From IMG/VR virus record IMGVR_UViG_3300037520_001345: a DNA stretch of 64,000 nucleotides. One strand, written 5' to 3'. Positions 1-64,000 of this stretch are shown here, one piece after another; position 1 is the stretch's first letter; each line of letters opens with the position of its first letter. The position numbers and the translations under genes were made by a program. The notes under the pieces were generated by a model. The model did not search any database, was not told where the DNA came from, and saw only the letters and a list, made by a program, of their open reading frames with translations. The stretch is from an uncultured virus (IMG/VR IMGVR_UViG_3300037520_001345) (Duplodnaviria; Heunggongvirae; Uroviricota; Caudoviricetes).

Positions 1-61
1 GTAATATAATAAACAAGAATTTTTAGAACATCCGGTTGCTATTCCGACACAGAAACGTATA

Positions 62-613
62 ATGAATCACCTGGACACATCGAAGATTCAACAACCTGTC
101 CCAAATCAATATGAGATTTTGGAAATAAAATTCTTAAACGGAACAAACATGAGACCGAGCTGGGCAAATTATTTTTTAGGACTTGCAAAAGTTGTTTCCC
201 AAAGAAGCCACGACATACATACCCAACACGGATGTATAATAACAGATCAAAACAACAGAATTCTCGGTGTCGGATATAATGGTTATCCAAGAGGATTGGA
301 CGACACCAATCTACCTAAAAGCCGTCCTGAAAAATACCCATGGATGATTCATGCTGAAAGAAATGCTTTGAGTAATTGTGTTGTAAGACCTGATAAGGGA
401 ATAGCTTATGTCACAGGACAGTCCTGCAATGATTGCATAATGGCTTTATGGCAAGAAGGAGTGACTGAAGTATTTATGACAGATACTCACGGTACACATT
501 TATTTGACGAACATCAACAAAAAATATTTGATACATTTTCAAAAATGAGTGGTATAAAAATTCATAAAATTCAACCAGATCTTTCTTGGTTGTCTAGTGT
601 CTGTGGTGTATGA
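62..613 (+). CDS. dCMP deaminase (deoxycytidylate deaminase); true start may be ATG at 149 (MRPSWANYF)
   Basis: RPSWxxYF, GYNG and HAERNA...SCNDC Zn-deaminase motifs. Confidence 0.92.
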   Translation: MNHLDTSKIQQPVPNQYEILEIKFLNGTNMRPSWANYFLGLAKVVSQRSHDIHTQHGCIITDQNNRILGVGYNGYPRGLDDTNLPKSRPEKYPWMIHAERNALSNCVVRPDKGIAYVTGQSCNDCIMALWQEGVTEVFMTDTHGTHLFDEHQQKIFDTFSKMSGIKIHKIQPDLSWLSSVCGV

Positions 614-734
614 TGATATCATCATTAAAAATATCATTATAGACATAATAGTAAATAAACTTTATGATTAATTATTGCACAGGGTTTTTTCTTTCTGTGT
701 TTCTATCGGACAAATCATATTAATAGGAGATCTT

Positions 735-2930
735 ATGTCGGCTTTACAAGAGTTACAGAATTATACTTTCGTTAGTAAATATGCAAGATGGTTAGAGAAA
801 GAGAATCGCAGAGAAACATGGAAAGAAGCTGTAGACAGAGTTAGAAATATGATGCATACAAAGTATGCTTCTTTAAACATAGGTTCTGATATCGATTGGG
901 CCTACGACATAATGCATAAGAAAAAAGTTTTAGGTTCTCAAAGAGCTTTACAGTTTGGTGGGGAACCTATCCTCAAAAGACATGCAAAAATTTACAACTG
1001 TACCAGTTCCTATTGTGACAGACTTAGATTTTTTCAAGAATGTTTTTGGCTACTATTGTGCGGTTCTGGTACTGGGTTTAGTGTTCAAAAACACCATATA
1101 GCAAAGCTACCTTCATTGTCACAGGAACCGAAATCAGAAACTGGTAAAAAGTATGTTATAGAAGATAGCATAGAAGGATGGGCTGATGCTCTGGGGGTTC
1201 TTCTTAGTTCATATTTTACAAAACCATCAGAAGATAAGTTTAAAGACTATAAAGACCAATATATAGTATTTGATTATTCTAATATTAGAGAAAAAGGATC
1301 TTCTTTATCGTCTGGTGTTGGTAAGGCTCCAGGGTTCGAACCTCTTCAAAACGGCTTAGAAAAAATAAGAACACTTCTAGACAGATGTCTAGCAAATGGA
1401 CAAAAAAAACTCCGACCAATAGATGCCTATGATATTATCATGCATAGTAGTGATGCTGTATTAAGCGGAGGAGTAAGAAGAAGTGCTTCCTTAGCACTAT
1501 TCAGTCATAACGATGTTGAGATGGCCAAGGCTAAAACAGGAAATTGGTACATGGATAATCCACAAAGGGCTCGTAGTAATAACTCAGCACTTCTATTAAA
1601 AGATGAAACCACATTTGATGAATTTCAAATTCTAATGGATAGTGTTAAAGAATTTGGAGAACCGGGATTTATCTGGAGCGATTCAACAGAAATGACTTTT
1701 AATCCGTGCGTAGAAGTAGGCATGTGGCCCGTAGACGAAGAAACAGGTAGATCTGGTTGGCAAGGCTGTAATTTGTCTACTATTAATTGCTCATCTGTTA
1801 CTGATGAAAGTGATTTTTATGAGAGATGTAAAGCTGCTGCGACTATAGGAACATTACAGGCTGGTTTTACAAATCTAGAGTATTTAGGCGAAATTAGCCA
1901 AAAAATCTTCCAAAGAGAAGCACTTCTTGGAGTTTCATTAACCGGGATCATGGAAAAGCATGATATCGTGTTAACAGAAAAAGTTCTTAAAAATGGTGCC
2001 AAAATAGCAGTAGACACTAATAAAGAATTAGCCAAAAAAATTGGTATTAATCAAGCTGCTAGAGTAACCTGTTTAAAACCAGAGGGTACGAGCAGTAGTA
2101 TGTTGGGAACAAGCTCTGGCATACACCCACATCACGCTAAACGCTATATAAGGCACGTACAGGCGAATGTTTTAGAGGCCCCATACCAACACTTCAAAAA
2201 AGTAAACCCGCAGGCGTGCGAGAAATCATCATGGTCTGCCAACAATACTGATGAGGTGGTTAAATTCCCTATAGAGGTACCAGATGGAGCTAAACTAAAG
2301 AATCAATTACCAGCAGTAGAAATGTTGTCAATAGTAAAAGACACTCAAAAAAATTGGGTCTATTCTGGTAAAAATAGATCATTATGTACCCAGAGCTATT
2401 TAAGTCATAATGTTAGCAATACCGTAACAGTTAAGCCAGATGAGTGGATAGATGTTACTAAGTACATATATGATAATCGTCGGTATTTTGCGGGGATCTC
2501 TTTGATTCCTCAGAGTGGAGACAAAGATTATATTCAGGCTCCGTTCACTACAGTGTATACTAGTAGAGAAATAGTCAAAGAATACGGAGATGCTGCTTTA
2601 TGGTGCTCTGGTTTAATAGAATTAGCTCTTAATGTATTTGACAACAATTTGTGGGCAGCTTGTGACTATGTAACTATGAATCAAGCTAAGGAAAACGACA
2701 CAGAAGATAGACTAAAGTTTATAACTAAAATGAAAAACTTTGCTGGTAAATATTTTAATAGCGATGTTAAAAGATTAACTTATTGTATGAAAGATGTATA
2801 TAATTGGAAAATTTATTGCGACTTATTCGATAGCTTCAAGAAGGTTGATTATACGCAACTACTGGAAACAGAGGATAATACTTTGGGAATAGAGGAAATT
2901 AGTTGCGCTGGCGGCGCCTGTCTAATTTAA
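735..2930 (+). CDS. nrdJ: Class II (adenosylcobalamin-dependent) ribonucleotide reductase, monomeric RTPR type
   Basis: SKYARW, GGVRRSA, NPCVE, GCNL, KPEGT motifs and C-terminal CAGGAC; AGGAGA SD just before ATG 735; no beta-subunit gene nearby. Confidence 0.88.
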   Translation: MSALQELQNYTFVSKYARWLEKENRRETWKEAVDRVRNMMHTKYASLNIGSDIDWAYDIMHKKKVLGSQRALQFGGEPILKRHAKIYNCTSSYCDRLRFFQECFWLLLCGSGTGFSVQKHHIAKLPSLSQEPKSETGKKYVIEDSIEGWADALGVLLSSYFTKPSEDKFKDYKDQYIVFDYSNIREKGSSLSSGVGKAPGFEPLQNGLEKIRTLLDRCLANGQKKLRPIDAYDIIMHSSDAVLSGGVRRSASLALFSHNDVEMAKAKTGNWYMDNPQRARSNNSALLLKDETTFDEFQILMDSVKEFGEPGFIWSDSTEMTFNPCVEVGMWPVDEETGRSGWQGCNLSTINCSSVTDESDFYERCKAAATIGTLQAGFTNLEYLGEISQKIFQREALLGVSLTGIMEKHDIVLTEKVLKNGAKIAVDTNKELAKKIGINQAARVTCLKPEGTSSSMLGTSSGIHPHHAKRYIRHVQANVLEAPYQHFKKVNPQACEKSSWSANNTDEVVKFPIEVPDGAKLKNQLPAVEMLSIVKDTQKNWVYSGKNRSLCTQSYLSHNVSNTVTVKPDEWIDVTKYIYDNRRYFAGISLIPQSGDKDYIQAPFTTVYTSREIVKEYGDAALWCSGLIELALNVFDNNLWAACDYVTMNQAKENDTEDRLKFITKMKNFAGKYFNSDVKRLTYCMKDVYNWKIYCDLFDSFKKVDYTQLLETEDNTLGIEEISCAGGACLI

Positions 2931-2955
2931 ACTCTATTTTGCAAAAGGGTATAAT

Positions 2956-3687
2956 TTGAGAAAAAATAATAAAAACTTAAAAAAGAAATCCAAAGTTATT
3001 GATATTACAAATAATATTGATCCTCAAACAAGCAGTGTGGTATATAGGAATCGTTTAAGGCCAAGAACAGAAAACCAAAGGGCGTATATTAGAACTGTTG
3101 CAGAAAACACTATTACATTTTGTCAGGGTTTGGCAGGCACTGGCAAAACTCATATAGCGATGGGAATGGCTATAGAATATTTATTAGACGAAAAAGTAAA
3201 AAAGATTATTGTTACCAGACCAGTTTTAGAAGCAGGAGAACGTATTGGGTTTTTACCAGGAACAGCGGAAGAAAAATTACACCCTTATCTACTACCATTA
3301 TTAGATGAGATTCAACACTTCATTACTATGCAACAGTATACCAGTTTGAAACTCAATAATAAAATAGAGGTTGTTCCTCTTGGTTTGATGAGAGGTAGAA
3401 ATTTCCATAATGCTTTTATTGTTGCTGACGAATGTCAGAATGCCTCTTATGATCAATTAAAAATGTTATTAACAAGAACTGGCACTGATAGCAAAATGGT
3501 TTTAACAGGAGACATCGGTCAATCTGACTTGAATAGAAATATGCAGGGAGGATTTTTAAACATGATGAAAGCATTGGACGGAGTTGACGGTTTGGGTTTT
3601 GTACAATTACAATCGTCTGATATTGTTAGAAATCCAATCATATCAAAAATTTTGACACGATTAGACTCACATGAGACACAAACATAA
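2956..3687 (+). CDS. phoH: PhoH-family ATPase
   Basis: GLAGTGKT Walker A, RPVLEAGERIGFLPG, MRGRNF, DECQN, GDIGQSD, DIVRNP. Confidence 0.95.
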   Translation: MRKNNKNLKKKSKVIDITNNIDPQTSSVVYRNRLRPRTENQRAYIRTVAENTITFCQGLAGTGKTHIAMGMAIEYLLDEKVKKIIVTRPVLEAGERIGFLPGTAEEKLHPYLLPLLDEIQHFITMQQYTSLKLNNKIEVVPLGLMRGRNFHNAFIVADECQNASYDQLKMLLTRTGTDSKMVLTGDIGQSDLNRNMQGGFLNMMKALDGVDGLGFVQLQSSDIVRNPIISKILTRLDSHETQT

Positions 3688-4249
3688 ACAATGCTTAGTA
3701 CTTAATGCTGATTACACACCACTAGGCATTATCGATTGGAAAAAGGCTATGGTGTGGTCATTTAAGTATATTTATAATAGTTCTAAAATGCATATAGAAA
3801 TTATAGACTATTATGATAGTGATTATATTGTTGGAGCTAATAATAAAACTTTTTTGATTCCAGCAGTTATCAAAACAAACAAATACTTTAAGGTCCACAC
3901 ACAGTCTGTGACTTTTTCTAGAAAAAATTTATTCATTAGAGATAATTTTACATGTCAATATTGTGGAGAAAAGAACGAAATTAATAAATTGACTTATGAT
4001 CATGTCATACCCAAATCTAAGTGGCAGTTTGATCATTCTCCCACAAATTGGACCAATATAGTTACTGCTTGTGTATCCTGCAATCTCAAAAAGAAAAATA
4101 GAACGCCGTCCCAAGCTAATATGCCTTTAAGAAATCATCCGGTAGTACCGCAGAAAAGCATCAAATACTTGCCAGTGAGTCATCACATTTCTACTATAAA
4201 ATCGGAAGTTCCCGACCAGTGGAAGATTTATTTTAAAGATTTTCAGTAA
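3671..4249 (+). CDS. HNH endonuclease (McrA/HNH_5-like)
   Basis: LVLNADYTPL; RDNFTCQYCG...TYDHVIPKS...NIVTACVSCNLKK. Confidence 0.9.
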   Translation: MRHKHKQCLVLNADYTPLGIIDWKKAMVWSFKYIYNSSKMHIEIIDYYDSDYIVGANNKTFLIPAVIKTNKYFKVHTQSVTFSRKNLFIRDNFTCQYCGEKNEINKLTYDHVIPKSKWQFDHSPTNWTNIVTACVSCNLKKKNRTPSQANMPLRNHPVVPQKSIKYLPVSHHISTIKSEVPDQWKIYFKDFQ

Positions 4250-4599
4250 TGCCAACATATTCTTATTATTGTGACAAGTGTAAACTAGGATTTGAGTTAT
4301 TCTCCCATATAAGAGATTATGTGGAATCACCCAAATGTGTTCAATGTGGAAAAACATCATGTACATATAGACAATATATCAAAGATATTAGTACACAAAA
4401 TGTATCTGTTAAAAAATCAGATAGCGAACTCAAAACATTGGGAGATTTAGCAAACAGAAATAGAGATAGATTAAGCGAAGACCAAAAACAAGCATTAGAT
4501 CAAAAACATAATGATTATAAAGAAATAGAATCTACCAAAGAATTGCCTAGTGGTATGTCTAGGATGAAGAAAACCAAAGTTAAGAACAAGTGGACCTAA
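4249..4599 (+). CDS. FmdB-like zinc-ribbon protein
   Basis: MPTYSYYCDKC...FE...CVQCG; TAATG coupling to the upstream gene. Confidence 0.75.
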   Translation: MPTYSYYCDKCKLGFELFSHIRDYVESPKCVQCGKTSCTYRQYIKDISTQNVSVKKSDSELKTLGDLANRNRDRLSEDQKQALDQKHNDYKEIESTKELPSGMSRMKKTKVKNKWT

Positions 4600-4618
4600 T
4601 AAATTAAGAAAGAAAATC

Positions 4619-5008
4619 ATGACTATTTTTAATCCATCTAGCTGCTTTAAAGAAGACCCACTAAATGATTCATTAGAAGAGACTTATTACACTCTAATAG
4701 GATCAGAAGATAAACTTGATTCTGAAAATCTGCCTATTAGATCTAAGCTAGACAGTAAGGTATACGCTAAGAAAATTATGAGAGCTGACCAAACGGTAAA
4801 GTATTTAATTAGATTAGATCGTAATGGAAAACTCTTCAACCCTATTTCTTTTTATGGCGAAGAAAAGAATAATAATTTTTTGGATAGAGTCTGTAGGTCA
4901 AATGATAAATTCAAACAGGTTAGTCAGAAAACATTTAATTTGTATGCAGAATTTCTAAAATCAAAAAATCCAGCATGGCTTAATAATGCAGAAAGGGAGA
5001 CTGAATAA
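4619..5008 (+). CDS. Hypothetical protein, paralog of 6617..6973
   Basis: Shares YAK, KLFNP, KQVS/T..F..Y..FL and AE motifs with 6617..6973. Confidence 0.7.
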   Translation: MTIFNPSSCFKEDPLNDSLEETYYTLIGSEDKLDSENLPIRSKLDSKVYAKKIMRADQTVKYLIRLDRNGKLFNPISFYGEEKNNNFLDRVCRSNDKFKQVSQKTFNLYAEFLKSKNPAWLNNAERETE

Positions 5009-5352
5009 TGTCAAGAATTAATAGAACACAATCATATGCAGCTCTATGGCTGAATCATTTAGGTTGGCCAGTAGAAAAAATATCTAATGAACTAGAAATA
5101 ACGGATAATCAGGTATTAGGGGTTATTAAAAAAGAAAAAGAAAAGGGTAGTTCTTCTGCAATCAAAACAGCTTCGTCCTCAACCAGTGCATCAAAATCAA
5201 AGCACTTGATGATAACAGACTCAGCTAATAACAAAAATAACGTAGCCATTATGACCAAAGAAGCATCTGCCTTAAATGATGATTTCAAAAAGCAAAATCC
5301 CCCAACAACTGAAAATAGATTTTCCAAGAATATTTTTAGGATTAACGAATAA
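5008..5352 (+). CDS. Hypothetical protein with possible N-terminal helix-turn-helix
   Basis: GWPVEKISNELEITDNQVLGVI resembles an HTH; TAATG coupling on both sides. Confidence 0.55.
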   Translation: MSRINRTQSYAALWLNHLGWPVEKISNELEITDNQVLGVIKKEKEKGSSSAIKTASSSTSASKSKHLMITDSANNKNNVAIMTKEASALNDDFKKQNPPTTENRFSKNIFRINE

Positions 5353-5735
5353 TGAGCAATATGCCACAGATGGATCCTAATCAAATCCAAGCAATGATTG
5401 TAATGTTACAGTCTATGCTTTCTCAACAAACAAATGTTTCAGATGCTCCTAGTGCCAAACCTAAAAAACCTCGTTCTAAAAAGGCATCCAATCAATCTAC
5501 CAGTAATGGTAGAATTAATAAATTTGATTCGATGACCGAGAAAAATTTACATAAAGAAGACATAGAAATAGACCGTAAGTTAAGTCAGATACCGCCAGTT
5601 CCTAGGGCTCGTAAGTTTAGTACTTTAAATGTTCAGTGCAGAGTATGTGGTAAGAGAGAAGAGATTAACCCTACCTTATTATCAGATGCTCCGGATAGAT
5701 ACAAATGTAATAAATGTTCAGTAAGTCCTGGTTAA
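5352..5735 (+). CDS. Hypothetical protein with C-terminal Zn ribbon
   Basis: CRVCG...CNKC. Confidence 0.65.
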   Translation: MSNMPQMDPNQIQAMIVMLQSMLSQQTNVSDAPSAKPKKPRSKKASNQSTSNGRINKFDSMTEKNLHKEDIEIDRKLSQIPPVPRARKFSTLNVQCRVCGKREEINPTLLSDAPDRYKCNKCSVSPG

Positions 5736-5741
5736 AATATA

Positions 5742-5984
5742 ATGGAATATATAGAAGAATTAGAATCTGGTACTATTTTCCGTTCAAACGAGGATCATTA
5801 TTTTTTATTGACTTCTGATTTTAAACAAAACGGAAGCAGACTGTGTTACTCTATAAAGAACGGCTTGCCCCAATGGTTCCCTTCCGATACTATAGTGTCA
5901 AGGGATACCGTTTATACTCTTGACAAAGACCATAATATATGTCCTATAAAACCTATACAATCTCAATATCCAGAAAAATCTTAA
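5742..5984 (+). CDS. Small hypothetical protein
   Basis: Fills the gap in a tightly packed operon. Confidence 0.6.
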   Translation: MEYIEELESGTIFRSNEDHYFLLTSDFKQNGSRLCYSIKNGLPQWFPSDTIVSRDTVYTLDKDHNICPIKPIQSQYPEKS

Positions 5985-6214
5985 CTTTTCTTAAGGCTTT
6001 ATTCTGGCATATTAATGCAGGATTTCCCAAGGCTACCTCTGATGAAATAAGAGATAGATTAAATATTTGCATGTCTTGTGAATATATGGAAAAAACTAAG
6101 TCTCAGTGTTTGATGTGTGGATGTAATTTGTCTAATAAAAAAGTTTTTATGAATAAACTAGCATGGGCAGATCAAGAGTGTCCTGTTCAGAAATGGAAGA
6201 AAATTAAAAGATGA
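5939..6214 (+). CDS. Small Cys-rich protein (RLxICxxC...CxxCGC...CPxxKW), paralog of the C-terminus of 27929..28480
   Basis: DRLNICMSCE...CLMCGC...MNKLAWADQECPVQKW. Confidence 0.75.
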   Translation: MSYKTYTISISRKILTFLKALFWHINAGFPKATSDEIRDRLNICMSCEYMEKTKSQCLMCGCNLSNKKVFMNKLAWADQECPVQKWKKIKR

Positions 6215-6624
6215 ACACAGAAGAATATAAGCCTCCGCTACCTCATGATATAGTATCTCAATATATATCAGAAGAAGAATTAGAGCTTTTACAAAAACTA
6301 GAAGGCAAACTTAGACAAGCTGAACAGGCGTTGTCTGAGGAGGCTCAAAAATTTTGTCAATTCCAACAAGCTTGTGCCACAGATACAACAAACCAAGAGG
6401 AAGTATTGGGGCCTCGTCCATATATGGTGAACATACAAATAGTTTGCGATGTATTACAGGAACAGCCGGATATGACAGGATCTAATATGGTCGAAAGAAT
6501 CCATAAAACATATATGGCAGATTTTATAACAGATAACTATAAAACAGTTATTGATACATTATACAATAATATAGAGTCTTTGCTCACGGACACCTGTAAG
6601 AATACTATAAAAAACGATGAGTGA
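6211..6624 (+). CDS. Hypothetical protein
   Basis: ATGA overlap with the upstream gene; operon packing. Confidence 0.6.
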   Translation: MNTEEYKPPLPHDIVSQYISEEELELLQKLEGKLRQAEQALSEEAQKFCQFQQACATDTTNQEEVLGPRPYMVNIQIVCDVLQEQPDMTGSNMVERIHKTYMADFITDNYKTVIDTLYNNIESLLTDTCKNTIKNDE

Positions 6625-6973
6625 GATTTGGTTTACTTCTCGTAGTCATAGCAACGGATGTGATAAAAATAATAATTACATCACAGACGATTCTGCGAAA
6701 ACTTATGCTAAAATTATCGTAGATAATAACTCTATAACTTTTTATATTAAAGGTGGTAAATACGCCAAACTGTTTAATCCAAATGGTTTTTGGCTAAACA
6801 GCTCAGGACATTACGATAAACAAGAAAATTTTGATTTTTGGACATGGAAACAAGTTACAAAAGATATCTTTGATGCGTATTTATTGTTTTTACGCACAGA
6901 AAGCTATATTCATTTAGGACTAGCAGAGAAGCTGTATTTAAAATATGACAATGTATCCGTCGAAATACTCTAA
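6617..6973 (+). CDS. Hypothetical protein, paralog of 4619..5008
   Basis: KTYAK...KLFNP...WKQVTKDIFDAYLLFL...LAEK. Confidence 0.7.
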   Translation: MSEIWFTSRSHSNGCDKNNNYITDDSAKTYAKIIVDNNSITFYIKGGKYAKLFNPNGFWLNSSGHYDKQENFDFWTWKQVTKDIFDAYLLFLRTESYIHLGLAEKLYLKYDNVSVEIL

Positions 6974-7373
6974 CGGAAAAACCGTTACAGCAGCACAGTA
7001 TATTACAGAAATGATCTGTGAAAACCTAGCGAAGAAAAAAAATAAAGACCTGCATTATAGGTTCTGGTTAAATGTAGAATGGTGCAAATTTTATAAGTCG
7101 CAGATTTTTACTGCTCATAAACTACTTAAAAAACACACAGACAAGGCTATCATAGCTGCTCTTAAGAGTGAGAAAGGCAGAAAAATTTTCTCATTGAGGG
7201 CTCCACATTTGGAAGCTATCATTATACAGCAGCAAGTCGTCATAGATGCAAAAAATAACGACATATCAAAAGAAATTATCCGGGTAGATAAGTCTATTGG
7301 TGGCGTAGCTAATAATAAAAATACGAAGAAATCTATCATAGAAAAATTAAAGGAACTAGATAATGAAAATTAA
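6945..7373 (+). CDS. Hypothetical basic protein upstream of recA
   Basis: Overlaps both neighbours; typical composition. Confidence 0.65.
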   Translation: MTMYPSKYSNGKTVTAAQYITEMICENLAKKKNKDLHYRFWLNVEWCKFYKSQIFTAHKLLKKHTDKAIIAALKSEKGRKIFSLRAPHLEAIIIQQQVVIDAKNNDISKEIIRVDKSIGGVANNKNTKKSIIEKLKELDNEN

Positions 7374-8382
7374 AGAGAGCGTTAAAAAAGATTTTGGAGA
7401 TAATATTATTGTTAGTGCCGCCTCTGTTGTGGATAAAAAGTCTGTTATTATTCCTGTGAGTCCAGCTATAGATATGGTCTTAAATGGTGGTATCCCAGAG
7501 GGAAGCTTTGTGGTCTTGACAGGTCAACCAAAGTGTGGTAAAACCACCACATCACTAACGTTTGCTGCAACAGCACAGAATCCTATATACGGTTCTGGTA
7601 CGTTCAAAGATGGCAGGGAAGTGTACTACCTAAATATAGAAGGTAGATTGAAGAAACGAGACCTAGAAGGAATACCCGGATTAAATTTCGATAAGTTTCA
7701 TGTTATCGGATCTCAAATGGGAAAGATATTACATGCTGAAGAATATTTACAAATAGCAGAAAGAATCATTAATGAAGAACCTGGATCAGTACTAATCATA
7801 GACTCATATTCTGCTTTATGTACGGAAGCAGAAATTACAAGTGATATGGATAAGATGCAAAGAGCAGATGGAGCAAAACTATTAGCAAAATTTTGCCGCA
7901 AAGTAGCTAATGTTATACCTGTTAATAAAAATGTTGTTATAGGCATTACACACTTAATGGGTAATCCAACAGGATACGGAGCAGAGTTCAAAGAAAAATC
8001 TGGTCAAGCAATAGCATATCAAACGGACATAAAATTAAGAGCAAAAACTTTTAAGCCTTGGCTAGTAGGAACAGAAAATACACAAATAGGTCAAGAGGTT
8101 GAGTGGCAAACTATTTGTTCTGCCTTGGGACCGCCGGGAGGGTCTATTACAAGCTATATTAGATACGGATATGGAATAGATAGATACACAGAAATTATTA
8201 CTATAGGTACTGATGTTGGACTGATATCTAAAGCTGGATCTTGGTATACCTTAGATTTCATTAAGGATAGTACAACTAAGTTTCAGGGAACAGAAAAAAT
8301 TCGCCAGTTTTTAATAGAAAACGAAGAAGCATATAATGAACTATATAAACAAATAAACGAAATTCTTGGACATAATAAATAA
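7363..8382 (+). CDS. recA: RecA/UvsX-like recombinase
   Basis: IDMVLNGGIPEG, GQPKCGKTT Walker A, IIDS Walker B, SGQAIAY, YGYGID, ISKAGSWY. Confidence 0.92.
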   Translation: MKIKESVKKDFGDNIIVSAASVVDKKSVIIPVSPAIDMVLNGGIPEGSFVVLTGQPKCGKTTTSLTFAATAQNPIYGSGTFKDGREVYYLNIEGRLKKRDLEGIPGLNFDKFHVIGSQMGKILHAEEYLQIAERIINEEPGSVLIIDSYSALCTEAEITSDMDKMQRADGAKLLAKFCRKVANVIPVNKNVVIGITHLMGNPTGYGAEFKEKSGQAIAYQTDIKLRAKTFKPWLVGTENTQIGQEVEWQTICSALGPPGGSITSYIRYGYGIDRYTEIITIGTDVGLISKAGSWYTLDFIKDSTTKFQGTEKIRQFLIENEEAYNELYKQINEILGHNK

Positions 8383-8792
8383 TGGAAGTACAGGATCTTG
8401 ATGGAAATTGGCACAACTGGAGTTTGCATGGACATATAGCAAAAGGTTCTTTAACTAATAAATCTAGTTTACATTTACGTGCTAGACAAATATTAAAAGA
8501 ACATTATCCTACTATGCAAATTCTAGAAGAGGTACCTATTACCGTTAGACGTTCTGAAACTTTATATCTAGATTTTTATATTCCATTAATTAAAAAATGC
8601 ATAGAGGTTCATGGAGAACAACATTATAAGTTTGTTCCTTTTTATCATACTAATAAACTGAACTTCTTAAAATCCAGAAAAAGAGATAAACAAAAACAGG
8701 AGTGGTGCTTTCTCAATAATATACAATATATTGAGTTTCCACATTTTGATACAGACAAATGGAAAGACATTATAAATGAAAAAAACAGCTAA
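8382..8792 (+). CDS. Vsr/DUF559-like PD-(D/E)xK endonuclease
   Basis: LYLDFYIP...IEVHGEQHY...RDKQKQEWC. Confidence 0.75.
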   Translation: MEVQDLDGNWHNWSLHGHIAKGSLTNKSSLHLRARQILKEHYPTMQILEEVPITVRRSETLYLDFYIPLIKKCIEVHGEQHYKFVPFYHTNKLNFLKSRKRDKQKQEWCFLNNIQYIEFPHFDTDKWKDIINEKNS

Positions 8793-9270
8793 AGAAGAAT
8801 TACAGAACTGGGATAGTATCTTGGACGAATATGAGCATGGTCTCAATATTCCAAAATATGCTGCTAATCCAGACTCATTACCAGAGGATGAACTCAATAA
8901 TTATCTCACTATGGATAGAAAGTCTTTGGAAAGTCTATCTCCAGAAGATTGTGGACAAATTGCATATAGGTTAGGCCAATATGCTTTTTATATACAAAGA
9001 ACTATTAATAGAGAAACAGCAAGATATAATTGGGCAGATGAGACGATCAAGGAAGTAATAGCTGATGAATTAAATAATTATAAAGGATATGGCTATGTTG
9101 AAAAATCAATTCAGGCTATTAAACACAACGACAAAGCTGAAGCCCTCAATGCTATAAAGAAATACGCTAAACAAAGAACAGATAGATTACTTTATATAGC
9201 CACATCAATTAAAAACTTATCTGATATACTATTATCTATTCAACGAAACAAAATCAAAAACTTGAACTAA
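8776..9270 (+). CDS. Helical hypothetical protein, possibly UvsY-like recombination mediator
   Basis: Coiled-coil character and position between recA and dnaB; function inferred from context only. Confidence 0.45.
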   Translation: MKKTAKEELQNWDSILDEYEHGLNIPKYAANPDSLPEDELNNYLTMDRKSLESLSPEDCGQIAYRLGQYAFYIQRTINRETARYNWADETIKEVIADELNNYKGYGYVEKSIQAIKHNDKAEALNAIKKYAKQRTDRLLYIATSIKNLSDILLSIQRNKIKNLN

Positions 9271-9271
9271 C

Positions 9272-9302
9272 TTGACAACAACAGCCACGGACAGATTATA
9301 AT
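9272..9302 (+). promoter_or_regulatory. Sigma70-like promoter immediately upstream of dnaB
   Basis: TTGACA at 9272-9277; GATTAT (16-bp spacer) or TATAAT (19-bp spacer); no SD before ATG 9306. Confidence 0.55.
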
Positions 9303-9305
9303 ATA

Positions 9306-10772
9306 ATGTCAAAAGAACAAATGATACTCTGCGATCCATCCGCAGAAAGAGCCGTATTAGCGATTCTGTGCCAATATGGTCGAGAATATTACTATGAAGT
9401 AGCCGATATCTTGTCGGAGGAAACATTTTATATAGACAGCAATATAGTTCTGTATAAATGTATTAAGAATGTTTTTGAAAAGCAGGAAGTACAAAAACTA
9501 GACATAGCATCAATATACTCTGCTGCTAAGAGTCTAGATTTGGACTTTATCTTAAATAAAAAAGAAGAAACTCAGCATCTAAAAGCTATACTAGATTTTC
9601 CAGTTAATGCTGCAAATCTTAATTCTTTTACTAGTAAAATTACTAAACTGTCCATTGCTCGTAAGCTTTATAAAAAGCTTGACGAAGTAAAGAAGGGCTT
9701 ATTAGACGTAAATGGGTCGGAATCTATATCAAAAATTCTAGGTATAGCCGAAGACCCTATTCTCGGTTTTGCTTCATCTCTTAGCGATGGAGATAATAGG
9801 CCGGAACTAATTCATCAAAATATTGATGATTATATGGATAATCTGAAAAACAATCCTATAGATCAGGTTGGTATATCCACAGGTTTTCCTGCATATGACT
9901 TTGCTATTGGTGGAGGTTTGCGTCGTAGCACCATTAATGTTATCGCTGCAAGACCTAAGACAGGAAAAACATTATTGTCAGATAATATGGGTAGAAATAT
10001 TGCTAAACTAGGTATACCAGTTTTAAACATGGATACCGAAATGACAAAAAATGACCATATTCATAGATTACTAGCAATGATGACGGAAATAGATATATCA
10101 AAAATCGAAACAGGAAAATTTAATGAATCTCCAAACCTAAATACAAAAATAGAAAAAGCTATCTCTGAACTTAAAAGTACTCCAATCTATCACAAGTCTA
10201 TTGCTGGGAAATCTTTCGATGAGCAAATGAGTATTATGAGAAGATGGATTGTTCAAGAGGTCGGACTGAATGACGATGGGTCTGCCAAGCCGTGTGTCAT
10301 ATTTTATGATTATCTGAAACTAATGGATACTCAGGGCATGTCTCAGGATATGAAAGAATATCAGGTTTTGGGATTCATGATGACATCTCTGCATAATTTT
10401 GCTACCAAATATCAGATTCCTATTGTAGCTTTTGTTCAGTTAAATAGGGATGGTATTACGAAAGAAAGCACGGATACCGCGAGCGGATCAGATCGTATTA
10501 TCTGGTTATGTAGTAATTTTACTATCTTCAAGCGGAAATCTGAAGAAGAGATGGCGGAAGATGGTCCCGATAATGGTAATAGGAAATTATTGCCACTAGT
10601 GAGTAGGCACGGAGGAGGATTGGACGATAACGATTACATTAATTGTTATATGAAGGGATGGTGTGCAAAAATTACAGAAGGTAAAACAAGATTGGAGTTA
10701 GTCAATGGAAACGGCAGCAACGATGGATTCACCATACAAGAATCAAACTCAGAAGAAATTCCGTTCAATTGA
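9306..10772 (+). CDS. dnaB: Replicative DNA helicase DnaB
   Basis: AERAVL N-terminus, ISTGF, AARPKTGKT, DTEM, FYDYLKLM, QLNR, SGSD. Confidence 0.93.
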   Translation: MSKEQMILCDPSAERAVLAILCQYGREYYYEVADILSEETFYIDSNIVLYKCIKNVFEKQEVQKLDIASIYSAAKSLDLDFILNKKEETQHLKAILDFPVNAANLNSFTSKITKLSIARKLYKKLDEVKKGLLDVNGSESISKILGIAEDPILGFASSLSDGDNRPELIHQNIDDYMDNLKNNPIDQVGISTGFPAYDFAIGGGLRRSTINVIAARPKTGKTLLSDNMGRNIAKLGIPVLNMDTEMTKNDHIHRLLAMMTEIDISKIETGKFNESPNLNTKIEKAISELKSTPIYHKSIAGKSFDEQMSIMRRWIVQEVGLNDDGSAKPCVIFYDYLKLMDTQGMSQDMKEYQVLGFMMTSLHNFATKYQIPIVAFVQLNRDGITKESTDTASGSDRIIWLCSNFTIFKRKSEEEMAEDGPDNGNRKLLPLVSRHGGGLDDNDYINCYMKGWCAKITEGKTRLELVNGNGSNDGFTIQESNSEEIPFN

Positions 10773-11877
10773 TCAGCAGCAACTCAAAGTAATTTGTGAT
10801 GCTGCCTGTGATAAAATTACGGACCTATTTCATTATTTTAATTTAGAGTATCGTGAGAACTCTAAGTTTTATAGTATGTGTTGTCCTATTCATAAGGGAG
10901 ACAACCCGTCTGCTCTAAATATATATCATATAGGAGATTCTTATAGAGGTAACTGGAAATGCAGAACTCATCAATGTGAAAAAATATTCAAAGGGTCTAT
11001 TATTGGATTTATTAGAGGTATTATATCTCAACAAAAATATGATTGGCAAGAAGAAGGGGATGATATAGCTTCGTTTAATGAAGCATTAGAATTTATACAA
11101 AAATTTGTCAACATAGATGCTGCTCATCTTTCTGTCGATCCTACTGTCAAAGATAAAAATATGTTCGTGGCTAATATGTCTATTGTTAGCAAAACATCAA
11201 AAAATACATCACATCAATATCCAACTAGAGAATCTGTAAGAAATCTCTTAAATATTCCTAGTCCATATTTTTTACAAAGAGGATTTTCAGGTGAAATTTT
11301 AGACAAATATGATGTGGGAGACTGTACTGTTGTTGGAAAAGAAATGAATAATAGAGCAGTGGTTCCTATTTATGATACGACACATCAACATATGGTTGGG
11401 TGCTCTGGAAGAAGCGTATGCGACAAATGCGACTCATGCGGAGGACACCACAATGCCGATATAAAGTGTGAAATAGGTAGGACATTCAGTAAATGGAGAC
11501 ATAGCAAGGGGTTTGCTACACAAACTTCATTATATAATTTATGGTATGCTAAAGAATATGTTCAAAAAACAGGCTCTATTATCATAGTGGAGAGTCCTGG
11601 TAATGTTTGGAAATTAGAAATGGCTGGAATTCATAATGCTGTTGCTATTTATGGATCTTCGATGACAGATAAACAAAAAATGTTATTGGATATTTCTGGT
11701 GCTATGAATATATATTTATTATTGGATAACGACGAAGCCGGACATAGCGGCAGAAAAGTAATAGAAAGTAAATGTCATAAAACATATAATATATATAATA
11801 TACATATCGATACAAACGACGTAGCCGATATGAGTGTGGAACAAATTCAGGAAGTTATAGGAAAACAAATACAATGA
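10705..11877 (+). CDS. dnaG: DNA primase (CHC2-like Zn domain + TOPRIM)
   Basis: CPIHKGDNPS...WKCRTHQC; RAVVPI...GCSGR; IIVESPGN; LLDNDEAG; NDVAD. Confidence 0.88.
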   Translation: METAATMDSPYKNQTQKKFRSIDQQQLKVICDAACDKITDLFHYFNLEYRENSKFYSMCCPIHKGDNPSALNIYHIGDSYRGNWKCRTHQCEKIFKGSIIGFIRGIISQQKYDWQEEGDDIASFNEALEFIQKFVNIDAAHLSVDPTVKDKNMFVANMSIVSKTSKNTSHQYPTRESVRNLLNIPSPYFLQRGFSGEILDKYDVGDCTVVGKEMNNRAVVPIYDTTHQHMVGCSGRSVCDKCDSCGGHHNADIKCEIGRTFSKWRHSKGFATQTSLYNLWYAKEYVQKTGSIIIVESPGNVWKLEMAGIHNAVAIYGSSMTDKQKMLLDISGAMNIYLLLDNDEAGHSGRKVIESKCHKTYNIYNIHIDTNDVADMSVEQIQEVIGKQIQ

Positions 11878-12608
11878 CAAAAATTATAGGTTTTTCAGGT
11901 AAAAAACAATCTGGCAAAAGCAGCTGTGCTAATTTTTTATACGCTAATTTTTTAGCAAATACGAATGCCTTTACTAAGGTAATTATGAATAACTTCGGAC
12001 AAATAGAAGTTATTAAACCAGATAATTCTCAACATATTGTTGACGTATTTGATTATTATCATCTTCGACCAAATATTGATACTTATATTTTAGATGTTAT
12101 ACAAAAATTGTCTGGATCAATTAAAGTCTATAGTTTTGCAGATATTCTGAAAAAACAAATATGTATCGACATACTAGGATTAACATACGAACAGTGTTAC
12201 GGCACAGATGAACAAAAAAATACAACGACCGATATGAGCTTAGACGGTCAGTCTCTAACAGCTAGAGAAGTTATGCAAATTGTCGGCACAGACTTTTTTA
12301 GAAAAATCAAAGTAGATATTTGGCCAGAATCAACAATAAGAAAAATTTTAATGGACCAACCACAAATTGCTCTTATTAACGACTGTAGATTTCCTAATGA
12401 AGTAGCTGCAATCAAAAATCATAATGGCTGTGTTATCAGGCTAACAAGAAATATTTATGGAGATGACTCATCTCATGAATCAGAAAATATTTTGAATCAA
12501 GATAGATACGATTGGAATAATTTTAATTATATATTGGATAATAGTAATCTAGATATACTTCAACAGTCAGAACAATTATTTCCAATTTTTATAGAAAACA
12601 TAAAATGA
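11874..12608 (+). CDS. Deoxynucleoside monophosphate kinase (T4 gp1-like)
   Basis: IIGFSGKKQSGKSS, FADILK, REVMQIVGTD, DCRFPNE. Confidence 0.85.
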   Translation: MTKIIGFSGKKQSGKSSCANFLYANFLANTNAFTKVIMNNFGQIEVIKPDNSQHIVDVFDYYHLRPNIDTYILDVIQKLSGSIKVYSFADILKKQICIDILGLTYEQCYGTDEQKNTTTDMSLDGQSLTAREVMQIVGTDFFRKIKVDIWPESTIRKILMDQPQIALINDCRFPNEVAAIKNHNGCVIRLTRNIYGDDSSHESENILNQDRYDWNNFNYILDNSNLDILQQSEQLFPIFIENIK

Positions 12609-13645
12609 TTATTACTTATTTTCGTAGTTCATCTTTTAATGCTCACTCTATGTGTGAGCAACAATATTTTGGAGAATATGTATTAGGATGGAGAGGTCTT
12701 TCAGGTAAAAAAGCAGACAAGGGAACAATTGTACATAAAATTTTAGAGATTCTGGCTTTTATTAAAAAAGCAGAACAAAATAACCAGATCACTATTGTAG
12801 ATGATGTTGTTGGAGAATTAGATGTTAATAACTACGATTTAGATACTATTATTGAACAGGTATATGATTATTATACAAACACAAACCAACATCATAAATG
12901 GATGCCAGTAGATAAAAAGGATTGTCGAGAATGGGTATATAAAACCTTAAATTATAATAATGGGATGTTTGATCCTAGAAAAAGACATATAGTTGAAGCA
13001 GAACAGCACTTTGATTTTGAAATAAAAAAACCATGGAGCAAATACAGTTTTACTATAGACGATCAAGAAATATCCGGTCATTTGGCACTAAAAGGTACTA
13101 TTGATCTTATAACTAAGGTAAATGATAATACATTAGAAATTATAGACTGGAAAACAGGTAAAAGATTAAATTGGGCTACTGGTAAAACTAAAGAACAAGA
13201 AGACTTAGAAAAAGATCCACAATTAAGAATTTATCATTATGCTTTAACTCGCTTATATCCAGAAATTGATCATGTAATAGTTTCTATTAATTTTATTAAC
13301 GATGGTGGGGCTTTCTCTATTTGTTTTGATAAAAAGGACTTAATAGCGACAGAAGACATGTTGAGACAAAAATTTGAAATCATAAAAAAATCAAAGAAGC
13401 CAAAATTGACAAAATCGTGGATGTGTAGTAAGCTGTGTCATTTGGGAAAAACCACGTTCGAAAATACCGCAGTCCCCCCACTTGTTGAATACAGAGATGG
13501 TCAAATATCTCCTAAAGATAAGTATATGACTAAATGTGAACAAATCAAACACGATATTGAATTATATGATATTCAATTTGTTACACAGCAGTATAAACAT
13601 CCTAATCATAATTTTGGCTTTTATAAACCACCGGGACAAACATGA
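12605..13645 (+). CDS. PD-(D/E)xK RecB/AddB/Cas4-like exonuclease, probably Fe-S
   Basis: N-terminal C, KGTIVH, KGTIDLI, IIDWKTG, QLRIY, C-terminal CSKLC...C. Confidence 0.85.
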   Translation: MIITYFRSSSFNAHSMCEQQYFGEYVLGWRGLSGKKADKGTIVHKILEILAFIKKAEQNNQITIVDDVVGELDVNNYDLDTIIEQVYDYYTNTNQHHKWMPVDKKDCREWVYKTLNYNNGMFDPRKRHIVEAEQHFDFEIKKPWSKYSFTIDDQEISGHLALKGTIDLITKVNDNTLEIIDWKTGKRLNWATGKTKEQEDLEKDPQLRIYHYALTRLYPEIDHVIVSINFINDGGAFSICFDKKDLIATEDMLRQKFEIIKKSKKPKLTKSWMCSKLCHLGKTTFENTAVPPLVEYRDGQISPKDKYMTKCEQIKHDIELYDIQFVTQQYKHPNHNFGFYKPPGQT

Positions 13646-15516
13646 AAACATATATTCCTCTACATGTACACAGTCATTATTCCTTACTTGATGGTTTGTC
13701 AAAACCTGATCAAATAGCGGATAGGTGTGCAGAAATAGGTGTTGATACTTGTGCAATCACTGATCACGGGACTATATCCGGTACTGTAAAGTTTCACAGC
13801 ATAATGAAAAAGAAGGGCATTAAACCTATTCTTGGTTGTGAATTATATATTTGTGATCAATCTCCATCTACTAAAACCCCAGAAAACAGATCTTTAGCTC
13901 ATTTATTAGTATTGGCAAAAAACTATCAAGGATGGAAAACCCTAATAAAAATAGTTTCTGAATCAAACAATCCTGATTATTATTACTATAAACCTAGATT
14001 AGATATTCAAACATTAGGATCTCTGTTAGACGGTAATCTTATAGGCATATCTGGACACCTAGGATCGACTGTAGCAGATTGTATTGTTCGTGACGACAAA
14101 ATAAAAGATGATTGGGAAACAGGGGCCATAAAACATATTGATCTATTACAGAATGCCTTTGGAAAAGATAATTTTTTCCTAGAAACACAATTAATGGATT
14201 CTCAGAATCTATTAATACAAAAACATCTCACAGATTGTGTTAGAAAAATAGCTCGTCAAAAAAATATTAAAGCAATTTGTACACCCGATGCTCACTACTG
14301 TAGAAAAGAAGATGCTGTTGACCAAAGGATTCTGTTGTGCAATAATTTAAAAACTACGTTACCAGCTATAAATACAAAAATTCTAAATAAAGACGATGTC
14401 CCTATGGGCACCTTCTTTCTTTCTGATAATTATCATATATTAGATCATCAAGAAATGTCTGCTTTACATTTTGAAGAAGAATTAGACAATACTCACTATA
14501 TAAATAGTTTATGCGAAAACTATGATATAGTACACAAGCCAACTTTACCAGATTTTAAATGTCCAAACCAAATATCTGAAGACGAGTATCTTAGAGAATT
14601 ATGTAGGCATGGATGGAAAAATAAAAATCTCAATAGTCTGGAAGATAATGTCAAAAATAATTATGTTGATCGTATAAAATACGAATTAGAGGTTCTACAG
14701 GGGGCTGGTCTGTCGAGTTATTTTCTTATCGTACAGGATATAGTTAATCATGTAAAACAAAATGACTGGCTTCCCGGCCCAGGAAGAGGAAGTGCGGCTG
14801 GATGTCTAGTATCATATTTAATAGGCATCACTAGTATAGATCCTATGCAATATGGACTACTGTTTGATAGATTTTATAATGCTGGTCGAAATACTAAAGA
14901 TCATATTTCTATGCCAGATATTGATATTGACGTACCTATCAACAAGAGAGAAGAAATTATTCAATATATTAAAAATCAGTATGGTTCTAGCAAAGTGTCT
15001 CAAATGATTACTTTTAATACTATGAAAGGCAGAGGAGCTTTAAAAGACGTATTAAGAGTTTATGGTAATATTAGTTTTGATGAAATGAATATGATTACTA
15101 AAAATATACCAGATGAAGCAAAAATTGCGGACGAACTACAAGAAATGAAAGACGAGTATGGGGAATCTTCGATTATTCGTTGGGCATTAGAAAATAATTC
15201 AGAAGGTCTTGAGCAGTGGTGCAAGATCGACGATGAAGGAAACTTGTCTGGCCCTCTGGCGAAGCGTTTCGAGCAGGCTATTAGGCTGGAAGGGACCAAA
15301 ACCAACCAATCTAAACATGCGGCTGGTATCGCTATCAGTTCACAGGCTCTTGCCGAACTCTGTCCTATGGTTTATGATAGTAGGAACGAACAGACCATAG
15401 CCGGTATGGAGATGCAAGACCTAGAAAGTTTAGGTATTGTAAAATTCGATATTCTAGGTATCGCTATGCTAGATAAGATTATGTGCATAAAAGATTTATT
15501 ATCTCATCAGGTCTGA
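13642..15516 (+). CDS. dnaE: DNA polymerase III alpha, N-terminal half (PHP + palm + thumb)
   Basis: LHVHSHYSLLDG, AITDHG, DAHY, GPGRGSAAG, MPDIDID, SKHAAG, ends just after KFDILG. Confidence 0.93.
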   Translation: MKTYIPLHVHSHYSLLDGLSKPDQIADRCAEIGVDTCAITDHGTISGTVKFHSIMKKKGIKPILGCELYICDQSPSTKTPENRSLAHLLVLAKNYQGWKTLIKIVSESNNPDYYYYKPRLDIQTLGSLLDGNLIGISGHLGSTVADCIVRDDKIKDDWETGAIKHIDLLQNAFGKDNFFLETQLMDSQNLLIQKHLTDCVRKIARQKNIKAICTPDAHYCRKEDAVDQRILLCNNLKTTLPAINTKILNKDDVPMGTFFLSDNYHILDHQEMSALHFEEELDNTHYINSLCENYDIVHKPTLPDFKCPNQISEDEYLRELCRHGWKNKNLNSLEDNVKNNYVDRIKYELEVLQGAGLSSYFLIVQDIVNHVKQNDWLPGPGRGSAAGCLVSYLIGITSIDPMQYGLLFDRFYNAGRNTKDHISMPDIDIDVPINKREEIIQYIKNQYGSSKVSQMITFNTMKGRGALKDVLRVYGNISFDEMNMITKNIPDEAKIADELQEMKDEYGESSIIRWALENNSEGLEQWCKIDDEGNLSGPLAKRFEQAIRLEGTKTNQSKHAAGIAISSQALAELCPMVYDSRNEQTIAGMEMQDLESLGIVKFDILGIAMLDKIMCIKDLLSHQV

Positions 15517-15540
15517 TTCCAAAAAGAAAGGGTTCTAAAT

Positions 15541-15720
15541 ATGTTAGAAAAACAGTTTATTGATATTGAGGTAAATTCTGTATTCGTATTAGATGATTTA
15601 GAATATACAAAGATAGGAGAAGAAAGACTTAGTTGTTGCAAGGTGCTTAATGCCATTCGTAACGACACCAAAGAAAAAGTCATGATTCTTCCATTACAGC
15701 GAGTAAAGGTTTCAGCATGA
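15541..15720 (+). CDS. 59-aa hypothetical protein (MLEKQFIDIEVNSVFVLDDLEYTKIGEERLSCCKVLNAIRNDTKEKVMILPLQRVKVSA), below the ORF-track cutoff
   Basis: Translated by hand; purine-rich AAAGGG upstream; ATGA overlap with dnaQ. Confidence 0.7.
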   Translation: MLEKQFIDIEVNSVFVLDDLEYTKIGEERLSCCKVLNAIRNDTKEKVMILPLQRVKVSA

Positions 15721-16409
15721 AATTTAGTAACAAAATATGTATCTTTGATCTAGAAACAGACGGAGTGAATCCTAATGTTTGTAGTGCAGTACAAATAGCT
15801 GCTGTGATAGTGGATCCAATAAAATTAGAAATAGTTAAGGATTCCGAATTTAATATAATGCTTAAGCCAGAAAGCTTAGAACTCAATCCTAATCACGAAT
15901 ATGATAATGATATTCTAAATTTTCATGCCAAAGTTAGGAATTGTTCCAGAGATGATATTTTATGTTCGTGGAAAGAAGCTATGCCACAAAAACAAGCATG
16001 GTCCTTATTCTGTGGATATTTAGATAAGTATCATTCGAGAACTAGTAAGAAAAATGAATTTTCTGCTCCTATAGCTTCTGGATATAATATCAACAGATTT
16101 GATCTAAAAATAGTTAATCGTATGGCTCAAAAATTTAATACAGTCAATAAAGAAAACGATAGTAATATTTTTTACCCACGAGACGTAATAGATATTATGA
16201 ATCTATTATATTATTGGTTTATGTATTTAGAAGATGTCAAATCAATATCATTAGATAATGTTAGAGATTATTTTTCTATATCTAAAGATAATGCTCACGA
16301 CGCTCTAAAAGATGTAAAAGATTGTGCTGATATCTTACTTAGATTTTTAAAGTTACATAAGAATTTATCACAAAAAATTAAATTTAAGGGTGCCTTTGGA
16401 GATGTTTGA
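15717..16409 (+). CDS. dnaQ: DEDDh 3'-5' exonuclease (Pol III epsilon-like)
   Basis: FDLETDG (ExoI), GYNINRFD (ExoII), AHDALKD (ExoIII). Confidence 0.9.
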   Translation: MKFSNKICIFDLETDGVNPNVCSAVQIAAVIVDPIKLEIVKDSEFNIMLKPESLELNPNHEYDNDILNFHAKVRNCSRDDILCSWKEAMPQKQAWSLFCGYLDKYHSRTSKKNEFSAPIASGYNINRFDLKIVNRMAQKFNTVNKENDSNIFYPRDVIDIMNLLYYWFMYLEDVKSISLDNVRDYFSISKDNAHDALKDVKDCADILLRFLKLHKNLSQKIKFKGAFGDV

Positions 16410-17952
16410 AGCAGATATATCTAAAATTGATTTGGCTTGTTCCAAAACCTGGAATTTAATATCAAATGGAAATACTAAGGGGTGTTTTCAGTTGGAGTCC
16501 AGGCTAGGAAGGTCTTTGGCTAAAAAACTAAAACCATCAAATATAGAAGAATTAGCTGCACTAATTTCTATTATGCGACCAGGATGTTTGGAGGCATATA
16601 GAGACGGAAAAAGCGTAACCAGTCACTATATCGACAAAAAGAATGGTGTCGAAGATATCGATTATTTTCATGAGTGTTTGGAGCCTATTCTGAATACTAC
16701 ATATGGTGAAATGGTATATCAGGAACAAGCTATGCAAATAGCTAAAGATATTGCTGGTTTCGATTTGCAAGAAGCAGACAATTTGCGTAAAGCTATTGGT
16801 AAAAAGAAACCAGAAGAAATGGCAAAACTTAAAATCAAATTTATAGACGGTTGTGCTAATAGAAAATTATTAAATGCAGAACAAGCTGATCAGGTTTTCG
16901 GATGGATCGAAAAAAGTCAAAGATATTCTTTTAATAAATCGCACGCTATTAGTTATGCTATGAATTGTTACTTATCAGCATATGCTAAAGCTCACTATCC
17001 TGTTTATTTTTTTACGGCTTACCTAAGATTTGCCAAAGATAAAATAGATCCTCAACAAGAAATTAAAGAACTGGTACAAAATGCTATAGAGATGGGAATT
17101 AGTATATGTAATCCAGATGTAAGAATGCTAAACGATCTTATAGAACTTAAAAACCAACATATATATTTCGGACTAACAGATATTAAAGGTTTTGGTCAAT
17201 CAGCATTTAAAAAACTAAAACACCTAATACATACAGACAATCTAGATCTTGCTAAATTAAAATGGACAGAATTTTTGATAGATGTTTTGTATGAATTGAA
17301 TTCCACAGCTAGTAAAGCACTAATTCAATCCGGAGCATTGGATTATTTGAAGTTACACAGAAACAAAATGCTGTTGGATTACAGTATGTTATTAGAATTA
17401 ACACCCAAAGAGGTCGCTCTACTTAAGAGTATATCTTTGAACACAGATGATCTATATACTAGTCTGTGTCAATTAAAAGAAAAAATAACTTTGAATAAAC
17501 GTAAAGAAATAGTCAATAATTTATGTAAAACAATGAAAAATCCTCCATTTTCCATTGAAGACTCTATAGAATGGCTTGTTGATACTGAGAACATGTTGTT
17601 GGGTTATTCTATCTCCTGTTCTAAAATAGACATGTATGATATTCACATGGTAAGTCATTCTTGTAGAGACATTAAGCATAATAAATGCAGCAACAATAAT
17701 TTGATGGTGGCCGGTGAGATAGAGAATATCAATATAGTCAAAACAAAGAAGGGCAAAAATGCTGGAGCCGAGATGGCTTTTCTATCCATAAATGATGGTA
17801 CTGCCTGTTTGGATTCTGTGGTATATTTTCCAGAAACTTTTAGACAATACCGTAACCAATTATTTGAAGGTAATATTATTATCATCAAGGGCAATATATC
17901 TAAAAATAAGGATTCGTTTGTTGCTGAAAAGACGTTTTTAGCAAAAACTTGA
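16390..17952 (+). CDS. dnaE: DNA polymerase III alpha, C-terminal half (fingers, HhH, OB fold); start may be ATG 16402
   Basis: GCFQLES, MRPG, YQEQAM, ADNLRKAIGKK, YSFNKSHA, IKGFG, EMAFLSIND. Confidence 0.92.
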   Translation: MPLEMFEADISKIDLACSKTWNLISNGNTKGCFQLESRLGRSLAKKLKPSNIEELAALISIMRPGCLEAYRDGKSVTSHYIDKKNGVEDIDYFHECLEPILNTTYGEMVYQEQAMQIAKDIAGFDLQEADNLRKAIGKKKPEEMAKLKIKFIDGCANRKLLNAEQADQVFGWIEKSQRYSFNKSHAISYAMNCYLSAYAKAHYPVYFFTAYLRFAKDKIDPQQEIKELVQNAIEMGISICNPDVRMLNDLIELKNQHIYFGLTDIKGFGQSAFKKLKHLIHTDNLDLAKLKWTEFLIDVLYELNSTASKALIQSGALDYLKLHRNKMLLDYSMLLELTPKEVALLKSISLNTDDLYTSLCQLKEKITLNKRKEIVNNLCKTMKNPPFSIEDSIEWLVDTENMLLGYSISCSKIDMYDIHMVSHSCRDIKHNKCSNNNLMVAGEIENINIVKTKKGKNAGAEMAFLSINDGTACLDSVVYFPETFRQYRNQLFEGNIIIIKGNISKNKDSFVAEKTFLAKT

Positions 17953-17977
17953 CATGCTGGTACACCACCAATACTAT
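17949..17977 (+). promoter_or_regulatory. Sigma70-like promoter for ssb
   Basis: TTGACA (17949-17954), 17-bp spacer, TACTAT (17972-17977). Confidence 0.7.
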
Positions 17978-18024
17978 ACTGTGCGTTTGCGTGATTTTTA
18001 ACTTTTTACAAAGGAAATTTGAAT

Positions 18025-18393
18025 ATGAATATTGTATTACTTAGAGGTAATCTAACTCGTGATCCTGAGATTAGGAAAATCGAAGGCAGATCAAAGCCTG
18101 TGTCTGTGGTAAATTTCACCATTGCTGTATCTCGTGAATATACCAAGGCTTCTGGCGAAAAGGATAAGATTACCACTTTTGTTAATTGCGAAGCTTGGGA
18201 TTCTGGAGCAGAGATTATAGCGGAATCCTTTAGGAAGGGTGACTTGGTAATGGTAGAAGGATCTCTTAGAAATGACTCGTGGGAAAAGGATGGGGTCAAG
18301 CATAGTACTCTACGTATTAGAGTAAACAACTTTTCTAAGATCACCAAGCTGTCTAAGTCTCAGTCAGTTGATACAGAGGCTGTGGCTTTCTAA
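18025..18393 (+). CDS. ssb: Single-stranded DNA-binding protein
   Basis: LRGNLTRDPE, FTIAV, FVNCEAW, KGDLVMVEGSL; acidic tail ending in F; AAGGA SD before ATG 18025. Confidence 0.95.
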   Translation: MNIVLLRGNLTRDPEIRKIEGRSKPVSVVNFTIAVSREYTKASGEKDKITTFVNCEAWDSGAEIIAESFRKGDLVMVEGSLRNDSWEKDGVKHSTLRIRVNNFSKITKLSKSQSVDTEAVAF

Positions 18394-18417
18394 GTTATCC
18401 CATAAACAGATTTAAAG

Positions 18418-18451
18418 ATGGGGCTGTTGAAAAAAGACAGCCCTATTTTTA
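18418..18451 (+). terminator. Rho-independent terminator after ssb
   Basis: GGGCTGT-loop-ACAGCCC stem followed by TATTTTT. Confidence 0.8.
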
Positions 18452-18468
18452 TAAACACACAAATTTTC

Positions 18469-20148
18469 ATGACTAATCAAAAACATAAAACTAGAATTTT
18501 AGTATGTTCAGAATCATCTAAAGTTTCTTCAGGCTTTGGAACATACAATAAAGCCTTGCTAAAAGGATTATTTGAAAGCAATAAATATGAAATTGCTGAG
18601 TTTGCTTCATATGGATTAATAGGGGATAAAGAAAAGTTTAATATCCCATGGAAGTACTATCCAAATGCGATAGAAAAAGATGATAAAAGAGAACAGTTAT
18701 ATAATAGCTCTCCCGAAAACCAATTCGGCAAATGGCGTTTTGATAGAGTTGTTTTAGATTTTAAGCCGGAAATAGTTATAGACATTAGAGATTATTGGAT
18801 GTCTGCGTATCAGAGGTTTTCTCCTTTACGCAAATATTTTCATTGGATTCTTATGCCAACCATAGATTCATTTCCTCAAAAAGAGGAATGGCTAGATACT
18901 TATATCAATGCTAATGCTGTATTTACATATAGTGACTGGGGAGCAGAAGTCCTAAAACAGCAAACAAGTAATAAGATTAAATATATATCAACAGCATCTC
19001 CAGCAGCTAATGCCTCAAGTTATCAGCAGGTTTCACTAGCTCAAAAACAAGAAATAAAGGGTTCATTAGCTCTATCAAAAGACAATATCGTCATTGGTAC
19101 TGTAATGAGAAACCAAAAGAGAAAACTTTTCCCTGAATTAATCCAAGCTTTCGAAGCGTTAGTTGATCGTTTGCGTAATGAACAATCAGAAAAAAGCAAT
19201 CAAATTATATTATATTTGCACACAAGTTATCCCGATGCTGGATGGGATATGTTTGAGTTAATCAAGAATAGTAAGGTTTCAAATAAAATATACTTTACAT
19301 ATTGGTGCAGAAGCTGCAACGCTATTTTTGCATCAAATTTAGCTGGCTTTACACAAAAATGCTATAAGTGTAAACAAAAGTCTGCCATAATACCGAATGT
19401 TGGAAACGCTATAGGAGAAGCGGCATTAGGTAAAATAATGTCAATATTCGATGTATATGTTCAATATTCTATCTGTGAAGGCTTTGGTATGCCCCAGGTT
19501 GAGGCAAGCTACTGTGGGGTTCCTGTTTTAACCGTAAATTATAGCGCAATGGAGGACATGATTAAAAAAATCAATGCCCAACCCATTAAGCTCGGATTAA
19601 AATTCAAAGAATTGGAAACAGGGGCTATCAGAGTATATCCAGATAAAGATGATACTGTAGATAAATTATATTCTTTGATCCATAAACCTCAGAATATATT
19701 AGCTAAAATAGGTTTTACTAATAAAAATTTAGCAACCAATGAGTACTCCTGGCAGGATACTGTTCAGAAGTGGATGGATTATATAGACACTGTTGATACG
19801 GATTACTATCGTAGTCGATGGGAAAATATGTCTTATCAACAAATTCCAACTATAAATATTAATCCAGAAATAAGAGATAAAACAGTTTATGAACAAATTT
19901 ATAGTCTACATAATCAATTTAAATCAACAGGACTAGATATGTCTACCTATTGGTTATTAAAAAACATATATTTTGCACAAAACTCAATGCTGTACGACGG
20001 AGCGTCTGTTGTGTCGTACTCTATTAATAATATTATCAAAGATATCAATAGTATTATTACTAACTATAATAATGTAGAATATGCTAGATGTAATCCGTCA
20101 TTGTTAACTAGTGAAGATTTTATAGATTATGCAAACAAAACAACCTAA
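18469..20148 (+). CDS. GT-B (GT4-like) glycosyltransferase with inserted Zn ribbon
   Basis: SSGFGTY, VMRNQKRK, YLHT, FDVYVQYSICEGFGMPQVEA; start moved downstream of the terminator to ATG 18469. Confidence 0.88.
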   Translation: MTNQKHKTRILVCSESSKVSSGFGTYNKALLKGLFESNKYEIAEFASYGLIGDKEKFNIPWKYYPNAIEKDDKREQLYNSSPENQFGKWRFDRVVLDFKPEIVIDIRDYWMSAYQRFSPLRKYFHWILMPTIDSFPQKEEWLDTYINANAVFTYSDWGAEVLKQQTSNKIKYISTASPAANASSYQQVSLAQKQEIKGSLALSKDNIVIGTVMRNQKRKLFPELIQAFEALVDRLRNEQSEKSNQIILYLHTSYPDAGWDMFELIKNSKVSNKIYFTYWCRSCNAIFASNLAGFTQKCYKCKQKSAIIPNVGNAIGEAALGKIMSIFDVYVQYSICEGFGMPQVEASYCGVPVLTVNYSAMEDMIKKINAQPIKLGLKFKELETGAIRVYPDKDDTVDKLYSLIHKPQNILAKIGFTNKNLATNEYSWQDTVQKWMDYIDTVDTDYYRSRWENMSYQQIPTININPEIRDKTVYEQIYSLHNQFKSTGLDMSTYWLLKNIYFAQNSMLYDGASVVSYSINNIIKDINSIITNYNNVEYARCNPSLLTSEDFIDYANKTT

Positions 20149-21247
20149 AAATATATTATACATAGCTCCATATAGACAGCATGATGGTTGGGGACTAGCG
20201 TCTAGAGATTATCTATTAGCTTTATTAAGCACACACCATAATGTGGTTCCCGTCTCTTTCTATACTAATAGAGGAGCTAAATGTGTTATAGATAATAAAC
20301 AAATACTTAATGCGGAAAAACAATCCTATACTTATTATGATTATGTTATACAAAAATCTATGCCTCAGTCTTTTGTGTATAATGGAGATTTTGGGAAAAA
20401 TATAGGATTAACAGTTATAGAAAACAATAGATTCTTTTCCTCCGGAATAGCATCTATTAATATTATGGATCAGTTATTAGTCCCGTCTTTAAAAGAAAAA
20501 AATGCACTGATAAATTCTGGTGTTCGTATACCAATATCGACTATTTCTCAACCCATCGATACTAATCTAATAAAAAATCATTCAAGTAAAGTATTAGATA
20601 TGGGCTTATCCTCTAATACGTTTAAATTTTATTTTATTGGAGAATATATTCAAAGAAAAAACATAAAAGATATTATTATTGCTTTTAATTTAGAATTCGA
20701 TATTAACGAACCAGTAGAACTAATAATAAAAACATCTATGCCGGGATTAACAAGCGAACAAGCTAAACAACATATAGAGCAAGATATTGTAAAACTGAAA
20801 ACACGCTTCAGAATTAAAAATAAATATAAGACAGAAACCATAATTACTAAACGACTATCAGATTTAGAGATGCAATCATTACACAAAACGTGCGATTGTT
20901 TTGTTGCCGTATCCTATGGAGAAGCATTTTGTAGACCAGCGGCAGAAGCGGTTTGTTCTGGCAACACGGCTATCCTATCAGACGGTATTGGTATCTCAGA
21001 AATGTTAGACACTGATGACTTTTATTATGTGCAAAGCTCTGAGCAACCAGTACTCATGGAAGACACAACATATGTAAATGGTCTAGATTTTTATAATGCA
21101 AATGAGACATGGTTTATTCCAAGTATTATGCATTTAAGACAACAAATGAGATCTGCTTTTAATGATAAAAAAACTGTTTCTGATACTAAATATTTAGAGA
21201 GATTCAGTTACAATAATATAGGACAACAAATATGTCAATCAATTTAA
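20129..21247 (+). CDS. GT-B (GT4-like) glycosyltransferase
   Basis: GWGLASRDY, FYFIGEYIQRKN, CDCFVAVSYGEAFCRPAAEA. Confidence 0.85.
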   Translation: MQTKQPKNILYIAPYRQHDGWGLASRDYLLALLSTHHNVVPVSFYTNRGAKCVIDNKQILNAEKQSYTYYDYVIQKSMPQSFVYNGDFGKNIGLTVIENNRFFSSGIASINIMDQLLVPSLKEKNALINSGVRIPISTISQPIDTNLIKNHSSKVLDMGLSSNTFKFYFIGEYIQRKNIKDIIIAFNLEFDINEPVELIIKTSMPGLTSEQAKQHIEQDIVKLKTRFRIKNKYKTETIITKRLSDLEMQSLHKTCDCFVAVSYGEAFCRPAAEAVCSGNTAILSDGIGISEMLDTDDFYYVQSSEQPVLMEDTTYVNGLDFYNANETWFIPSIMHLRQQMRSAFNDKKTVSDTKYLERFSYNNIGQQICQSI

Positions 21248-22119
21248 TGAAAAATATTATTCATAAATATAATTCTATAGATACTAATATATTTTGTAGT
21301 TTTAATACCAGAAATTTATATCTAGATAGTTTGATTTTACCGACAGAAAAGACATCCTATTTCAGTACTCAAAATAATGGTAATAATGCTATAACTCAAA
21401 TTAATGATATTCAATTTTTTAATTATGATTTTATCTTAACTAATTATCTAAACGAACAGATCATTAATTTGTCTAATACGTCAGAAATACCTTTAGTATT
21501 AGTGACACAGACAACCGCCTCTGATATAAATCTAGAATTACTAAATAGCATAGATAATTTATATTATTTAACAATAGCTGATTCTGAACACAATGTTGCT
21601 GACAAATATAAAGACAGGGTTTTACAAATACCTCTATGTTCAAGTACGGAAGCTCCAGTAATTAAAGATATAGATAAAATTAAAGATATTGCGATTATCA
21701 ATTATAATACAACCAAAATTAATCCTAGCATAATTGCTTTATTAAAAAACAATCAATTGAGTTGCGATACACTAGACATATATCCTGCTTCTATAAACGA
21801 CCTGATTACCACATTGTCTCGTTATAGGTACTGTATAGATTTTTCTAATGCATCCCCTCTGGAATGTTTTGCTAGCATCATAGCAAAAGCTTTTTATATC
21901 AGCACAGGCAAAAATACTATATTGTATAATAATCTATTTAATACTGTTTCTATCTCTAATGAGGATGAACTAGTTAAAGTTTTGAATAAAACTATTAATA
22001 CAATTTCATGTTCTTTATTTGGTCAAGATAATAATGTTTTGTCTAACCTAATATCGGATGATAGAAATGATAAACTACAACTTTTTTTTGACAAACTAAC
22101 AGCTACAAGGTATTATTAA
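21232..22119 (+). CDS. Hypothetical protein, possibly degenerate GT-B fold
   Basis: LSRYRYCIDFS..SPLECFAS weakly resembles the GT-B C-terminal motif; cluster context. Confidence 0.45.
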   Translation: MSINLMKNIIHKYNSIDTNIFCSFNTRNLYLDSLILPTEKTSYFSTQNNGNNAITQINDIQFFNYDFILTNYLNEQIINLSNTSEIPLVLVTQTTASDINLELLNSIDNLYYLTIADSEHNVADKYKDRVLQIPLCSSTEAPVIKDIDKIKDIAIINYNTTKINPSIIALLKNNQLSCDTLDIYPASINDLITTLSRYRYCIDFSNASPLECFASIIAKAFYISTGKNTILYNNLFNTVSISNEDELVKVLNKTINTISCSLFGQDNNVLSNLISDDRNDKLQLFFDKLTATRYY

Positions 22120-22121
22120 AT

Positions 22122-22541
22122 ATGCTCAAGAATAAAAGTATTAATCTATATATTACAGAAAATCATATTGTTAGTGATTTTACTCCTGTACACGTTAGTG
22201 AACTACAAAAAGTATCCAATGGATCTGTAGACACTATGATTTGTAATTTTTTAGATGAATTAACATTAGAGCAAAGAAATGCTATTTTTCTAGAAATGTC
22301 TCATAAGCTGAAAAAAGATGGATTATTAAAGTTACGATTTATAGATTTAGACACATTCGGTATAGACCTCTATCGTAATAGAATAGATTTTGAAAATTTT
22401 AATCAAATATTAAATGCACATAAATCCATGTGGGATCAATCATTTATAGTTCATGTGTGTTCTCAGCTACCTAATTTACGTATTTTAGAAAATAATATTT
22501 CTGGTTTATTTAAAATTTTAACAGTTCAAAGAATCAAATAA
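22122..22541 (+). CDS. Class I methyltransferase-like fragment
   Basis: NGSVDTMIC...FLEMSHKLKKDGLLKL; no glycine-rich motif I. Confidence 0.5.
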   Translation: MLKNKSINLYITENHIVSDFTPVHVSELQKVSNGSVDTMICNFLDELTLEQRNAIFLEMSHKLKKDGLLKLRFIDLDTFGIDLYRNRIDFENFNQILNAHKSMWDQSFIVHVCSQLPNLRILENNISGLFKILTVQRIK

Positions 22542-22546
22542 TTATT

Positions 22547-23317
22547 ATGAAGACAAAATGTAACAAATGCATATTTAAAATTACAGACGAAAACAATAAA
22601 CAAACATCCTGTCAGCTGGGGGTAACGGAGAGAATTGTTAATAAGCTACAGCTGTTATACAATAAAGACAACCTGGAAGTTGACGAGACAACAAATAGCT
22701 ATATTATTAATGATTTTTATTGTCCTTATGCAAGATTGGCTGAGTGGGCATCTGTTGTACAAGACAATAATCCAACAGACGAATCTTTAGAAAACATTGT
22801 TCTTAAAGAATCTACTATAAACTACTACTTATTAGTGTTCTTGTCATCATCTGATAAAAACTATATTAATAAGACATTAGACAATATTAATAACTTAGTT
22901 TCAAAACCAAGATTAATATCATTTATTATTCGTAAAACAAATACTAATATCAAAGACAATGTTGCAAAATACATAGAAGAATATAATCTCCCAATCAAAT
23001 GGAAGATTCACTTTGTGGTCGATGATACCAGCGACAATATGATATTAGATAGCGTCCTTAGAACTGGTCTACCTCCGATAGCAGCACTGATTTTTGTCAT
23101 TAAAAATGATTTCACAACAGAACAAATTGATTCCTCTCAAGAAATATTCAAGCATTGCATAAATAAAAAAATTATTGTATCAGAACAGCTTACGGATAGG
23201 GATTTTCAAAAATTAGCTATTCCAACATCTTTTTATACGGCGATGGATAAGAATATAGATTTCGTGATAGATGAAATACATCGAGTAACAGATCTATACA
23301 ACATAGAGATTATATGA
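22547..23317 (+). CDS. Hypothetical protein with N-terminal CxxC...C...C cluster
   Basis: KCNKCIF...SCQLG...FYCPY. Confidence 0.55.
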   Translation: MKTKCNKCIFKITDENNKQTSCQLGVTERIVNKLQLLYNKDNLEVDETTNSYIINDFYCPYARLAEWASVVQDNNPTDESLENIVLKESTINYYLLVFLSSSDKNYINKTLDNINNLVSKPRLISFIIRKTNTNIKDNVAKYIEEYNLPIKWKIHFVVDDTSDNMILDSVLRTGLPPIAALIFVIKNDFTTEQIDSSQEIFKHCINKKIIVSEQLTDRDFQKLAIPTSFYTAMDKNIDFVIDEIHRVTDLYNIEII

Positions 23318-23994
23318 TTAATATCGTTATTTTAGCTTGTGAAATACCAAAAGGTATGAAGTCCTATGGGCCCAAAGCTATTCTGACAATAGATCCCAAA
23401 AATAAAAAACCGTTGATAGTGAAGCAAATAGAGTTACTACAACATGCTTATAAAGGACATAAGCATCAAATACATATAGTGTTGGGATTTCATGCTGATA
23501 AAGTATTAGAGATTCTAAAAACATTTAAAGTATTAAACAGTAGTATTAATATTATTTATAATGATAAATTTGAAATAACTAATCAGTTGTATAGTTTTAC
23601 TAGATGTTTAGACCATATAAAAGATGGGTCTATTATGGTATATTCCAGCGGTATAGTCTCATCATATAAACCTAAAAATTTAGAAGAATCTAGTTTGATT
23701 GCACTAGCTAACAACGATAAAGAAAATCATTTCGATATAGGCATAGGACACAATCAGATGAAAGCCGAATACCTGTGCTACGACCTCGATTTACTGTGGG
23801 CAGAGATGTGCTATTTTTCACACAAAGATATCCAAAATATTAAAAATATTACACAACGTATGGCTGGTATTAAAATACAAAATATGTTTTTATTTGAATA
23901 TATAAATTTACTTATAGAACATAATATTGTATTCAATATAGATAAAGTAAACCCTGTAAAAATTAAAAAAATTATTAATCATAAATCCATATGA
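23314..23994 (+). CDS. Nucleotidyltransferase-like protein (LicC/NTP-transferase fold, degenerate)
   Basis: IVILACEIPKGMKSYGPKAIL, IVLGF, IIYNDKFEITNQLYS. Confidence 0.65.
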   Translation: MINIVILACEIPKGMKSYGPKAILTIDPKNKKPLIVKQIELLQHAYKGHKHQIHIVLGFHADKVLEILKTFKVLNSSINIIYNDKFEITNQLYSFTRCLDHIKDGSIMVYSSGIVSSYKPKNLEESSLIALANNDKENHFDIGIGHNQMKAEYLCYDLDLLWAEMCYFSHKDIQNIKNITQRMAGIKIQNMFLFEYINLLIEHNIVFNIDKVNPVKIKKIINHKSI

Positions 23995-24749
23995 ACATAT
24001 ATTCTAATAATAATCCTTCTAGAACCAATCTTTTGTTTTATAAAAACATCTGTAATATTACAGGTGTTGTGTCTATGAATTTATTTAATCCAGATAATAT
24101 TTACGAAATAATTTTACATTATAAGCCTAAATATTTATTATTAGATAATTATGTATTATCAAATTACCATATACAAAATTGCATAAATGATATTATACAA
24201 AAAAATTTAATCACTAATACAAAAATTGTTTTATTAAATACTGAAAATACTAATAATATTAAGAATGAAAATTTTGTCTTTATTAGTACTAATGATTATT
24301 TGTTATATGATGAATATCCTAATACTAGTAATAATCAAACAACAAGCAATAGTTCATATATATTATGCAATATGTCTTGTCTAGAAGCTCCTGATATGAT
24401 AGGATCTCTAAATAAACTATTCTACCCCGAGAATACAACTATGCCAGTTAAATTGATTAATAATCCCAAAGTAGAGCATGTACAGAATCTGGGTGTTGCA
24501 TCAGAGGATAAAATCTTGAATCTTATCAAGCAGTGTGCTTATTATATAAATATAGATAATTTGTATTATGTAGACGCATTAATGATGAAAAAACCAGTTA
24601 TTAATTTGATATCTAATCAACTATTATCTGTTAAGAAACCAGATACTATTGATACTATAGATAGTTGTTCCTTTAGAGTAGAAAATTTATCTATAGATAG
24701 TAATAAATTTATTTCCAATATCACAAAACAATTAGGATTATCTGTATGA
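23991..24749 (+). CDS. Hypothetical protein (glycosylation cluster)
   Basis: ATGA overlaps; YVDALMMKKPVI resembles the GT-B EA..xgxPV motif. Confidence 0.5.
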   Translation: MNIYSNNNPSRTNLLFYKNICNITGVVSMNLFNPDNIYEIILHYKPKYLLLDNYVLSNYHIQNCINDIIQKNLITNTKIVLLNTENTNNIKNENFVFISTNDYLLYDEYPNTSNNQTTSNSSYILCNMSCLEAPDMIGSLNKLFYPENTTMPVKLINNPKVEHVQNLGVASEDKILNLIKQCAYYINIDNLYYVDALMMKKPVINLISNQLLSVKKPDTIDTIDSCSFRVENLSIDSNKFISNITKQLGLSV

Positions 24750-25198
24750 ATTTAGGTATGATGTGCATTGTTTCAGACGATTCGTGTCATGGCATTGTTA
24801 GTGCTCTGAACGAATTAACATATCATCATGACGATATTAATCTACGAATGTTTACGTTTGGATACAATACAGAAAATATTTTAAAGAATTTTCCAGTATT
24901 GCCTATACACGAAGCTAAATACTGTTATGATACACTCATTACTTGGGATATTTTATCAATTGATTTGGCAATTAATTTTCCAAATATTAAACATATTTTT
25001 TATATTCATAACGATAATGTAGCGTGGACGAAAAACTATAATATTAATTATGAATTATGGGAAAAGATTTTCGATAATCCAAAAATAGATGTTATTACTT
25101 GTAATAAAGACATTGACACACTACTTCAATTAACATGGAAAAAACCTATCTATATAGAAGCATTAACTCCGGAAAACATATACAATGTCATACGATAA
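24746..25198 (+). CDS. Hypothetical protein (glycosylation cluster)
   Basis: ATGA overlap; operon packing. Confidence 0.55.
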   Translation: MNLGMMCIVSDDSCHGIVSALNELTYHHDDINLRMFTFGYNTENILKNFPVLPIHEAKYCYDTLITWDILSIDLAINFPNIKHIFYIHNDNVAWTKNYNINYELWEKIFDNPKIDVITCNKDIDTLLQLTWKKPIYIEALTPENIYNVIR

Positions 25199-25976
25199 TT
25201 TGTCCGATAATCAAAAACAAAAGATCTTAGAACAACAATACGATATTGGTAAATTAAGTTTTATAGATCTGGCTAAAAAATACGAAACATATCCTAATAA
25301 ATTGCGTCGTGATGCTATTAAGTTTGGAATTAAAATTAGAGACAAGAGCGAAGCGCAAAAAAACGCACTAGCGAATGGATCTCATAAACATCCAACAAAG
25401 GGAAAAATACGCACAGAAGAAGAAAAACAAAAAATTGGTTTAGGAGTTTACGAATCTTGGCAAGCTCTTGACGAAAATGCTCTTAAAGAAAGACAAGAAA
25501 AAGCTAAAATAGCGTGGAGTAATAAATCTCACGACGAGAAACAAAATATACTACACAAAGCTAATATGGCTGTCAGAGAATCTTCAAAAACCGGATCCAA
25601 GTTAGAGAATTTTTTATTATATAAACTACTAGAATGCGACTACAAAGTAGACTTCCATAAGGAACAAATTTTATCAAATACGAGATTGCAAATTGATCTG
25701 TTTCTGCCTACTATGTCCGTAGCGATAGAAGTAGATGGTCCTTCTCATTTTGAACCAGTATGGGGCGAGGATGTACTAAAGAAAAATCAAAAATACGATA
25801 CTAAAAAGAATGGTTTAATCTTAGGTAAAGAGTTGGTCTTGATAAGAATTAAGCAAACAAAAGATTATTCTGACACAAGGGCGCGGATATTATTAGAAAA
25901 ACTACTTGATGAATTACGAACTATAAAAAATAAATTTCCAGATAGAGACAAAAGATACATAGAAATAGAGGATTAA
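25185..25976 (+). CDS. HTH + NUMOD3-like + Vsr/DUF559 endonuclease (homing-endonuclease-like)
   Basis: LSFIDLAKKYETYP; KGKIRTEEEKQKIG; SKLE...QIDLFLP..VAIEVDGPSHF...D. Confidence 0.75.
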   Translation: MSYDNLSDNQKQKILEQQYDIGKLSFIDLAKKYETYPNKLRRDAIKFGIKIRDKSEAQKNALANGSHKHPTKGKIRTEEEKQKIGLGVYESWQALDENALKERQEKAKIAWSNKSHDEKQNILHKANMAVRESSKTGSKLENFLLYKLLECDYKVDFHKEQILSNTRLQIDLFLPTMSVAIEVDGPSHFEPVWGEDVLKKNQKYDTKKNGLILGKELVLIRIKQTKDYSDTRARILLEKLLDELRTIKNKFPDRDKRYIEIED

Positions 25977-25982
25977 AAGATA

Positions 25983-26714
25983 ATGATTAAAATCAAAAAA
26001 GAGGCTCCTGTAGAACCTGTTGAAACAACGACCGAAGCACCTTCGTCTCCTTTGTCATATAATGACGTTGGTTGGAATGATTATGTTTTGAGCCTTCTCA
26101 CAGACGAGGAAAAAATAGACGGAAATCCCACTGTCGATGGTTTGCGTCGAGTCTTTGAATTGGCCTTAAATTGTGTGGTAGTTCACTCTAATACAGATAT
26201 TGTTCAATCTCCTACTCCGGAGAATGAAAAAAGAGCAACAGTAACTCACACCCTGACCTACGTATTAAATTCTGTGGTCTGTAGCGACGAAGATTTAAAA
26301 GTCAGGTCGGTAACTGGCTCTGCGGACGTTTATTGGGGCAATTGTGATAAAATCTACCGTAATCACCCTGTTGCTGTAGCAGAAACCAGAGCAGAAGGAA
26401 GAGCCCTAAGAAGAGGATTAAGATTAAGAAAAGTGGTGGCAGCAGAAGAACTATCATCTGCTATAGAAGACGATCCAAATGGGGATAGTGTGAACAAAAT
26501 TGCTCCTAATCAGTTAAATTTTATGGATACTTTAGGACAAAGATTAAATATTAATATCTTGCATCTCCTATCATCATTAGATATTATAGAGGATAATGTG
26601 CATAATATATCTCATACTGATGGTATTCGGGTTATCAGGGAACTGTCCCGTTATCAGCAAAATATGAATGATATACCGGAAAAACTTATGGGCTATGAAT
26701 CTAACTGGAGATAG
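25983..26714 (+). CDS. Putative single-strand annealing protein (Rad52/Sak/RecT-like)
   Basis: TVDGLRR...VTGSAD...HPVAVAETRAEGRALRRGL resembles the SSAP core helix. Confidence 0.5.
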   Translation: MIKIKKEAPVEPVETTTEAPSSPLSYNDVGWNDYVLSLLTDEEKIDGNPTVDGLRRVFELALNCVVVHSNTDIVQSPTPENEKRATVTHTLTYVLNSVVCSDEDLKVRSVTGSADVYWGNCDKIYRNHPVAVAETRAEGRALRRGLRLRKVVAAEELSSAIEDDPNGDSVNKIAPNQLNFMDTLGQRLNINILHLLSSLDIIEDNVHNISHTDGIRVIRELSRYQQNMNDIPEKLMGYESNWR

Positions 26715-26716
26715 TT

Positions 26717-27055
26717 ATGAAAGTGAATTATAAAGCAAATAATAAACTACAATTTGAAATAGAAGCAGAAGGACAAAAAGAAGTCTTTAAAGAATTAGCT
26801 AGTGTACAAGAAATTTTTGGCGAAGAACAATGTGGGGTATGCAAAGGAGCAGATCTAAAATTTGTTGTTCGCAATGTTGAGAGCAACGATTATTATGAAA
26901 TGAGGTGTGGTTCTCAAGGATGTGGGGCTACACTAGCGTTTGGACAGCATAAAAAAGGTGGAACGTTATTTCCCAAAAGGAAAGACGATCAAAACAATTG
27001 GTTACCCAATAAAGGTTGGCACAAGTGGCAAAAAGAGAAAGACAAAGACGACTGA
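26717..27055 (+). CDS. Zn-binding hypothetical protein
   Basis: CGVCKG...RCGSQGCG. Confidence 0.65.
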   Translation: MKVNYKANNKLQFEIEAEGQKEVFKELASVQEIFGEEQCGVCKGADLKFVVRNVESNDYYEMRCGSQGCGATLAFGQHKKGGTLFPKRKDDQNNWLPNKGWHKWQKEKDKDD

Positions 27056-27960
27056 TCGACTGGTGGATAGAAACTGGAACTTTACAGTCTTTAATCGTAC
27101 ATACGATAGTATTATTGCTACTCTTACTGTATGTACCAGAACAAAAATATTGTAAAAAAATTGCTATTGATCTACAATTTTCCAATGATCAAATAGAAGA
27201 TATTAATTTAGATCCGTTGGTATCTATTGAAGAACTAACGGATAAACAAAAAGGGGCAAAAGAAGTATCTGATGATACTACTTTGGCTTCATATACAGAA
27301 ATTCAAATAGAACCAGAACAGCTGTCTGTTGATGGAATAGAAATACCTGATAATGCATCTGTAAATGATACTCTTCCTATCATAGATAATGCTACTTTGT
27401 TAGCAAGTATAAATAATAACTCCCAAGAAGATATTATTTCTCATGGATCAGGTTCCGGAAATATCCCTAGTGGTCATAATGGAACAGACGAAATGGGTAG
27501 AAGACTTGGGGCTAATGGAGCAAAAACTGGTGATGTGCAAGCGTCTATTATATGGAATAACACAAACGATATTGATCTATGGATAATGTGCAGAGCAAAA
27601 GATAAAGTTGATCCTATTAATTGGCAGAATCCTGTTGGTATGACAGGAGGTTGTTTAGATATAGATAGAAATGCTAACCCTAATTTGCTAACTATAGAAC
27701 CTGTAGAAAATATTTTTTGGCCAAGAGGTCATGCTCCTTATGGCATGTATGATGTTTATCTTCATTATTTTAAACAGTGGGATAGAAGACAATCTAATAC
27801 AAAAGTTCAGATTAGAATAATGTACGGTAATAAAATTATAGAAAAAACGCAAACACTAACACATCAAGGTCAACTAATCAAAATTCATTCTTTTAAAATT
27901 AATCAGAATACATTGCCTATAAAAACAGTTAAATCTCAAGATCTGTCGATTCTGGAATAG
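27016..27960 (+). CDS. Membrane-anchored protein with C-terminal YfaP/DUF2135-like domain
   Basis: SLIVHTIVLLLLLLYV TM; acidic linker; GDVQASIIWNNTNDIDLW...GGCLDID...VENIFW...GMYDVYLHYF. Confidence 0.7.
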   Translation: MAQVAKRERQRRLIDWWIETGTLQSLIVHTIVLLLLLLYVPEQKYCKKIAIDLQFSNDQIEDINLDPLVSIEELTDKQKGAKEVSDDTTLASYTEIQIEPEQLSVDGIEIPDNASVNDTLPIIDNATLLASINNNSQEDIISHGSGSGNIPSGHNGTDEMGRRLGANGAKTGDVQASIIWNNTNDIDLWIMCRAKDKVDPINWQNPVGMTGGCLDIDRNANPNLLTIEPVENIFWPRGHAPYGMYDVYLHYFKQWDRRQSNTKVQIRIMYGNKIIEKTQTLTHQGQLIKIHSFKINQNTLPIKTVKSQDLSILE

Positions 27961-28480
27961 GACCCCATTTTTCTACTGGGCATTTTTGATCAGCCCATAG
28001 TAGTTTATTCATATAGGTTTTTTCTCTAGATAATGCACATCCACACTTTAAACAGGTATTATTCTTATAAAACTCACAACCATGACAAATTTTTAATCTT
28101 TCGTCTATTTGCGCCTGAGTACATTGTTTTCTGTTTTGGTTATCATTTTCGTATTGTTGTGGTCTAGGAGGTTTTGTTTCTAAGGCATTACCTCCAAATG
28201 GTTTATAAAACCACCAATCCTCTAAAATAGCTGTTGGTTGAGTATCTTTGGTTACGGATACGAATGTTTTTCCTCCGTCGTTTGAAACAGCAACTTCTGC
28301 TAATTTGACCTGATTTACGTCCGGATTCATAGCGGACACATCGGTTAAAACTGGACACATAGGCAATGAAGCTGGATGGTAATTTTTTTGATCAACTACA
28401 TTACCACAATGTTGACATACATATAAATTAGGATTTAAATTTGATTGTTGAAAAGAACAAAAAATATTTACATCTGTCAT
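27929..28480 (-). CDS. Cys-rich protein, last gene of the tail operon; C-terminal domain paralogous to 5939..6214
   Basis: CQHCG; ERLKICHGCE...CLKCGC...NKLLWADQKCPVEKW; AGGA SD. Confidence 0.75.
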   Translation of the reverse strand: MTDVNIFCSFQQSNLNPNLYVCQHCGNVVDQKNYHPASLPMCPVLTDVSAMNPDVNQVKLAEVAVSNDGGKTFVSVTKDTQPTAILEDWWFYKPFGGNALETKPPRPQQYENDNQNRKQCTQAQIDERLKICHGCEFYKNNTCLKCGCALSREKTYMNKLLWADQKCPVEKWGPIPESTDLEI

Positions 28481-28492
28481 ATAAAATTCCTT

Positions 28493-30379
28493 TTATGATT
28501 CAGTACAGGGTTTCGTTGTTATCTTACAATAGTAAACATTTAATTTAACGGTCGTGGATCCAACAATTGCTTCTGGATTATATTTTAAAGAGTATTTTAC
28601 TATGGTTTTACCTGTGTCAAAATCAGGAGCTATAGTGCTATTATTATAGTTATTTATACAGGTTTGTAAAGATTCTGGATCACATAAATTAGTATAGTTT
28701 GGTGCATTAACTCCACCATAATAATAACCTCCTGAATATGATCTAGTACAAGCCTCCCACCCTGGGGTCACTGTTTCAGGCATTTCTATCTCATATTCGT
28801 ATGTATCTGTTGTACGAACTTCTTCTACTCTTTTCATAGTGCAATATTTGGGTTTAAAAGTGCATTTTTCAGCTTGATATGATATATCTGTTCTACATTC
28901 TGATGTTCCTATATTAGTTTTAATATTTTCTGTGTATGAAGGACCAGCTGTCCAACAGCTATTGGTCTGATTTGCTCTGTCTCTATTATTGTTCATAAAA
29001 TCTTTATCACAACATAATCCTGTAGTATAACTATTTGGTGGTTCATAACATCTATTTTCATCTCCATCTCCGTGCTCACATCCTCCATTCAAACAGGCAT
29101 ATTTAGAAGAAAATTCTTTTGCTCCCACAGGAACAAAACTGCCTGATTGACAGGTACCATTATAACAATACCATTTTACAGACGGTGGGGTGAAGTCATC
29201 GTTAGGACATAGTGGAGGAGCATAATAATAGTAACCATAATAATATCCATAATAATAATCATTAGAATTATTTTGATTACAACAATCGCTTCCAATATTA
29301 GAAAATGTTCCCCAGTTTAATCCGTTATTTCCTAATGAAGTATAATTAGCAAATGTACAATCATCATATTCAGAACATTTTAAACACGGTTGACATGTAC
29401 AAGCACAATCTTCTTTTTCAAATCTCCATGATTTACGAAAGATTTGGGTGTCTATTTTTGTATAATGTTCTTTGGGTTCTTTTCCAGGACAGCATGATCC
29501 GACACAAGAACCATCACCGCTTTGTCCTACACATCTCTGAGGAGGGTCGCAATTAGTGACACATGTATAACACTTGTCAGGATAGGATGATACTGGAAAA
29601 TTATTATAGAAATAATTACCATTATTATAATAATAATACCAGCTATAATAACTATAAAAACTTTCGCAAGATGTTTCGGGGTACTCTGGATATTCTTCAA
29701 CACAAACGTACGGATCTTTAACTAATTCATACTCAACTGTATATGTTTTTTTTACAATAGCATATGAGTAGTCGCATCCAGCCGACCCGTCGTGATTCTC
29801 ATTTTCTGCACAATTCCAACCTGTCGGTAATGCACAACATCTTTTCCTGTCTTCTCCGTTGATAGCTTGACAATTATCATAAGATGAATATGTTCCATTC
29901 ACACATCTCCGGGTCTTGCAGTTTACTAATCTCGGAAAAGTACAGTCTCCTCTTTCATCATCGCATTTTGGCCTTTGTTCTCCCGACCATCCCCACCAAA
30001 AACCCATACCCCATGTATTGCTAGTACAAGCATTAGAATAGTTTTGATAATAATCATTATATCCATAATTCCACCAGTAGTTATAAAAATTATTATATGA
30101 CCAAGAATAATAATAATTAGATCCACAAACTCTTGGATAATTACATAGATATTCGTCTGGGGCTTCTACTTCACTATATAAAAAGATTAAATCGTCACCT
30201 ATTTTACCATAATATCCCCATGACCCTCCACTAAACCATGCGTTCAAAGTATTTCCACTACAAGCATTAAATGTGCTTTTTGTATTAGAACAAGTATCTG
30301 GATAACATTTTCTGGAAGATTGCCCAGATGTGTCGCAATCCTGTATGGCTCCATTAGTATCTATATATTGATATGTCAT
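28493..30379 (-). CDS. Cys/Tyr-rich putative virion (receptor-binding) protein, 628 aa
   Basis: GGGGAG SD and TAATG coupling give a start at 30379; 50 Cys by hand count; aromatic-rich loops. Confidence 0.7.
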   Translation of the reverse strand: MTYQYIDTNGAIQDCDTSGQSSRKCYPDTCSNTKSTFNACSGNTLNAWFSGGSWGYYGKIGDDLIFLYSEVEAPDEYLCNYPRVCGSNYYYSWSYNNFYNYWWNYGYNDYYQNYSNACTSNTWGMGFWWGWSGEQRPKCDDERGDCTFPRLVNCKTRRCVNGTYSSYDNCQAINGEDRKRCCALPTGWNCAENENHDGSAGCDYSYAIVKKTYTVEYELVKDPYVCVEEYPEYPETSCESFYSYYSWYYYYNNGNYFYNNFPVSSYPDKCYTCVTNCDPPQRCVGQSGDGSCVGSCCPGKEPKEHYTKIDTQIFRKSWRFEKEDCACTCQPCLKCSEYDDCTFANYTSLGNNGLNWGTFSNIGSDCCNQNNSNDYYYGYYYGYYYYAPPLCPNDDFTPPSVKWYCYNGTCQSGSFVPVGAKEFSSKYACLNGGCEHGDGDENRCYEPPNSYTTGLCCDKDFMNNNRDRANQTNSCWTAGPSYTENIKTNIGTSECRTDISYQAEKCTFKPKYCTMKRVEEVRTTDTYEYEIEMPETVTPGWEACTRSYSGGYYYGGVNAPNYTNLCDPESLQTCINNYNNSTIAPDFDTGKTIVKYSLKYNPEAIVGSTTVKLNVYYCKITTKPCTES

Positions 30380-33300
30380 TATATACTCCCCAAAACACAA
30401 TTACTTTTTTTCACACTGGTTGTATCGCACATTAATAATTTTGAATTAAGTGGAGTATATTTTACAACAGGACACTTAAATTTATTACTAGTATTTCTTG
30501 GTAGACAAATTTTATTTAAACGAGATGAACTACCGGATATCACGCCTGCTCCAGTGCCTGAAGATCCGCTACCTCCACCAGAACCAAAAAAAGCTATAAT
30601 TAAATTATGATATACCTCAACTTTTATCGTGATATTAATAGATTCTTGTCCATAACAAGGACATTGTCCGGGAGGATTATCCTGATCTTGTTTATTTTTA
30701 TAACTGATTTCATAAGTTTTTTTACGAATTTTTACAGATTCTGTCAATTCTTTAGCTTTATCTTGAGGCACAAAAACCGTTTTAGTTTTTGTATAGGCTT
30801 TGCGCTCACGAGTATAATGAGAGTGTTGTGTTGGTGTTAAAGTTTCTATATTTGTTTTAGTTCTATAACAAGAAGTCTCCTGGTCTTGCCTATAATATGG
30901 GATAAAATACTGTCCTTCTTGTGGTGATATTAATGTACATTGACAACTAGATACGTGTCCTTGGTATATTGTTAAACGATCTTCTAGATTAGAGCATGGA
31001 GAGTAGTCCGAACCACTTTTATTTTCACCATTACACTGATACTGACTCTGGAAACTACTAGCAGCACAATGTGATAAATTACAAGGAGGTCTAGATACTT
31101 CTCCATTAGAAGCTGTACATGTTCCATAATTATACCACCATCCATAATAATAACAAAATCCACCATAATAATATCCACAATAATTATAATAACCATTCCA
31201 ATTATATCCATAATTCGACCCGTCTGTAATGCCATCGGAGGTATTACACGAAGCTCTACAACCTATTGACCACTCTCGACTATTAGCAATTTGGGCTAGA
31301 GCTAATGATGATTGACATGAACACTGACAATAACAATTAGATCTAGCAGTCTGGTCTTGATATTGATTGCAGTTATTGTTGCATTCTGATTGTTGTCTAT
31401 AAACTTGACAATTTTCATTATTAATTCTAGCTTGTTCCTCTATGTTTTTATTATATATCCCTACTGTATCAGCTGGGTCGTCATCTAATATGCTAATCGG
31501 TCCATCTAAAATAGATCTACTTACTTCGAATTCTTTAATATATTGAGGATCAACATTGGCACACGCATCTTCATATGTTCTTAGTTCTTGTTCTGTTGGC
31601 CCATCAATTTTTGCAAAACACGACGGGGCTACTGTACATAATCCGTCATTTAAATATCCTCCACATAATGGTACTGTTTTAACAGTATATTTTGTGCAAT
31701 AGCCATCGTATTGTCCTAATTCACATATGCTTAAGTCTACAGAGTATGTACATGTTTTACCCCCTGTAGGAGAATCAGCTAAATCAGCATATTTAGGACA
31801 ATGACACTCTTGTTCAGCAGCTTCTTGATAACTTAAAGTATGTCCACATGGCTTAGGTCCACAATATCTACAAGCTAAATAATAATCTTCTGGTTTGCTT
31901 ATATCTTTACATCCTACCAACGTATAATTTTCTTCCCAGTCTGGTCCAAAACGCTGGGACATTTCGTTATTAGCATCAGAGCAGCTAAAATCTTGTTGAT
32001 TAAAAAAATTATCAGGAGGAGATCCTCCTGTCACTGGATCTCCATTGCTATTGCACGAAAAAGTCCCTTCTGCTATAGTACGAGATACTGTAAAAGTTGC
32101 ATTATTGTCTTTAGTTTTTAGTGTCAAATCATCGAAACAAGATTTGATACTAACATTTCCTTCTATGTCTTTATCTAAAGAAAATTGACATCTAAAATTA
32201 TCCACCTCTAACCTGAATAAAAGTCCTGGAGCAATACAATTATCTGTACCTTTAATAGTAAAAGTTTTTGTAATACAATATTTTGTGTCCGCCTCTGGAT
32301 CATATTCTTTCAAAGGAGGACTAATATTATTAGGATGGGAAACAATACTTCTGTATTTTTCTTCATTCGATAAAATAACGGATAGAGGAGGAGTATTAAT
32401 AATCGCATTACCAGGATCGAGAATAGATGGACTAAGATCTATAAAATTACCAGGAGTATATTCAGAACCTAAACTATAATCTTTAGGAAAAATATATTCA
32501 CATTTATCAGTAATTATATTACAAAAATAATTTACTAAAAATGATGTACCAACACTATTAAGAGTAGTAGATGTACATGGAATTGGTACCGTAGATGCGT
32601 TTCTAAAAAAGTGGAATCTAGGATTGGTAATATTATGTAAATATGGTAATATATTTTCTTTAAGTTTTAATACAAAATACTCTGTTGTTGCTCGAATAGT
32701 ACCTTTGGCATTTGTTGGTTGGCTGATAGAATCCAAACATTGTGGATTTGTATTAGGATCTGTAGCGCTTTGACAGTTAACATCAACTTTGTAATCATTC
32801 CAAAAACTATAGCATCTATCTCTTTGTTGGGCCTGAGAGTTTGCACAGTTCCAGTCTCCTGGCTCACAGCAATAATCAATATTTCCACAGTCTCCCGGAA
32901 AAGAAACAGAAACTACATCGAAATACTGACTATCTTGTGCTGTTAGTCCTAGTTTATCCCATAAATCTCCTATACTTAAACTATATTCATCTTGACAGAT
33001 ATTTTTTTTATATCTTGATGAACATAAAGAAGCATCTCCTTGGCAAGTATATTTTAATTTTTTTAGTACCTTATAAACTTGATTAGATTTAAATATAATT
33101 CCTTTTTTTGTTAATAGTTGCCATTCTGTGTTATGAGGTATGTCTATCCAAAAGAAATTTTCATTATACGGTATCTGCATAGAAAAATTCAAAGGTTTTG
33201 GTTGTAAAAAATCTTCGAAGAAAACAATACCGCCATTAGATTTAACAGGTTGGTGCTTCTCTAGACTAGAAAAAATATGAAGATCTAATAATGGAGAAAA

Positions 33301-36300
33301 ATCTTTAGTTTTTAATAAATTAAAGTTTGTAGTATCTTTATTATAAGAGAGGGGAGCTATTTTAGTATTACATAATGTTAGAGCTCCACCTATACCAGCA
33401 ACTAAAGACTTAGGAAACATTGAGTCTTTATTTATTGTTTCATGTTTATGATAGCACAATCTAGTTGTTTGTTTAAGATCATTATTATTAGTATTAGCTA
33501 TTACGGAATACGACCTTAAAGACACAGTACCTGTAATATATGCTGTATTACTATTGGTGCAACCGCTCTGATTTTGTTCTATTTTAACAATAGCGTATAG
33601 TCCTAAGTATGAGGATTTATTACTATAGAAAGTAAATTGATTATTGTTATTTACTCTTTGTCTTGATACCTCGCTACCATTATAGTACAATACAACATCA
33701 TATTTTTGTGTTTGTATACTATTAGCTCTATCGATATTAATTTCAATTCTTATAGGTCCTGTATATGTTCCAACATAAATATAATCTTGCCTACCAGAAA
33801 TAGAACCAGATGATATAATCATATCTCCTTGAGGATTAGGATTTCCTACTGGATATTGATTATTTTGGCCCAATACATGTAGTATTCGTTGATTGCTATA
33901 TTTTTCTGCCCATATTCTAGTTAATGGAAAATAATAAGACTTATTATCTGGATCATATCCATTATAGAAAGCTAATGGAACACCCCATGTAAAATATGTA
34001 TTTGGATATACTGAAGTTCTTAAAGTGGAATTATTATATTTAGGTAATGCTTGTGTAGCATTTAGAGCTGCTTTACCATATGACATATTCCCCCATTTAC
34101 CTACAGAAATGTAATCATCTCTCACTGTTTTATATGGTCTTAGAACAAGAATAGACGGAACATAATCATCCAGCTCTTCGTTAATCTTTCTAATTAATCC
34201 GGAAGAATAGTCGATACCTTGATCTATATTTTTGGACGGTAAATTTTGTCTGAGATATATAATATTATCTTGAATATAGTTTATAGTAGCCTCAAAATTT
34301 TTGTTTAAATTCAGCCGACTATATAAAACAACTTTCCATGTTTGATATGTTGGATTAACAATATCAAAATACGAAGTAGCTCTATTAGTTCCGTCTAAAC
34401 TAGTAATTCTTATAGAATCGACTCCAACTTGTTCATAAATTAAATCATTAATAAATCTTCCGTGATCATTAACAAAATAATCTAAATTAATGTATTCAAA
34501 TGGCACTAAATCAAGAATTAAACTCTCTGTTGGAGTATATCTAATTTTACGCCATTTATCTGTAACTAAATATGCTCCTCCTTGTGTTGGAATACCTAAA
34601 TACTTAGCATATGCTATATTTTCTTTTTGATAAACAGATAAATTTGTTTCATTAAATATAAAGTTGTATCCTTCTAAATATTCTTCATCATACATACTAT
34701 ATGCACTATAAAAATAGTTAGTAGCACTTTGAAATTTAATATCTAGATTATATCCTACCCAACCACCAATATTATCAGCTGCTGCAACAGTGAAAGATCT
34801 TTCATTGCACAAGAATGTGTAGTCAACATTATGCGCTCCGTTGCATGGAAAAATCCAATACGGATATTTTCCTGGTTCTATAACATCTCCATTGATCACT
34901 AAATCATCATCAACAAATCCTTTTATATTTACATAAACTGGTAATGCTATATTATTCGGTATAGTAATAATTTTTTCACCAGCTATTTGAGGATTACAGT
35001 AACCTCCCCAATTAACACTACTTCCATAAGATATGCTTTGTGTAGCAAGAACTGTTGTTCCTTGAGGTAAGACTGCCGTTTTATTTGAGTATCGACTATC
35101 ATAAGTCCAACCAAAATTGGGATGGAAAAATCCCTTACTACCTACCATAGAGAATCCAGCACTAACAACCTGTTGTGTATATGTATTTTGTATTGCATCT
35201 AGAGATACTCCCCACTGAATCTCTGGATCATCAGCCGTAGCTCCTCCGAATGTTACTTGTACACTAGCGGGACTTGCTGTAGACTTGGTAAGTATTAATT
35301 CGTCAGATCCTGTTTTAGTTGAAGTAACCGCCTTACCATTCCAGAGCAGAGAAAATTTACCTTTGCTAGCTTGTGTCGTTAGTTTTAGAGTAGCTGGATA
35401 AGGAATATCAAAATAGACTGTTCCATTCCCACATCCGGCTCTTGAGTATTTACAAGATTCATTGGAAGGAAAAATAGGAGCATGAGATTTGGGAAGTGGT
35501 GTTCCAGGTGATGGATGACCAGGTATAATGATTCCATTTTCTCCAACTAAATTGGATAATAATCCTCCATAGTACATACCTGATGGTAAATAATATGTAG
35601 ATGTATTAGGAATACCAACATTATTAAACTCATTAGATGCTTGTTGAATACCTATATTTGGATGTATAGATGTTAAGGACTGACAATCACATTCTTGAGA
35701 ATTGGTTTCTATAAAAGCAGGACAAGATGGCTTAGAAGCACTTCTTAAATAATTAAGATTAAAATTTTCTTTAATGCGTAATTGACTATTACTAGCTGTA
35801 GTAAATCCTATGCTTATAGCAGCTGGGCCGGTTTCAAATGTATCATAAACTCTATTTGCAGGACGATAGTTGTCGATAAAAAAGGGTTTATCATCGAATT
35901 GTTTCGTATTATTATATTTAGCAGAGCCTGAGAAGGTTATTTTTAAATTATATGAGATTATTCCACCAAAATTATTTTTAACAGCTATGGTGAAGAATGA
36001 CGAGGAAGTTTTAAATAAGTAATCTATACTATGGTCGTTGTTGCATTTGTATGTTCCCGAAGCATATCTTCCGCAGTCGATTATGGTTCCATTTACTAAT
36101 AAATCATCGCTTACATTACCTGTGATTCTAACATAGTATGGACCAGAACCCAAACCATCTGGGATATTAACTGTTTGTTGTCCATAGGTTGATCCAGAGC
36201 AGTATCTCGCCTTGGGTAATTCTCCAGTATCTTCTTGAAATTCATGCTGGGTACCAGCTACTGTTCCCTTGGCTTGAGCACCTGATCCTCCTCCTCCACT

Positions 36301-37959
36301 AAAACTAATAGACGGAGATTTAGTAAAACCCGAACCAGGATTAGTGATGATAACCCTAGTTACTTGTCCGCTAGAGGTTAATTCTGCTTCGGCAACACCT
36401 TCTGTTCCGCAACCAATCAAATATATCGTTGGTTGTGAATAATATCCTGTTCCACGATTTTGTAAATTGATATTTGTAATAAGTCCATCTTCAGATACTT
36501 GTGCAACAGCTGTGGCTCCTGTTCCACCTCCACCAACTATGTAAACCTTTGGTGGAGTAAAGTAATTTTTACCTGGATTGATGATATTAATTTCTTGTAA
36601 TGCTCCATCTCCAATAACAGCTATTCCTGTTGCTCCTCCTGCTCCCGAATCAGACGCGGATGGCTGTATACTTACGGTAGGAGGAGAGGTATAATCGGAC
36701 CCTCCATTGATCATGGTAATAGAAATGACTCCACCTAAGTTAAGATTAAATTCATTATCACAAGCTTGTCCTAATTTAATATCTGTATTAATTTTTACTC
36801 CACCAAAACCATGAAATTGTATATTAGAAATATTAGGATCAAATGTTCCGGACACTACAGGAGATAGGTTATAACCTAAAACTTTATCATTAAGAGTAAA
36901 TGTATTTAGTCTATGAGTATCAGCCAAGACAGTACTATTATACTTTGTCATAATGGGATTAACAAAACCAGATGGAGCTGCTTTAAATAATAAGTCTCCA
37001 ACACTATAAGCAACAGAATATCCTGCTCCAGGATTATTAGATGGAACAAAAAGTTGTTGATTTGAACTAATAGAGATATTGGGTCCGGTATCGCTAGTAA
37101 AATTAGAAGTAAAAATTGTTGTAGAGTTTGGAGGAATTACAAGCTGCAAACCACATTTAGAAACTAGTTTATAAATTAAATCACTTTTAGATTGAATATA
37201 ATTATTGGTTCCAATATCATTATATGGTTTATCTGACATTAATTTTAAGAAAGGTAGTATTCTATAATATTCATCTCTAGGATATTGAATAGATTCTACC
37301 GTCCATCCTGGCTCAAACTTTTCACACTCGTCTATTCCTGCTCCTGTTAGAATCTCAGTAACCCAATCTATCTGAGGGCCAGAAGATAACAGCTTTGATA
37401 ACCAGTCTACATCACACGTAATTTTAGCAGATGTCAATGATTGTTTAATTAATCGTGCGCTATTTTTTAAATTATCAGTAACATTTGGTGCTCCATTAAT
37501 AATAGCAAAATCACCATCTGAAATATATAAATCGACACCAGGAACTAGTCTATTGTCATTTTCTCTATTTATATCCCAATATCTATACCAAAATAAAATA
37601 GTTTCATTATAATTAGCACAAGGTTGAAAATTAACAACCCAATCTAAATTCATAAATAAGGGTCCAGTTACAGACCAATTTTTTAAACCCTGTGTTTGCG
37701 GAATATATAAGAAATTAGCAACACCCAAACCATTCGGAGTGCTAGATTGACAAGTATTACTGGTATATTCTTTCCATATGGACCCATCGATGGATTTTGG
37801 TTGAGTTGTATGAAAATAGGGCATCCATACGCCGCTATACGAAACATCGTACGGCTTTATATAATCTGCTAAATCATAGTTAAAAACAGTATTATCTATA
37901 TTGTTTAATAATTCATATACTAATAAATTATTCTTAATATCACAATCACAGGCGGCCAT
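30379..37959 (-). CDS. Large tail/baseplate-associated protein (2526 aa) with GxGYTxxPxV repeats, duplicated beta domain and Cys-rich C-terminus
   Basis: Four NxGxxYxxxPxV/I repeats; AAAGGA SD; position in tail module. Confidence 0.7.
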   Translation of the reverse strand: MAACDCDIKNNLLVYELLNNIDNTVFNYDLADYIKPYDVSYSGVWMPYFHTTQPKSIDGSIWKEYTSNTCQSSTPNGLGVANFLYIPQTQGLKNWSVTGPLFMNLDWVVNFQPCANYNETILFWYRYWDINRENDNRLVPGVDLYISDGDFAIINGAPNVTDNLKNSARLIKQSLTSAKITCDVDWLSKLLSSGPQIDWVTEILTGAGIDECEKFEPGWTVESIQYPRDEYYRILPFLKLMSDKPYNDIGTNNYIQSKSDLIYKLVSKCGLQLVIPPNSTTIFTSNFTSDTGPNISISSNQQLFVPSNNPGAGYSVAYSVGDLLFKAAPSGFVNPIMTKYNSTVLADTHRLNTFTLNDKVLGYNLSPVVSGTFDPNISNIQFHGFGGVKINTDIKLGQACDNEFNLNLGGVISITMINGGSDYTSPPTVSIQPSASDSGAGGATGIAVIGDGALQEINIINPGKNYFTPPKVYIVGGGGTGATAVAQVSEDGLITNINLQNRGTGYYSQPTIYLIGCGTEGVAEAELTSSGQVTRVIITNPGSGFTKSPSISFSGGGGSGAQAKGTVAGTQHEFQEDTGELPKARYCSGSTYGQQTVNIPDGLGSGPYYVRITGNVSDDLLVNGTIIDCGRYASGTYKCNNDHSIDYLFKTSSSFFTIAVKNNFGGIISYNLKITFSGSAKYNNTKQFDDKPFFIDNYRPANRVYDTFETGPAAISIGFTTASNSQLRIKENFNLNYLRSASKPSCPAFIETNSQECDCQSLTSIHPNIGIQQASNEFNNVGIPNTSTYYLPSGMYYGGLLSNLVGENGIIIPGHPSPGTPLPKSHAPIFPSNESCKYSRAGCGNGTVYFDIPYPATLKLTTQASKGKFSLLWNGKAVTSTKTGSDELILTKSTASPASVQVTFGGATADDPEIQWGVSLDAIQNTYTQQVVSAGFSMVGSKGFFHPNFGWTYDSRYSNKTAVLPQGTTVLATQSISYGSSVNWGGYCNPQIAGEKIITIPNNIALPVYVNIKGFVDDDLVINGDVIEPGKYPYWIFPCNGAHNVDYTFLCNERSFTVAAADNIGGWVGYNLDIKFQSATNYFYSAYSMYDEEYLEGYNFIFNETNLSVYQKENIAYAKYLGIPTQGGAYLVTDKWRKIRYTPTESLILDLVPFEYINLDYFVNDHGRFINDLIYEQVGVDSIRITSLDGTNRATSYFDIVNPTYQTWKVVLYSRLNLNKNFEATINYIQDNIIYLRQNLPSKNIDQGIDYSSGLIRKINEELDDYVPSILVLRPYKTVRDDYISVGKWGNMSYGKAALNATQALPKYNNSTLRTSVYPNTYFTWGVPLAFYNGYDPDNKSYYFPLTRIWAEKYSNQRILHVLGQNNQYPVGNPNPQGDMIISSGSISGRQDYIYVGTYTGPIRIEINIDRANSIQTQKYDVVLYYNGSEVSRQRVNNNNQFTFYSNKSSYLGLYAIVKIEQNQSGCTNSNTAYITGTVSLRSYSVIANTNNNDLKQTTRLCYHKHETINKDSMFPKSLVAGIGGALTLCNTKIAPLSYNKDTTNFNLLKTKDFSPLLDLHIFSSLEKHQPVKSNGGIVFFEDFLQPKPLNFSMQIPYNENFFWIDIPHNTEWQLLTKKGIIFKSNQVYKVLKKLKYTCQGDASLCSSRYKKNICQDEYSLSIGDLWDKLGLTAQDSQYFDVVSVSFPGDCGNIDYCCEPGDWNCANSQAQQRDRCYSFWNDYKVDVNCQSATDPNTNPQCLDSISQPTNAKGTIRATTEYFVLKLKENILPYLHNITNPRFHFFRNASTVPIPCTSTTLNSVGTSFLVNYFCNIITDKCEYIFPKDYSLGSEYTPGNFIDLSPSILDPGNAIINTPPLSVILSNEEKYRSIVSHPNNISPPLKEYDPEADTKYCITKTFTIKGTDNCIAPGLLFRLEVDNFRCQFSLDKDIEGNVSIKSCFDDLTLKTKDNNATFTVSRTIAEGTFSCNSNGDPVTGGSPPDNFFNQQDFSCSDANNEMSQRFGPDWEENYTLVGCKDISKPEDYYLACRYCGPKPCGHTLSYQEAAEQECHCPKYADLADSPTGGKTCTYSVDLSICELGQYDGYCTKYTVKTVPLCGGYLNDGLCTVAPSCFAKIDGPTEQELRTYEDACANVDPQYIKEFEVSRSILDGPISILDDDPADTVGIYNKNIEEQARINNENCQVYRQQSECNNNCNQYQDQTARSNCYCQCSCQSSLALAQIANSREWSIGCRASCNTSDGITDGSNYGYNWNGYYNYCGYYYGGFCYYYGWWYNYGTCTASNGEVSRPPCNLSHCAASSFQSQYQCNGENKSGSDYSPCSNLEDRLTIYQGHVSSCQCTLISPQEGQYFIPYYRQDQETSCYRTKTNIETLTPTQHSHYTRERKAYTKTKTVFVPQDKAKELTESVKIRKKTYEISYKNKQDQDNPPGQCPCYGQESINITIKVEVYHNLIIAFFGSGGGSGSSGTGAGVISGSSSRLNKICLPRNTSNKFKCPVVKYTPLNSKLLMCDTTSVKKSNCVLGSI
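36260..36730 (-). repeat. Four tandem ~38-aa (I)xNxGxGYxxxPx(V/I)xxxGGGGxGAxA repeats
   Basis: INGGSDYTSPPTV, INPGKNYFTPPKV, QNRGTGYYSQPTI, TNPGSGFTKSPSI; motif familiar from phage virion proteins. Confidence 0.85.
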
Positions 37960-37970
37960 ACTATTCCTTT

Positions 37971-40900
37971 TTAAGTGCAGCTATATGTACTAATAAGAGT
38001 CCATGAATTCCTTATATACATAAATACACCGGTCTGGTTTGGAGTAGTTAATGGGAAATTCAAAGGATTCCCATATTGAACGGTTATTTCTTCTGGACTT
38101 TCTGGCAACCCGGTAACTGGATCGTAACCTTTAGCATATGCATTAAAAATCCTAGCAGAACCATTGCTTTGTATATATCCTAAAGCAATAATATTTTGAC
38201 GAGATATTGGTTCATAAAAGCCAGAACCTTCATCATAATAACATAAAATTTTTGCGCCTCTTGGTGCTCCAAATGTTTCAGACGAATCTTTGACAAATAC
38301 CATGCGCCTGAGACCATTGGGTAGTGGTGTTTTTCTGTCTACGGCATTTAAGAAGCCTCTAGCAGGAAATGGTGGTACAAGATCATCTTCTAATTGTATA
38401 TCAACGAGCTTATATGGCTGTGGAGTAGTCCACACTTTTTTCGCATGATCCCATCTAAGGTCTACTGGTCCGACTGGCCACGAATCCGGCCTTAAACCCC
38501 AACCCTGATAAAATTTATCTTCTCTCGTAGGCTCACTCCATCTTCCTTCATCATTCGACCATTCTTGATTTTTGCCGAGTATTGCCCCTTCTGTTCCTGT
38601 TTGTTGCTGTGTTAAAGATGAGATTCTCCAAGGCTGGCCATTACTAAAAAATCCTTTTGGCTCACCAGAAGCATTAGGAACAGGATATCCCTCTGTGTCA
38701 AACCCCCAGCCAGCCATTATCAATGGACCTCGTAATCCTAAAAATCTATAATTCATCTGAGTAATACTAGTATTAGTACGATTATTAACATTATCAAAAG
38801 ATTTAGAATTAATATCTGCATCAGCAAAACTATTATTTTGATCAGAGTATTCTCTACCATTTTGATCTATATCCAAATTCTGATAAAATGATAAAGATTG
38901 TGGAGGTACTTGACTTCTACCAACAATGTCGATATGATGAGCTGTAAAGTCATTAAGCTGAGCATATTGATTACGTAATTCTCCAACTGGCATAATGAGA
39001 GGATTTAAATTAACATAATTAATTCGTTTTCGTTTAAAATTATCTAGTAGAGCGCTCACAGCATTTGGATCTCTGATAATGGACGAATCAGCTTCGTTCG
39101 ATAAAATAAAGGGAGGTAATCTTCCATTACTAGCATCTGATGGTCCTGCTTCAGAACCAGCTACTTCACCACTACAAAAATCACACCATAGAGATCTGGT
39201 ATTTCCATCAGATAAAGTAAAAGAATATTGTTTGGTTCCGTTACAAAACGGACAACCACTTGTATAATATTTTTTTAGAGGAGTAGTAGAGTTGGACAAC
39301 GTTGGATAAAAAGATATAGGCTGCAATAAACCATCCATACTCATAAATGCTTTGGAACTATAAGAATTTTCAAATTCTGATGGTACTTCTCTAATATTTT
39401 GTAAAGTAACAGTGGTTAATTGACGAATACTGTCTCCCGTCCATATGTTAGTATTATCAAATCGATTAGCTAGAAATTTGGGCTGTTTAGTAGCTTTACG
39501 ACTAAAAAATGGAGAAGAATAACCAACTAAAACATTCAATGGACTGTAAGATCTCAGTTTTGGTACAGATGCTCCTAGATCAAAATTTGAAAGTGTTGGG
39601 CGACCAGCTATGGAACTTAGTTGTTCTCTAATAGCCGCATACTGTTGCCTTAGTTGTTTTTCAAATCTAATATTTTGTTCGCCTGCCTCTTTTAATCTAT
39701 CTGCATTTTCTTTATTAAATAAACTAAATTTCTTTGTATATGTTCTAAATGTATACGTAGTTAATGGGCCGTTTTCGCTGATTTGTGTTTGTATATTATT
39801 GATTACTGGTCCTCCGAATGCATATGCAGCAGCTTTCAACTCATTTCCTAAATTAAACATTGGAGTGCCGTAATATGATAACTGACCAGTTTCTCCCTTA
39901 AGTTGATAATTATTATCTTGTGTAGCTAGTTGAATAGCCACCATATCTAAAACTACCATACTTCCATAGTTCCATGGAACAAGACTTGGGTCTACATTTA
40001 CGTTAACTCCTCCGATTAGTGTTTCTAGTTTTCTTGATTTATGAGCTGAGTCGTCTCCTAAATACGAAAAAATATCGTCTATAAACATATCTGGAGAGCT
40101 AATCCATGGTCCGTATACAGCTCTATTATCTTTGACGGGAATAGCGGCAAATGCTGGCATAGCTGCTTTTGGAGCAATAGATAGGTTGTTATATTGTTTG
40201 TTTCCACTATCCTGTAAATAGTTTTCAGCAGTAAATCCGGCGCCATTGTTAACATATCTATTACTAATAGCTAGAATTTTTTTAGCTCTAATAGAAATTA
40301 CAGCATTATTAGTAGCAGAATATTCTGGCAACATAAATTCTGCTATAGCAGCACTAACACTTAGTGCGTCTGGTGATATCGGATTAATATCTATTTTATC
40401 TGTTTTTACAATAATTTTGGGAATAACAGAATTACCATTTTTAGCAAACACTAAATTTTCTTCAACATCTGCTTTAACATATACTTTAGAAGCTAGGTCC
40501 GCTGGTATAGTTCTGGAGTTATAGCTGTCTGAAAAAGAATGTCTATATGGCACTACCTTATATTTATCTCCTGAAAACATCAAAGATGGTTCCCAATAAA
40601 ATGTTGGATTAGATGTTGACCAGTTATGAAAAACACCAGCGCTTCGATATGCATCAAATTTTGTAAAGTTATAAAAATTAAAATTTGTATTAAAATTAAT
40701 GGTATTATTATATAAAGAATATTCAAATTCTCTATAATAATTATAGAGAGGTAAATTACTATAGCCTAATATGGTTTGTATTAGTCCATTATCATTAATA
40801 AATTCATCAACATCTGATGTTCCTATTGTTAGAGTATCATCTATCACATTGCCTGGTTCTTCCCATGCTCCGTCTGTTGCTAGCTCAAAAGACGAATAAA

Positions 40901-43358
40901 TTTTTTGACTACCTCCAGTTAAAGGAATATCATTTCCGTTTGGCAGAGTTCCTGTAACTTGATATGCTGTGTTAATATCTGTATATATTTGAGGAGAAGG
41001 AACACTAATCATAAATTGTTTACCATAATATTCATCAGCAATATTTTTCAAAAACTGTTGTAATTTAACGAATACTCCGTATGCTCTTTGATCAGTATAA
41101 ATACTAGAAGCTGGTCCTGTAGGTACGCTTTGTCCTCCTGATTGTGAATTGCTATAAGCATTATAATGATTTTTTAATCCCATAGATATACTAGGTCCAA
41201 AATTAACTAAAAATCTTAATACTTTACGATATATATCTAGTTTAACAGCAGAAGGGGATATTCCGAGAGATACTGATTCAGCCGCGACGGCAGTTATAAA
41301 TGCAATATAAGCGTCTGGTCCACTCATAGCTGCTCTGAACTCTAACTCAGAAATTCCAATAGGAGTTCGATCAGTTAAATTATATCCTACTATATTTTCT
41401 ATTTCTGCAGCGCTAAACTCTACAACAAATCCTAAACCAGATTTATTGCCAAATGGATTAATTTGAGGATTTCCTGTTTGTAAATTTATTTCATTATAAT
41501 TGTGATAAATAGGTCTCACTAATTTAGTAAAAGGATCCGTACCAAAAAAAGGACAAATAGCATCAGATAAACTAGAAGGATAACTCAATTCTGCGGGAGA
41601 TATTTGAGTACCAACAACGTTAAGAGGTTTTTGATAATTACCTCTTAATATATTAGTAGCCCATGTATCCGTCGTATTAAAAGCTCCCGCAGCCCTTGCA
41701 TCAACTCTGCCAGTAACTCCTAAAACAGTATTTACAACATATCCCATATCTAAATTTCTTAAACTATTAAGATCTGGAAATCTATATTGTTGTGTAGCAC
41801 TTGGTCCATAGTGTTGTACTTGAGCAAAAGTTTTAGTATATGGATTGTATTTGAGAGTACTTTGCGAAACAGCATATTTTACATTTTTTACCTGATATAA
41901 TCTTTGTTGTTTACCTCCAATATATACTGATCTAACGGGTTTAGTATTATTAAATTCTTCTCCCTTATTTGTTGCAGTTATGGTTGCTCCAGCGTCTGTT
42001 ATACCATCGATAAAAGACTGTACAGCCGTATCTCCAGGTGTTCTTAGATTAGAATAAGTATTAACTTTGATAACAGGGTATGTAAAATTACCTACACAGA
42101 ATATTTCTAAACTAATAAAAACTTCTTGACCAGTATTATCTGCTATATTATTAACTAAACTTAAAATATCTAAATTAGTTTCGCTCATACGATATTCTGC
42201 TGGAATAAAACCATTATCTACTAAATTACTTATATCTAGCATAAAAGGACTTAAATAAACATTAACTCCGTCTACAGACAATTGTTTAGGTTCTATAAGA
42301 CCCATACGAAACCTATCTGTATTCTGCCAGTTATAAATAGTAGTAGTATTTTTTAATAAAGGCGGCTTACCAACAATTCTAGCATAAGGAGCATATCTGA
42401 ATAATTTTCTATATCCTGCTTGATTAGGAATATTATTTACATATGCTTCTCCAGTACTTGTAAGTTCATATAATGCTGTTAAAATTTTCAAAACAGGTAT
42501 ACCTCGATCATTCTTCATAGATCTGCCATAAGAATATTCTGGCGTACGAGTTATTGGATCAAATAAAGCTCCGCTACTACCACCTGTACCATTGAAATTA
42601 GAATTATCTTCTAAATATCCATAAATATTGATAAGATTAGGTATATTTTGATTCCCTATCAAACCTGTATAATCATTACTGTATTCTAAACTAGGAAATC
42701 CAAGATATTGATTTTCGGAATACCAAGTAGAATCGGAGGCAACTTTAGAATGTATAGAACCAACATAATCTGATAAAATCATATTAGTTTGAGATAGTAA
42801 ATACGATGGAGATTCTATAATTACAGTATAGCTATCAGTACCCGAAGAAGAATTGCTTTTTTCCCAAGATTTAACAATACCATTAAATGAAAAATCGTCA
42901 TAAATAAAATAAACGGGTGTTCCTACAATATCTATACTCAAATTGGGATCAGGCATGTCCGCATAAAAACCAGGGTCAGGATCAGACCAATACCTAGAAA
43001 CAATTGCTCCGTTTGATGCTACATAATATACCTTTGCTGGGATTAAGCTATTCCCATTCTCGTCCTTGCTAAAATTATTATTTTGTCTAGCTGTTACATA
43101 GGCATTATCTTGTGTTGGTCTTGGAACTCTCGTGCCGTTAATATCAGTTAAAGAAGGATATTTACAAGAGTCATATACTAATTCAACAGTTAATCTACTG
43201 GATTCTGAGCCCCATGCCAAAGAAGCATTGAAAGATTTGATACTACATCCTAAAAACAGAGTTTGAGCATAAACCTTAGAGCAACATATTTTATAGTTGG
43301 TTGCTGGTCCTCCGTTTGTTCCTGATTTTGTAATTGTCGTATAGCACGGTGTTGTCAT
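37971..43358 (-). CDS. Large structural protein (1795 aa), putative tail tip/baseplate hub
   Basis: Beta-rich; N-terminal FLGCSIKSF...WG...LTVELV and FSFNGIVKSW resemble hub-like folds; GAGG SD; context. Confidence 0.55.
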   Translation of the reverse strand: MTTPCYTTITKSGTNGGPATNYKICCSKVYAQTLFLGCSIKSFNASLAWGSESSRLTVELVYDSCKYPSLTDINGTRVPRPTQDNAYVTARQNNNFSKDENGNSLIPAKVYYVASNGAIVSRYWSDPDPGFYADMPDPNLSIDIVGTPVYFIYDDFSFNGIVKSWEKSNSSSGTDSYTVIIESPSYLLSQTNMILSDYVGSIHSKVASDSTWYSENQYLGFPSLEYSNDYTGLIGNQNIPNLINIYGYLEDNSNFNGTGGSSGALFDPITRTPEYSYGRSMKNDRGIPVLKILTALYELTSTGEAYVNNIPNQAGYRKLFRYAPYARIVGKPPLLKNTTTIYNWQNTDRFRMGLIEPKQLSVDGVNVYLSPFMLDISNLVDNGFIPAEYRMSETNLDILSLVNNIADNTGQEVFISLEIFCVGNFTYPVIKVNTYSNLRTPGDTAVQSFIDGITDAGATITATNKGEEFNNTKPVRSVYIGGKQQRLYQVKNVKYAVSQSTLKYNPYTKTFAQVQHYGPSATQQYRFPDLNSLRNLDMGYVVNTVLGVTGRVDARAAGAFNTTDTWATNILRGNYQKPLNVVGTQISPAELSYPSSLSDAICPFFGTDPFTKLVRPIYHNYNEINLQTGNPQINPFGNKSGLGFVVEFSAAEIENIVGYNLTDRTPIGISELEFRAAMSGPDAYIAFITAVAAESVSLGISPSAVKLDIYRKVLRFLVNFGPSISMGLKNHYNAYSNSQSGGQSVPTGPASSIYTDQRAYGVFVKLQQFLKNIADEYYGKQFMISVPSPQIYTDINTAYQVTGTLPNGNDIPLTGGSQKIYSSFELATDGAWEEPGNVIDDTLTIGTSDVDEFINDNGLIQTILGYSNLPLYNYYREFEYSLYNNTINFNTNFNFYNFTKFDAYRSAGVFHNWSTSNPTFYWEPSLMFSGDKYKVVPYRHSFSDSYNSRTIPADLASKVYVKADVEENLVFAKNGNSVIPKIIVKTDKIDINPISPDALSVSAAIAEFMLPEYSATNNAVISIRAKKILAISNRYVNNGAGFTAENYLQDSGNKQYNNLSIAPKAAMPAFAAIPVKDNRAVYGPWISSPDMFIDDIFSYLGDDSAHKSRKLETLIGGVNVNVDPSLVPWNYGSMVVLDMVAIQLATQDNNYQLKGETGQLSYYGTPMFNLGNELKAAAYAFGGPVINNIQTQISENGPLTTYTFRTYTKKFSLFNKENADRLKEAGEQNIRFEKQLRQQYAAIREQLSSIAGRPTLSNFDLGASVPKLRSYSPLNVLVGYSSPFFSRKATKQPKFLANRFDNTNIWTGDSIRQLTTVTLQNIREVPSEFENSYSSKAFMSMDGLLQPISFYPTLSNSTTPLKKYYTSGCPFCNGTKQYSFTLSDGNTRSLWCDFCSGEVAGSEAGPSDASNGRLPPFILSNEADSSIIRDPNAVSALLDNFKRKRINYVNLNPLIMPVGELRNQYAQLNDFTAHHIDIVGRSQVPPQSLSFYQNLDIDQNGREYSDQNNSFADADINSKSFDNVNNRTNTSITQMNYRFLGLRGPLIMAGWGFDTEGYPVPNASGEPKGFFSNGQPWRISSLTQQQTGTEGAILGKNQEWSNDEGRWSEPTREDKFYQGWGLRPDSWPVGPVDLRWDHAKKVWTTPQPYKLVDIQLEDDLVPPFPARGFLNAVDRKTPLPNGLRRMVFVKDSSETFGAPRGAKILCYYDEGSGFYEPISRQNIIALGYIQSNGSARIFNAYAKGYDPVTGLPESPEEITVQYGNPLNFPLTTPNQTGVFMYIRNSWTLISTYSCT

Positions 43359-43377
43359 ATTGTCCTCTTACCTTGTG

Positions 43378-45156
43378 TTATAAACATTCTCCAGTATTAT
43401 ATACCCATGTAATATCCCATGAAAATCTACCCTCAAAAGGATTCCAATTTCTACTATCACTAGTTTTGAATACTAATCCTTGATTGGCTATGGAATAAGA
43501 TGACGTAGGTACTATACTAGCAAAAGCTTCGGCTGCTATGGGCCTAAAAGAATTGACTAATTGTTGTAGTTGCTGGAAAGAAGCATTACCGCTATAAACC
43601 ACACACTGTGGAGATTGTGGATGAGCTTGAACATATCCTGTTGGGGCGGGATATAGAATCTCTACATTAACCCTTCTTTCGGATTTAGTAGTACCTACTT
43701 TTTCTAATATAGGACCCAATGGTCTGCCTAAAATAAAAGTTTCTGCTACTTGATCAGAAGGGGCTGAGTCTGTGACTGTAATACTGGAAGATAAAGATCC
43801 AGGAATAAATGACCCTGGTCTATTTGAATAAACAACATTGTATCCTACTGTTCCTGCGACTGGATTCATAGATTCGCTATATTGAGCAGGAATAACATTT
43901 AATGGATTATTTGCAGATGGGCCAAAAAATATCTGATCTGTTGTGTTACTGCTGGAAGATGCTTTTGCTCCTCCTGGAATAGCAGATAATGCTAAGGAAG
44001 CTCTTTGATAAAGATACGGTTTGACATGATTATTGTAACCACTAATTGCTACAGAAAACTTGTTGTTTGTTTGATTTTGATTAGAAAATTTAGAGGGAAA
44101 ATTAGGATTAATCACTCCTGTCATAGACTGATCAGGAAACATGGTAAAGCCGTTACCACCTACTGCCTCCAATCCCTTAATAGTTCCATTCATAGTTACT
44201 GTTTTAATTAATTTATCATCTGTGTTAATTTCCCAAGTAAATTCTTCTGTATATTTAATTCCAGAAGTTAAAGCTAACCAGGTATCCACAATACCATACG
44301 ATCCAGCAGATACATTTGATTCAATCGTACGAACGTGATTATATAAATACAATCCTGTAGTAGGAGGAGAAGACGGAGAAGAAAGAATTGTGATACCTGT
44401 TGGGGTACTAATACTAGTTGTTGAGTATGACTTATTAAGTCTATCTGCTACCCATCTAGCTGCTTCTATATATGCTGGATTTTTATTAATAATAACAGAA
44501 GGATTTACAAGATCACTTCTATCTATACTTTTACCAACAGCACTGACTCGATGAGTGATTCTATGTTGTAGGATATTCTCTACTTGAACAGATACTGCTT
44601 TATTGTAGAGAATAGAGTCTGCTGGAGGAGAATTCAAATCTCTATTAGCTTGTGATGGTTTAAAATCTTTAAGAACAGCATCTTTAACATAATTAACATA
44701 AGATATTTCTTCTAAAGGTTCTATAGACCATGAATCTTCAAATGACTGTATTAATCCTATCACTCCTGATGCAGGGTAGGCGCTTTCCAGCGTAATAGAA
44801 TATGGTAGTAACACTGTCCAATTATCATTGCTTTTTTGGGCATTAATAGATTTTAAGTATACTCCACTATATGTACTAATATTAGTATTATTGCAGAGAA
44901 TGCTAAAATTTTGACCCTGATTACTATTGTTAGTAAAAAAATTCTGTATACCAGAATACGCAGTCATTAAAGAAGAAATTCCACTCCCAATAATTGTTCC
45001 TTCTAGCTGAATAGAAGATACAAATGAAAGTATATTTCCATCATTATCTACATTTGTTGTTGTATCGACAGTTACCAGTGGTAGAGGCAATCTGTAAGCT
45101 GTACCAGATATTGTAGAAAATTTATTTCTACCATAATGTAAATCAATACTGCTCAT
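43378..45156 (-). CDS. Putative tail structural protein (592 aa)
   Basis: S/T/N beta-rich with recurring motifs (EDSWSIE/EEFTWEI; SNVSAGSY/MNPVAGTV); context. Confidence 0.55.
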   Translation of the reverse strand: MSSIDLHYGRNKFSTISGTAYRLPLPLVTVDTTTNVDNDGNILSFVSSIQLEGTIIGSGISSLMTAYSGIQNFFTNNSNQGQNFSILCNNTNISTYSGVYLKSINAQKSNDNWTVLLPYSITLESAYPASGVIGLIQSFEDSWSIEPLEEISYVNYVKDAVLKDFKPSQANRDLNSPPADSILYNKAVSVQVENILQHRITHRVSAVGKSIDRSDLVNPSVIINKNPAYIEAARWVADRLNKSYSTTSISTPTGITILSSPSSPPTTGLYLYNHVRTIESNVSAGSYGIVDTWLALTSGIKYTEEFTWEINTDDKLIKTVTMNGTIKGLEAVGGNGFTMFPDQSMTGVINPNFPSKFSNQNQTNNKFSVAISGYNNHVKPYLYQRASLALSAIPGGAKASSSSNTTDQIFFGPSANNPLNVIPAQYSESMNPVAGTVGYNVVYSNRPGSFIPGSLSSSITVTDSAPSDQVAETFILGRPLGPILEKVGTTKSERRVNVEILYPAPTGYVQAHPQSPQCVVYSGNASFQQLQQLVNSFRPIAAEAFASIVPTSSYSIANQGLVFKTSDSRNWNPFEGRFSWDITWVYNTGECL

Positions 45157-45179
45157 AAATTAGTCCTAAGTTTATTATA

Positions 45180-46541
45180 TTATGGTACCGATGGACTATA
45201 TGGTGCATAATGATGCTGTTCTAGAGCAGATCTCCAGTTGGTTCCATCAAATACAAACCATGAAGATTTAGTTCTATCTGTTATTCCATCACCATAATCT
45301 TGGTATAAAGTTGCTATCAATAACGCTGTACCTGTTCCACTATATACATTAAGATAATTATCAGATAAATTACTCTCTGTGTTTTGTATTACTAAGTCTG
45401 TTCCATTTGACAGCGTTGCTCCTGTCGTACTTAAGAACACATTACGATTTGCTCCATTAGGATCTAAGAATAGATATCTAAACTCACTAAAAGTATTAAT
45501 GGTAAGGTTACCTAATAAACTAGCCGAATAAACCTCTCTTATAGTCTGAGAAGCACTAGATATGGTTATGGTATCAGCTGTGTTATTAGTTGTTATGTTT
45601 ATGCCACCTCCGGGAATGAGGGTCACGGTACCCGTATTACTGTCTGCTACGACGCTACTCTGTCCACTTACAGCTAAAGTACTAAAACCAAGATTATTAG
45701 TATTGTTGGCTGTTAATCTAACTAATTTATTCGTTGCATCTAAACCAACAAGGGAGGCGTTGTTAGATGTATCAGTAGCGGCATTATGTATAACTGATCC
45801 AGCGATAGTTAGTATGTTAGAAGAAGTATTCCATGTAAAATTAGGATTGGTTATAAAGCCTGATGTTGCTGTGCTATAGAACATAACACTTCCGTTAGAT
45901 GGGGCGCCAAATGCTGTAAAATCAGTATTGGTTCCTCCTTTATCTAATCCAACAACACCAGATATCCTTGATGAAGGGAGACTATTATTGGAGAGGTAGC
46001 TTAAAAAAGTATTAGATGGTATTCCATAAATTTTTTCATCTGATTCATTTTGTCCTAAAATATTAAATGTACTAGAGAATGAACTTGTCCAATCCGGAAT
46101 AGTTTGAACACGAAGGTCTCCTCCGACATCTAAAGTACATGTTGCTGCGGTACTACGATTGATGGATAGTCTATTGGTAGATACATTCCATAATAAAGTA
46201 TCATTTGACACTGATGCTAAGCTATGATTTAAATTTGCATCATAATTAAAATAAACTAAATTTTTAGTATTATTGACAGTAGGGACTGAGGCTGTAGAGA
46301 AATTATTATTCGTGCCTCCATATTTTGTTTTTAAGGTTTCATCTGTTGTGCCAGGAAGACCTAATCCGATAAATCTTTTAACATCTCCATTAGCTAATTT
46401 TATATATAATCTACCATTATTAAAACCATTAGTCGATGTCCCTAAGGTGGAAATACCTAGTGCAATTTCTCCTTCTTCTAATTCTCCTCCAATAGGAGTG
46501 TTGCTTGTTGTTCTATTTGTTCTGTGTAAGTGTTTCGACAT
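45180..46541 (-). CDS. Tail fibre-like protein (453 aa)
   Basis: N-terminal PxxxELxxGEIAL...GRLYIK fibre-anchor motif; GGTN repeats; AGGAG SD. Confidence 0.65.
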   Translation of the reverse strand: MSKHLHRTNRTTSNTPIGGELEEGEIALGISTLGTSTNGFNNGRLYIKLANGDVKRFIGLGLPGTTDETLKTKYGGTNNNFSTASVPTVNNTKNLVYFNYDANLNHSLASVSNDTLLWNVSTNRLSINRSTAATCTLDVGGDLRVQTIPDWTSSFSSTFNILGQNESDEKIYGIPSNTFLSYLSNNSLPSSRISGVVGLDKGGTNTDFTAFGAPSNGSVMFYSTATSGFITNPNFTWNTSSNILTIAGSVIHNAATDTSNNASLVGLDATNKLVRLTANNTNNLGFSTLAVSGQSSVVADSNTGTVTLIPGGGINITTNNTADTITISSASQTIREVYSASLLGNLTINTFSEFRYLFLDPNGANRNVFLSTTGATLSNGTDLVIQNTESNLSDNYLNVYSGTGTALLIATLYQDYGDGITDRTKSSWFVFDGTNWRSALEQHHYAPYSPSVP

Positions 46542-46550
46542 GTTTTACTC

Positions 46551-49361
46551 CTAGGAATCTGAATTTCCGTTAAAGGCCCCAAAGCCAGCTAATGTGGATG
46601 TTCTATACTTTAATTTATTATCATTAGTATCAAATACTAAGTCTCTAACTAATTCAACATTTACTGTAGTAGGATATGTAGAAACAAACGTGTGCTCTGG
46701 CAATATTTGTGGACTAGCAACTGTCTGTTCAACATAAATACCTGATGAGGTGAATACTAATTTATTAGATTGAGCTACTCCATTATCATAAGCTACAATG
46801 AATTGATTGTCATTTTTTTCAATATAATTCAATGAATCTTTATATACTCTAAAAGTACCAGAAGCATCTATCGTTCTAAGAGGATTATTATTATTAATAC
46901 CTATTCTATCTACATTACTATTAACTACTAATAAATCTGGACGTATTGAACCTTTGATATTAAATAAATTAGATAATGCTTGTTGATTATTGTTAATAAC
47001 AAAAGTATTATTTCCTGTTGGAATAATAGTATTATTATTAGTAGTATATAAAATACCACTAGTTTGACTCCAGAACAAACCAGTTGTTGATACAAAAGTG
47101 TTTCCGTCATAGGACACTAGTCCATTGACTGTTAAGTTATCCGTAAAATTTTGTTCAAAAATAGATGGAGACTGCCATGTGGCATTACCTGATGTGTCTG
47201 ATACTAAGATATAATTACTACTTGTATTTGATCCAACTCGTAATGTTTCTGTATAAAGATGATTCATTTTACCAGAACCCAATACATCTAATACATATGG
47301 ATCAGATGGTAAATTATTAATACCTACTTTATTATTTCTTAAAAATAAACCAGATTGAGCACTACTTCCGTAGAGACTAATGTTTACAGGAGATAGTCCA
47401 GAGTTTATAGCTATATTACCACTATTAATAACAATAGAAGGATCATCAATACCTATCACAACACTATTGCTATCTACAATATCTAAGTTATTTCCAATAA
47501 TAATATTATTGGTACCGGTTGTTGCTACATTTTCTCCAAAAACAATATTGCCTGTTCCGAGAATATAATGCCCAGATCCAACCGCTGTGTTGTTCAATCC
47601 TATTGCATCAGTGTAGATACCAAGTACAGTATTATTAACTCCAGATGATATTATTAATGATCCGCATGTTATATTGTAACCTATAGCAGTAATGTCTGAC
47701 CCAAAAGAAATGCCGCTTTGAACAGTGTTGTTGAATCCTATAGCTATGCCAGAAATAGCATTTGTTACTGTGTTATTTTTTCCTAATGCGAATACTGATG
47801 CTCCGCTGGTATTGTTAGAATATCCACAATTAATAATATTGGAACCATTAAGAGTATTATCAGAACCGATATTGAATAGGTTTATCCCGGTTGCCCTAGT
47901 ATTACTACCTAAAACATAAATATTTGTACCTGACGAGGGGGTGTTGCTTCCTGCTATAAAAGAATTATTTCCTTTAAAAGACCCGCTGTTAGATAGAATA
48001 ATATTGTTTGTAGAATTTATATCTGAAATATTAGCTGATTGTCCAACTACTATATTATTAGATCCACTATTAACAATAAAATTACCTATAGATATATTAT
48101 GTAATTCAGAAGTATTTGAATTAACTCCTAATGTAGTTCTAACTGGACTAACAGTAATAATATTTTTTTCTGCACCTAAATAATCTACACTTAGAACAAG
48201 TTCTCCACTAGTTTGATTAATTAATGTTCCTAAGATTCTGGACCTAACTCTACCATAATTAATCTGTTGGCCATTACTATCTCTACCAGCAAAATTAATA
48301 GTGGCTGGAAAATCTCCTACTTCAGAGCCGCTAAGAGGATTATGATATAGGGTTAGTGCTACTCCGGTGGCACAATTTGTGGAGCTTTCTAGCTTCATTG
48401 TGTCATTAGCGCACCTACCAACAATATGTAAAATGGTTGTTGGTGTTTGTGTATTTATGCCAAACTTACCAGATGATGCATCAAAGTACAGCTGATTATT
48501 ACCTGTTCCTTTAACTTGAAAATCATTATTAAATGCTTGTTTATTAAAGATCGTAGTATGTCCCGAATCGGCTGGTAAAATAATATTGGCATTACCAGAC
48601 GTTGCTCCTCCAACTAATAATAGTTTATTGTTTATGTCCCAATGTAAATCATTATCTCCTGCAAAATCGGTACTATTATTTTTAAATTGAATATTTCCTT
48701 GACTACCATCAGGTAATCCGGCAGCATCAATATTAATATTTCGATTTAGCTGTACCCATCCAGAATTATTAGATATTAGCGATGTATACTGTGTGTTAGG
48801 ATTTAGTGTAACAGATCCTGATCCATCTATCAGGTCTGATCCAGAAGGGGATATGATTAGGTTATTAAGAGAACCATTGAGTAGTCTGAAACCAACTACT
48901 AGGTTTTTGTTGCCAGATGCTAATGGCAGATAAGCTGTTATATTTGTTCCTGTTGGTTGTATCCCATAAACTGTTTGTACTGGATCTACATAAAAATTAG
49001 AAGTTTTTGTTACATAATTATTACCTCCGTGATTAATTCTTTCAGCACTAATAATGGCTACTACAGATTTAGTACCAGCAGAAAAAATAACTTTGCTATT
49101 ATTATTAGAAGATGAATATATGGCAGTTTCGTATGAATTATCCTCTCCTCTAACTAAAACATTTTCCCCTCCTATATTAACAATATATCCTAAACCATAC
49201 TCCCATTCTGTTAATGTATCATGTTTAATATAATATGGTATATATTTATTAAGTAATCCTGTTAAACTATTGTAGTATGGTAATGCAGTACCTAATAAGA
49301 AATTATTCGTACCAGTACTACTAGATGTATTACCTATATTATTATCATAATATATAACCAT
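46551..49361 (-). CDS. Tail fibre protein (936 aa) with beta-helical/YadA-like short repeats
   Basis: N-terminal TGT..L...YYI...EWEYGLG...SSSN..KVIFSAGTKSV motif; GINTQTP/GINNNNP motifs; NIxxG repeats. Confidence 0.75.
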   Translation of the reverse strand: MVIYYDNNIGNTSSSTGTNNFLLGTALPYYNSLTGLLNKYIPYYIKHDTLTEWEYGLGYIVNIGGENVLVRGEDNSYETAIYSSSNNNSKVIFSAGTKSVVAIISAERINHGGNNYVTKTSNFYVDPVQTVYGIQPTGTNITAYLPLASGNKNLVVGFRLLNGSLNNLIISPSGSDLIDGSGSVTLNPNTQYTSLISNNSGWVQLNRNINIDAAGLPDGSQGNIQFKNNSTDFAGDNDLHWDINNKLLLVGGATSGNANIILPADSGHTTIFNKQAFNNDFQVKGTGNNQLYFDASSGKFGINTQTPTTILHIVGRCANDTMKLESSTNCATGVALTLYHNPLSGSEVGDFPATINFAGRDSNGQQINYGRVRSRILGTLINQTSGELVLSVDYLGAEKNIITVSPVRTTLGVNSNTSELHNISIGNFIVNSGSNNIVVGQSANISDINSTNNIILSNSGSFKGNNSFIAGSNTPSSGTNIYVLGSNTRATGINLFNIGSDNTLNGSNIINCGYSNNTSGASVFALGKNNTVTNAISGIAIGFNNTVQSGISFGSDITAIGYNITCGSLIISSGVNNTVLGIYTDAIGLNNTAVGSGHYILGTGNIVFGENVATTGTNNIIIGNNLDIVDSNSVVIGIDDPSIVINSGNIAINSGLSPVNISLYGSSAQSGLFLRNNKVGINNLPSDPYVLDVLGSGKMNHLYTETLRVGSNTSSNYILVSDTSGNATWQSPSIFEQNFTDNLTVNGLVSYDGNTFVSTTGLFWSQTSGILYTTNNNTIIPTGNNTFVINNNQQALSNLFNIKGSIRPDLLVVNSNVDRIGINNNNPLRTIDASGTFRVYKDSLNYIEKNDNQFIVAYDNGVAQSNKLVFTSSGIYVEQTVASPQILPEHTFVSTYPTTVNVELVRDLVFDTNDNKLKYRTSTLAGFGAFNGNSDS

Positions 49362-49378
49362 AATATTTTACCTTTGGA

Positions 49379-52300
49379 TTATGAAGAAGACCCTTCGCTA
49401 GTTCTACTACGAGCATCAAAAGCTGATTGAATAGCATTCTGAATGATACCACCAATTGGTCCTGACAGAAGATTTTGCAAGACATTTGCTCCATTAATTG
49501 TAACATTTATAGGTTGATCCTGAGTTAATTTAACATTAATTACTGGTGGCAATGCTGTTTGTAGGCGTTCGATAAATTGGTCTAATTTAGTCCCAAGAGC
49601 ATTTATAGCAGCAATAGGGTTGTTGTTTGTATTATTAGATACACCACTAACACGATTGTCCGTATTACCGCCAGATAGATTTTCTCTTATGCCGTTAAGC
49701 GTTGTTGACAAACCAGTCAATGAGGCATTAATACTTTCGGCCCCTAGTTGCAGAACGGAACTAAGTTGAGCGATATTCTGTTGTAATACATCTGTACCTG
49801 GAGTACCATCAGCCAAATATTTGACTCTTCCTCCACCAGAATAATATCCATTATTTATTCCTTGTAATAAGCCTAAATGTTTTTGTGCTGCATTTCGGTT
49901 AACAACAAACTCACCAGGAGTTAGCATTGCTGGTACAGTATCTGATCCTTGTGGTTGATAGTTAACCAACATGCCATTACTAGCATAAACAACTCCTCCC
50001 TTGTTCATCATGGCTGCTGGAGGAACAAATTGTTGACCTCGTGTTGGATCTTGATTTTTAAATTCTGGGAAAGTATTACCAATTTTTTGCCAAACTTGAT
50101 CCATGATAGAGGCTTCTTGTGAAGCAGTTTGGAATTGGGTGTCTAGGATCGTGCCTAGGGTAATATTACCTCTTTGTGGTATTTTATAGTTTTTATCTTT
50201 ATCTTTAAGTTGTGTTAAAGCCCCCTTTGTATTTTGTATTATAGTTTTTAGATAATTAAAGCGATTAGTCTGTTGAACATATCTACCCTTAGCTGTATTA
50301 TATCTTTGTGCTGGGTCTGCAATTTTTTGGAATTCTTGAATATAATTTTGAGCAATAGTGTCAGCTGATAAATCCTCTTTTATAGCGTCGTTATTAAGTT
50401 CTTCAAATAAATTAGGATTAGTATTAATTTGATTTACTATGAACATAGCTAATCTACTCAATCCTGCTTGATTTAAACCTCTTTGATCCTTATAGGCCTG
50501 TCTTCTGTCTGCTTGTTGTTTCTTATAATTAGCTTCTCGTTCAGCTAATATTTCTTTGTAACTCATACCTACTGGTCCGCCTCCCGGTCTATAGATAGGA
50601 TTAACTATCCCTCCATCTGATAAATGATTTGTTATATCTTGTCCTTTATTAATAGCTTGTAATAATCCTAGGTTCTGTTGAGTTGCTTCTCTGTTAATAA
50701 CAAATTCACCCGGAGTTAACATGGCGGGAACAGTATCGGTACCACGAGGCTGATAATTGACTAGTGTTCCTTGACTAGCATAAATTAAACCTCCATTTGC
50801 TCTATTTTGTACTGGTGGTTTATTGGCTAGTTGAGCTAATAATTCTCGGGGAAAAATCTCTGTTCCAGCTTCTGCAAAAATTCTCAATGCCGCCTCATCT
50901 ACAGACTCTAGACTATGCATACTTAATTTACCACTAAATAATGATAATGATCTTGCTGTTCCCAATGACATATTCTGCATCTCTTGTAGATGTATATCAC
51001 CAAGAGTTGATCTTCCTATACCATCAGCCAGAGATTGATTAATATCAGTTCCATAAATAAATAATGATATAATATCTCTATAACTAGACATTAGATCTAT
51101 TAACTGACCATTAAATTTATCTGCTCCAAATGATACCGCACCTATGGGCAAATTCTGATCTACACAAAAATCTAATAAATCTTTTAATGCAGAATCCTCT
51201 ATTTTAGAAAGACCATTAAGATCTAATGCTCCCGTTCGGGCAATAATATTTTCTAAATCATCTTTTTGCTCAGGATTTCTCTGTATAATGGTCTTAATTT
51301 TAGCTAAATTAGAGGATACATAAGGATTAGTAAAATTACCAGATGATAATTCACTAAAAATACTACTAGCTGATGTTTGTTCCATATCTTCTAATTTTAA
51401 TTTATCTTGACCAAATTGTTGTCCAAATTTGTCTGGATCTAATTGACTATAATACTCTTTTATCATTGGTGTTAAATCAATGCCTGTAAGGAAACGACCC
51501 CCAATAGTTGGAGACGACAGATCTGTGGATGAACCACCTCCGGAATCTTCAAGAGCATTATCAACAAAATATTTGACTAATGACATAGGGGGTTCTGTTA
51601 AACCCTTTGCAGAAATACGACTAGCCATGTGTTCTTTGAACAGGTTAGCGGAAGATTGGTCCAGAGAGTTTAGTGAATCAAAATTAAAATCAGTTATCCA
51701 AGCTAAACGATTAGCGCTTAATTGTTTAAATATTTCTTGAGCTACTGTTGGTGGTAAATTCTTAAGATTACCTAGATTTAGTGAACTATTATTCTCTAGT
51801 GAGGTAATAAAATCTTTATTCTTAAATAATGCTTTAACTTCATTAACAGTCAGAGCAGAAATTTTATCTACTCCATTTTTTACTCTAACTTCTGTGATGC
51901 CCTCTAATCTATCTACATCTTGATTTTGTCTAGCCTGTTTATTTTTTTCTATCTCTTGTTTTCTTTCTTGTTGTTTCTGCTGTGCTTTTGCTTTGGCTTG
52001 TGCTCTATTTTTTGCGGTAGCTGATGGTACGAACTGAGCATCTTCGAAATCAGCTACTCCTCCTGCTGCTAGATATACTGGTCCTCCATTACTATACCCA
52101 GTTGCTGTTCCACCACTATTAATAGATTTTAATAGAGGCAAATGTTTCTGAGTTGCTGCTCTATTAACCACAAACTCGCCGGGAGTTAACATGGCGGGTA
52201 CTGTGTCTGTACCACGAGGCTGGTAGTTTACTAATGTTCCTGTTGAAGCATAAATTATTCCACCTCTAGCTTTAGCTAATACGTCAATATTACTAGGCAT

Positions 52301-55300
52301 TAAATTGTCTGAACCAGTATATTTAATAGCCGATTCGGCTGGCATAGTTTCAAAAAATCCTTCTTTAAATTTTGCTAATAGCTTAGGATCTCTCTTGCCA
52401 ACAGCCGACATAATTCTAGACAGTATTTCTCCATCTCTAGTAGTGTAATCTGTTTGAGAACCATAGATCCATTTTCGTGGAGCTAAACCAGTAGCTCTTT
52501 GCTCAAGGAAATCAAGACCACCAATAGCTGTTGGAACACTAGTTCTTATACCTTTTTGTGCTTCTCTACCCATAGCTCCAGGATCCATCATTCTCTCTAG
52601 CAACATCGGATTTTTTTGATCAGATAATATCTTTTGTACATCATCAAAATGATCGTATAACCATTTGGTAACATATCCAGCATTCAGCTCATAGTCTAAA
52701 TCAAATCTTGATGGATCTAATGTTTCATCAAATTTAACAATCATGGGCTTGCCACGAGCATCTGCTCCTGTAAGCATATTTCCTTTAATAATGCTTCTTG
52801 CGTGTTTTTCAGCTGCTTCCCTACTAGTGTAGGTGTACAATCCTTGACCTTGCCCATACCCCTTTGCAATACTACTTTTACCACCTTCTTTTTGAAAACT
52901 TTTTAAAATAGAGTTTTCTAAACCAGTATTGCTAGCATGAAAAAGAGACATAGTTTTAGAAGCTTTTGGCACATCTAATGGAGCACTCATAGCTGGTCTA
53001 CTTCTTAAAGAGAATTCTTCCAAAGCTTCTTGACCAGCACTTTTCATATCTGGTCTTACAGAAGCATTATTATTAGGACGTAGAGAGGGTATTCTTACAG
53101 TATTTTTTATAGAAGAACCAAGTAAATTACGACCTATCCTATCGGCACCAAAACCACCAACCATTGATCCTAATAATGAGGACTGCCAGTGCTCCTCGGT
53201 GGTATCTTTCATCTGTCTATTTGTTTCTGGAGCCAAAGCATTCAAATAATTTTCTTGAGCTTGATATGTAGCCGCTGATGCTAAGCCAGCTAAAGCAAAT
53301 CCACCAAAACCTGTAGTGGGTAATCCTAAAACTCCAGCACCCAAACCAGCTAAACCTGGAAGTACGGACTTAGCAGCTCCGTATATAAAAGCTTTTCCTT
53401 CTTCGGCCAACTTTTCACTATCAAAATTAGTAATAGGTTGTTGGGGCAGTGTTGAAGTTGGACCCTTTCCATGACGATTCATCATGGGGTTTAATGGTCT
53501 TGATGGATCAAATCCTTCGGCAGCATAAATTACTCCGCCTCTTGAGAGTGATTGTGGAGTTGCTGCTGGTTGCTGACCTTGATCAAAAGGATTAGCTTTT
53601 GGCTGTTGTTCTTTGGCTAGAATTGATTTTGATGCTTCGCTAATTCTTGGAAATCTTTTAAGTCGTATTCCTAGTTGATTGTCAACACTAAATTGTCTTA
53701 GATAGTAATCAATTTTTGATTTATAATCTCTTTGTTTTTTAAGAGCTTCTATTATATCTTGTTTATCTGTAGTATCATTATAAAGAATGCCAAGTTTATC
53801 AATAAATTCTGCTTTTTCTTCTTTTTCTATCTGCCTTTGTAAATATGCTGTTCGTTTAGCTTTACGAGCATTAAAATTAGTATCAGCAGAACCGTCTGGT
53901 TTAGTTGGGATTGTGCCTCCGTCAGCAGCATAAACAATTCCACCATTAGTAAAACCTTTAATGCTACTAATAACTTGATTATTATTAATAGCTTGTAATA
54001 AAGGTAGGTTTGCCTGGGTTGATGCTCGGTTTACAACAAACTCTCCGGGAGTTAGCATAGCAGGAACAGTATCAGTTCCACGAGGAGAATAAGGAATCAT
54101 CATGCCATTATTAGCATAAATCATACCTCCTCTAGCTCTATGGACAAGACTGGGATCGTCTTTTAAGTCTCTTTCTGTTTGTTCATATACTCTTAGTCTT
54201 TGTGATAAATCTGGATAAGTTTTCTCTAAAGTTTTTTGTTTTACGGGACCAATACGACTTGGATTTCCTTTTATATCATTTACAGGATATCTTTCTATAA
54301 TCTTTTCAATAGCTGCTAGTTTTTCCGCAGCATCTTTATCTTCCGGTGATGCTGTTTTTTCTTTCCATTTTTCAACCTTTTCTTTCACTTCTGGTGTGGC
54401 TACACCTTTTCTAACATCATCACTCTCTTGTGCTGTAACTTGTTTTCCAGATACATCAGGTATAGATGCCTCGATCTCTTCTTCTGAAGCTTGTTTGCGG
54501 GTTGCTTGGTCTACATTTTTCTTATCCAGACTCGCATAGTATGCAAGTGCCGCTACGGCAACTGCTGCTGTAGCTGTTGTTTTATTAAATAAATATTTGC
54601 CTATGCCTGCTCCTTTACTTCCTTGAGCCGGATATGCTGTTTTATCTAATAATTGAATTAGATCATTTATGCCTTTGGAATCTGGATGACCTTGCCCCAA
54701 TATCCTCAGGTCTGTTATCGCTTTTTCGTATGCTTCTGTTGCTTTTGCTGAATTAGTTTTACCAGATAAAGCTGTTTGTAGAGTGTCTAAAATTTTAAGT
54801 CTTCTAGATGCAGGGTCAAGATTTGAATTAGCTTTAATCTTATTTATTAAATCAAATATATTACTTGCTCCTTCGTAATTAATTCCTTTATTAGCAGCTC
54901 TGGTTGCAAAAATACCAGCCATACCAGCAGTAGATGCTGTTGCCAAATTAGCCATCTTAGTAGCACCCGCCGCTTGTCCAACACCTTCTATTAAAGAAAG
55001 AGAACTTAGTCCCGCTGATGTTGTATCTCCTCTTAAAAGATCTATAGGAATACTAGCCAAATCAAAAATATTACCTATAGCTGGTATCAATCCTAGTCCA
55101 GCAAGAGTCATAGATATATCATCTAAGAATTCAGTATCATCCCATGTTCCATATTTGCCGTCAAAGCCAGAAATTCTTTTATAATTATCTAATTCTTCGT
55201 GTAATGAAGAGACTATTCCTGGTACTGTTAATCTATGACTAAATAATTCTTTTGCTAATACAGGATCTTGTAATCTAACTCTAGCAATAGCTTCATCAAA

Positions 55301-58300
55301 TTTAGTGGTTGTTTTGAACTTGTTTGTTGACATCATGTCAAAGACTGTAACTGGACGAACAGTATCTCGTAGATCTAGTATTAATTGGGGATATTTTTCC
55401 ATAGCTTCTGTGATTGTAGCTATTTTATTAGCTCTATTTTCTCTTCTTATTTTTGCTTCGTAACCAGCTTTCATTTCTTGATCACGCATCATTTGTTCAT
55501 CTGTACCTACTCCGACATTCTGGTCTATTTCTCCTCCAAATTGAGCATATACTACTCCTCCTCTGCTGTATGCTTTACCACTATTAATTTGTTGTAATAA
55601 CGGAAGATTACTTTGAGCTGCCTGTCTATTAATAACAAATTCGCCGGGCGTCAACATTGCTGGCACAGTATCTGTTCCTCTTGGCTGAAAATTAATCATA
55701 CCACCAGATTGTGCAGCAACAGAGTTGACAACACCTCCTGTTTGGAATCCTTGTACAACTCTACCACCAAACCAATTTTGATCAGGTAACTCTCCAAATG
55801 TTTTTGCCAAACCTAAAGTAGTGTGGGCAATATTAGCTTGTGATCTGAGAGGTAAATTAGCTGCTAAACTAGCTTGAAATGTATTAGATCTTGCAACATT
55901 ATCGGGATTACCTACTTTATCGAATAAAAAGTCTTGACCAACCCATCCAGGATTACCCCCATACCATTCTTTAAGTACATTAACTCTATCTACTAAATAT
56001 TTAAGAGTAAATTGATCAAAATAAGGCAATCCGTTCGATCCTTTGAAACTAGAAATATCATTAACGAACTTGTCCATTAGATCTTTTCTAGTATTAACAT
56101 CAGCAAATTCATTATATGGATTAAATAATAGTTTAATTAAACCCATAAGATCTGTTGGAATAGCATCTACCATCTGCTGTCTGCCTAAAGTACCATTTGG
56201 AGATACTGTTCTAACTAATCCATTCTGTATTTGTGCTCCTAATATATTTTGCCAATCTGGAGACAGTTGTAAACCAGAAAGTCTGGACATTAACATAGTT
56301 CCGCCAAGAGTTCTAAATAAACTCATGTAGTCAGAGCCTACCATATTAAATTGTGCTAATAATCCTGTATCTCCGGATGCTAATCCAGCAAAAGCTTTAG
56401 CTGCACCAGAAGCCACAGTATAGACCTCTTTAAGATATTGAAACTGATCAGGTCTTCTGATGCTGTTACTAATTGATGATAAATAACCTCCAAAGTTTTC
56501 CATTACATTAGCAGCATATCCTGAGATATTCTTAGCTTGTCCAGCATTAATTTTTTGTAAATTAGGAACTTTACCGATATAAGATGCTAACCATCCATTT
56601 CTAGTTCCTGGGACTCTTGCTCTTCCAAAAATTTGTAGAGCAGATTTTGACATTCTTCTTAAAGCTTCTGGTATATTTTGATCATCAACAGTAAGATTTT
56701 TAAATCCCTTATTGGCTATAGAATCAGCTTGATTACCAGCTCTGGCTCTTACTCTGTCTATTTGAGACAAAATATGCTCTCCCATTTCGATACCGAAAGG
56801 CTGATTAGATACTGGACTAACTAGGGTATCCAAACCAGGAAATACCATCTCTAAGCTTTTGATAAATGACGAATCTAATTGTCCTATCATAGCCTTTTGT
56901 AAATTAGTTTTAGCAGCACCGTCGGGTTTTGTAGGATCTGTTAATATACTATTAATATATTTTTGTACATCAGCGTTTGGTAATGCTACAGCATTTAAAG
57001 CCTTATTAATATCTGCTGGTGTATATTTAGCGCCAGGAAATAAACCTATTCTACGCTTATCTAGTATTGCGGGATTAATACCTTCAAATAGGGTTCCTCC
57101 TGTGTTTGATGGCAAGAATAGCTTAGTAGCTGCTGGTTCGAATTGTTTATTAATTGGATCATATAATTTGCCTTCCCATTCATCATATGCTATTTTTAAA
57201 TCCATATTTGGATTACCGCCAAGTAACTGTTGCAATCCCCATGCAGCAGGAACTGGTACTGCCAGATTTTCCTCTGGTAGTCTTGTCATCTTAATATCGC
57301 CAGGATTAGCAGCAGCAAGCTGTGCTTCTAGTTGTTGTCTTAATACAGGGTCTAGATCATCTAATTTACCATTAATAACATAGGGGAAAGCTTTAGATCG
57401 TTGACGAATAGCTCCCAGATCATCAAGCTCTTTGATACGGATGCCTTGTGGTGGACCTGGGTCAACGAAAGGAAGAGCATTTCCAGCAGCATCTGTTGCT
57501 TTTAGTCCAGCTCCACTAAACATCAAATCTCTATTTTTTGCTATAATAGGATTTGCTGCCAATTCTTCTATAGTTTTGTTGAGTGCCGGTACAGCTCCAG
57601 GATTAAAAATAGCCAAACTATTAGCTGTTCCAGTAATTCTTAGCTGATCGAAATATCTACTAATAACATCTGCTCCAGGAAAAATTTCTCCTACTGATCC
57701 ATTATATAATTTAGATAATTGATTTTGAATTTCTAGTGTTTTTGCATCTACTTTTCCCTTATCGTCAAATGCTGGAGCTCTTAAAAAATTAGCAGTATTT
57801 TCATATTTCTGGTATGATTCGTCGTTAGAGTCTTTTAGTGCTCCCAACTTATCAAAAGCAATAACGTCTTTTTCCCAATTTGACATAACCAAAGAGGTAC
57901 CAGCCTCTCTTTTTTGTTCGAAATCAGTAGAAGCATACGGTGTTCCCATAGCAAAGTTAGGGAAATTAGTGGATACAACGTCAGTTTCTCCTCCTCTTTT
58001 TGGTTTCCAAATTTTATACATATTTTTTCTTTCATCAGATAATGCCGGGCCTGCTCCAGCCTGTCTTTCTTTTGCAATACCTAATGACTTACCTTTTACT
58101 ATTGTTGTAGCAAATTTATCTCCATCTCCAGTAAAATCTGATGGAAAAGGCATAGATCCGAAATTATTAAGATCTAGATTATATTTAGCTAATGACCAAT
58201 CAATATTATTATCTTTTGCTTTTTTCTTATATTTTTCTAGCTCTAGTTCATTTAGCTTAATAGTACTCAAACTGTCTGAGCCATCAGTATGAAAAAAGCT

Positions 58301-61300
58301 CTTTTCATCTTTAATACCAGCAAATCTAGAAAGAGCTGCTTCAGCACGATCCCATATTTGGTAATCTACTTTTGTTGCTCCTTCTTCATCTGTATATTTC
58401 ATTAATATTGGTCCCATACCCGGTACTACTCTGGTACCGGCATCTGGCTCTAGATCCTTAAGGTCTAGAGTTAATGTATTATCATCTGCTTTTGGAGTTT
58501 GTTTAGGGCTATTCAAAAACGTGTATACTGTAGGAGCTTGATATAAAGCAGACTTTGCTTTTGTTAAACCTGCTATTGCAGCAGGTGTATTTAGATCAAT
58601 AATTTCTGTAGTACTTTGTCTAGCTGATTTAGTAAAGATAGTTTCATCACCAAGATCATGTACGAAACCTCCTTTATCATAATATCTAACTTTTCCTCCT
58701 TTACTATATTTATTACTATTTATAGATTCTAATAGTCCTCTATTTCTACTAGTAGCTTGTCTATTAACAACAAATTCTCCGGGAGTCAACATGGCGGGAA
58801 CAGTGTCTGTTCCTTTGGCACTAAAATCAACCATTTGTCCTGCTGCTGCATAGATAATACCTCCTGAAGCTTTGCCTTGAGGCTGCAAAGGAGCTAGTCT
58901 ATTAATACCAGCAGCTATATCTGCTAAATGGGCATTAACGAAAGTTAATTGTGTTTTAGATAAAGCTAAACTAAGTGCTTTTGCAGATCTGTCTGCAATA
59001 TCTTGTGCAAGTGTTCCTTCTAAGTTTGCTAAGTATCTGTTAGCTTGTGCTTGTAATGCATTAGCTTCGTTATAATAAGCTAGTGCTGCGGAAACAGCCG
59101 GATCAACTTCTGGATTACGCAAACTATTTAAAACGTCCATAAACATTGGAGTTATGCCGATACCAGACTCTTGCAACATACTTTCTAATACATTTGCTCT
59201 AACATTAGATCCTTGTTTACTGTCTCCCAAGAAAGGCAATAAGTCTTGTAGTACTCCTAAAGTATCTTTTCTTTCATTGGCAAATGCTGCTTGTGCAGAT
59301 TTCATAGCTTCAAAAACATTGGCTCCATTGTTTAAAGCTTCACGATAAGCTTTTTGCGCTCCTATACTATTATTAATAGTATTAATTTGACCATTCATAT
59401 TCCGTTGTAGTCTAACAAATGACATATTAAGACCACTTAATTCTTCTGGAGTAGATGTTACAAGTTTTTCTATAAATGAAACCTTGCCCCCTATTCTTTG
59501 TTGAGCGTCTTGCATTTTTTGCATAGCATCTGATGCAAACTCAGTACTTTCCGCTAAGAGTTTTAAGCCACTAATATTTTCTCTTAAAGCGATACTTGTA
59601 TCTTTCACGTTGTTACTAAGTCTAGCAAAATCAGGAACTCCAGCTGGACCTCTTTCTGCTACTTGTGCTCGTGAACTTTCTTGTCTTCTTCTTAGAGCAT
59701 CTAAATCCAAAATAGAATTAAAAATTTCTCTAGGATCAACAGAACCTCCAGTAAAACTCTTAGTTTTATTTTGTAATCTTTGTCTGGACTGATCTAAATC
59801 AATAGTTTTTCCTAGTACTTTTGCTAATTCTACATTAGCATTAACTAAGATATCGTCAGCTCTACGCAATTTATCTCTACGAGATATTTCCAGGTCAATA
59901 GTTTTATTAATATTGTTTCTATAAGAATCTAATGCAGCTCCAAAACTTTCTAAAGCTTTACTAACTATTCCCTGAACATTCTGTGCGGTATCTAAAACTT
60001 TACTTAATGAAGCTACTTTATCTTGAATTTCAGAAAAAGACACCTTGTCTTCTCCAGATTTTCTTAATTCTCCTACTGCTCTACCAACTTGTTCTGCTAT
60101 TTTTTCTGATAACTCAGGTGGCAATCCTAGATCTTTTAGAGCTTGTCTAAGATTAGCATCAATTTTCATGGAGATAACTTCGTCATTTGCTTCAGGATTT
60201 TGTGCCAATACTGAATTTACAGTTTTCATTACTGTAGATTCTGCTGTTTCTCCAACAGACAATAGAGATTGAACTATATTAGATGAAGGTCCAAAAAAAC
60301 CACCTGCTGTTGCACGAGCTTGTGATCCTTGAAAATCGTTATATGATCTTGGATTATTTAATACATTAGACAATCCTAATTCTGTTGACTGTAAGGAAGC
60401 TTGTCCGTTTAAAGCTGCTATATTACCATCTATGCTTTGTTGCATTTGTTGCAAAGAGAACGATGTTGCTGCTATTGCCTGTTCCATGTTTCTAAACATA
60501 CGAATTAAAGATCCTGTATATACAGCAGTAAATCTTTGTACGGATTTAGCTTCTTTGTCTCTGATGGTAATCAATACCTGCTGTCTTGTTTTTTCTTGAG
60601 CAGCTGCGTCTATTATGCGTTTTTTTTCTTTCTCTATGACAGCTCCGTCTAATCCGCTATTTTCTAGTTCAAGGATCCTCTGACGAATAACCGCGTCTGC
60701 ATTAGCTAAAGACTCAGCAAAACTCTTGAAATTAGGATCATTAACAATATCTTGAAAAGATTCTCCTTTATAAGCTCTCTCTTTGAAGCTTTCAAGTAAA
60801 GAATCTGACAAAGCTTTACCAAGAGCCGCTTGTTCTTGTGCAAGTTGTGGTATAATTTTTTTATATTCATCAGCTAGTGATCTTTCGTCGCTGCGAGAAG
60901 CATAATAAGCTTTTTTACCACCAAGTCTCTCAATCTCAGATCTTTTATCAAATCCTTCAGTATCTCCTGTGCCAAAATATGGCATAGAGGTATATATGTA
61001 GTCTAATAGATTAGTAAAAGTAATAGTGGATTGTTTACTTACTCTGTCTAGAGCTGAAGCGAAAGCTTTCGAAGCAGATTCTAGAGCACTGTTTAGTCTA
61101 TCAAATCCTATATTATTTGCAGCTTTTCTTAATCTCTCAAATTCTTGCTCAACTCCCTTCATACTAAATTCAAGCTTTTGTTTCTGTAGATCAATATCAA
61201 ATTGATTCATTGCGTTAACAACATCTTTAATGGTCGAGACAATCGTAAAAGCAGCTGCTCCAAGAGCAGTTAATCGAGCTGCAACTCTTGTTAATCCCGA

Positions 61301-64000
61301 CCCGAATCTGCCTAATGTTGTATTAACGTTAGATAATCCTTTAGACATTTCATCCAATTGACTATATAGCATTAATCCTGTGCCTAATCCGGTTGTGGCT
61401 GTTTCTAAACCTGCTGCAAGACCGGCTGATTCTGCACTACTTTTCCTGTCTATACCTTGTGCTAATATGCCCCCAAACATTTGAATACCAAAAGCTCCTG
61501 TCATCATAGCTTGAGAACCTATTCCAGTACGACCCGGACCAGATGCTCCTCTAGTTTCGTTAAGTGTGTCTCGACGAATCCTTGCTTCTTGTTGAGCCAT
61601 TCTTCTGGCTTCTTCTAAAATTCTATTTCTATCACCTCCGAAACGACCTTCTGCTGTTAGTTGTCTTGTTAATTCAGCTCTTCTTCTAGTTTCAAAAGCT
61701 CTATTCATTTGTTCAAATGTTCTTGGATCTCCCATAGCAGTATTAATATATTGTCTAAGATCATTACCGCTTAATCCTGCTGTTTGTGTTGGTGATAATC
61801 CAGCTCTTTGAGCTGCTCTTCCATATGAAACGCTTTCTGCTCGTCTCATAAAAGTATCATCAAGATCACGACCACTTGCTTGACGTCTTTGAATCATAGC
61901 TTGTAAGTTTTGCTGTGCATCATAATCTATTGTTTCTAATTGACCACCATTAACTCCAGCTAATTGTCTTTGAGCTCTGACTTGAGCCGCTGCTTGCTGT
62001 CTGATATTAGCAAGTCTTGTTTCAGCTTCTATAACAGTTCTCATTGGTGCGCCAGAAACTCTTAATCTTAAAATATCTGCTTCATATGCTCTTGTAGCAG
62101 CTTCTACACTAATTTGTCCTCCTCTACGCAAGATATTGGCTGAGTCCGAAGACCTAACTCCTAATTCTTCTAGGGCATCTATCATCTGACCAAGACCTGT
62201 TACCACGCCGTCCGGAATGCGTAAATTCTCAAAAGAAGCTTGTGCTCCCGGTCTAGCTGGAACTCTTGGACCACCACCAAAGAAAAATCTTTGTACGGCA
62301 CCTCCAGCAGCGAAATTCTGTACGGTTCCTACCGGACCTCCTTTGTTAAATCCTTTAATTTTATCTGCTCTATTAAGAGTATGTAATCTACTAGATCCTA
62401 AACTACTAGCAGCTTTTTTATTAATTACAAACTCACCCGGAGTTAATAAAGCAGGAACAGTGTCTTGAACGGATCCTCCAGTAGCATACTGCTGAACATT
62501 AGCCCAAAGATTATGTCTCCCCATTAAATCTACGTATTTTGCTGTATTTACTCTAAATTTAGAACGAGGAGAAAGCATGAATTCGTTTTCTTCATTGGGT
62601 TGTTTCATGAAGAACGTTTCGGTTTTGCCTGTTCTTGGATTAATATCTTGTTTGGTTACATTAATTTTACGATCTTTTAATTGTTCGGCAACATCTACTC
62701 CTTGAGCATTCTTTTTTGTTTTTACAGTAAGCATAGCTGCCCAATTATCTTTTGCTCTTGGAGCATTATCTAAGAATGATTTGGCAACTGCGTAGTTTTT
62801 ACTTGTAGAAATGAATCCCGGAAGACTAAAAGTTTTACCAATAATTTTAGCTACTTCTGGAGCATAATATGCTTGTTTAGCATTAAATTTGGTTCCTTGT
62901 GGAATATCTGGATTTTTATTTAATCCAGTATCCATAGCAAATTTATCAAATGCATTACGAGATATTGAAGTATATAATTCCTCTGGTGCTTCTGTGCGAA
63001 GTTTACGTAAATTTCTAACATCTGAAGCTAATTGTTTTCTGTCCTCTTTATTTAATGATTTGCTATTAGACAAACCAAGATTAATTGGAGTAGCGTCTGT
63101 GTAGTATCTTTCTAGTGTGTCTAAAGGTTTTGATAAGCCTCCAGAAGCAAATTTTTGAACTACTCCTCCAAGATTATATCCTTTAACATTTTTAAGATAA
63201 GTAACAATATTATCCTCTACTGTTGATGGACCACTAATTGTTCTTTTTGCATCAGTGGGGATGTTTCCTGGTATATTAAAATATTTAGCTGCTCCCTTAA
63301 GTCCATTAGGAAAATCTAAACCTTGGCCTTTTAGAGCTGATGGTCCTCCTAATTGTTCGATCATTCTTTCAAAGATAACTCCTTGGGCTGTAGCATCAGC
63401 ATTAGTATTTTTTATACTTTTTCTATTACCATACCTATATGACGTAATTCCTTCTGTTGATCTAGCTTTGGCCGCTTTCACATTTCTAACATCATCATCA
63501 ACAAATACTGATCCTGGACTAAGTAATTCCGCTTTAAGTTTAGCTATTTGAGAACCAGAAACTCCTGGACCTCCCAATCCCTTGAATTGAGATAATGGAA
63601 TAGGTAATCCTTGAGAAGATAACCACTGATGAACAAGGTCTAATGTTGATGATGGACGAGCTGTAATTAGTCTTAGACTACTAAGTAATTCAGGTTTTTT
63701 AGAAACCATGCCAACTAATTCTCTACCTAATAAACTAAGCTTTGCTCCTTTAAGAGCGGCTGCTACTTTAGTTCTATCTCCAAACTCAGCAAACTTTGGA
63801 GTTTTTGGATCAGCCAACACTTTATCTGCTCCAAAAGCTAATGTTCTGTCAAAATCCAAATTCAATTCTCTACCAAGACCAAGATTAGATAAAATATCAG
63901 CCACCATTACTTTTTTAGCAGCTTGTTTGGCAGTTTTGTTAACAGAGGAAGAAAAAGACTGGTCCAGAGAAGCTGCTGTATCTGGATTCATAAGTCCACT
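49379..64000 (-). CDS. Giant tape-measure-like polyvalent protein (>4870 aa; frame open to the window edge, so 5'-truncated)
   Basis: Helical core with TM segments (~58870-62270); seven GTDTVPAMLTPGEFV modules typical of tape-measure C-termini; embedded enzyme motifs; directly upstream of tail genes. Confidence 0.8.
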   Translation of the reverse strand, partial: SGLMNPDTAASLDQSFSSSVNKTAKQAAKKVMVADILSNLGLGRELNLDFDRTLAFGADKVLADPKTPKFAEFGDRTKVAAALKGAKLSLLGRELVGMVSKKPELLSSLRLITARPSSTLDLVHQWLSSQGLPIPLSQFKGLGGPGVSGSQIAKLKAELLSPGSVFVDDDVRNVKAAKARSTEGITSYRYGNRKSIKNTNADATAQGVIFERMIEQLGGPSALKGQGLDFPNGLKGAAKYFNIPGNIPTDAKRTISGPSTVEDNIVTYLKNVKGYNLGGVVQKFASGGLSKPLDTLERYYTDATPINLGLSNSKSLNKEDRKQLASDVRNLRKLRTEAPEELYTSISRNAFDKFAMDTGLNKNPDIPQGTKFNAKQAYYAPEVAKIIGKTFSLPGFISTSKNYAVAKSFLDNAPRAKDNWAAMLTVKTKKNAQGVDVAEQLKDRKINVTKQDINPRTGKTETFFMKQPNEENEFMLSPRSKFRVNTAKYVDLMGRHNLWANVQQYATGGSVQDTVPALLTPGEFVINKKAASSLGSSRLHTLNRADKIKGFNKGGPVGTVQNFAAGGAVQRFFFGGGPRVPARPGAQASFENLRIPDGVVTGLGQMIDALEELGVRSSDSANILRRGGQISVEAATRAYEADILRLRVSGAPMRTVIEAETRLANIRQQAAAQVRAQRQLAGVNGGQLETIDYDAQQNLQAMIQRRQASGRDLDDTFMRRAESVSYGRAAQRAGLSPTQTAGLSGNDLRQYINTAMGDPRTFEQMNRAFETRRRAELTRQLTAEGRFGGDRNRILEEARRMAQQEARIRRDTLNETRGASGPGRTGIGSQAMMTGAFGIQMFGGILAQGIDRKSSAESAGLAAGLETATTGLGTGLMLYSQLDEMSKGLSNVNTTLGRFGSGLTRVAARLTALGAAAFTIVSTIKDVVNAMNQFDIDLQKQKLEFSMKGVEQEFERLRKAANNIGFDRLNSALESASKAFASALDRVSKQSTITFTNLLDYIYTSMPYFGTGDTEGFDKRSEIERLGGKKAYYASRSDERSLADEYKKIIPQLAQEQAALGKALSDSLLESFKERAYKGESFQDIVNDPNFKSFAESLANADAVIRQRILELENSGLDGAVIEKEKKRIIDAAAQEKTRQQVLITIRDKEAKSVQRFTAVYTGSLIRMFRNMEQAIAATSFSLQQMQQSIDGNIAALNGQASLQSTELGLSNVLNNPRSYNDFQGSQARATAGGFFGPSSNIVQSLLSVGETAESTVMKTVNSVLAQNPEANDEVISMKIDANLRQALKDLGLPPELSEKIAEQVGRAVGELRKSGEDKVSFSEIQDKVASLSKVLDTAQNVQGIVSKALESFGAALDSYRNNINKTIDLEISRRDKLRRADDILVNANVELAKVLGKTIDLDQSRQRLQNKTKSFTGGSVDPREIFNSILDLDALRRRQESSRAQVAERGPAGVPDFARLSNNVKDTSIALRENISGLKLLAESTEFASDAMQKMQDAQQRIGGKVSFIEKLVTSTPEELSGLNMSFVRLQRNMNGQINTINNSIGAQKAYREALNNGANVFEAMKSAQAAFANERKDTLGVLQDLLPFLGDSKQGSNVRANVLESMLQESGIGITPMFMDVLNSLRNPEVDPAVSAALAYYNEANALQAQANRYLANLEGTLAQDIADRSAKALSLALSKTQLTFVNAHLADIAAGINRLAPLQPQGKASGGIIYAAAGQMVDFSAKGTDTVPAMLTPGEFVVNRQATSRNRGLLESINSNKYSKGGKVRYYDKGGFVHDLGDETIFTKSARQSTTEIIDLNTPAAIAGLTKAKSALYQAPTVYTFLNSPKQTPKADDNTLTLDLKDLEPDAGTRVVPGMGPILMKYTDEEGATKVDYQIWDRAEAALSRFAGIKDEKSFFHTDGSDSLSTIKLNELELEKYKKKAKDNNIDWSLAKYNLDLNNFGSMPFPSDFTGDGDKFATTIVKGKSLGIAKERQAGAGPALSDERKNMYKIWKPKRGGETDVVSTNFPNFAMGTPYASTDFEQKREAGTSLVMSNWEKDVIAFDKLGALKDSNDESYQKYENTANFLRAPAFDDKGKVDAKTLEIQNQLSKLYNGSVGEIFPGADVISRYFDQLRITGTANSLAIFNPGAVPALNKTIEELAANPIIAKNRDLMFSGAGLKATDAAGNALPFVDPGPPQGIRIKELDDLGAIRQRSKAFPYVINGKLDDLDPVLRQQLEAQLAAANPGDIKMTRLPEENLAVPVPAAWGLQQLLGGNPNMDLKIAYDEWEGKLYDPINKQFEPAATKLFLPSNTGGTLFEGINPAILDKRRIGLFPGAKYTPADINKALNAVALPNADVQKYINSILTDPTKPDGAAKTNLQKAMIGQLDSSFIKSLEMVFPGLDTLVSPVSNQPFGIEMGEHILSQIDRVRARAGNQADSIANKGFKNLTVDDQNIPEALRRMSKSALQIFGRARVPGTRNGWLASYIGKVPNLQKINAGQAKNISGYAANVMENFGGYLSSISNSIRRPDQFQYLKEVYTVASGAAKAFAGLASGDTGLLAQFNMVGSDYMSLFRTLGGTMLMSRLSGLQLSPDWQNILGAQIQNGLVRTVSPNGTLGRQQMVDAIPTDLMGLIKLLFNPYNEFADVNTRKDLMDKFVNDISSFKGSNGLPYFDQFTLKYLVDRVNVLKEWYGGNPGWVGQDFLFDKVGNPDNVARSNTFQASLAANLPLRSQANIAHTTLGLAKTFGELPDQNWFGGRVVQGFQTGGVVNSVAAQSGGMINFQPRGTDTVPAMLTPGEFVINRQAAQSNLPLLQQINSGKAYSRGGVVYAQFGGEIDQNVGVGTDEQMMRDQEMKAGYEAKIRRENRANKIATITEAMEKYPQLILDLRDTVRPVTVFDMMSTNKFKTTTKFDEAIARVRLQDPVLAKELFSHRLTVPGIVSSLHEELDNYKRISGFDGKYGTWDDTEFLDDISMTLAGLGLIPAIGNIFDLASIPIDLLRGDTTSAGLSSLSLIEGVGQAAGATKMANLATASTAGMAGIFATRAANKGINYEGASNIFDLINKIKANSNLDPASRRLKILDTLQTALSGKTNSAKATEAYEKAITDLRILGQGHPDSKGINDLIQLLDKTAYPAQGSKGAGIGKYLFNKTTATAAVAVAALAYYASLDKKNVDQATRKQASEEEIEASIPDVSGKQVTAQESDDVRKGVATPEVKEKVEKWKEKTASPEDKDAAEKLAAIEKIIERYPVNDIKGNPSRIGPVKQKTLEKTYPDLSQRLRVYEQTERDLKDDPSLVHRARGGMIYANNGMMIPYSPRGTDTVPAMLTPGEFVVNRASTQANLPLLQAINNNQVISSIKGFTNGGIVYAADGGTIPTKPDGSADTNFNARKAKRTAYLQRQIEKEEKAEFIDKLGILYNDTTDKQDIIEALKKQRDYKSKIDYYLRQFSVDNQLGIRLKRFPRISEASKSILAKEQQPKANPFDQGQQPAATPQSLSRGGVIYAAEGFDPSRPLNPMMNRHGKGPTSTLPQQPITNFDSEKLAEEGKAFIYGAAKSVLPGLAGLGAGVLGLPTTGFGGFALAGLASAATYQAQENYLNALAPETNRQMKDTTEEHWQSSLLGSMVGGFGADRIGRNLLGSSIKNTVRIPSLRPNNNASVRPDMKSAGQEALEEFSLRSRPAMSAPLDVPKASKTMSLFHASNTGLENSILKSFQKEGGKSSIAKGYGQGQGLYTYTSREAAEKHARSIIKGNMLTGADARGKPMIVKFDETLDPSRFDLDYELNAGYVTKWLYDHFDDVQKILSDQKNPMLLERMMDPGAMGREAQKGIRTSVPTAIGGLDFLEQRATGLAPRKWIYGSQTDYTTRDGEILSRIMSAVGKRDPKLLAKFKEGFFETMPAESAIKYTGSDNLMPSNIDVLAKARGGIIYASTGTLVNYQPRGTDTVPAMLTPGEFVVNRAATQKHLPLLKSINSGGTATGYSNGGPVYLAAGGVADFEDAQFVPSATAKNRAQAKAKAQQKQQERKQEIEKNKQARQNQDVDRLEGITEVRVKNGVDKISALTVNEVKALFKNKDFITSLENNSSLNLGNLKNLPPTVAQEIFKQLSANRLAWITDFNFDSLNSLDQSSANLFKEHMASRISAKGLTEPPMSLVKYFVDNALEDSGGGSSTDLSSPTIGGRFLTGIDLTPMIKEYYSQLDPDKFGQQFGQDKLKLEDMEQTSASSIFSELSSGNFTNPYVSSNLAKIKTIIQRNPEQKDDLENIIARTGALDLNGLSKIEDSALKDLLDFCVDQNLPIGAVSFGADKFNGQLIDLMSSYRDIISLFIYGTDINQSLADGIGRSTLGDIHLQEMQNMSLGTARSLSLFSGKLSMHSLESVDEAALRIFAEAGTEIFPRELLAQLANKPPVQNRANGGLIYASQGTLVNYQPRGTDTVPAMLTPGEFVINREATQQNLGLLQAINKGQDITNHLSDGGIVNPIYRPGGGPVGMSYKEILAEREANYKKQQADRRQAYKDQRGLNQAGLSRLAMFIVNQINTNPNLFEELNNDAIKEDLSADTIAQNYIQEFQKIADPAQRYNTAKGRYVQQTNRFNYLKTIIQNTKGALTQLKDKDKNYKIPQRGNITLGTILDTQFQTASQEASIMDQVWQKIGNTFPEFKNQDPTRGQQFVPPAAMMNKGGVVYASNGMLVNYQPQGSDTVPAMLTPGEFVVNRNAAQKHLGLLQGINNGYYSGGGRVKYLADGTPGTDVLQQNIAQLSSVLQLGAESINASLTGLSTTLNGIRENLSGGNTDNRVSGVSNNTNNNPIAAINALGTKLDQFIERLQTALPPVINVKLTQDQPINVTINGANVLQNLLSGPIGGIIQNAIQSAFDARSRTSEGSSS
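49805..50008 (-). repeat. TMP spacer module R7
   Basis: MNKGGVVYASNGMLVNYQPQGSDTVPAMLTPGEFVVNR...YSGGGRVKYLADG. Confidence 0.92.
50576..50803 (-). repeat. TMP spacer module R6
   Basis: RANGGLIYASQGTLVNYQPRGTDTVPAMLTPGEFVINR...LSDGG. Confidence 0.92.
52058..52273 (-). repeat. TMP spacer module R5
   Basis: KARGGIIYASTGTLVNYQPRGTDTVPAMLTPGEFVVNR...YSNGGPVYLAAGG. Confidence 0.92.
53915..54139 (-). repeat. TMP spacer module R4
   Basis: RARGGMIYANNG...PRGTDTVPAMLTPGEFVVNR...LLQAIN...FTNGGIVYAADGG. Confidence 0.92.
55532..55747 (-). repeat. TMP spacer module R3
   Basis: FQTGG...QPRGTDTVPAMLTPGEFVINR...LLQQIN..YSRGGVVYAQFGG. Confidence 0.92.
58668..58873 (-). repeat. TMP spacer module R2
   Basis: KASGGIIYAAAG...GTDTVPAMLTPGEFVVNR...LLESIN...YSKGG..YYDKGG. 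Confidence 0.92.
62271..62488 (-). repeat. TMP spacer module R1
   Basis: YATGGSVQDTVPALLTPGEFVINK...FNKGG...FAAGG...FFFGG. Confidence 0.9.

Follow-up and report, generated by a model that had tools for sequence, protein, structure and literature searches.

Tape measure proteins of tailed phages are usually viewed as rulers and channels that carry perhaps one enzyme. The locus examined here, in a 64,000-nucleotide stretch of DNA from an uncultured member of the Caudoviricetes (the window), raises the question of why a tail ruler should repeat one short module along its length, with unrelated segments between the copies, so that it resembles a rack of exchangeable domains.

The tape measure gene and its repeated module

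The gene encodes 5,797 amino acids (aa) in an open frame on the minus strand that runs off the edge of the window. The frame starts at G000:C1:2402, and 924 codons lie beyond the window (Table 1). The initial annotation had described one open frame with seven modules in the window; this description stood, and the whole gene adds the 924 codons and an eighth module. The proposed tape-measure identity was confirmed by a PF10145 domain near the N terminus (Pfam, aa 190 to 393; 82.3 bits against a cut-off of 33.2) and by matches to 10 PHROG tape-measure families. A HAD region, listed as the N-terminal segment, is present but does not come first, as the PF10145 domain and module 1 precede it. The best phage matches to the protein had 23 to 28% identity, and there was no close cultured relative.

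A metagenome assembly that contains a repeated module could be a chimera, in which the repeats fused unrelated contigs into one frame. In four independent runs, contigs spanned all seven in-window modules with zero differing letters; three bridging joints with sides of less than 30 letters were excluded as repeat matches from other organisms. Because independent contigs bridge all of these modules, the frame is not a misassembly. Moreover, the module copies diverge widely in DNA, the same sequence is present in a second record (L002), and two siblings, of 5,762 and 5,786 aa, carry the same eight modules. The probability of a chimera is negligible.

Three genes upstream of the tape measure gene recur, with conserved order, in a distant relative. 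The presumed tail tube gene upstream had no family match, and a chaperone match was weak (PHROG; E 0.093). The next genes downstream encode 936, 453, and 592 aa, and no small ORF of at least 100 aa directly follows the tape measure gene in this genome. A 2,526-aa gene further downstream matched virion structural PHROGs, which places the tape measure among late virion genes. No sheath or baseplate-J family was found in five of five complete relatives, in searches whose controls were positive in 3 of 14, and the gene content suggests that the source, a lake phage, has a noncontractile tail. Leads to a host were one short contig from a genome collection, an NCBI label derived from a Sphingobacteriia bin, and a weak Planctomycetota lead. 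Among the listed holders of the sequence there was no RNA dataset.

TABLE 1 Features of the tape measure gene, from N to C terminus (positions are in the window except in the first row)
Feature	Residues (aa)	Position	Strand	Basis or occurrence
Part beyond the window, with PF10145 domain and module 1	1-924	G000:C1:2402-5173
In-window part	925-5797	49379..64000	-
HAD-superfamily phosphatase domain	965-1117	63422..63880	-	Motifs and modeled fold
Small nuclease-like domain, E..D..(D/E)xK pattern	1120-1198	63179..63415	-	Motif only
GG half-module, 5' edge of ART1 cassette		63137..63187	-	Sequence; subthreshold partial profile match
ADP-ribosyltransferase (ART)-like domain 1	1213-1423	62504..63136	-	PF03496, 29.1 bits (cut-off 23.4)
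Module 2		62273..62503	-	Core and profile
Helical tape-measure core, universal	1501-2627	58892..62272	-	Cluster in 121/121; helicity read from sequence
Module 3		58667..58891	-	Core and profile
960-aa semiconserved segment, no named fold	2707-3665	55778..58654	-	53/121 proteins
Module 4		55547..55759	-	Core and profile
Variable segment with Gly-rich amphipathic stretch (54938-55216)	3745-4205	54158..55540	-
Module 5		53921..54154	-	Core and profile
115-aa helical-looking cassette		53564..53905	-	9/120 relatives, patchy; two copies in P0024
GG half-module		53519..53563	-	Sequence; DNA block common to L070 begins at aa 4410
Gly/Ala-rich segment before ART2, glycine-zipper-like		52973..53518	-	25/121 proteins, all after core
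ART-like domain 2, H-Y-acid pattern	4605-4828	52289..52960	-	Motifs only
Module 6		52067..52288	-	Core and profile
Lineage-specific segment, loosely repeated Leu-rich units		50825..52060	-	Only 2 siblings among 120 relatives
Module 7		50579..50818	-	Core and profile
180-aa helical-looking segment		50024..50575	-	20/121 proteins
Module 8, ~145 aa from C terminus		49817..50023	-	Core and profile
Conserved C-terminal piece		49379..49810	-	Cluster in 80/121 proteins

The eight module cores lie at aa 536, 1437, 2656, 3701, 4234, 4856, 5346, and 5611, the last seven of them in the window. A module profile built from 66 copies, taken from relatives only, scored them at 57 to 104 bits; the best of 200 protein shuffles reached 6.1 bits, and across 1,419 six-frame genome segments there was one other, weak match (9.4 bits). 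Two shorter GG half-modules, previously placed near 63140-63180 and 53515-53545, were both recovered. Among six module cores, 136 of 263 same-residue codon pairs use differing codons, and the module is maintained at the protein level, under purifying selection. We rejected a stand-alone folded domain: the monomer model of module 6 had two short helices (pLDDT, 61.9; pTM, 0.29). Outside this family the module had been thought to occur mostly as a single copy. Lambda gpH has one weak copy at 750 to 785 (E 0.027), but Douge gp16 has two and Gordonia phage Sekhmet gp18 has three; T5 pb2 was absent among the module matches in the PDB. Because lambda and cultured phages of Gordonia and Mycobacterium smegmatis also have the module, its function is testable in laboratory strains.

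Domains between the modules

The segment that follows module 1 includes a HAD phosphatase, with motifs I to IV and a Rossmannoid fold. Its residues D9, D11, T13, R75, K116, D128, and D129 were invariant in 15 of 15 sequences, and its model had a pLDDT of 77 to 98 by block. No Pfam HAD family matched across 42 rows. The closest fold was the 3'-phosphatase of T4 polynucleotide kinase-phosphatase (Pnkp) (5uj0: Z, 12.5; rmsd, 3.0; 125 aligned; 1ltq: Z, 11.1), at only 11 to 12% identity, and the tape measure protein differs from T4 Pnkp in having no kinase. A Pnkp-like pairing elsewhere in the family was rejected: HAD and P-loop domains occur together in 21 of 121 relatives, against ~22 expected by independence. 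An enzyme fold between modules, anticipated from the sequence, was thus found. The adjoining region had been called nuclease-like. In it the D is invariant and 90% or more of the 30 rows keep the E and K, so that the label holds by motif, while the HAD label holds by fold and motifs. The nuclease-like domain is partly scaffold-like, since it is present in 100 of the 121 family proteins. It had no Pfam, PDB-sequence, or homologue match (the word-index homologue search is weak evidence), and its part of the model (pLDDT, 49 to 80) was outside the reach of fold searches. PDB sequence searches with profiles of the HAD unit, ART2, and the nuclease-like domain returned no significant match.

Two ART domains had been proposed. 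The first (ART1) matches Pfam, which assigns it to the R-S-E clade, and it keeps the S-T-S and E-x-E motifs (first Ser in 30/30 copies, both Glu in 30/30). The strand-1 arginine, however, is replaced by Ser in 26 and Thr in 4 of the 30 copies; because this residue is atypical in every copy, NAD use is not assured. The ART1 part of the HAD-nuclease-ART1 model had a pLDDT below 55, as three of the five alignment rows were misaligned. The second (ART2) is recognized by motifs (H in 65/66, Y in 56/66, D and E in 66/66). Its links to ART-PolyVal (PF18760) were weak: a match to 1 of 66 homologues (E 0.019), an Atlas lead (0.89; 22% of cluster members), and 0 of 22 genomes, where the control was also silent. 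ART2 also occurs as over a hundred stand-alone genes (111 of 135 new homologues are shorter than 400 aa) and belongs to no curated family.

The remaining segments are less readily named. At aa 1830, a single stretch of the helical core is borderline hydrophobic, and the 960-aa segment had no Pfam or PHROG match. Describing every segment as an effector was an overstatement, as ~1,100 aa are universal core and the 960-aa segment is common to many relatives and has no named fold. A transmembrane hairpin in the Gly/Ala-rich segment before ART2 was not supported (Kyte-Doolittle mean below 1.4; in the whole protein only three windows reach 1.4, the best 1.62). Of the suggested LRR, the loosely repeated Leu-rich units are visible, but there was no Pfam family match and the word-index search, again weak evidence, found no homologue beyond the two siblings; an Atlas lead pointed to unnamed clusters, mostly of Planctomycetota (0.89 to 0.90, low recognition). 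By analogy with lambda, T5, and Douge, the C-terminal piece is likely the tail-tip anchor. The tape measure protein has no HExxH protease motif and so no self-cutting zincin, and self-cleavage by such an enzyme was rejected; a zincin occurs in 49 of the 121 family proteins. Of 134 segments scanned from relatives, few matched an enzyme-type Pfam family at E 0.002, and most cargo had no family.

The Gly-rich amphipathic stretch, found in 8 of 121 proteins, is reminiscent of pre-toxin TG domains. Such a stretch, a swappable tip domain placed after a glycine-rich segment, and ART and nuclease-like domains, which are common toxin tips, would suit a polymorphic toxin array that kills nonpermissive cells or competitors and does not aid infection. 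The pre-toxin assignment itself did not hold: PF14449 (PT-TG) had no match at E 1 on this segment and was found in 0 of 22 genomes (control positive in 3 of 14). Polymorphic toxins have a single variable C-terminal toxin domain, whereas here the variable domains are many and internal and the C terminus is conserved. The large downstream genes, with no small gene adjoining, and the recurrence of the three upstream genes in a distant relative also argue against a toxin array, which we consider very unlikely.

Exchange at modules and position relative to the core

The tape measure family is large: of 1,056 candidates that were scored, 684 were long homologues. We compared 121 family proteins, which have 1 to 9 modules each in 114 architectures; the number of modules and the cargo between them vary as had been predicted. 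The N-terminal domain and the helical core are universal, and the remainder is mosaic, giving a fixed scaffold (TP901-type N terminus, helical core, and C-terminal piece) with two variable bays. The ends of shared blocks fell at modules or GG motifs in 88 of 134 cases (24.3 expected) and, in a nonreciprocal set, at modules or GG half-modules in 79 of 114 (against a mean of 17 and a maximum of 33 in 38 shifted controls), an enrichment that is inflated because alignments tend to extend into conserved modules. The other 35 of the 114 ends lie away from modules and include the 5' edge of an ART2 swap. Sibling P0001 is 100% identical over its first 500 residues and has ART2 replaced. The identity of P0019 is 74% in the N terminus, 45% in the core, and 97% in ART2; that of P0008 is 46% in the core and 95% in the HAD unit. 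ART1 DNA is common to L072 and L073 (82 to 83%) from aa 1206/1207 to 1433/1435, that is, from half-module to module. Recombination, with most of its breakpoints at a module or GG flank, has thus added, removed, relocated, and swapped cassettes, in line with the suggested role of the module as a recombination anchor. The segments are thus neither invariant nor devoid of an enzyme fold.

These data bear on whether the captured domains do anything. If selection were for a long tail, they could be mostly inert passengers, tolerated and kept in place by a structural repeat. Families are lacking for most segments, 183 of the 284 clusters of segments have a single member, module copy number correlates with protein length (Spearman, 0.57), and the ART1 signature is atypical, all as expected of length filler. 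In contrast, dN/dS was 0.07 to 0.34 in eight of eight cargo pairs, the HAD catalytic set is fully invariant, four enzyme types lie strictly before the core, and between near-identical siblings one cassette has given way to an unrelated cassette of comparable size. Cargo and module alike are under purifying selection at the protein level, and filler is unlikely.

The position of the cargo provides a new observation: cytoplasm-type enzymes lie almost only N-terminal to the core. All copies of the HAD (62/62), nuclease-like (100/100), ART1 (30/30), and P-loop (43/43) domains precede the core, and EF-hand matches follow it in five of five cases. A strict two-compartment rule is weakened by ART2, found seven times before the core and seven times after it.

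Proposed delivery of the cargo and relation to known systems

We favor, with moderate confidence, a polyvalent tape measure that would deliver exchangeable enzymes into the host of a noncontractile-tailed lake phage. The whole chain would be threaded, extended, through the tail, giving ~0.9 µm at the lambda/Douge rate. It would be ejected on infection, with the core forming a channel through the envelope and the cargo refolding. The phosphatase, ART1, nuclease-like, and P-loop domains, which need cytoplasmic substrates and precede the core, probably reach the cytoplasm; their role there would be to weaken defenses or to modify nucleotides or proteins of the host. With such a rack the phage may be able to intervene in the host ahead of its own gene expression. 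Domains in the bay after the core (EF-hand, glycine-rich, zincin) are more variable, and some are probably meant for the envelope.

It is important to note that predicted tails of 0.9 to 1.2 µm are at or beyond the longest figure quoted, 875 nm (PMC13033339), which counts against this reading. Such extreme lengths, and folded domains too big for the ~35-Å lumen given for Douge, would be avoided if the product were a polyprotein that is cleaved at its modules by the time assembly ends, so that scaffold pieces alone measure the tail and cargo is packed elsewhere in the virion or acts late in the producing cell. The excess of zincin HExxH motifs (84 found and 0.7 expected across 141 family proteins) fits such cutting, although the protein studied here has none. 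A tape measure severed before assembly between its N terminus, core, and C-terminal anchor would no longer serve as a ruler, however, and the lambda cut comes after tail assembly (PMC12617516). Moreover, Douge, with its two modules, has a 269.6-nm tail for 1,699 aa, a rate equal to that of lambda. We regard the polyprotein as rather unlikely.

For the polyvalent tape measure, the module would be a standard joint whose ancestral role may have been in tail assembly or maturation. It is plausible, if short of probable, that the module is a cutting site that frees cargo; otherwise, cargo would work tethered, as in P23-45. More tentatively, the module might be a universal, uncatalogued tape-measure processing signal, used in the lambda gpH cut and amplified in this phage family into a connector at which enzymes were recruited from solo genes by recombination. 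The tail would then be a self-sorting polyprotein injector, with cassettes before the channel-forming core sent to the cytoplasm and those after it to the envelope.

Our literature search, mainly of open-access papers, returned no description of the module or of cassette arrays in tape measures. Tape measure cargo is a pool of uncharacterized enzyme-like domains.

Lambda gpH is cut to gpH* and gpHC in a glycine-rich C-terminal region, at an unmapped site; site and catalyst have been open since 1974 (PMC12617516). The lambda module copy lies within this unresolved region (~690 to 817), near the cut, and module 8 here is at a similar distance from the C terminus. T5 cuts its tape measure, pb2, and frees an enzyme domain (PMC10038345). 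Cleavage is documented in these accounts for lambda and T5 only, whereas the tape measure here has eight module copies with enzymes between them. Thermus phage P23-45 gp96, a 5,002-aa tape measure that includes an RNA polymerase and is present at full size in virions (PMC10770324), is likewise giant and has its cytoplasmic enzyme toward the N terminus. It differs in having one fixed enzyme, with no cassette array in that account, and no polymerase was identified in our phage. The transglycosylase domain of Sekhmet gp18 (1580 to 1670) ends at a module, but Douge gp16 and Sekhmet gp18 are 1,700 to 2,200 aa long and embed wall hydrolases, that is, envelope enzymes only. Polyvalent proteins, known from phages and conjugative elements, are large virion-linked polypeptides that each combine unrelated enzymatic domains, many of which also occur as solo genes; ART is frequent among them, a zincin metallopeptidase is the most common domain without being obligatory, and injection together with the DNA is predicted (Iyer et al. 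2017, PMC5512222); the word "tape" has 0 occurrences in the main text of that paper. The protein described here likewise joins at least two disparate activities, a HAD fold and a Pfam ART, with further domains at the motif level, and its ART2 also occurs as solo genes. It differs from the polyvalent proteins of that paper in that a zincin is absent, the carrier is the tail ruler, and copies of a single module separate the domains.

The tape measure gene and its repeated module

The initial annotation described a single long open frame with seven modules, and this holds within the window, where the frame is the last and is open at the edge. The gene extends beyond it: in the 114,711-base virus record the gene encodes 5,797 aa, of which the window holds aa 925 to 5797. 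The portion beyond the window edge carries a PF10145 domain (82 bits), the first of eight modules, and matches to 10 PHROG tape-measure families (E < 0.001). The gene is real: in four lake-water runs, none of them marked as a source, contigs span every in-window module with zero differences. That it is a chimera of assembly is scarcely credible.

A module profile built from 66 copies in relatives scored the eight copies at 57 to 104 bits (at most 6.1 in 200 shuffles). The consensus consists of a D-T-V-P-A-x-L-T-P-G-E-F-V core and a helix ending in L-x-x-I-N, with a GG-x-V-x-Y flank on either side, and 11 columns were invariant among 74 aligned copies; half-modules are the GG flank without the core. 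Codons differed in 136 of 263 same-residue pairs between copies, so the module is more than a DNA anchor; the copies are old and kept at the protein level. A lone copy gave no fold (pLDDT, 62; pTM, 0.29).

A Pfam scan found no entry for the module, which matches many tape-measure PHROGs and occurs in 217 cultured phage records (298 places), including two copies in Douge gp16 (E, 7e-9), a single one in lambda gpH (E, 0.027), and three in the tape measure of Gordonia phage Sekhmet, one of them immediately after a transglycosylase domain. The Sekhmet protein also has FAxGG at two other sites; after the first of these comes a degenerate module-like stretch missed by the profile. In the literature searched, we found no description of the module or of a cassette array in tape measures.

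Locations of the tape measure features and other observations
Feature	Location	Strand	Remark
Tape measure frame	window 49379-64000	-	gene start at C1:2402 of the full record
PF10145 domain	tape measure aa 190-393
Helical core	tape measure aa 1501-2627
Lambda gpH module	aa 750-785
Sekhmet FAxGG sites	aa 1275 and 1352
ART1, half-module, second kind of HAD-like motif	locus L072:3142-3400		in that order
Tandem 115-aa cassette	relative P0024, aa 4226-4342 and 4359-4475		single in the 5,797-aa protein
DNA polymerase match and the ORFs after it	window 13642-17952	+	match spans 624-aa ORF, then 230-aa and 520-aa ORFs downstream; by eye, an exonuclease gene may interrupt the polymerase
314-aa gene	window 27016-27960	+	hydrophobic N terminus; domain also found in hypothetical proteins encoded by phages, those of Caulobacter among them
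2,526-aa gene	window 30379-37959	-	after the tape measure; no Pfam family; one stretch matches virion structural PHROGs
1,795-aa gene	window 37971-43358	-	after the tape measure; no Pfam family
About 30 consecutive ORFs	C1:69165-92267 (outside window)		by eye, resemble glycosyltransferases, methyltransferases, and sugar-modifying enzymes

The 314-aa gene product may also resemble planctomycete proteins.

Cargo domains across the family

A query with the N-terminal region, confined to lengths of 3,188 to 10,145, recovered 684 proteins among 1,056 candidates scored, and the best 120 together with the 5,797-aa protein formed our set of 121. Shorter closed frames (2,023 to 3,244 aa) were present among viral loci, and the phage collection contained no cultured relative above 23 to 28% identity. 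All 121 proteins contained the N terminus and the helical core, while the C-terminal piece was found in 80 and the 960-aa segment in 53. Module number ranged from 1 to 9 (4 to 8 in 116), with degenerate copies undercounted. Cutting at modules and half-modules yielded 1,049 segments in 284 clusters (183 singletons) and 114 distinct architectures, an upper-leaning figure because clustering by coverage may split divergent homologues. The expected combination of variable module number and different cargo between conserved modules was thus seen.

Among the cargo types first proposed, the HAD-like domain was borne out: all four motifs are invariant (15 rows), and its confident model best matched the T4 Pnkp 3'-phosphatase (Z, 12.5). 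The nuclease-like domain keeps an E..D..(D/E)xK pattern in 30 rows but had no match in library searches, and its assignment stays at nuclease-like. ART1 matches PF03496 above the Pfam cutoff, retains S-T-S and E-x-E, and has weak PDB matches to R-S-E enzymes (best E, 0.006), but all 30 copies carry an atypical Ser or Thr at the strand-1 position. ART2 is ART-like by motif, conserving H, Y, and D-x-E, but its family leads are weak; it had 137 matches in the representative library, and of 135 new homologues, 111 were shorter than 400 aa. Of the remaining 24, 18 carried the module. PT-TG, transmembrane hairpin, and LRR readings were not confirmed in the 5,797-aa protein. At dN/dS of 0.07 to 0.34 in eight pairs, all four cargo domains are under purifying selection; that the segments are mere length filler seems unlikely.

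P-loop domains occurred in 43 of the 121 proteins and HExxH motifs in 49 (84 seen in 141 proteins, 0.7 expected). Relatives (P0005 to P0113) carry as cassettes a P-loop domain without an assigned family and zincin HExxH domains of several kinds, both absent from the 5,797-aa protein. Relatives also carry EF-hands, SHD1, and a HIGH-NTase-associated domain; most of the 134 relative segments scanned had no match. Cargo keeps a set order relative to the core. Every copy of the HAD, nuclease-like, ART1, and P-loop domains precedes it; every PT-TG-like and glycine-rich segment follows it, as do the EF-hand segments (5/5); and ART2 and HExxH occur on both sides.

Cassette exchange at modules

Identity to the 5,797-aa protein varied discordantly along 14 chosen relatives. 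In P0001 the N terminus is 100% identical, yet ART2 has been replaced by an unrelated domain, and the match resumes at module 6. In P0019 the N terminus is 74%, the core 45%, and ART2 97% identical; in P0008 the core is 46% and the HAD unit 95% identical. Two contigs share ART1 DNA at 82 to 83% from half-module to module 2, with different neighbours on both sides. Comparing 20 chosen query proteins with all 121 (blocks of ≥75% identity), 88 of 134 block ends were no more than 15 aa from a module or GG motif, where 24.3 were expected, 50 of them at full modules (18.7 expected). Without reciprocal pairs the count was 79 of 114 (38 shifted controls: mean, 17; maximum, 33), although ends are nonindependent and alignments tend to extend into conserved modules. 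The other 35 lay away from these motifs, among them the 5' boundary of the ART2 replacement.

Predicted tail length, proposed delivery, and known systems

Searches of five complete relatives turned up neither a sheath nor a baseplate-J family in any of the five, with positive controls, and the tail is therefore probably noncontractile. Lambda (853 aa; tail, 132.7 nm; PMC12617516) and Douge (1,699 aa; 269.6 nm; PMC13033339) have an equal rate when full length is counted, so module-bearing tape measures appear to count whole. The predicted tail is 900 to 920 nm for the 5,797-aa protein and ∼1.2 μm for the longest listed relative. Under whole-length counting, cargo would be threaded extended and refold once ejected.

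There are precedents. P23-45 carries an enzyme within the full-size tape measure (PMC10770324); in T5 a cut frees an enzyme, and the C-terminal piece comes out first, to the periplasm (PMC10038345); the lambda tape measure is cut near its module, at a site not mapped (PMC12617516). Cleavage at the module is a tentative suggestion here, and early processing of a polyprotein is improbable. Because of full-length counting and these precedents, we favour, as fairly probable, a polyvalent tape measure in which cargo of the first bay, the variable region before the core, would reach the host cytoplasm.

The layout of polymorphic toxins is not matched by the 5,797-aa protein, and a toxin array is quite improbable. 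Polyvalent proteins (Iyer et al. 2017, PMC5512222) are similar in working, and the protein fits their broad definition, although it lacks a zincin; the main text of that paper does not mention tape measures, and its supplements may list tape-measure fusions. The swappable-cargo tape measure is real.
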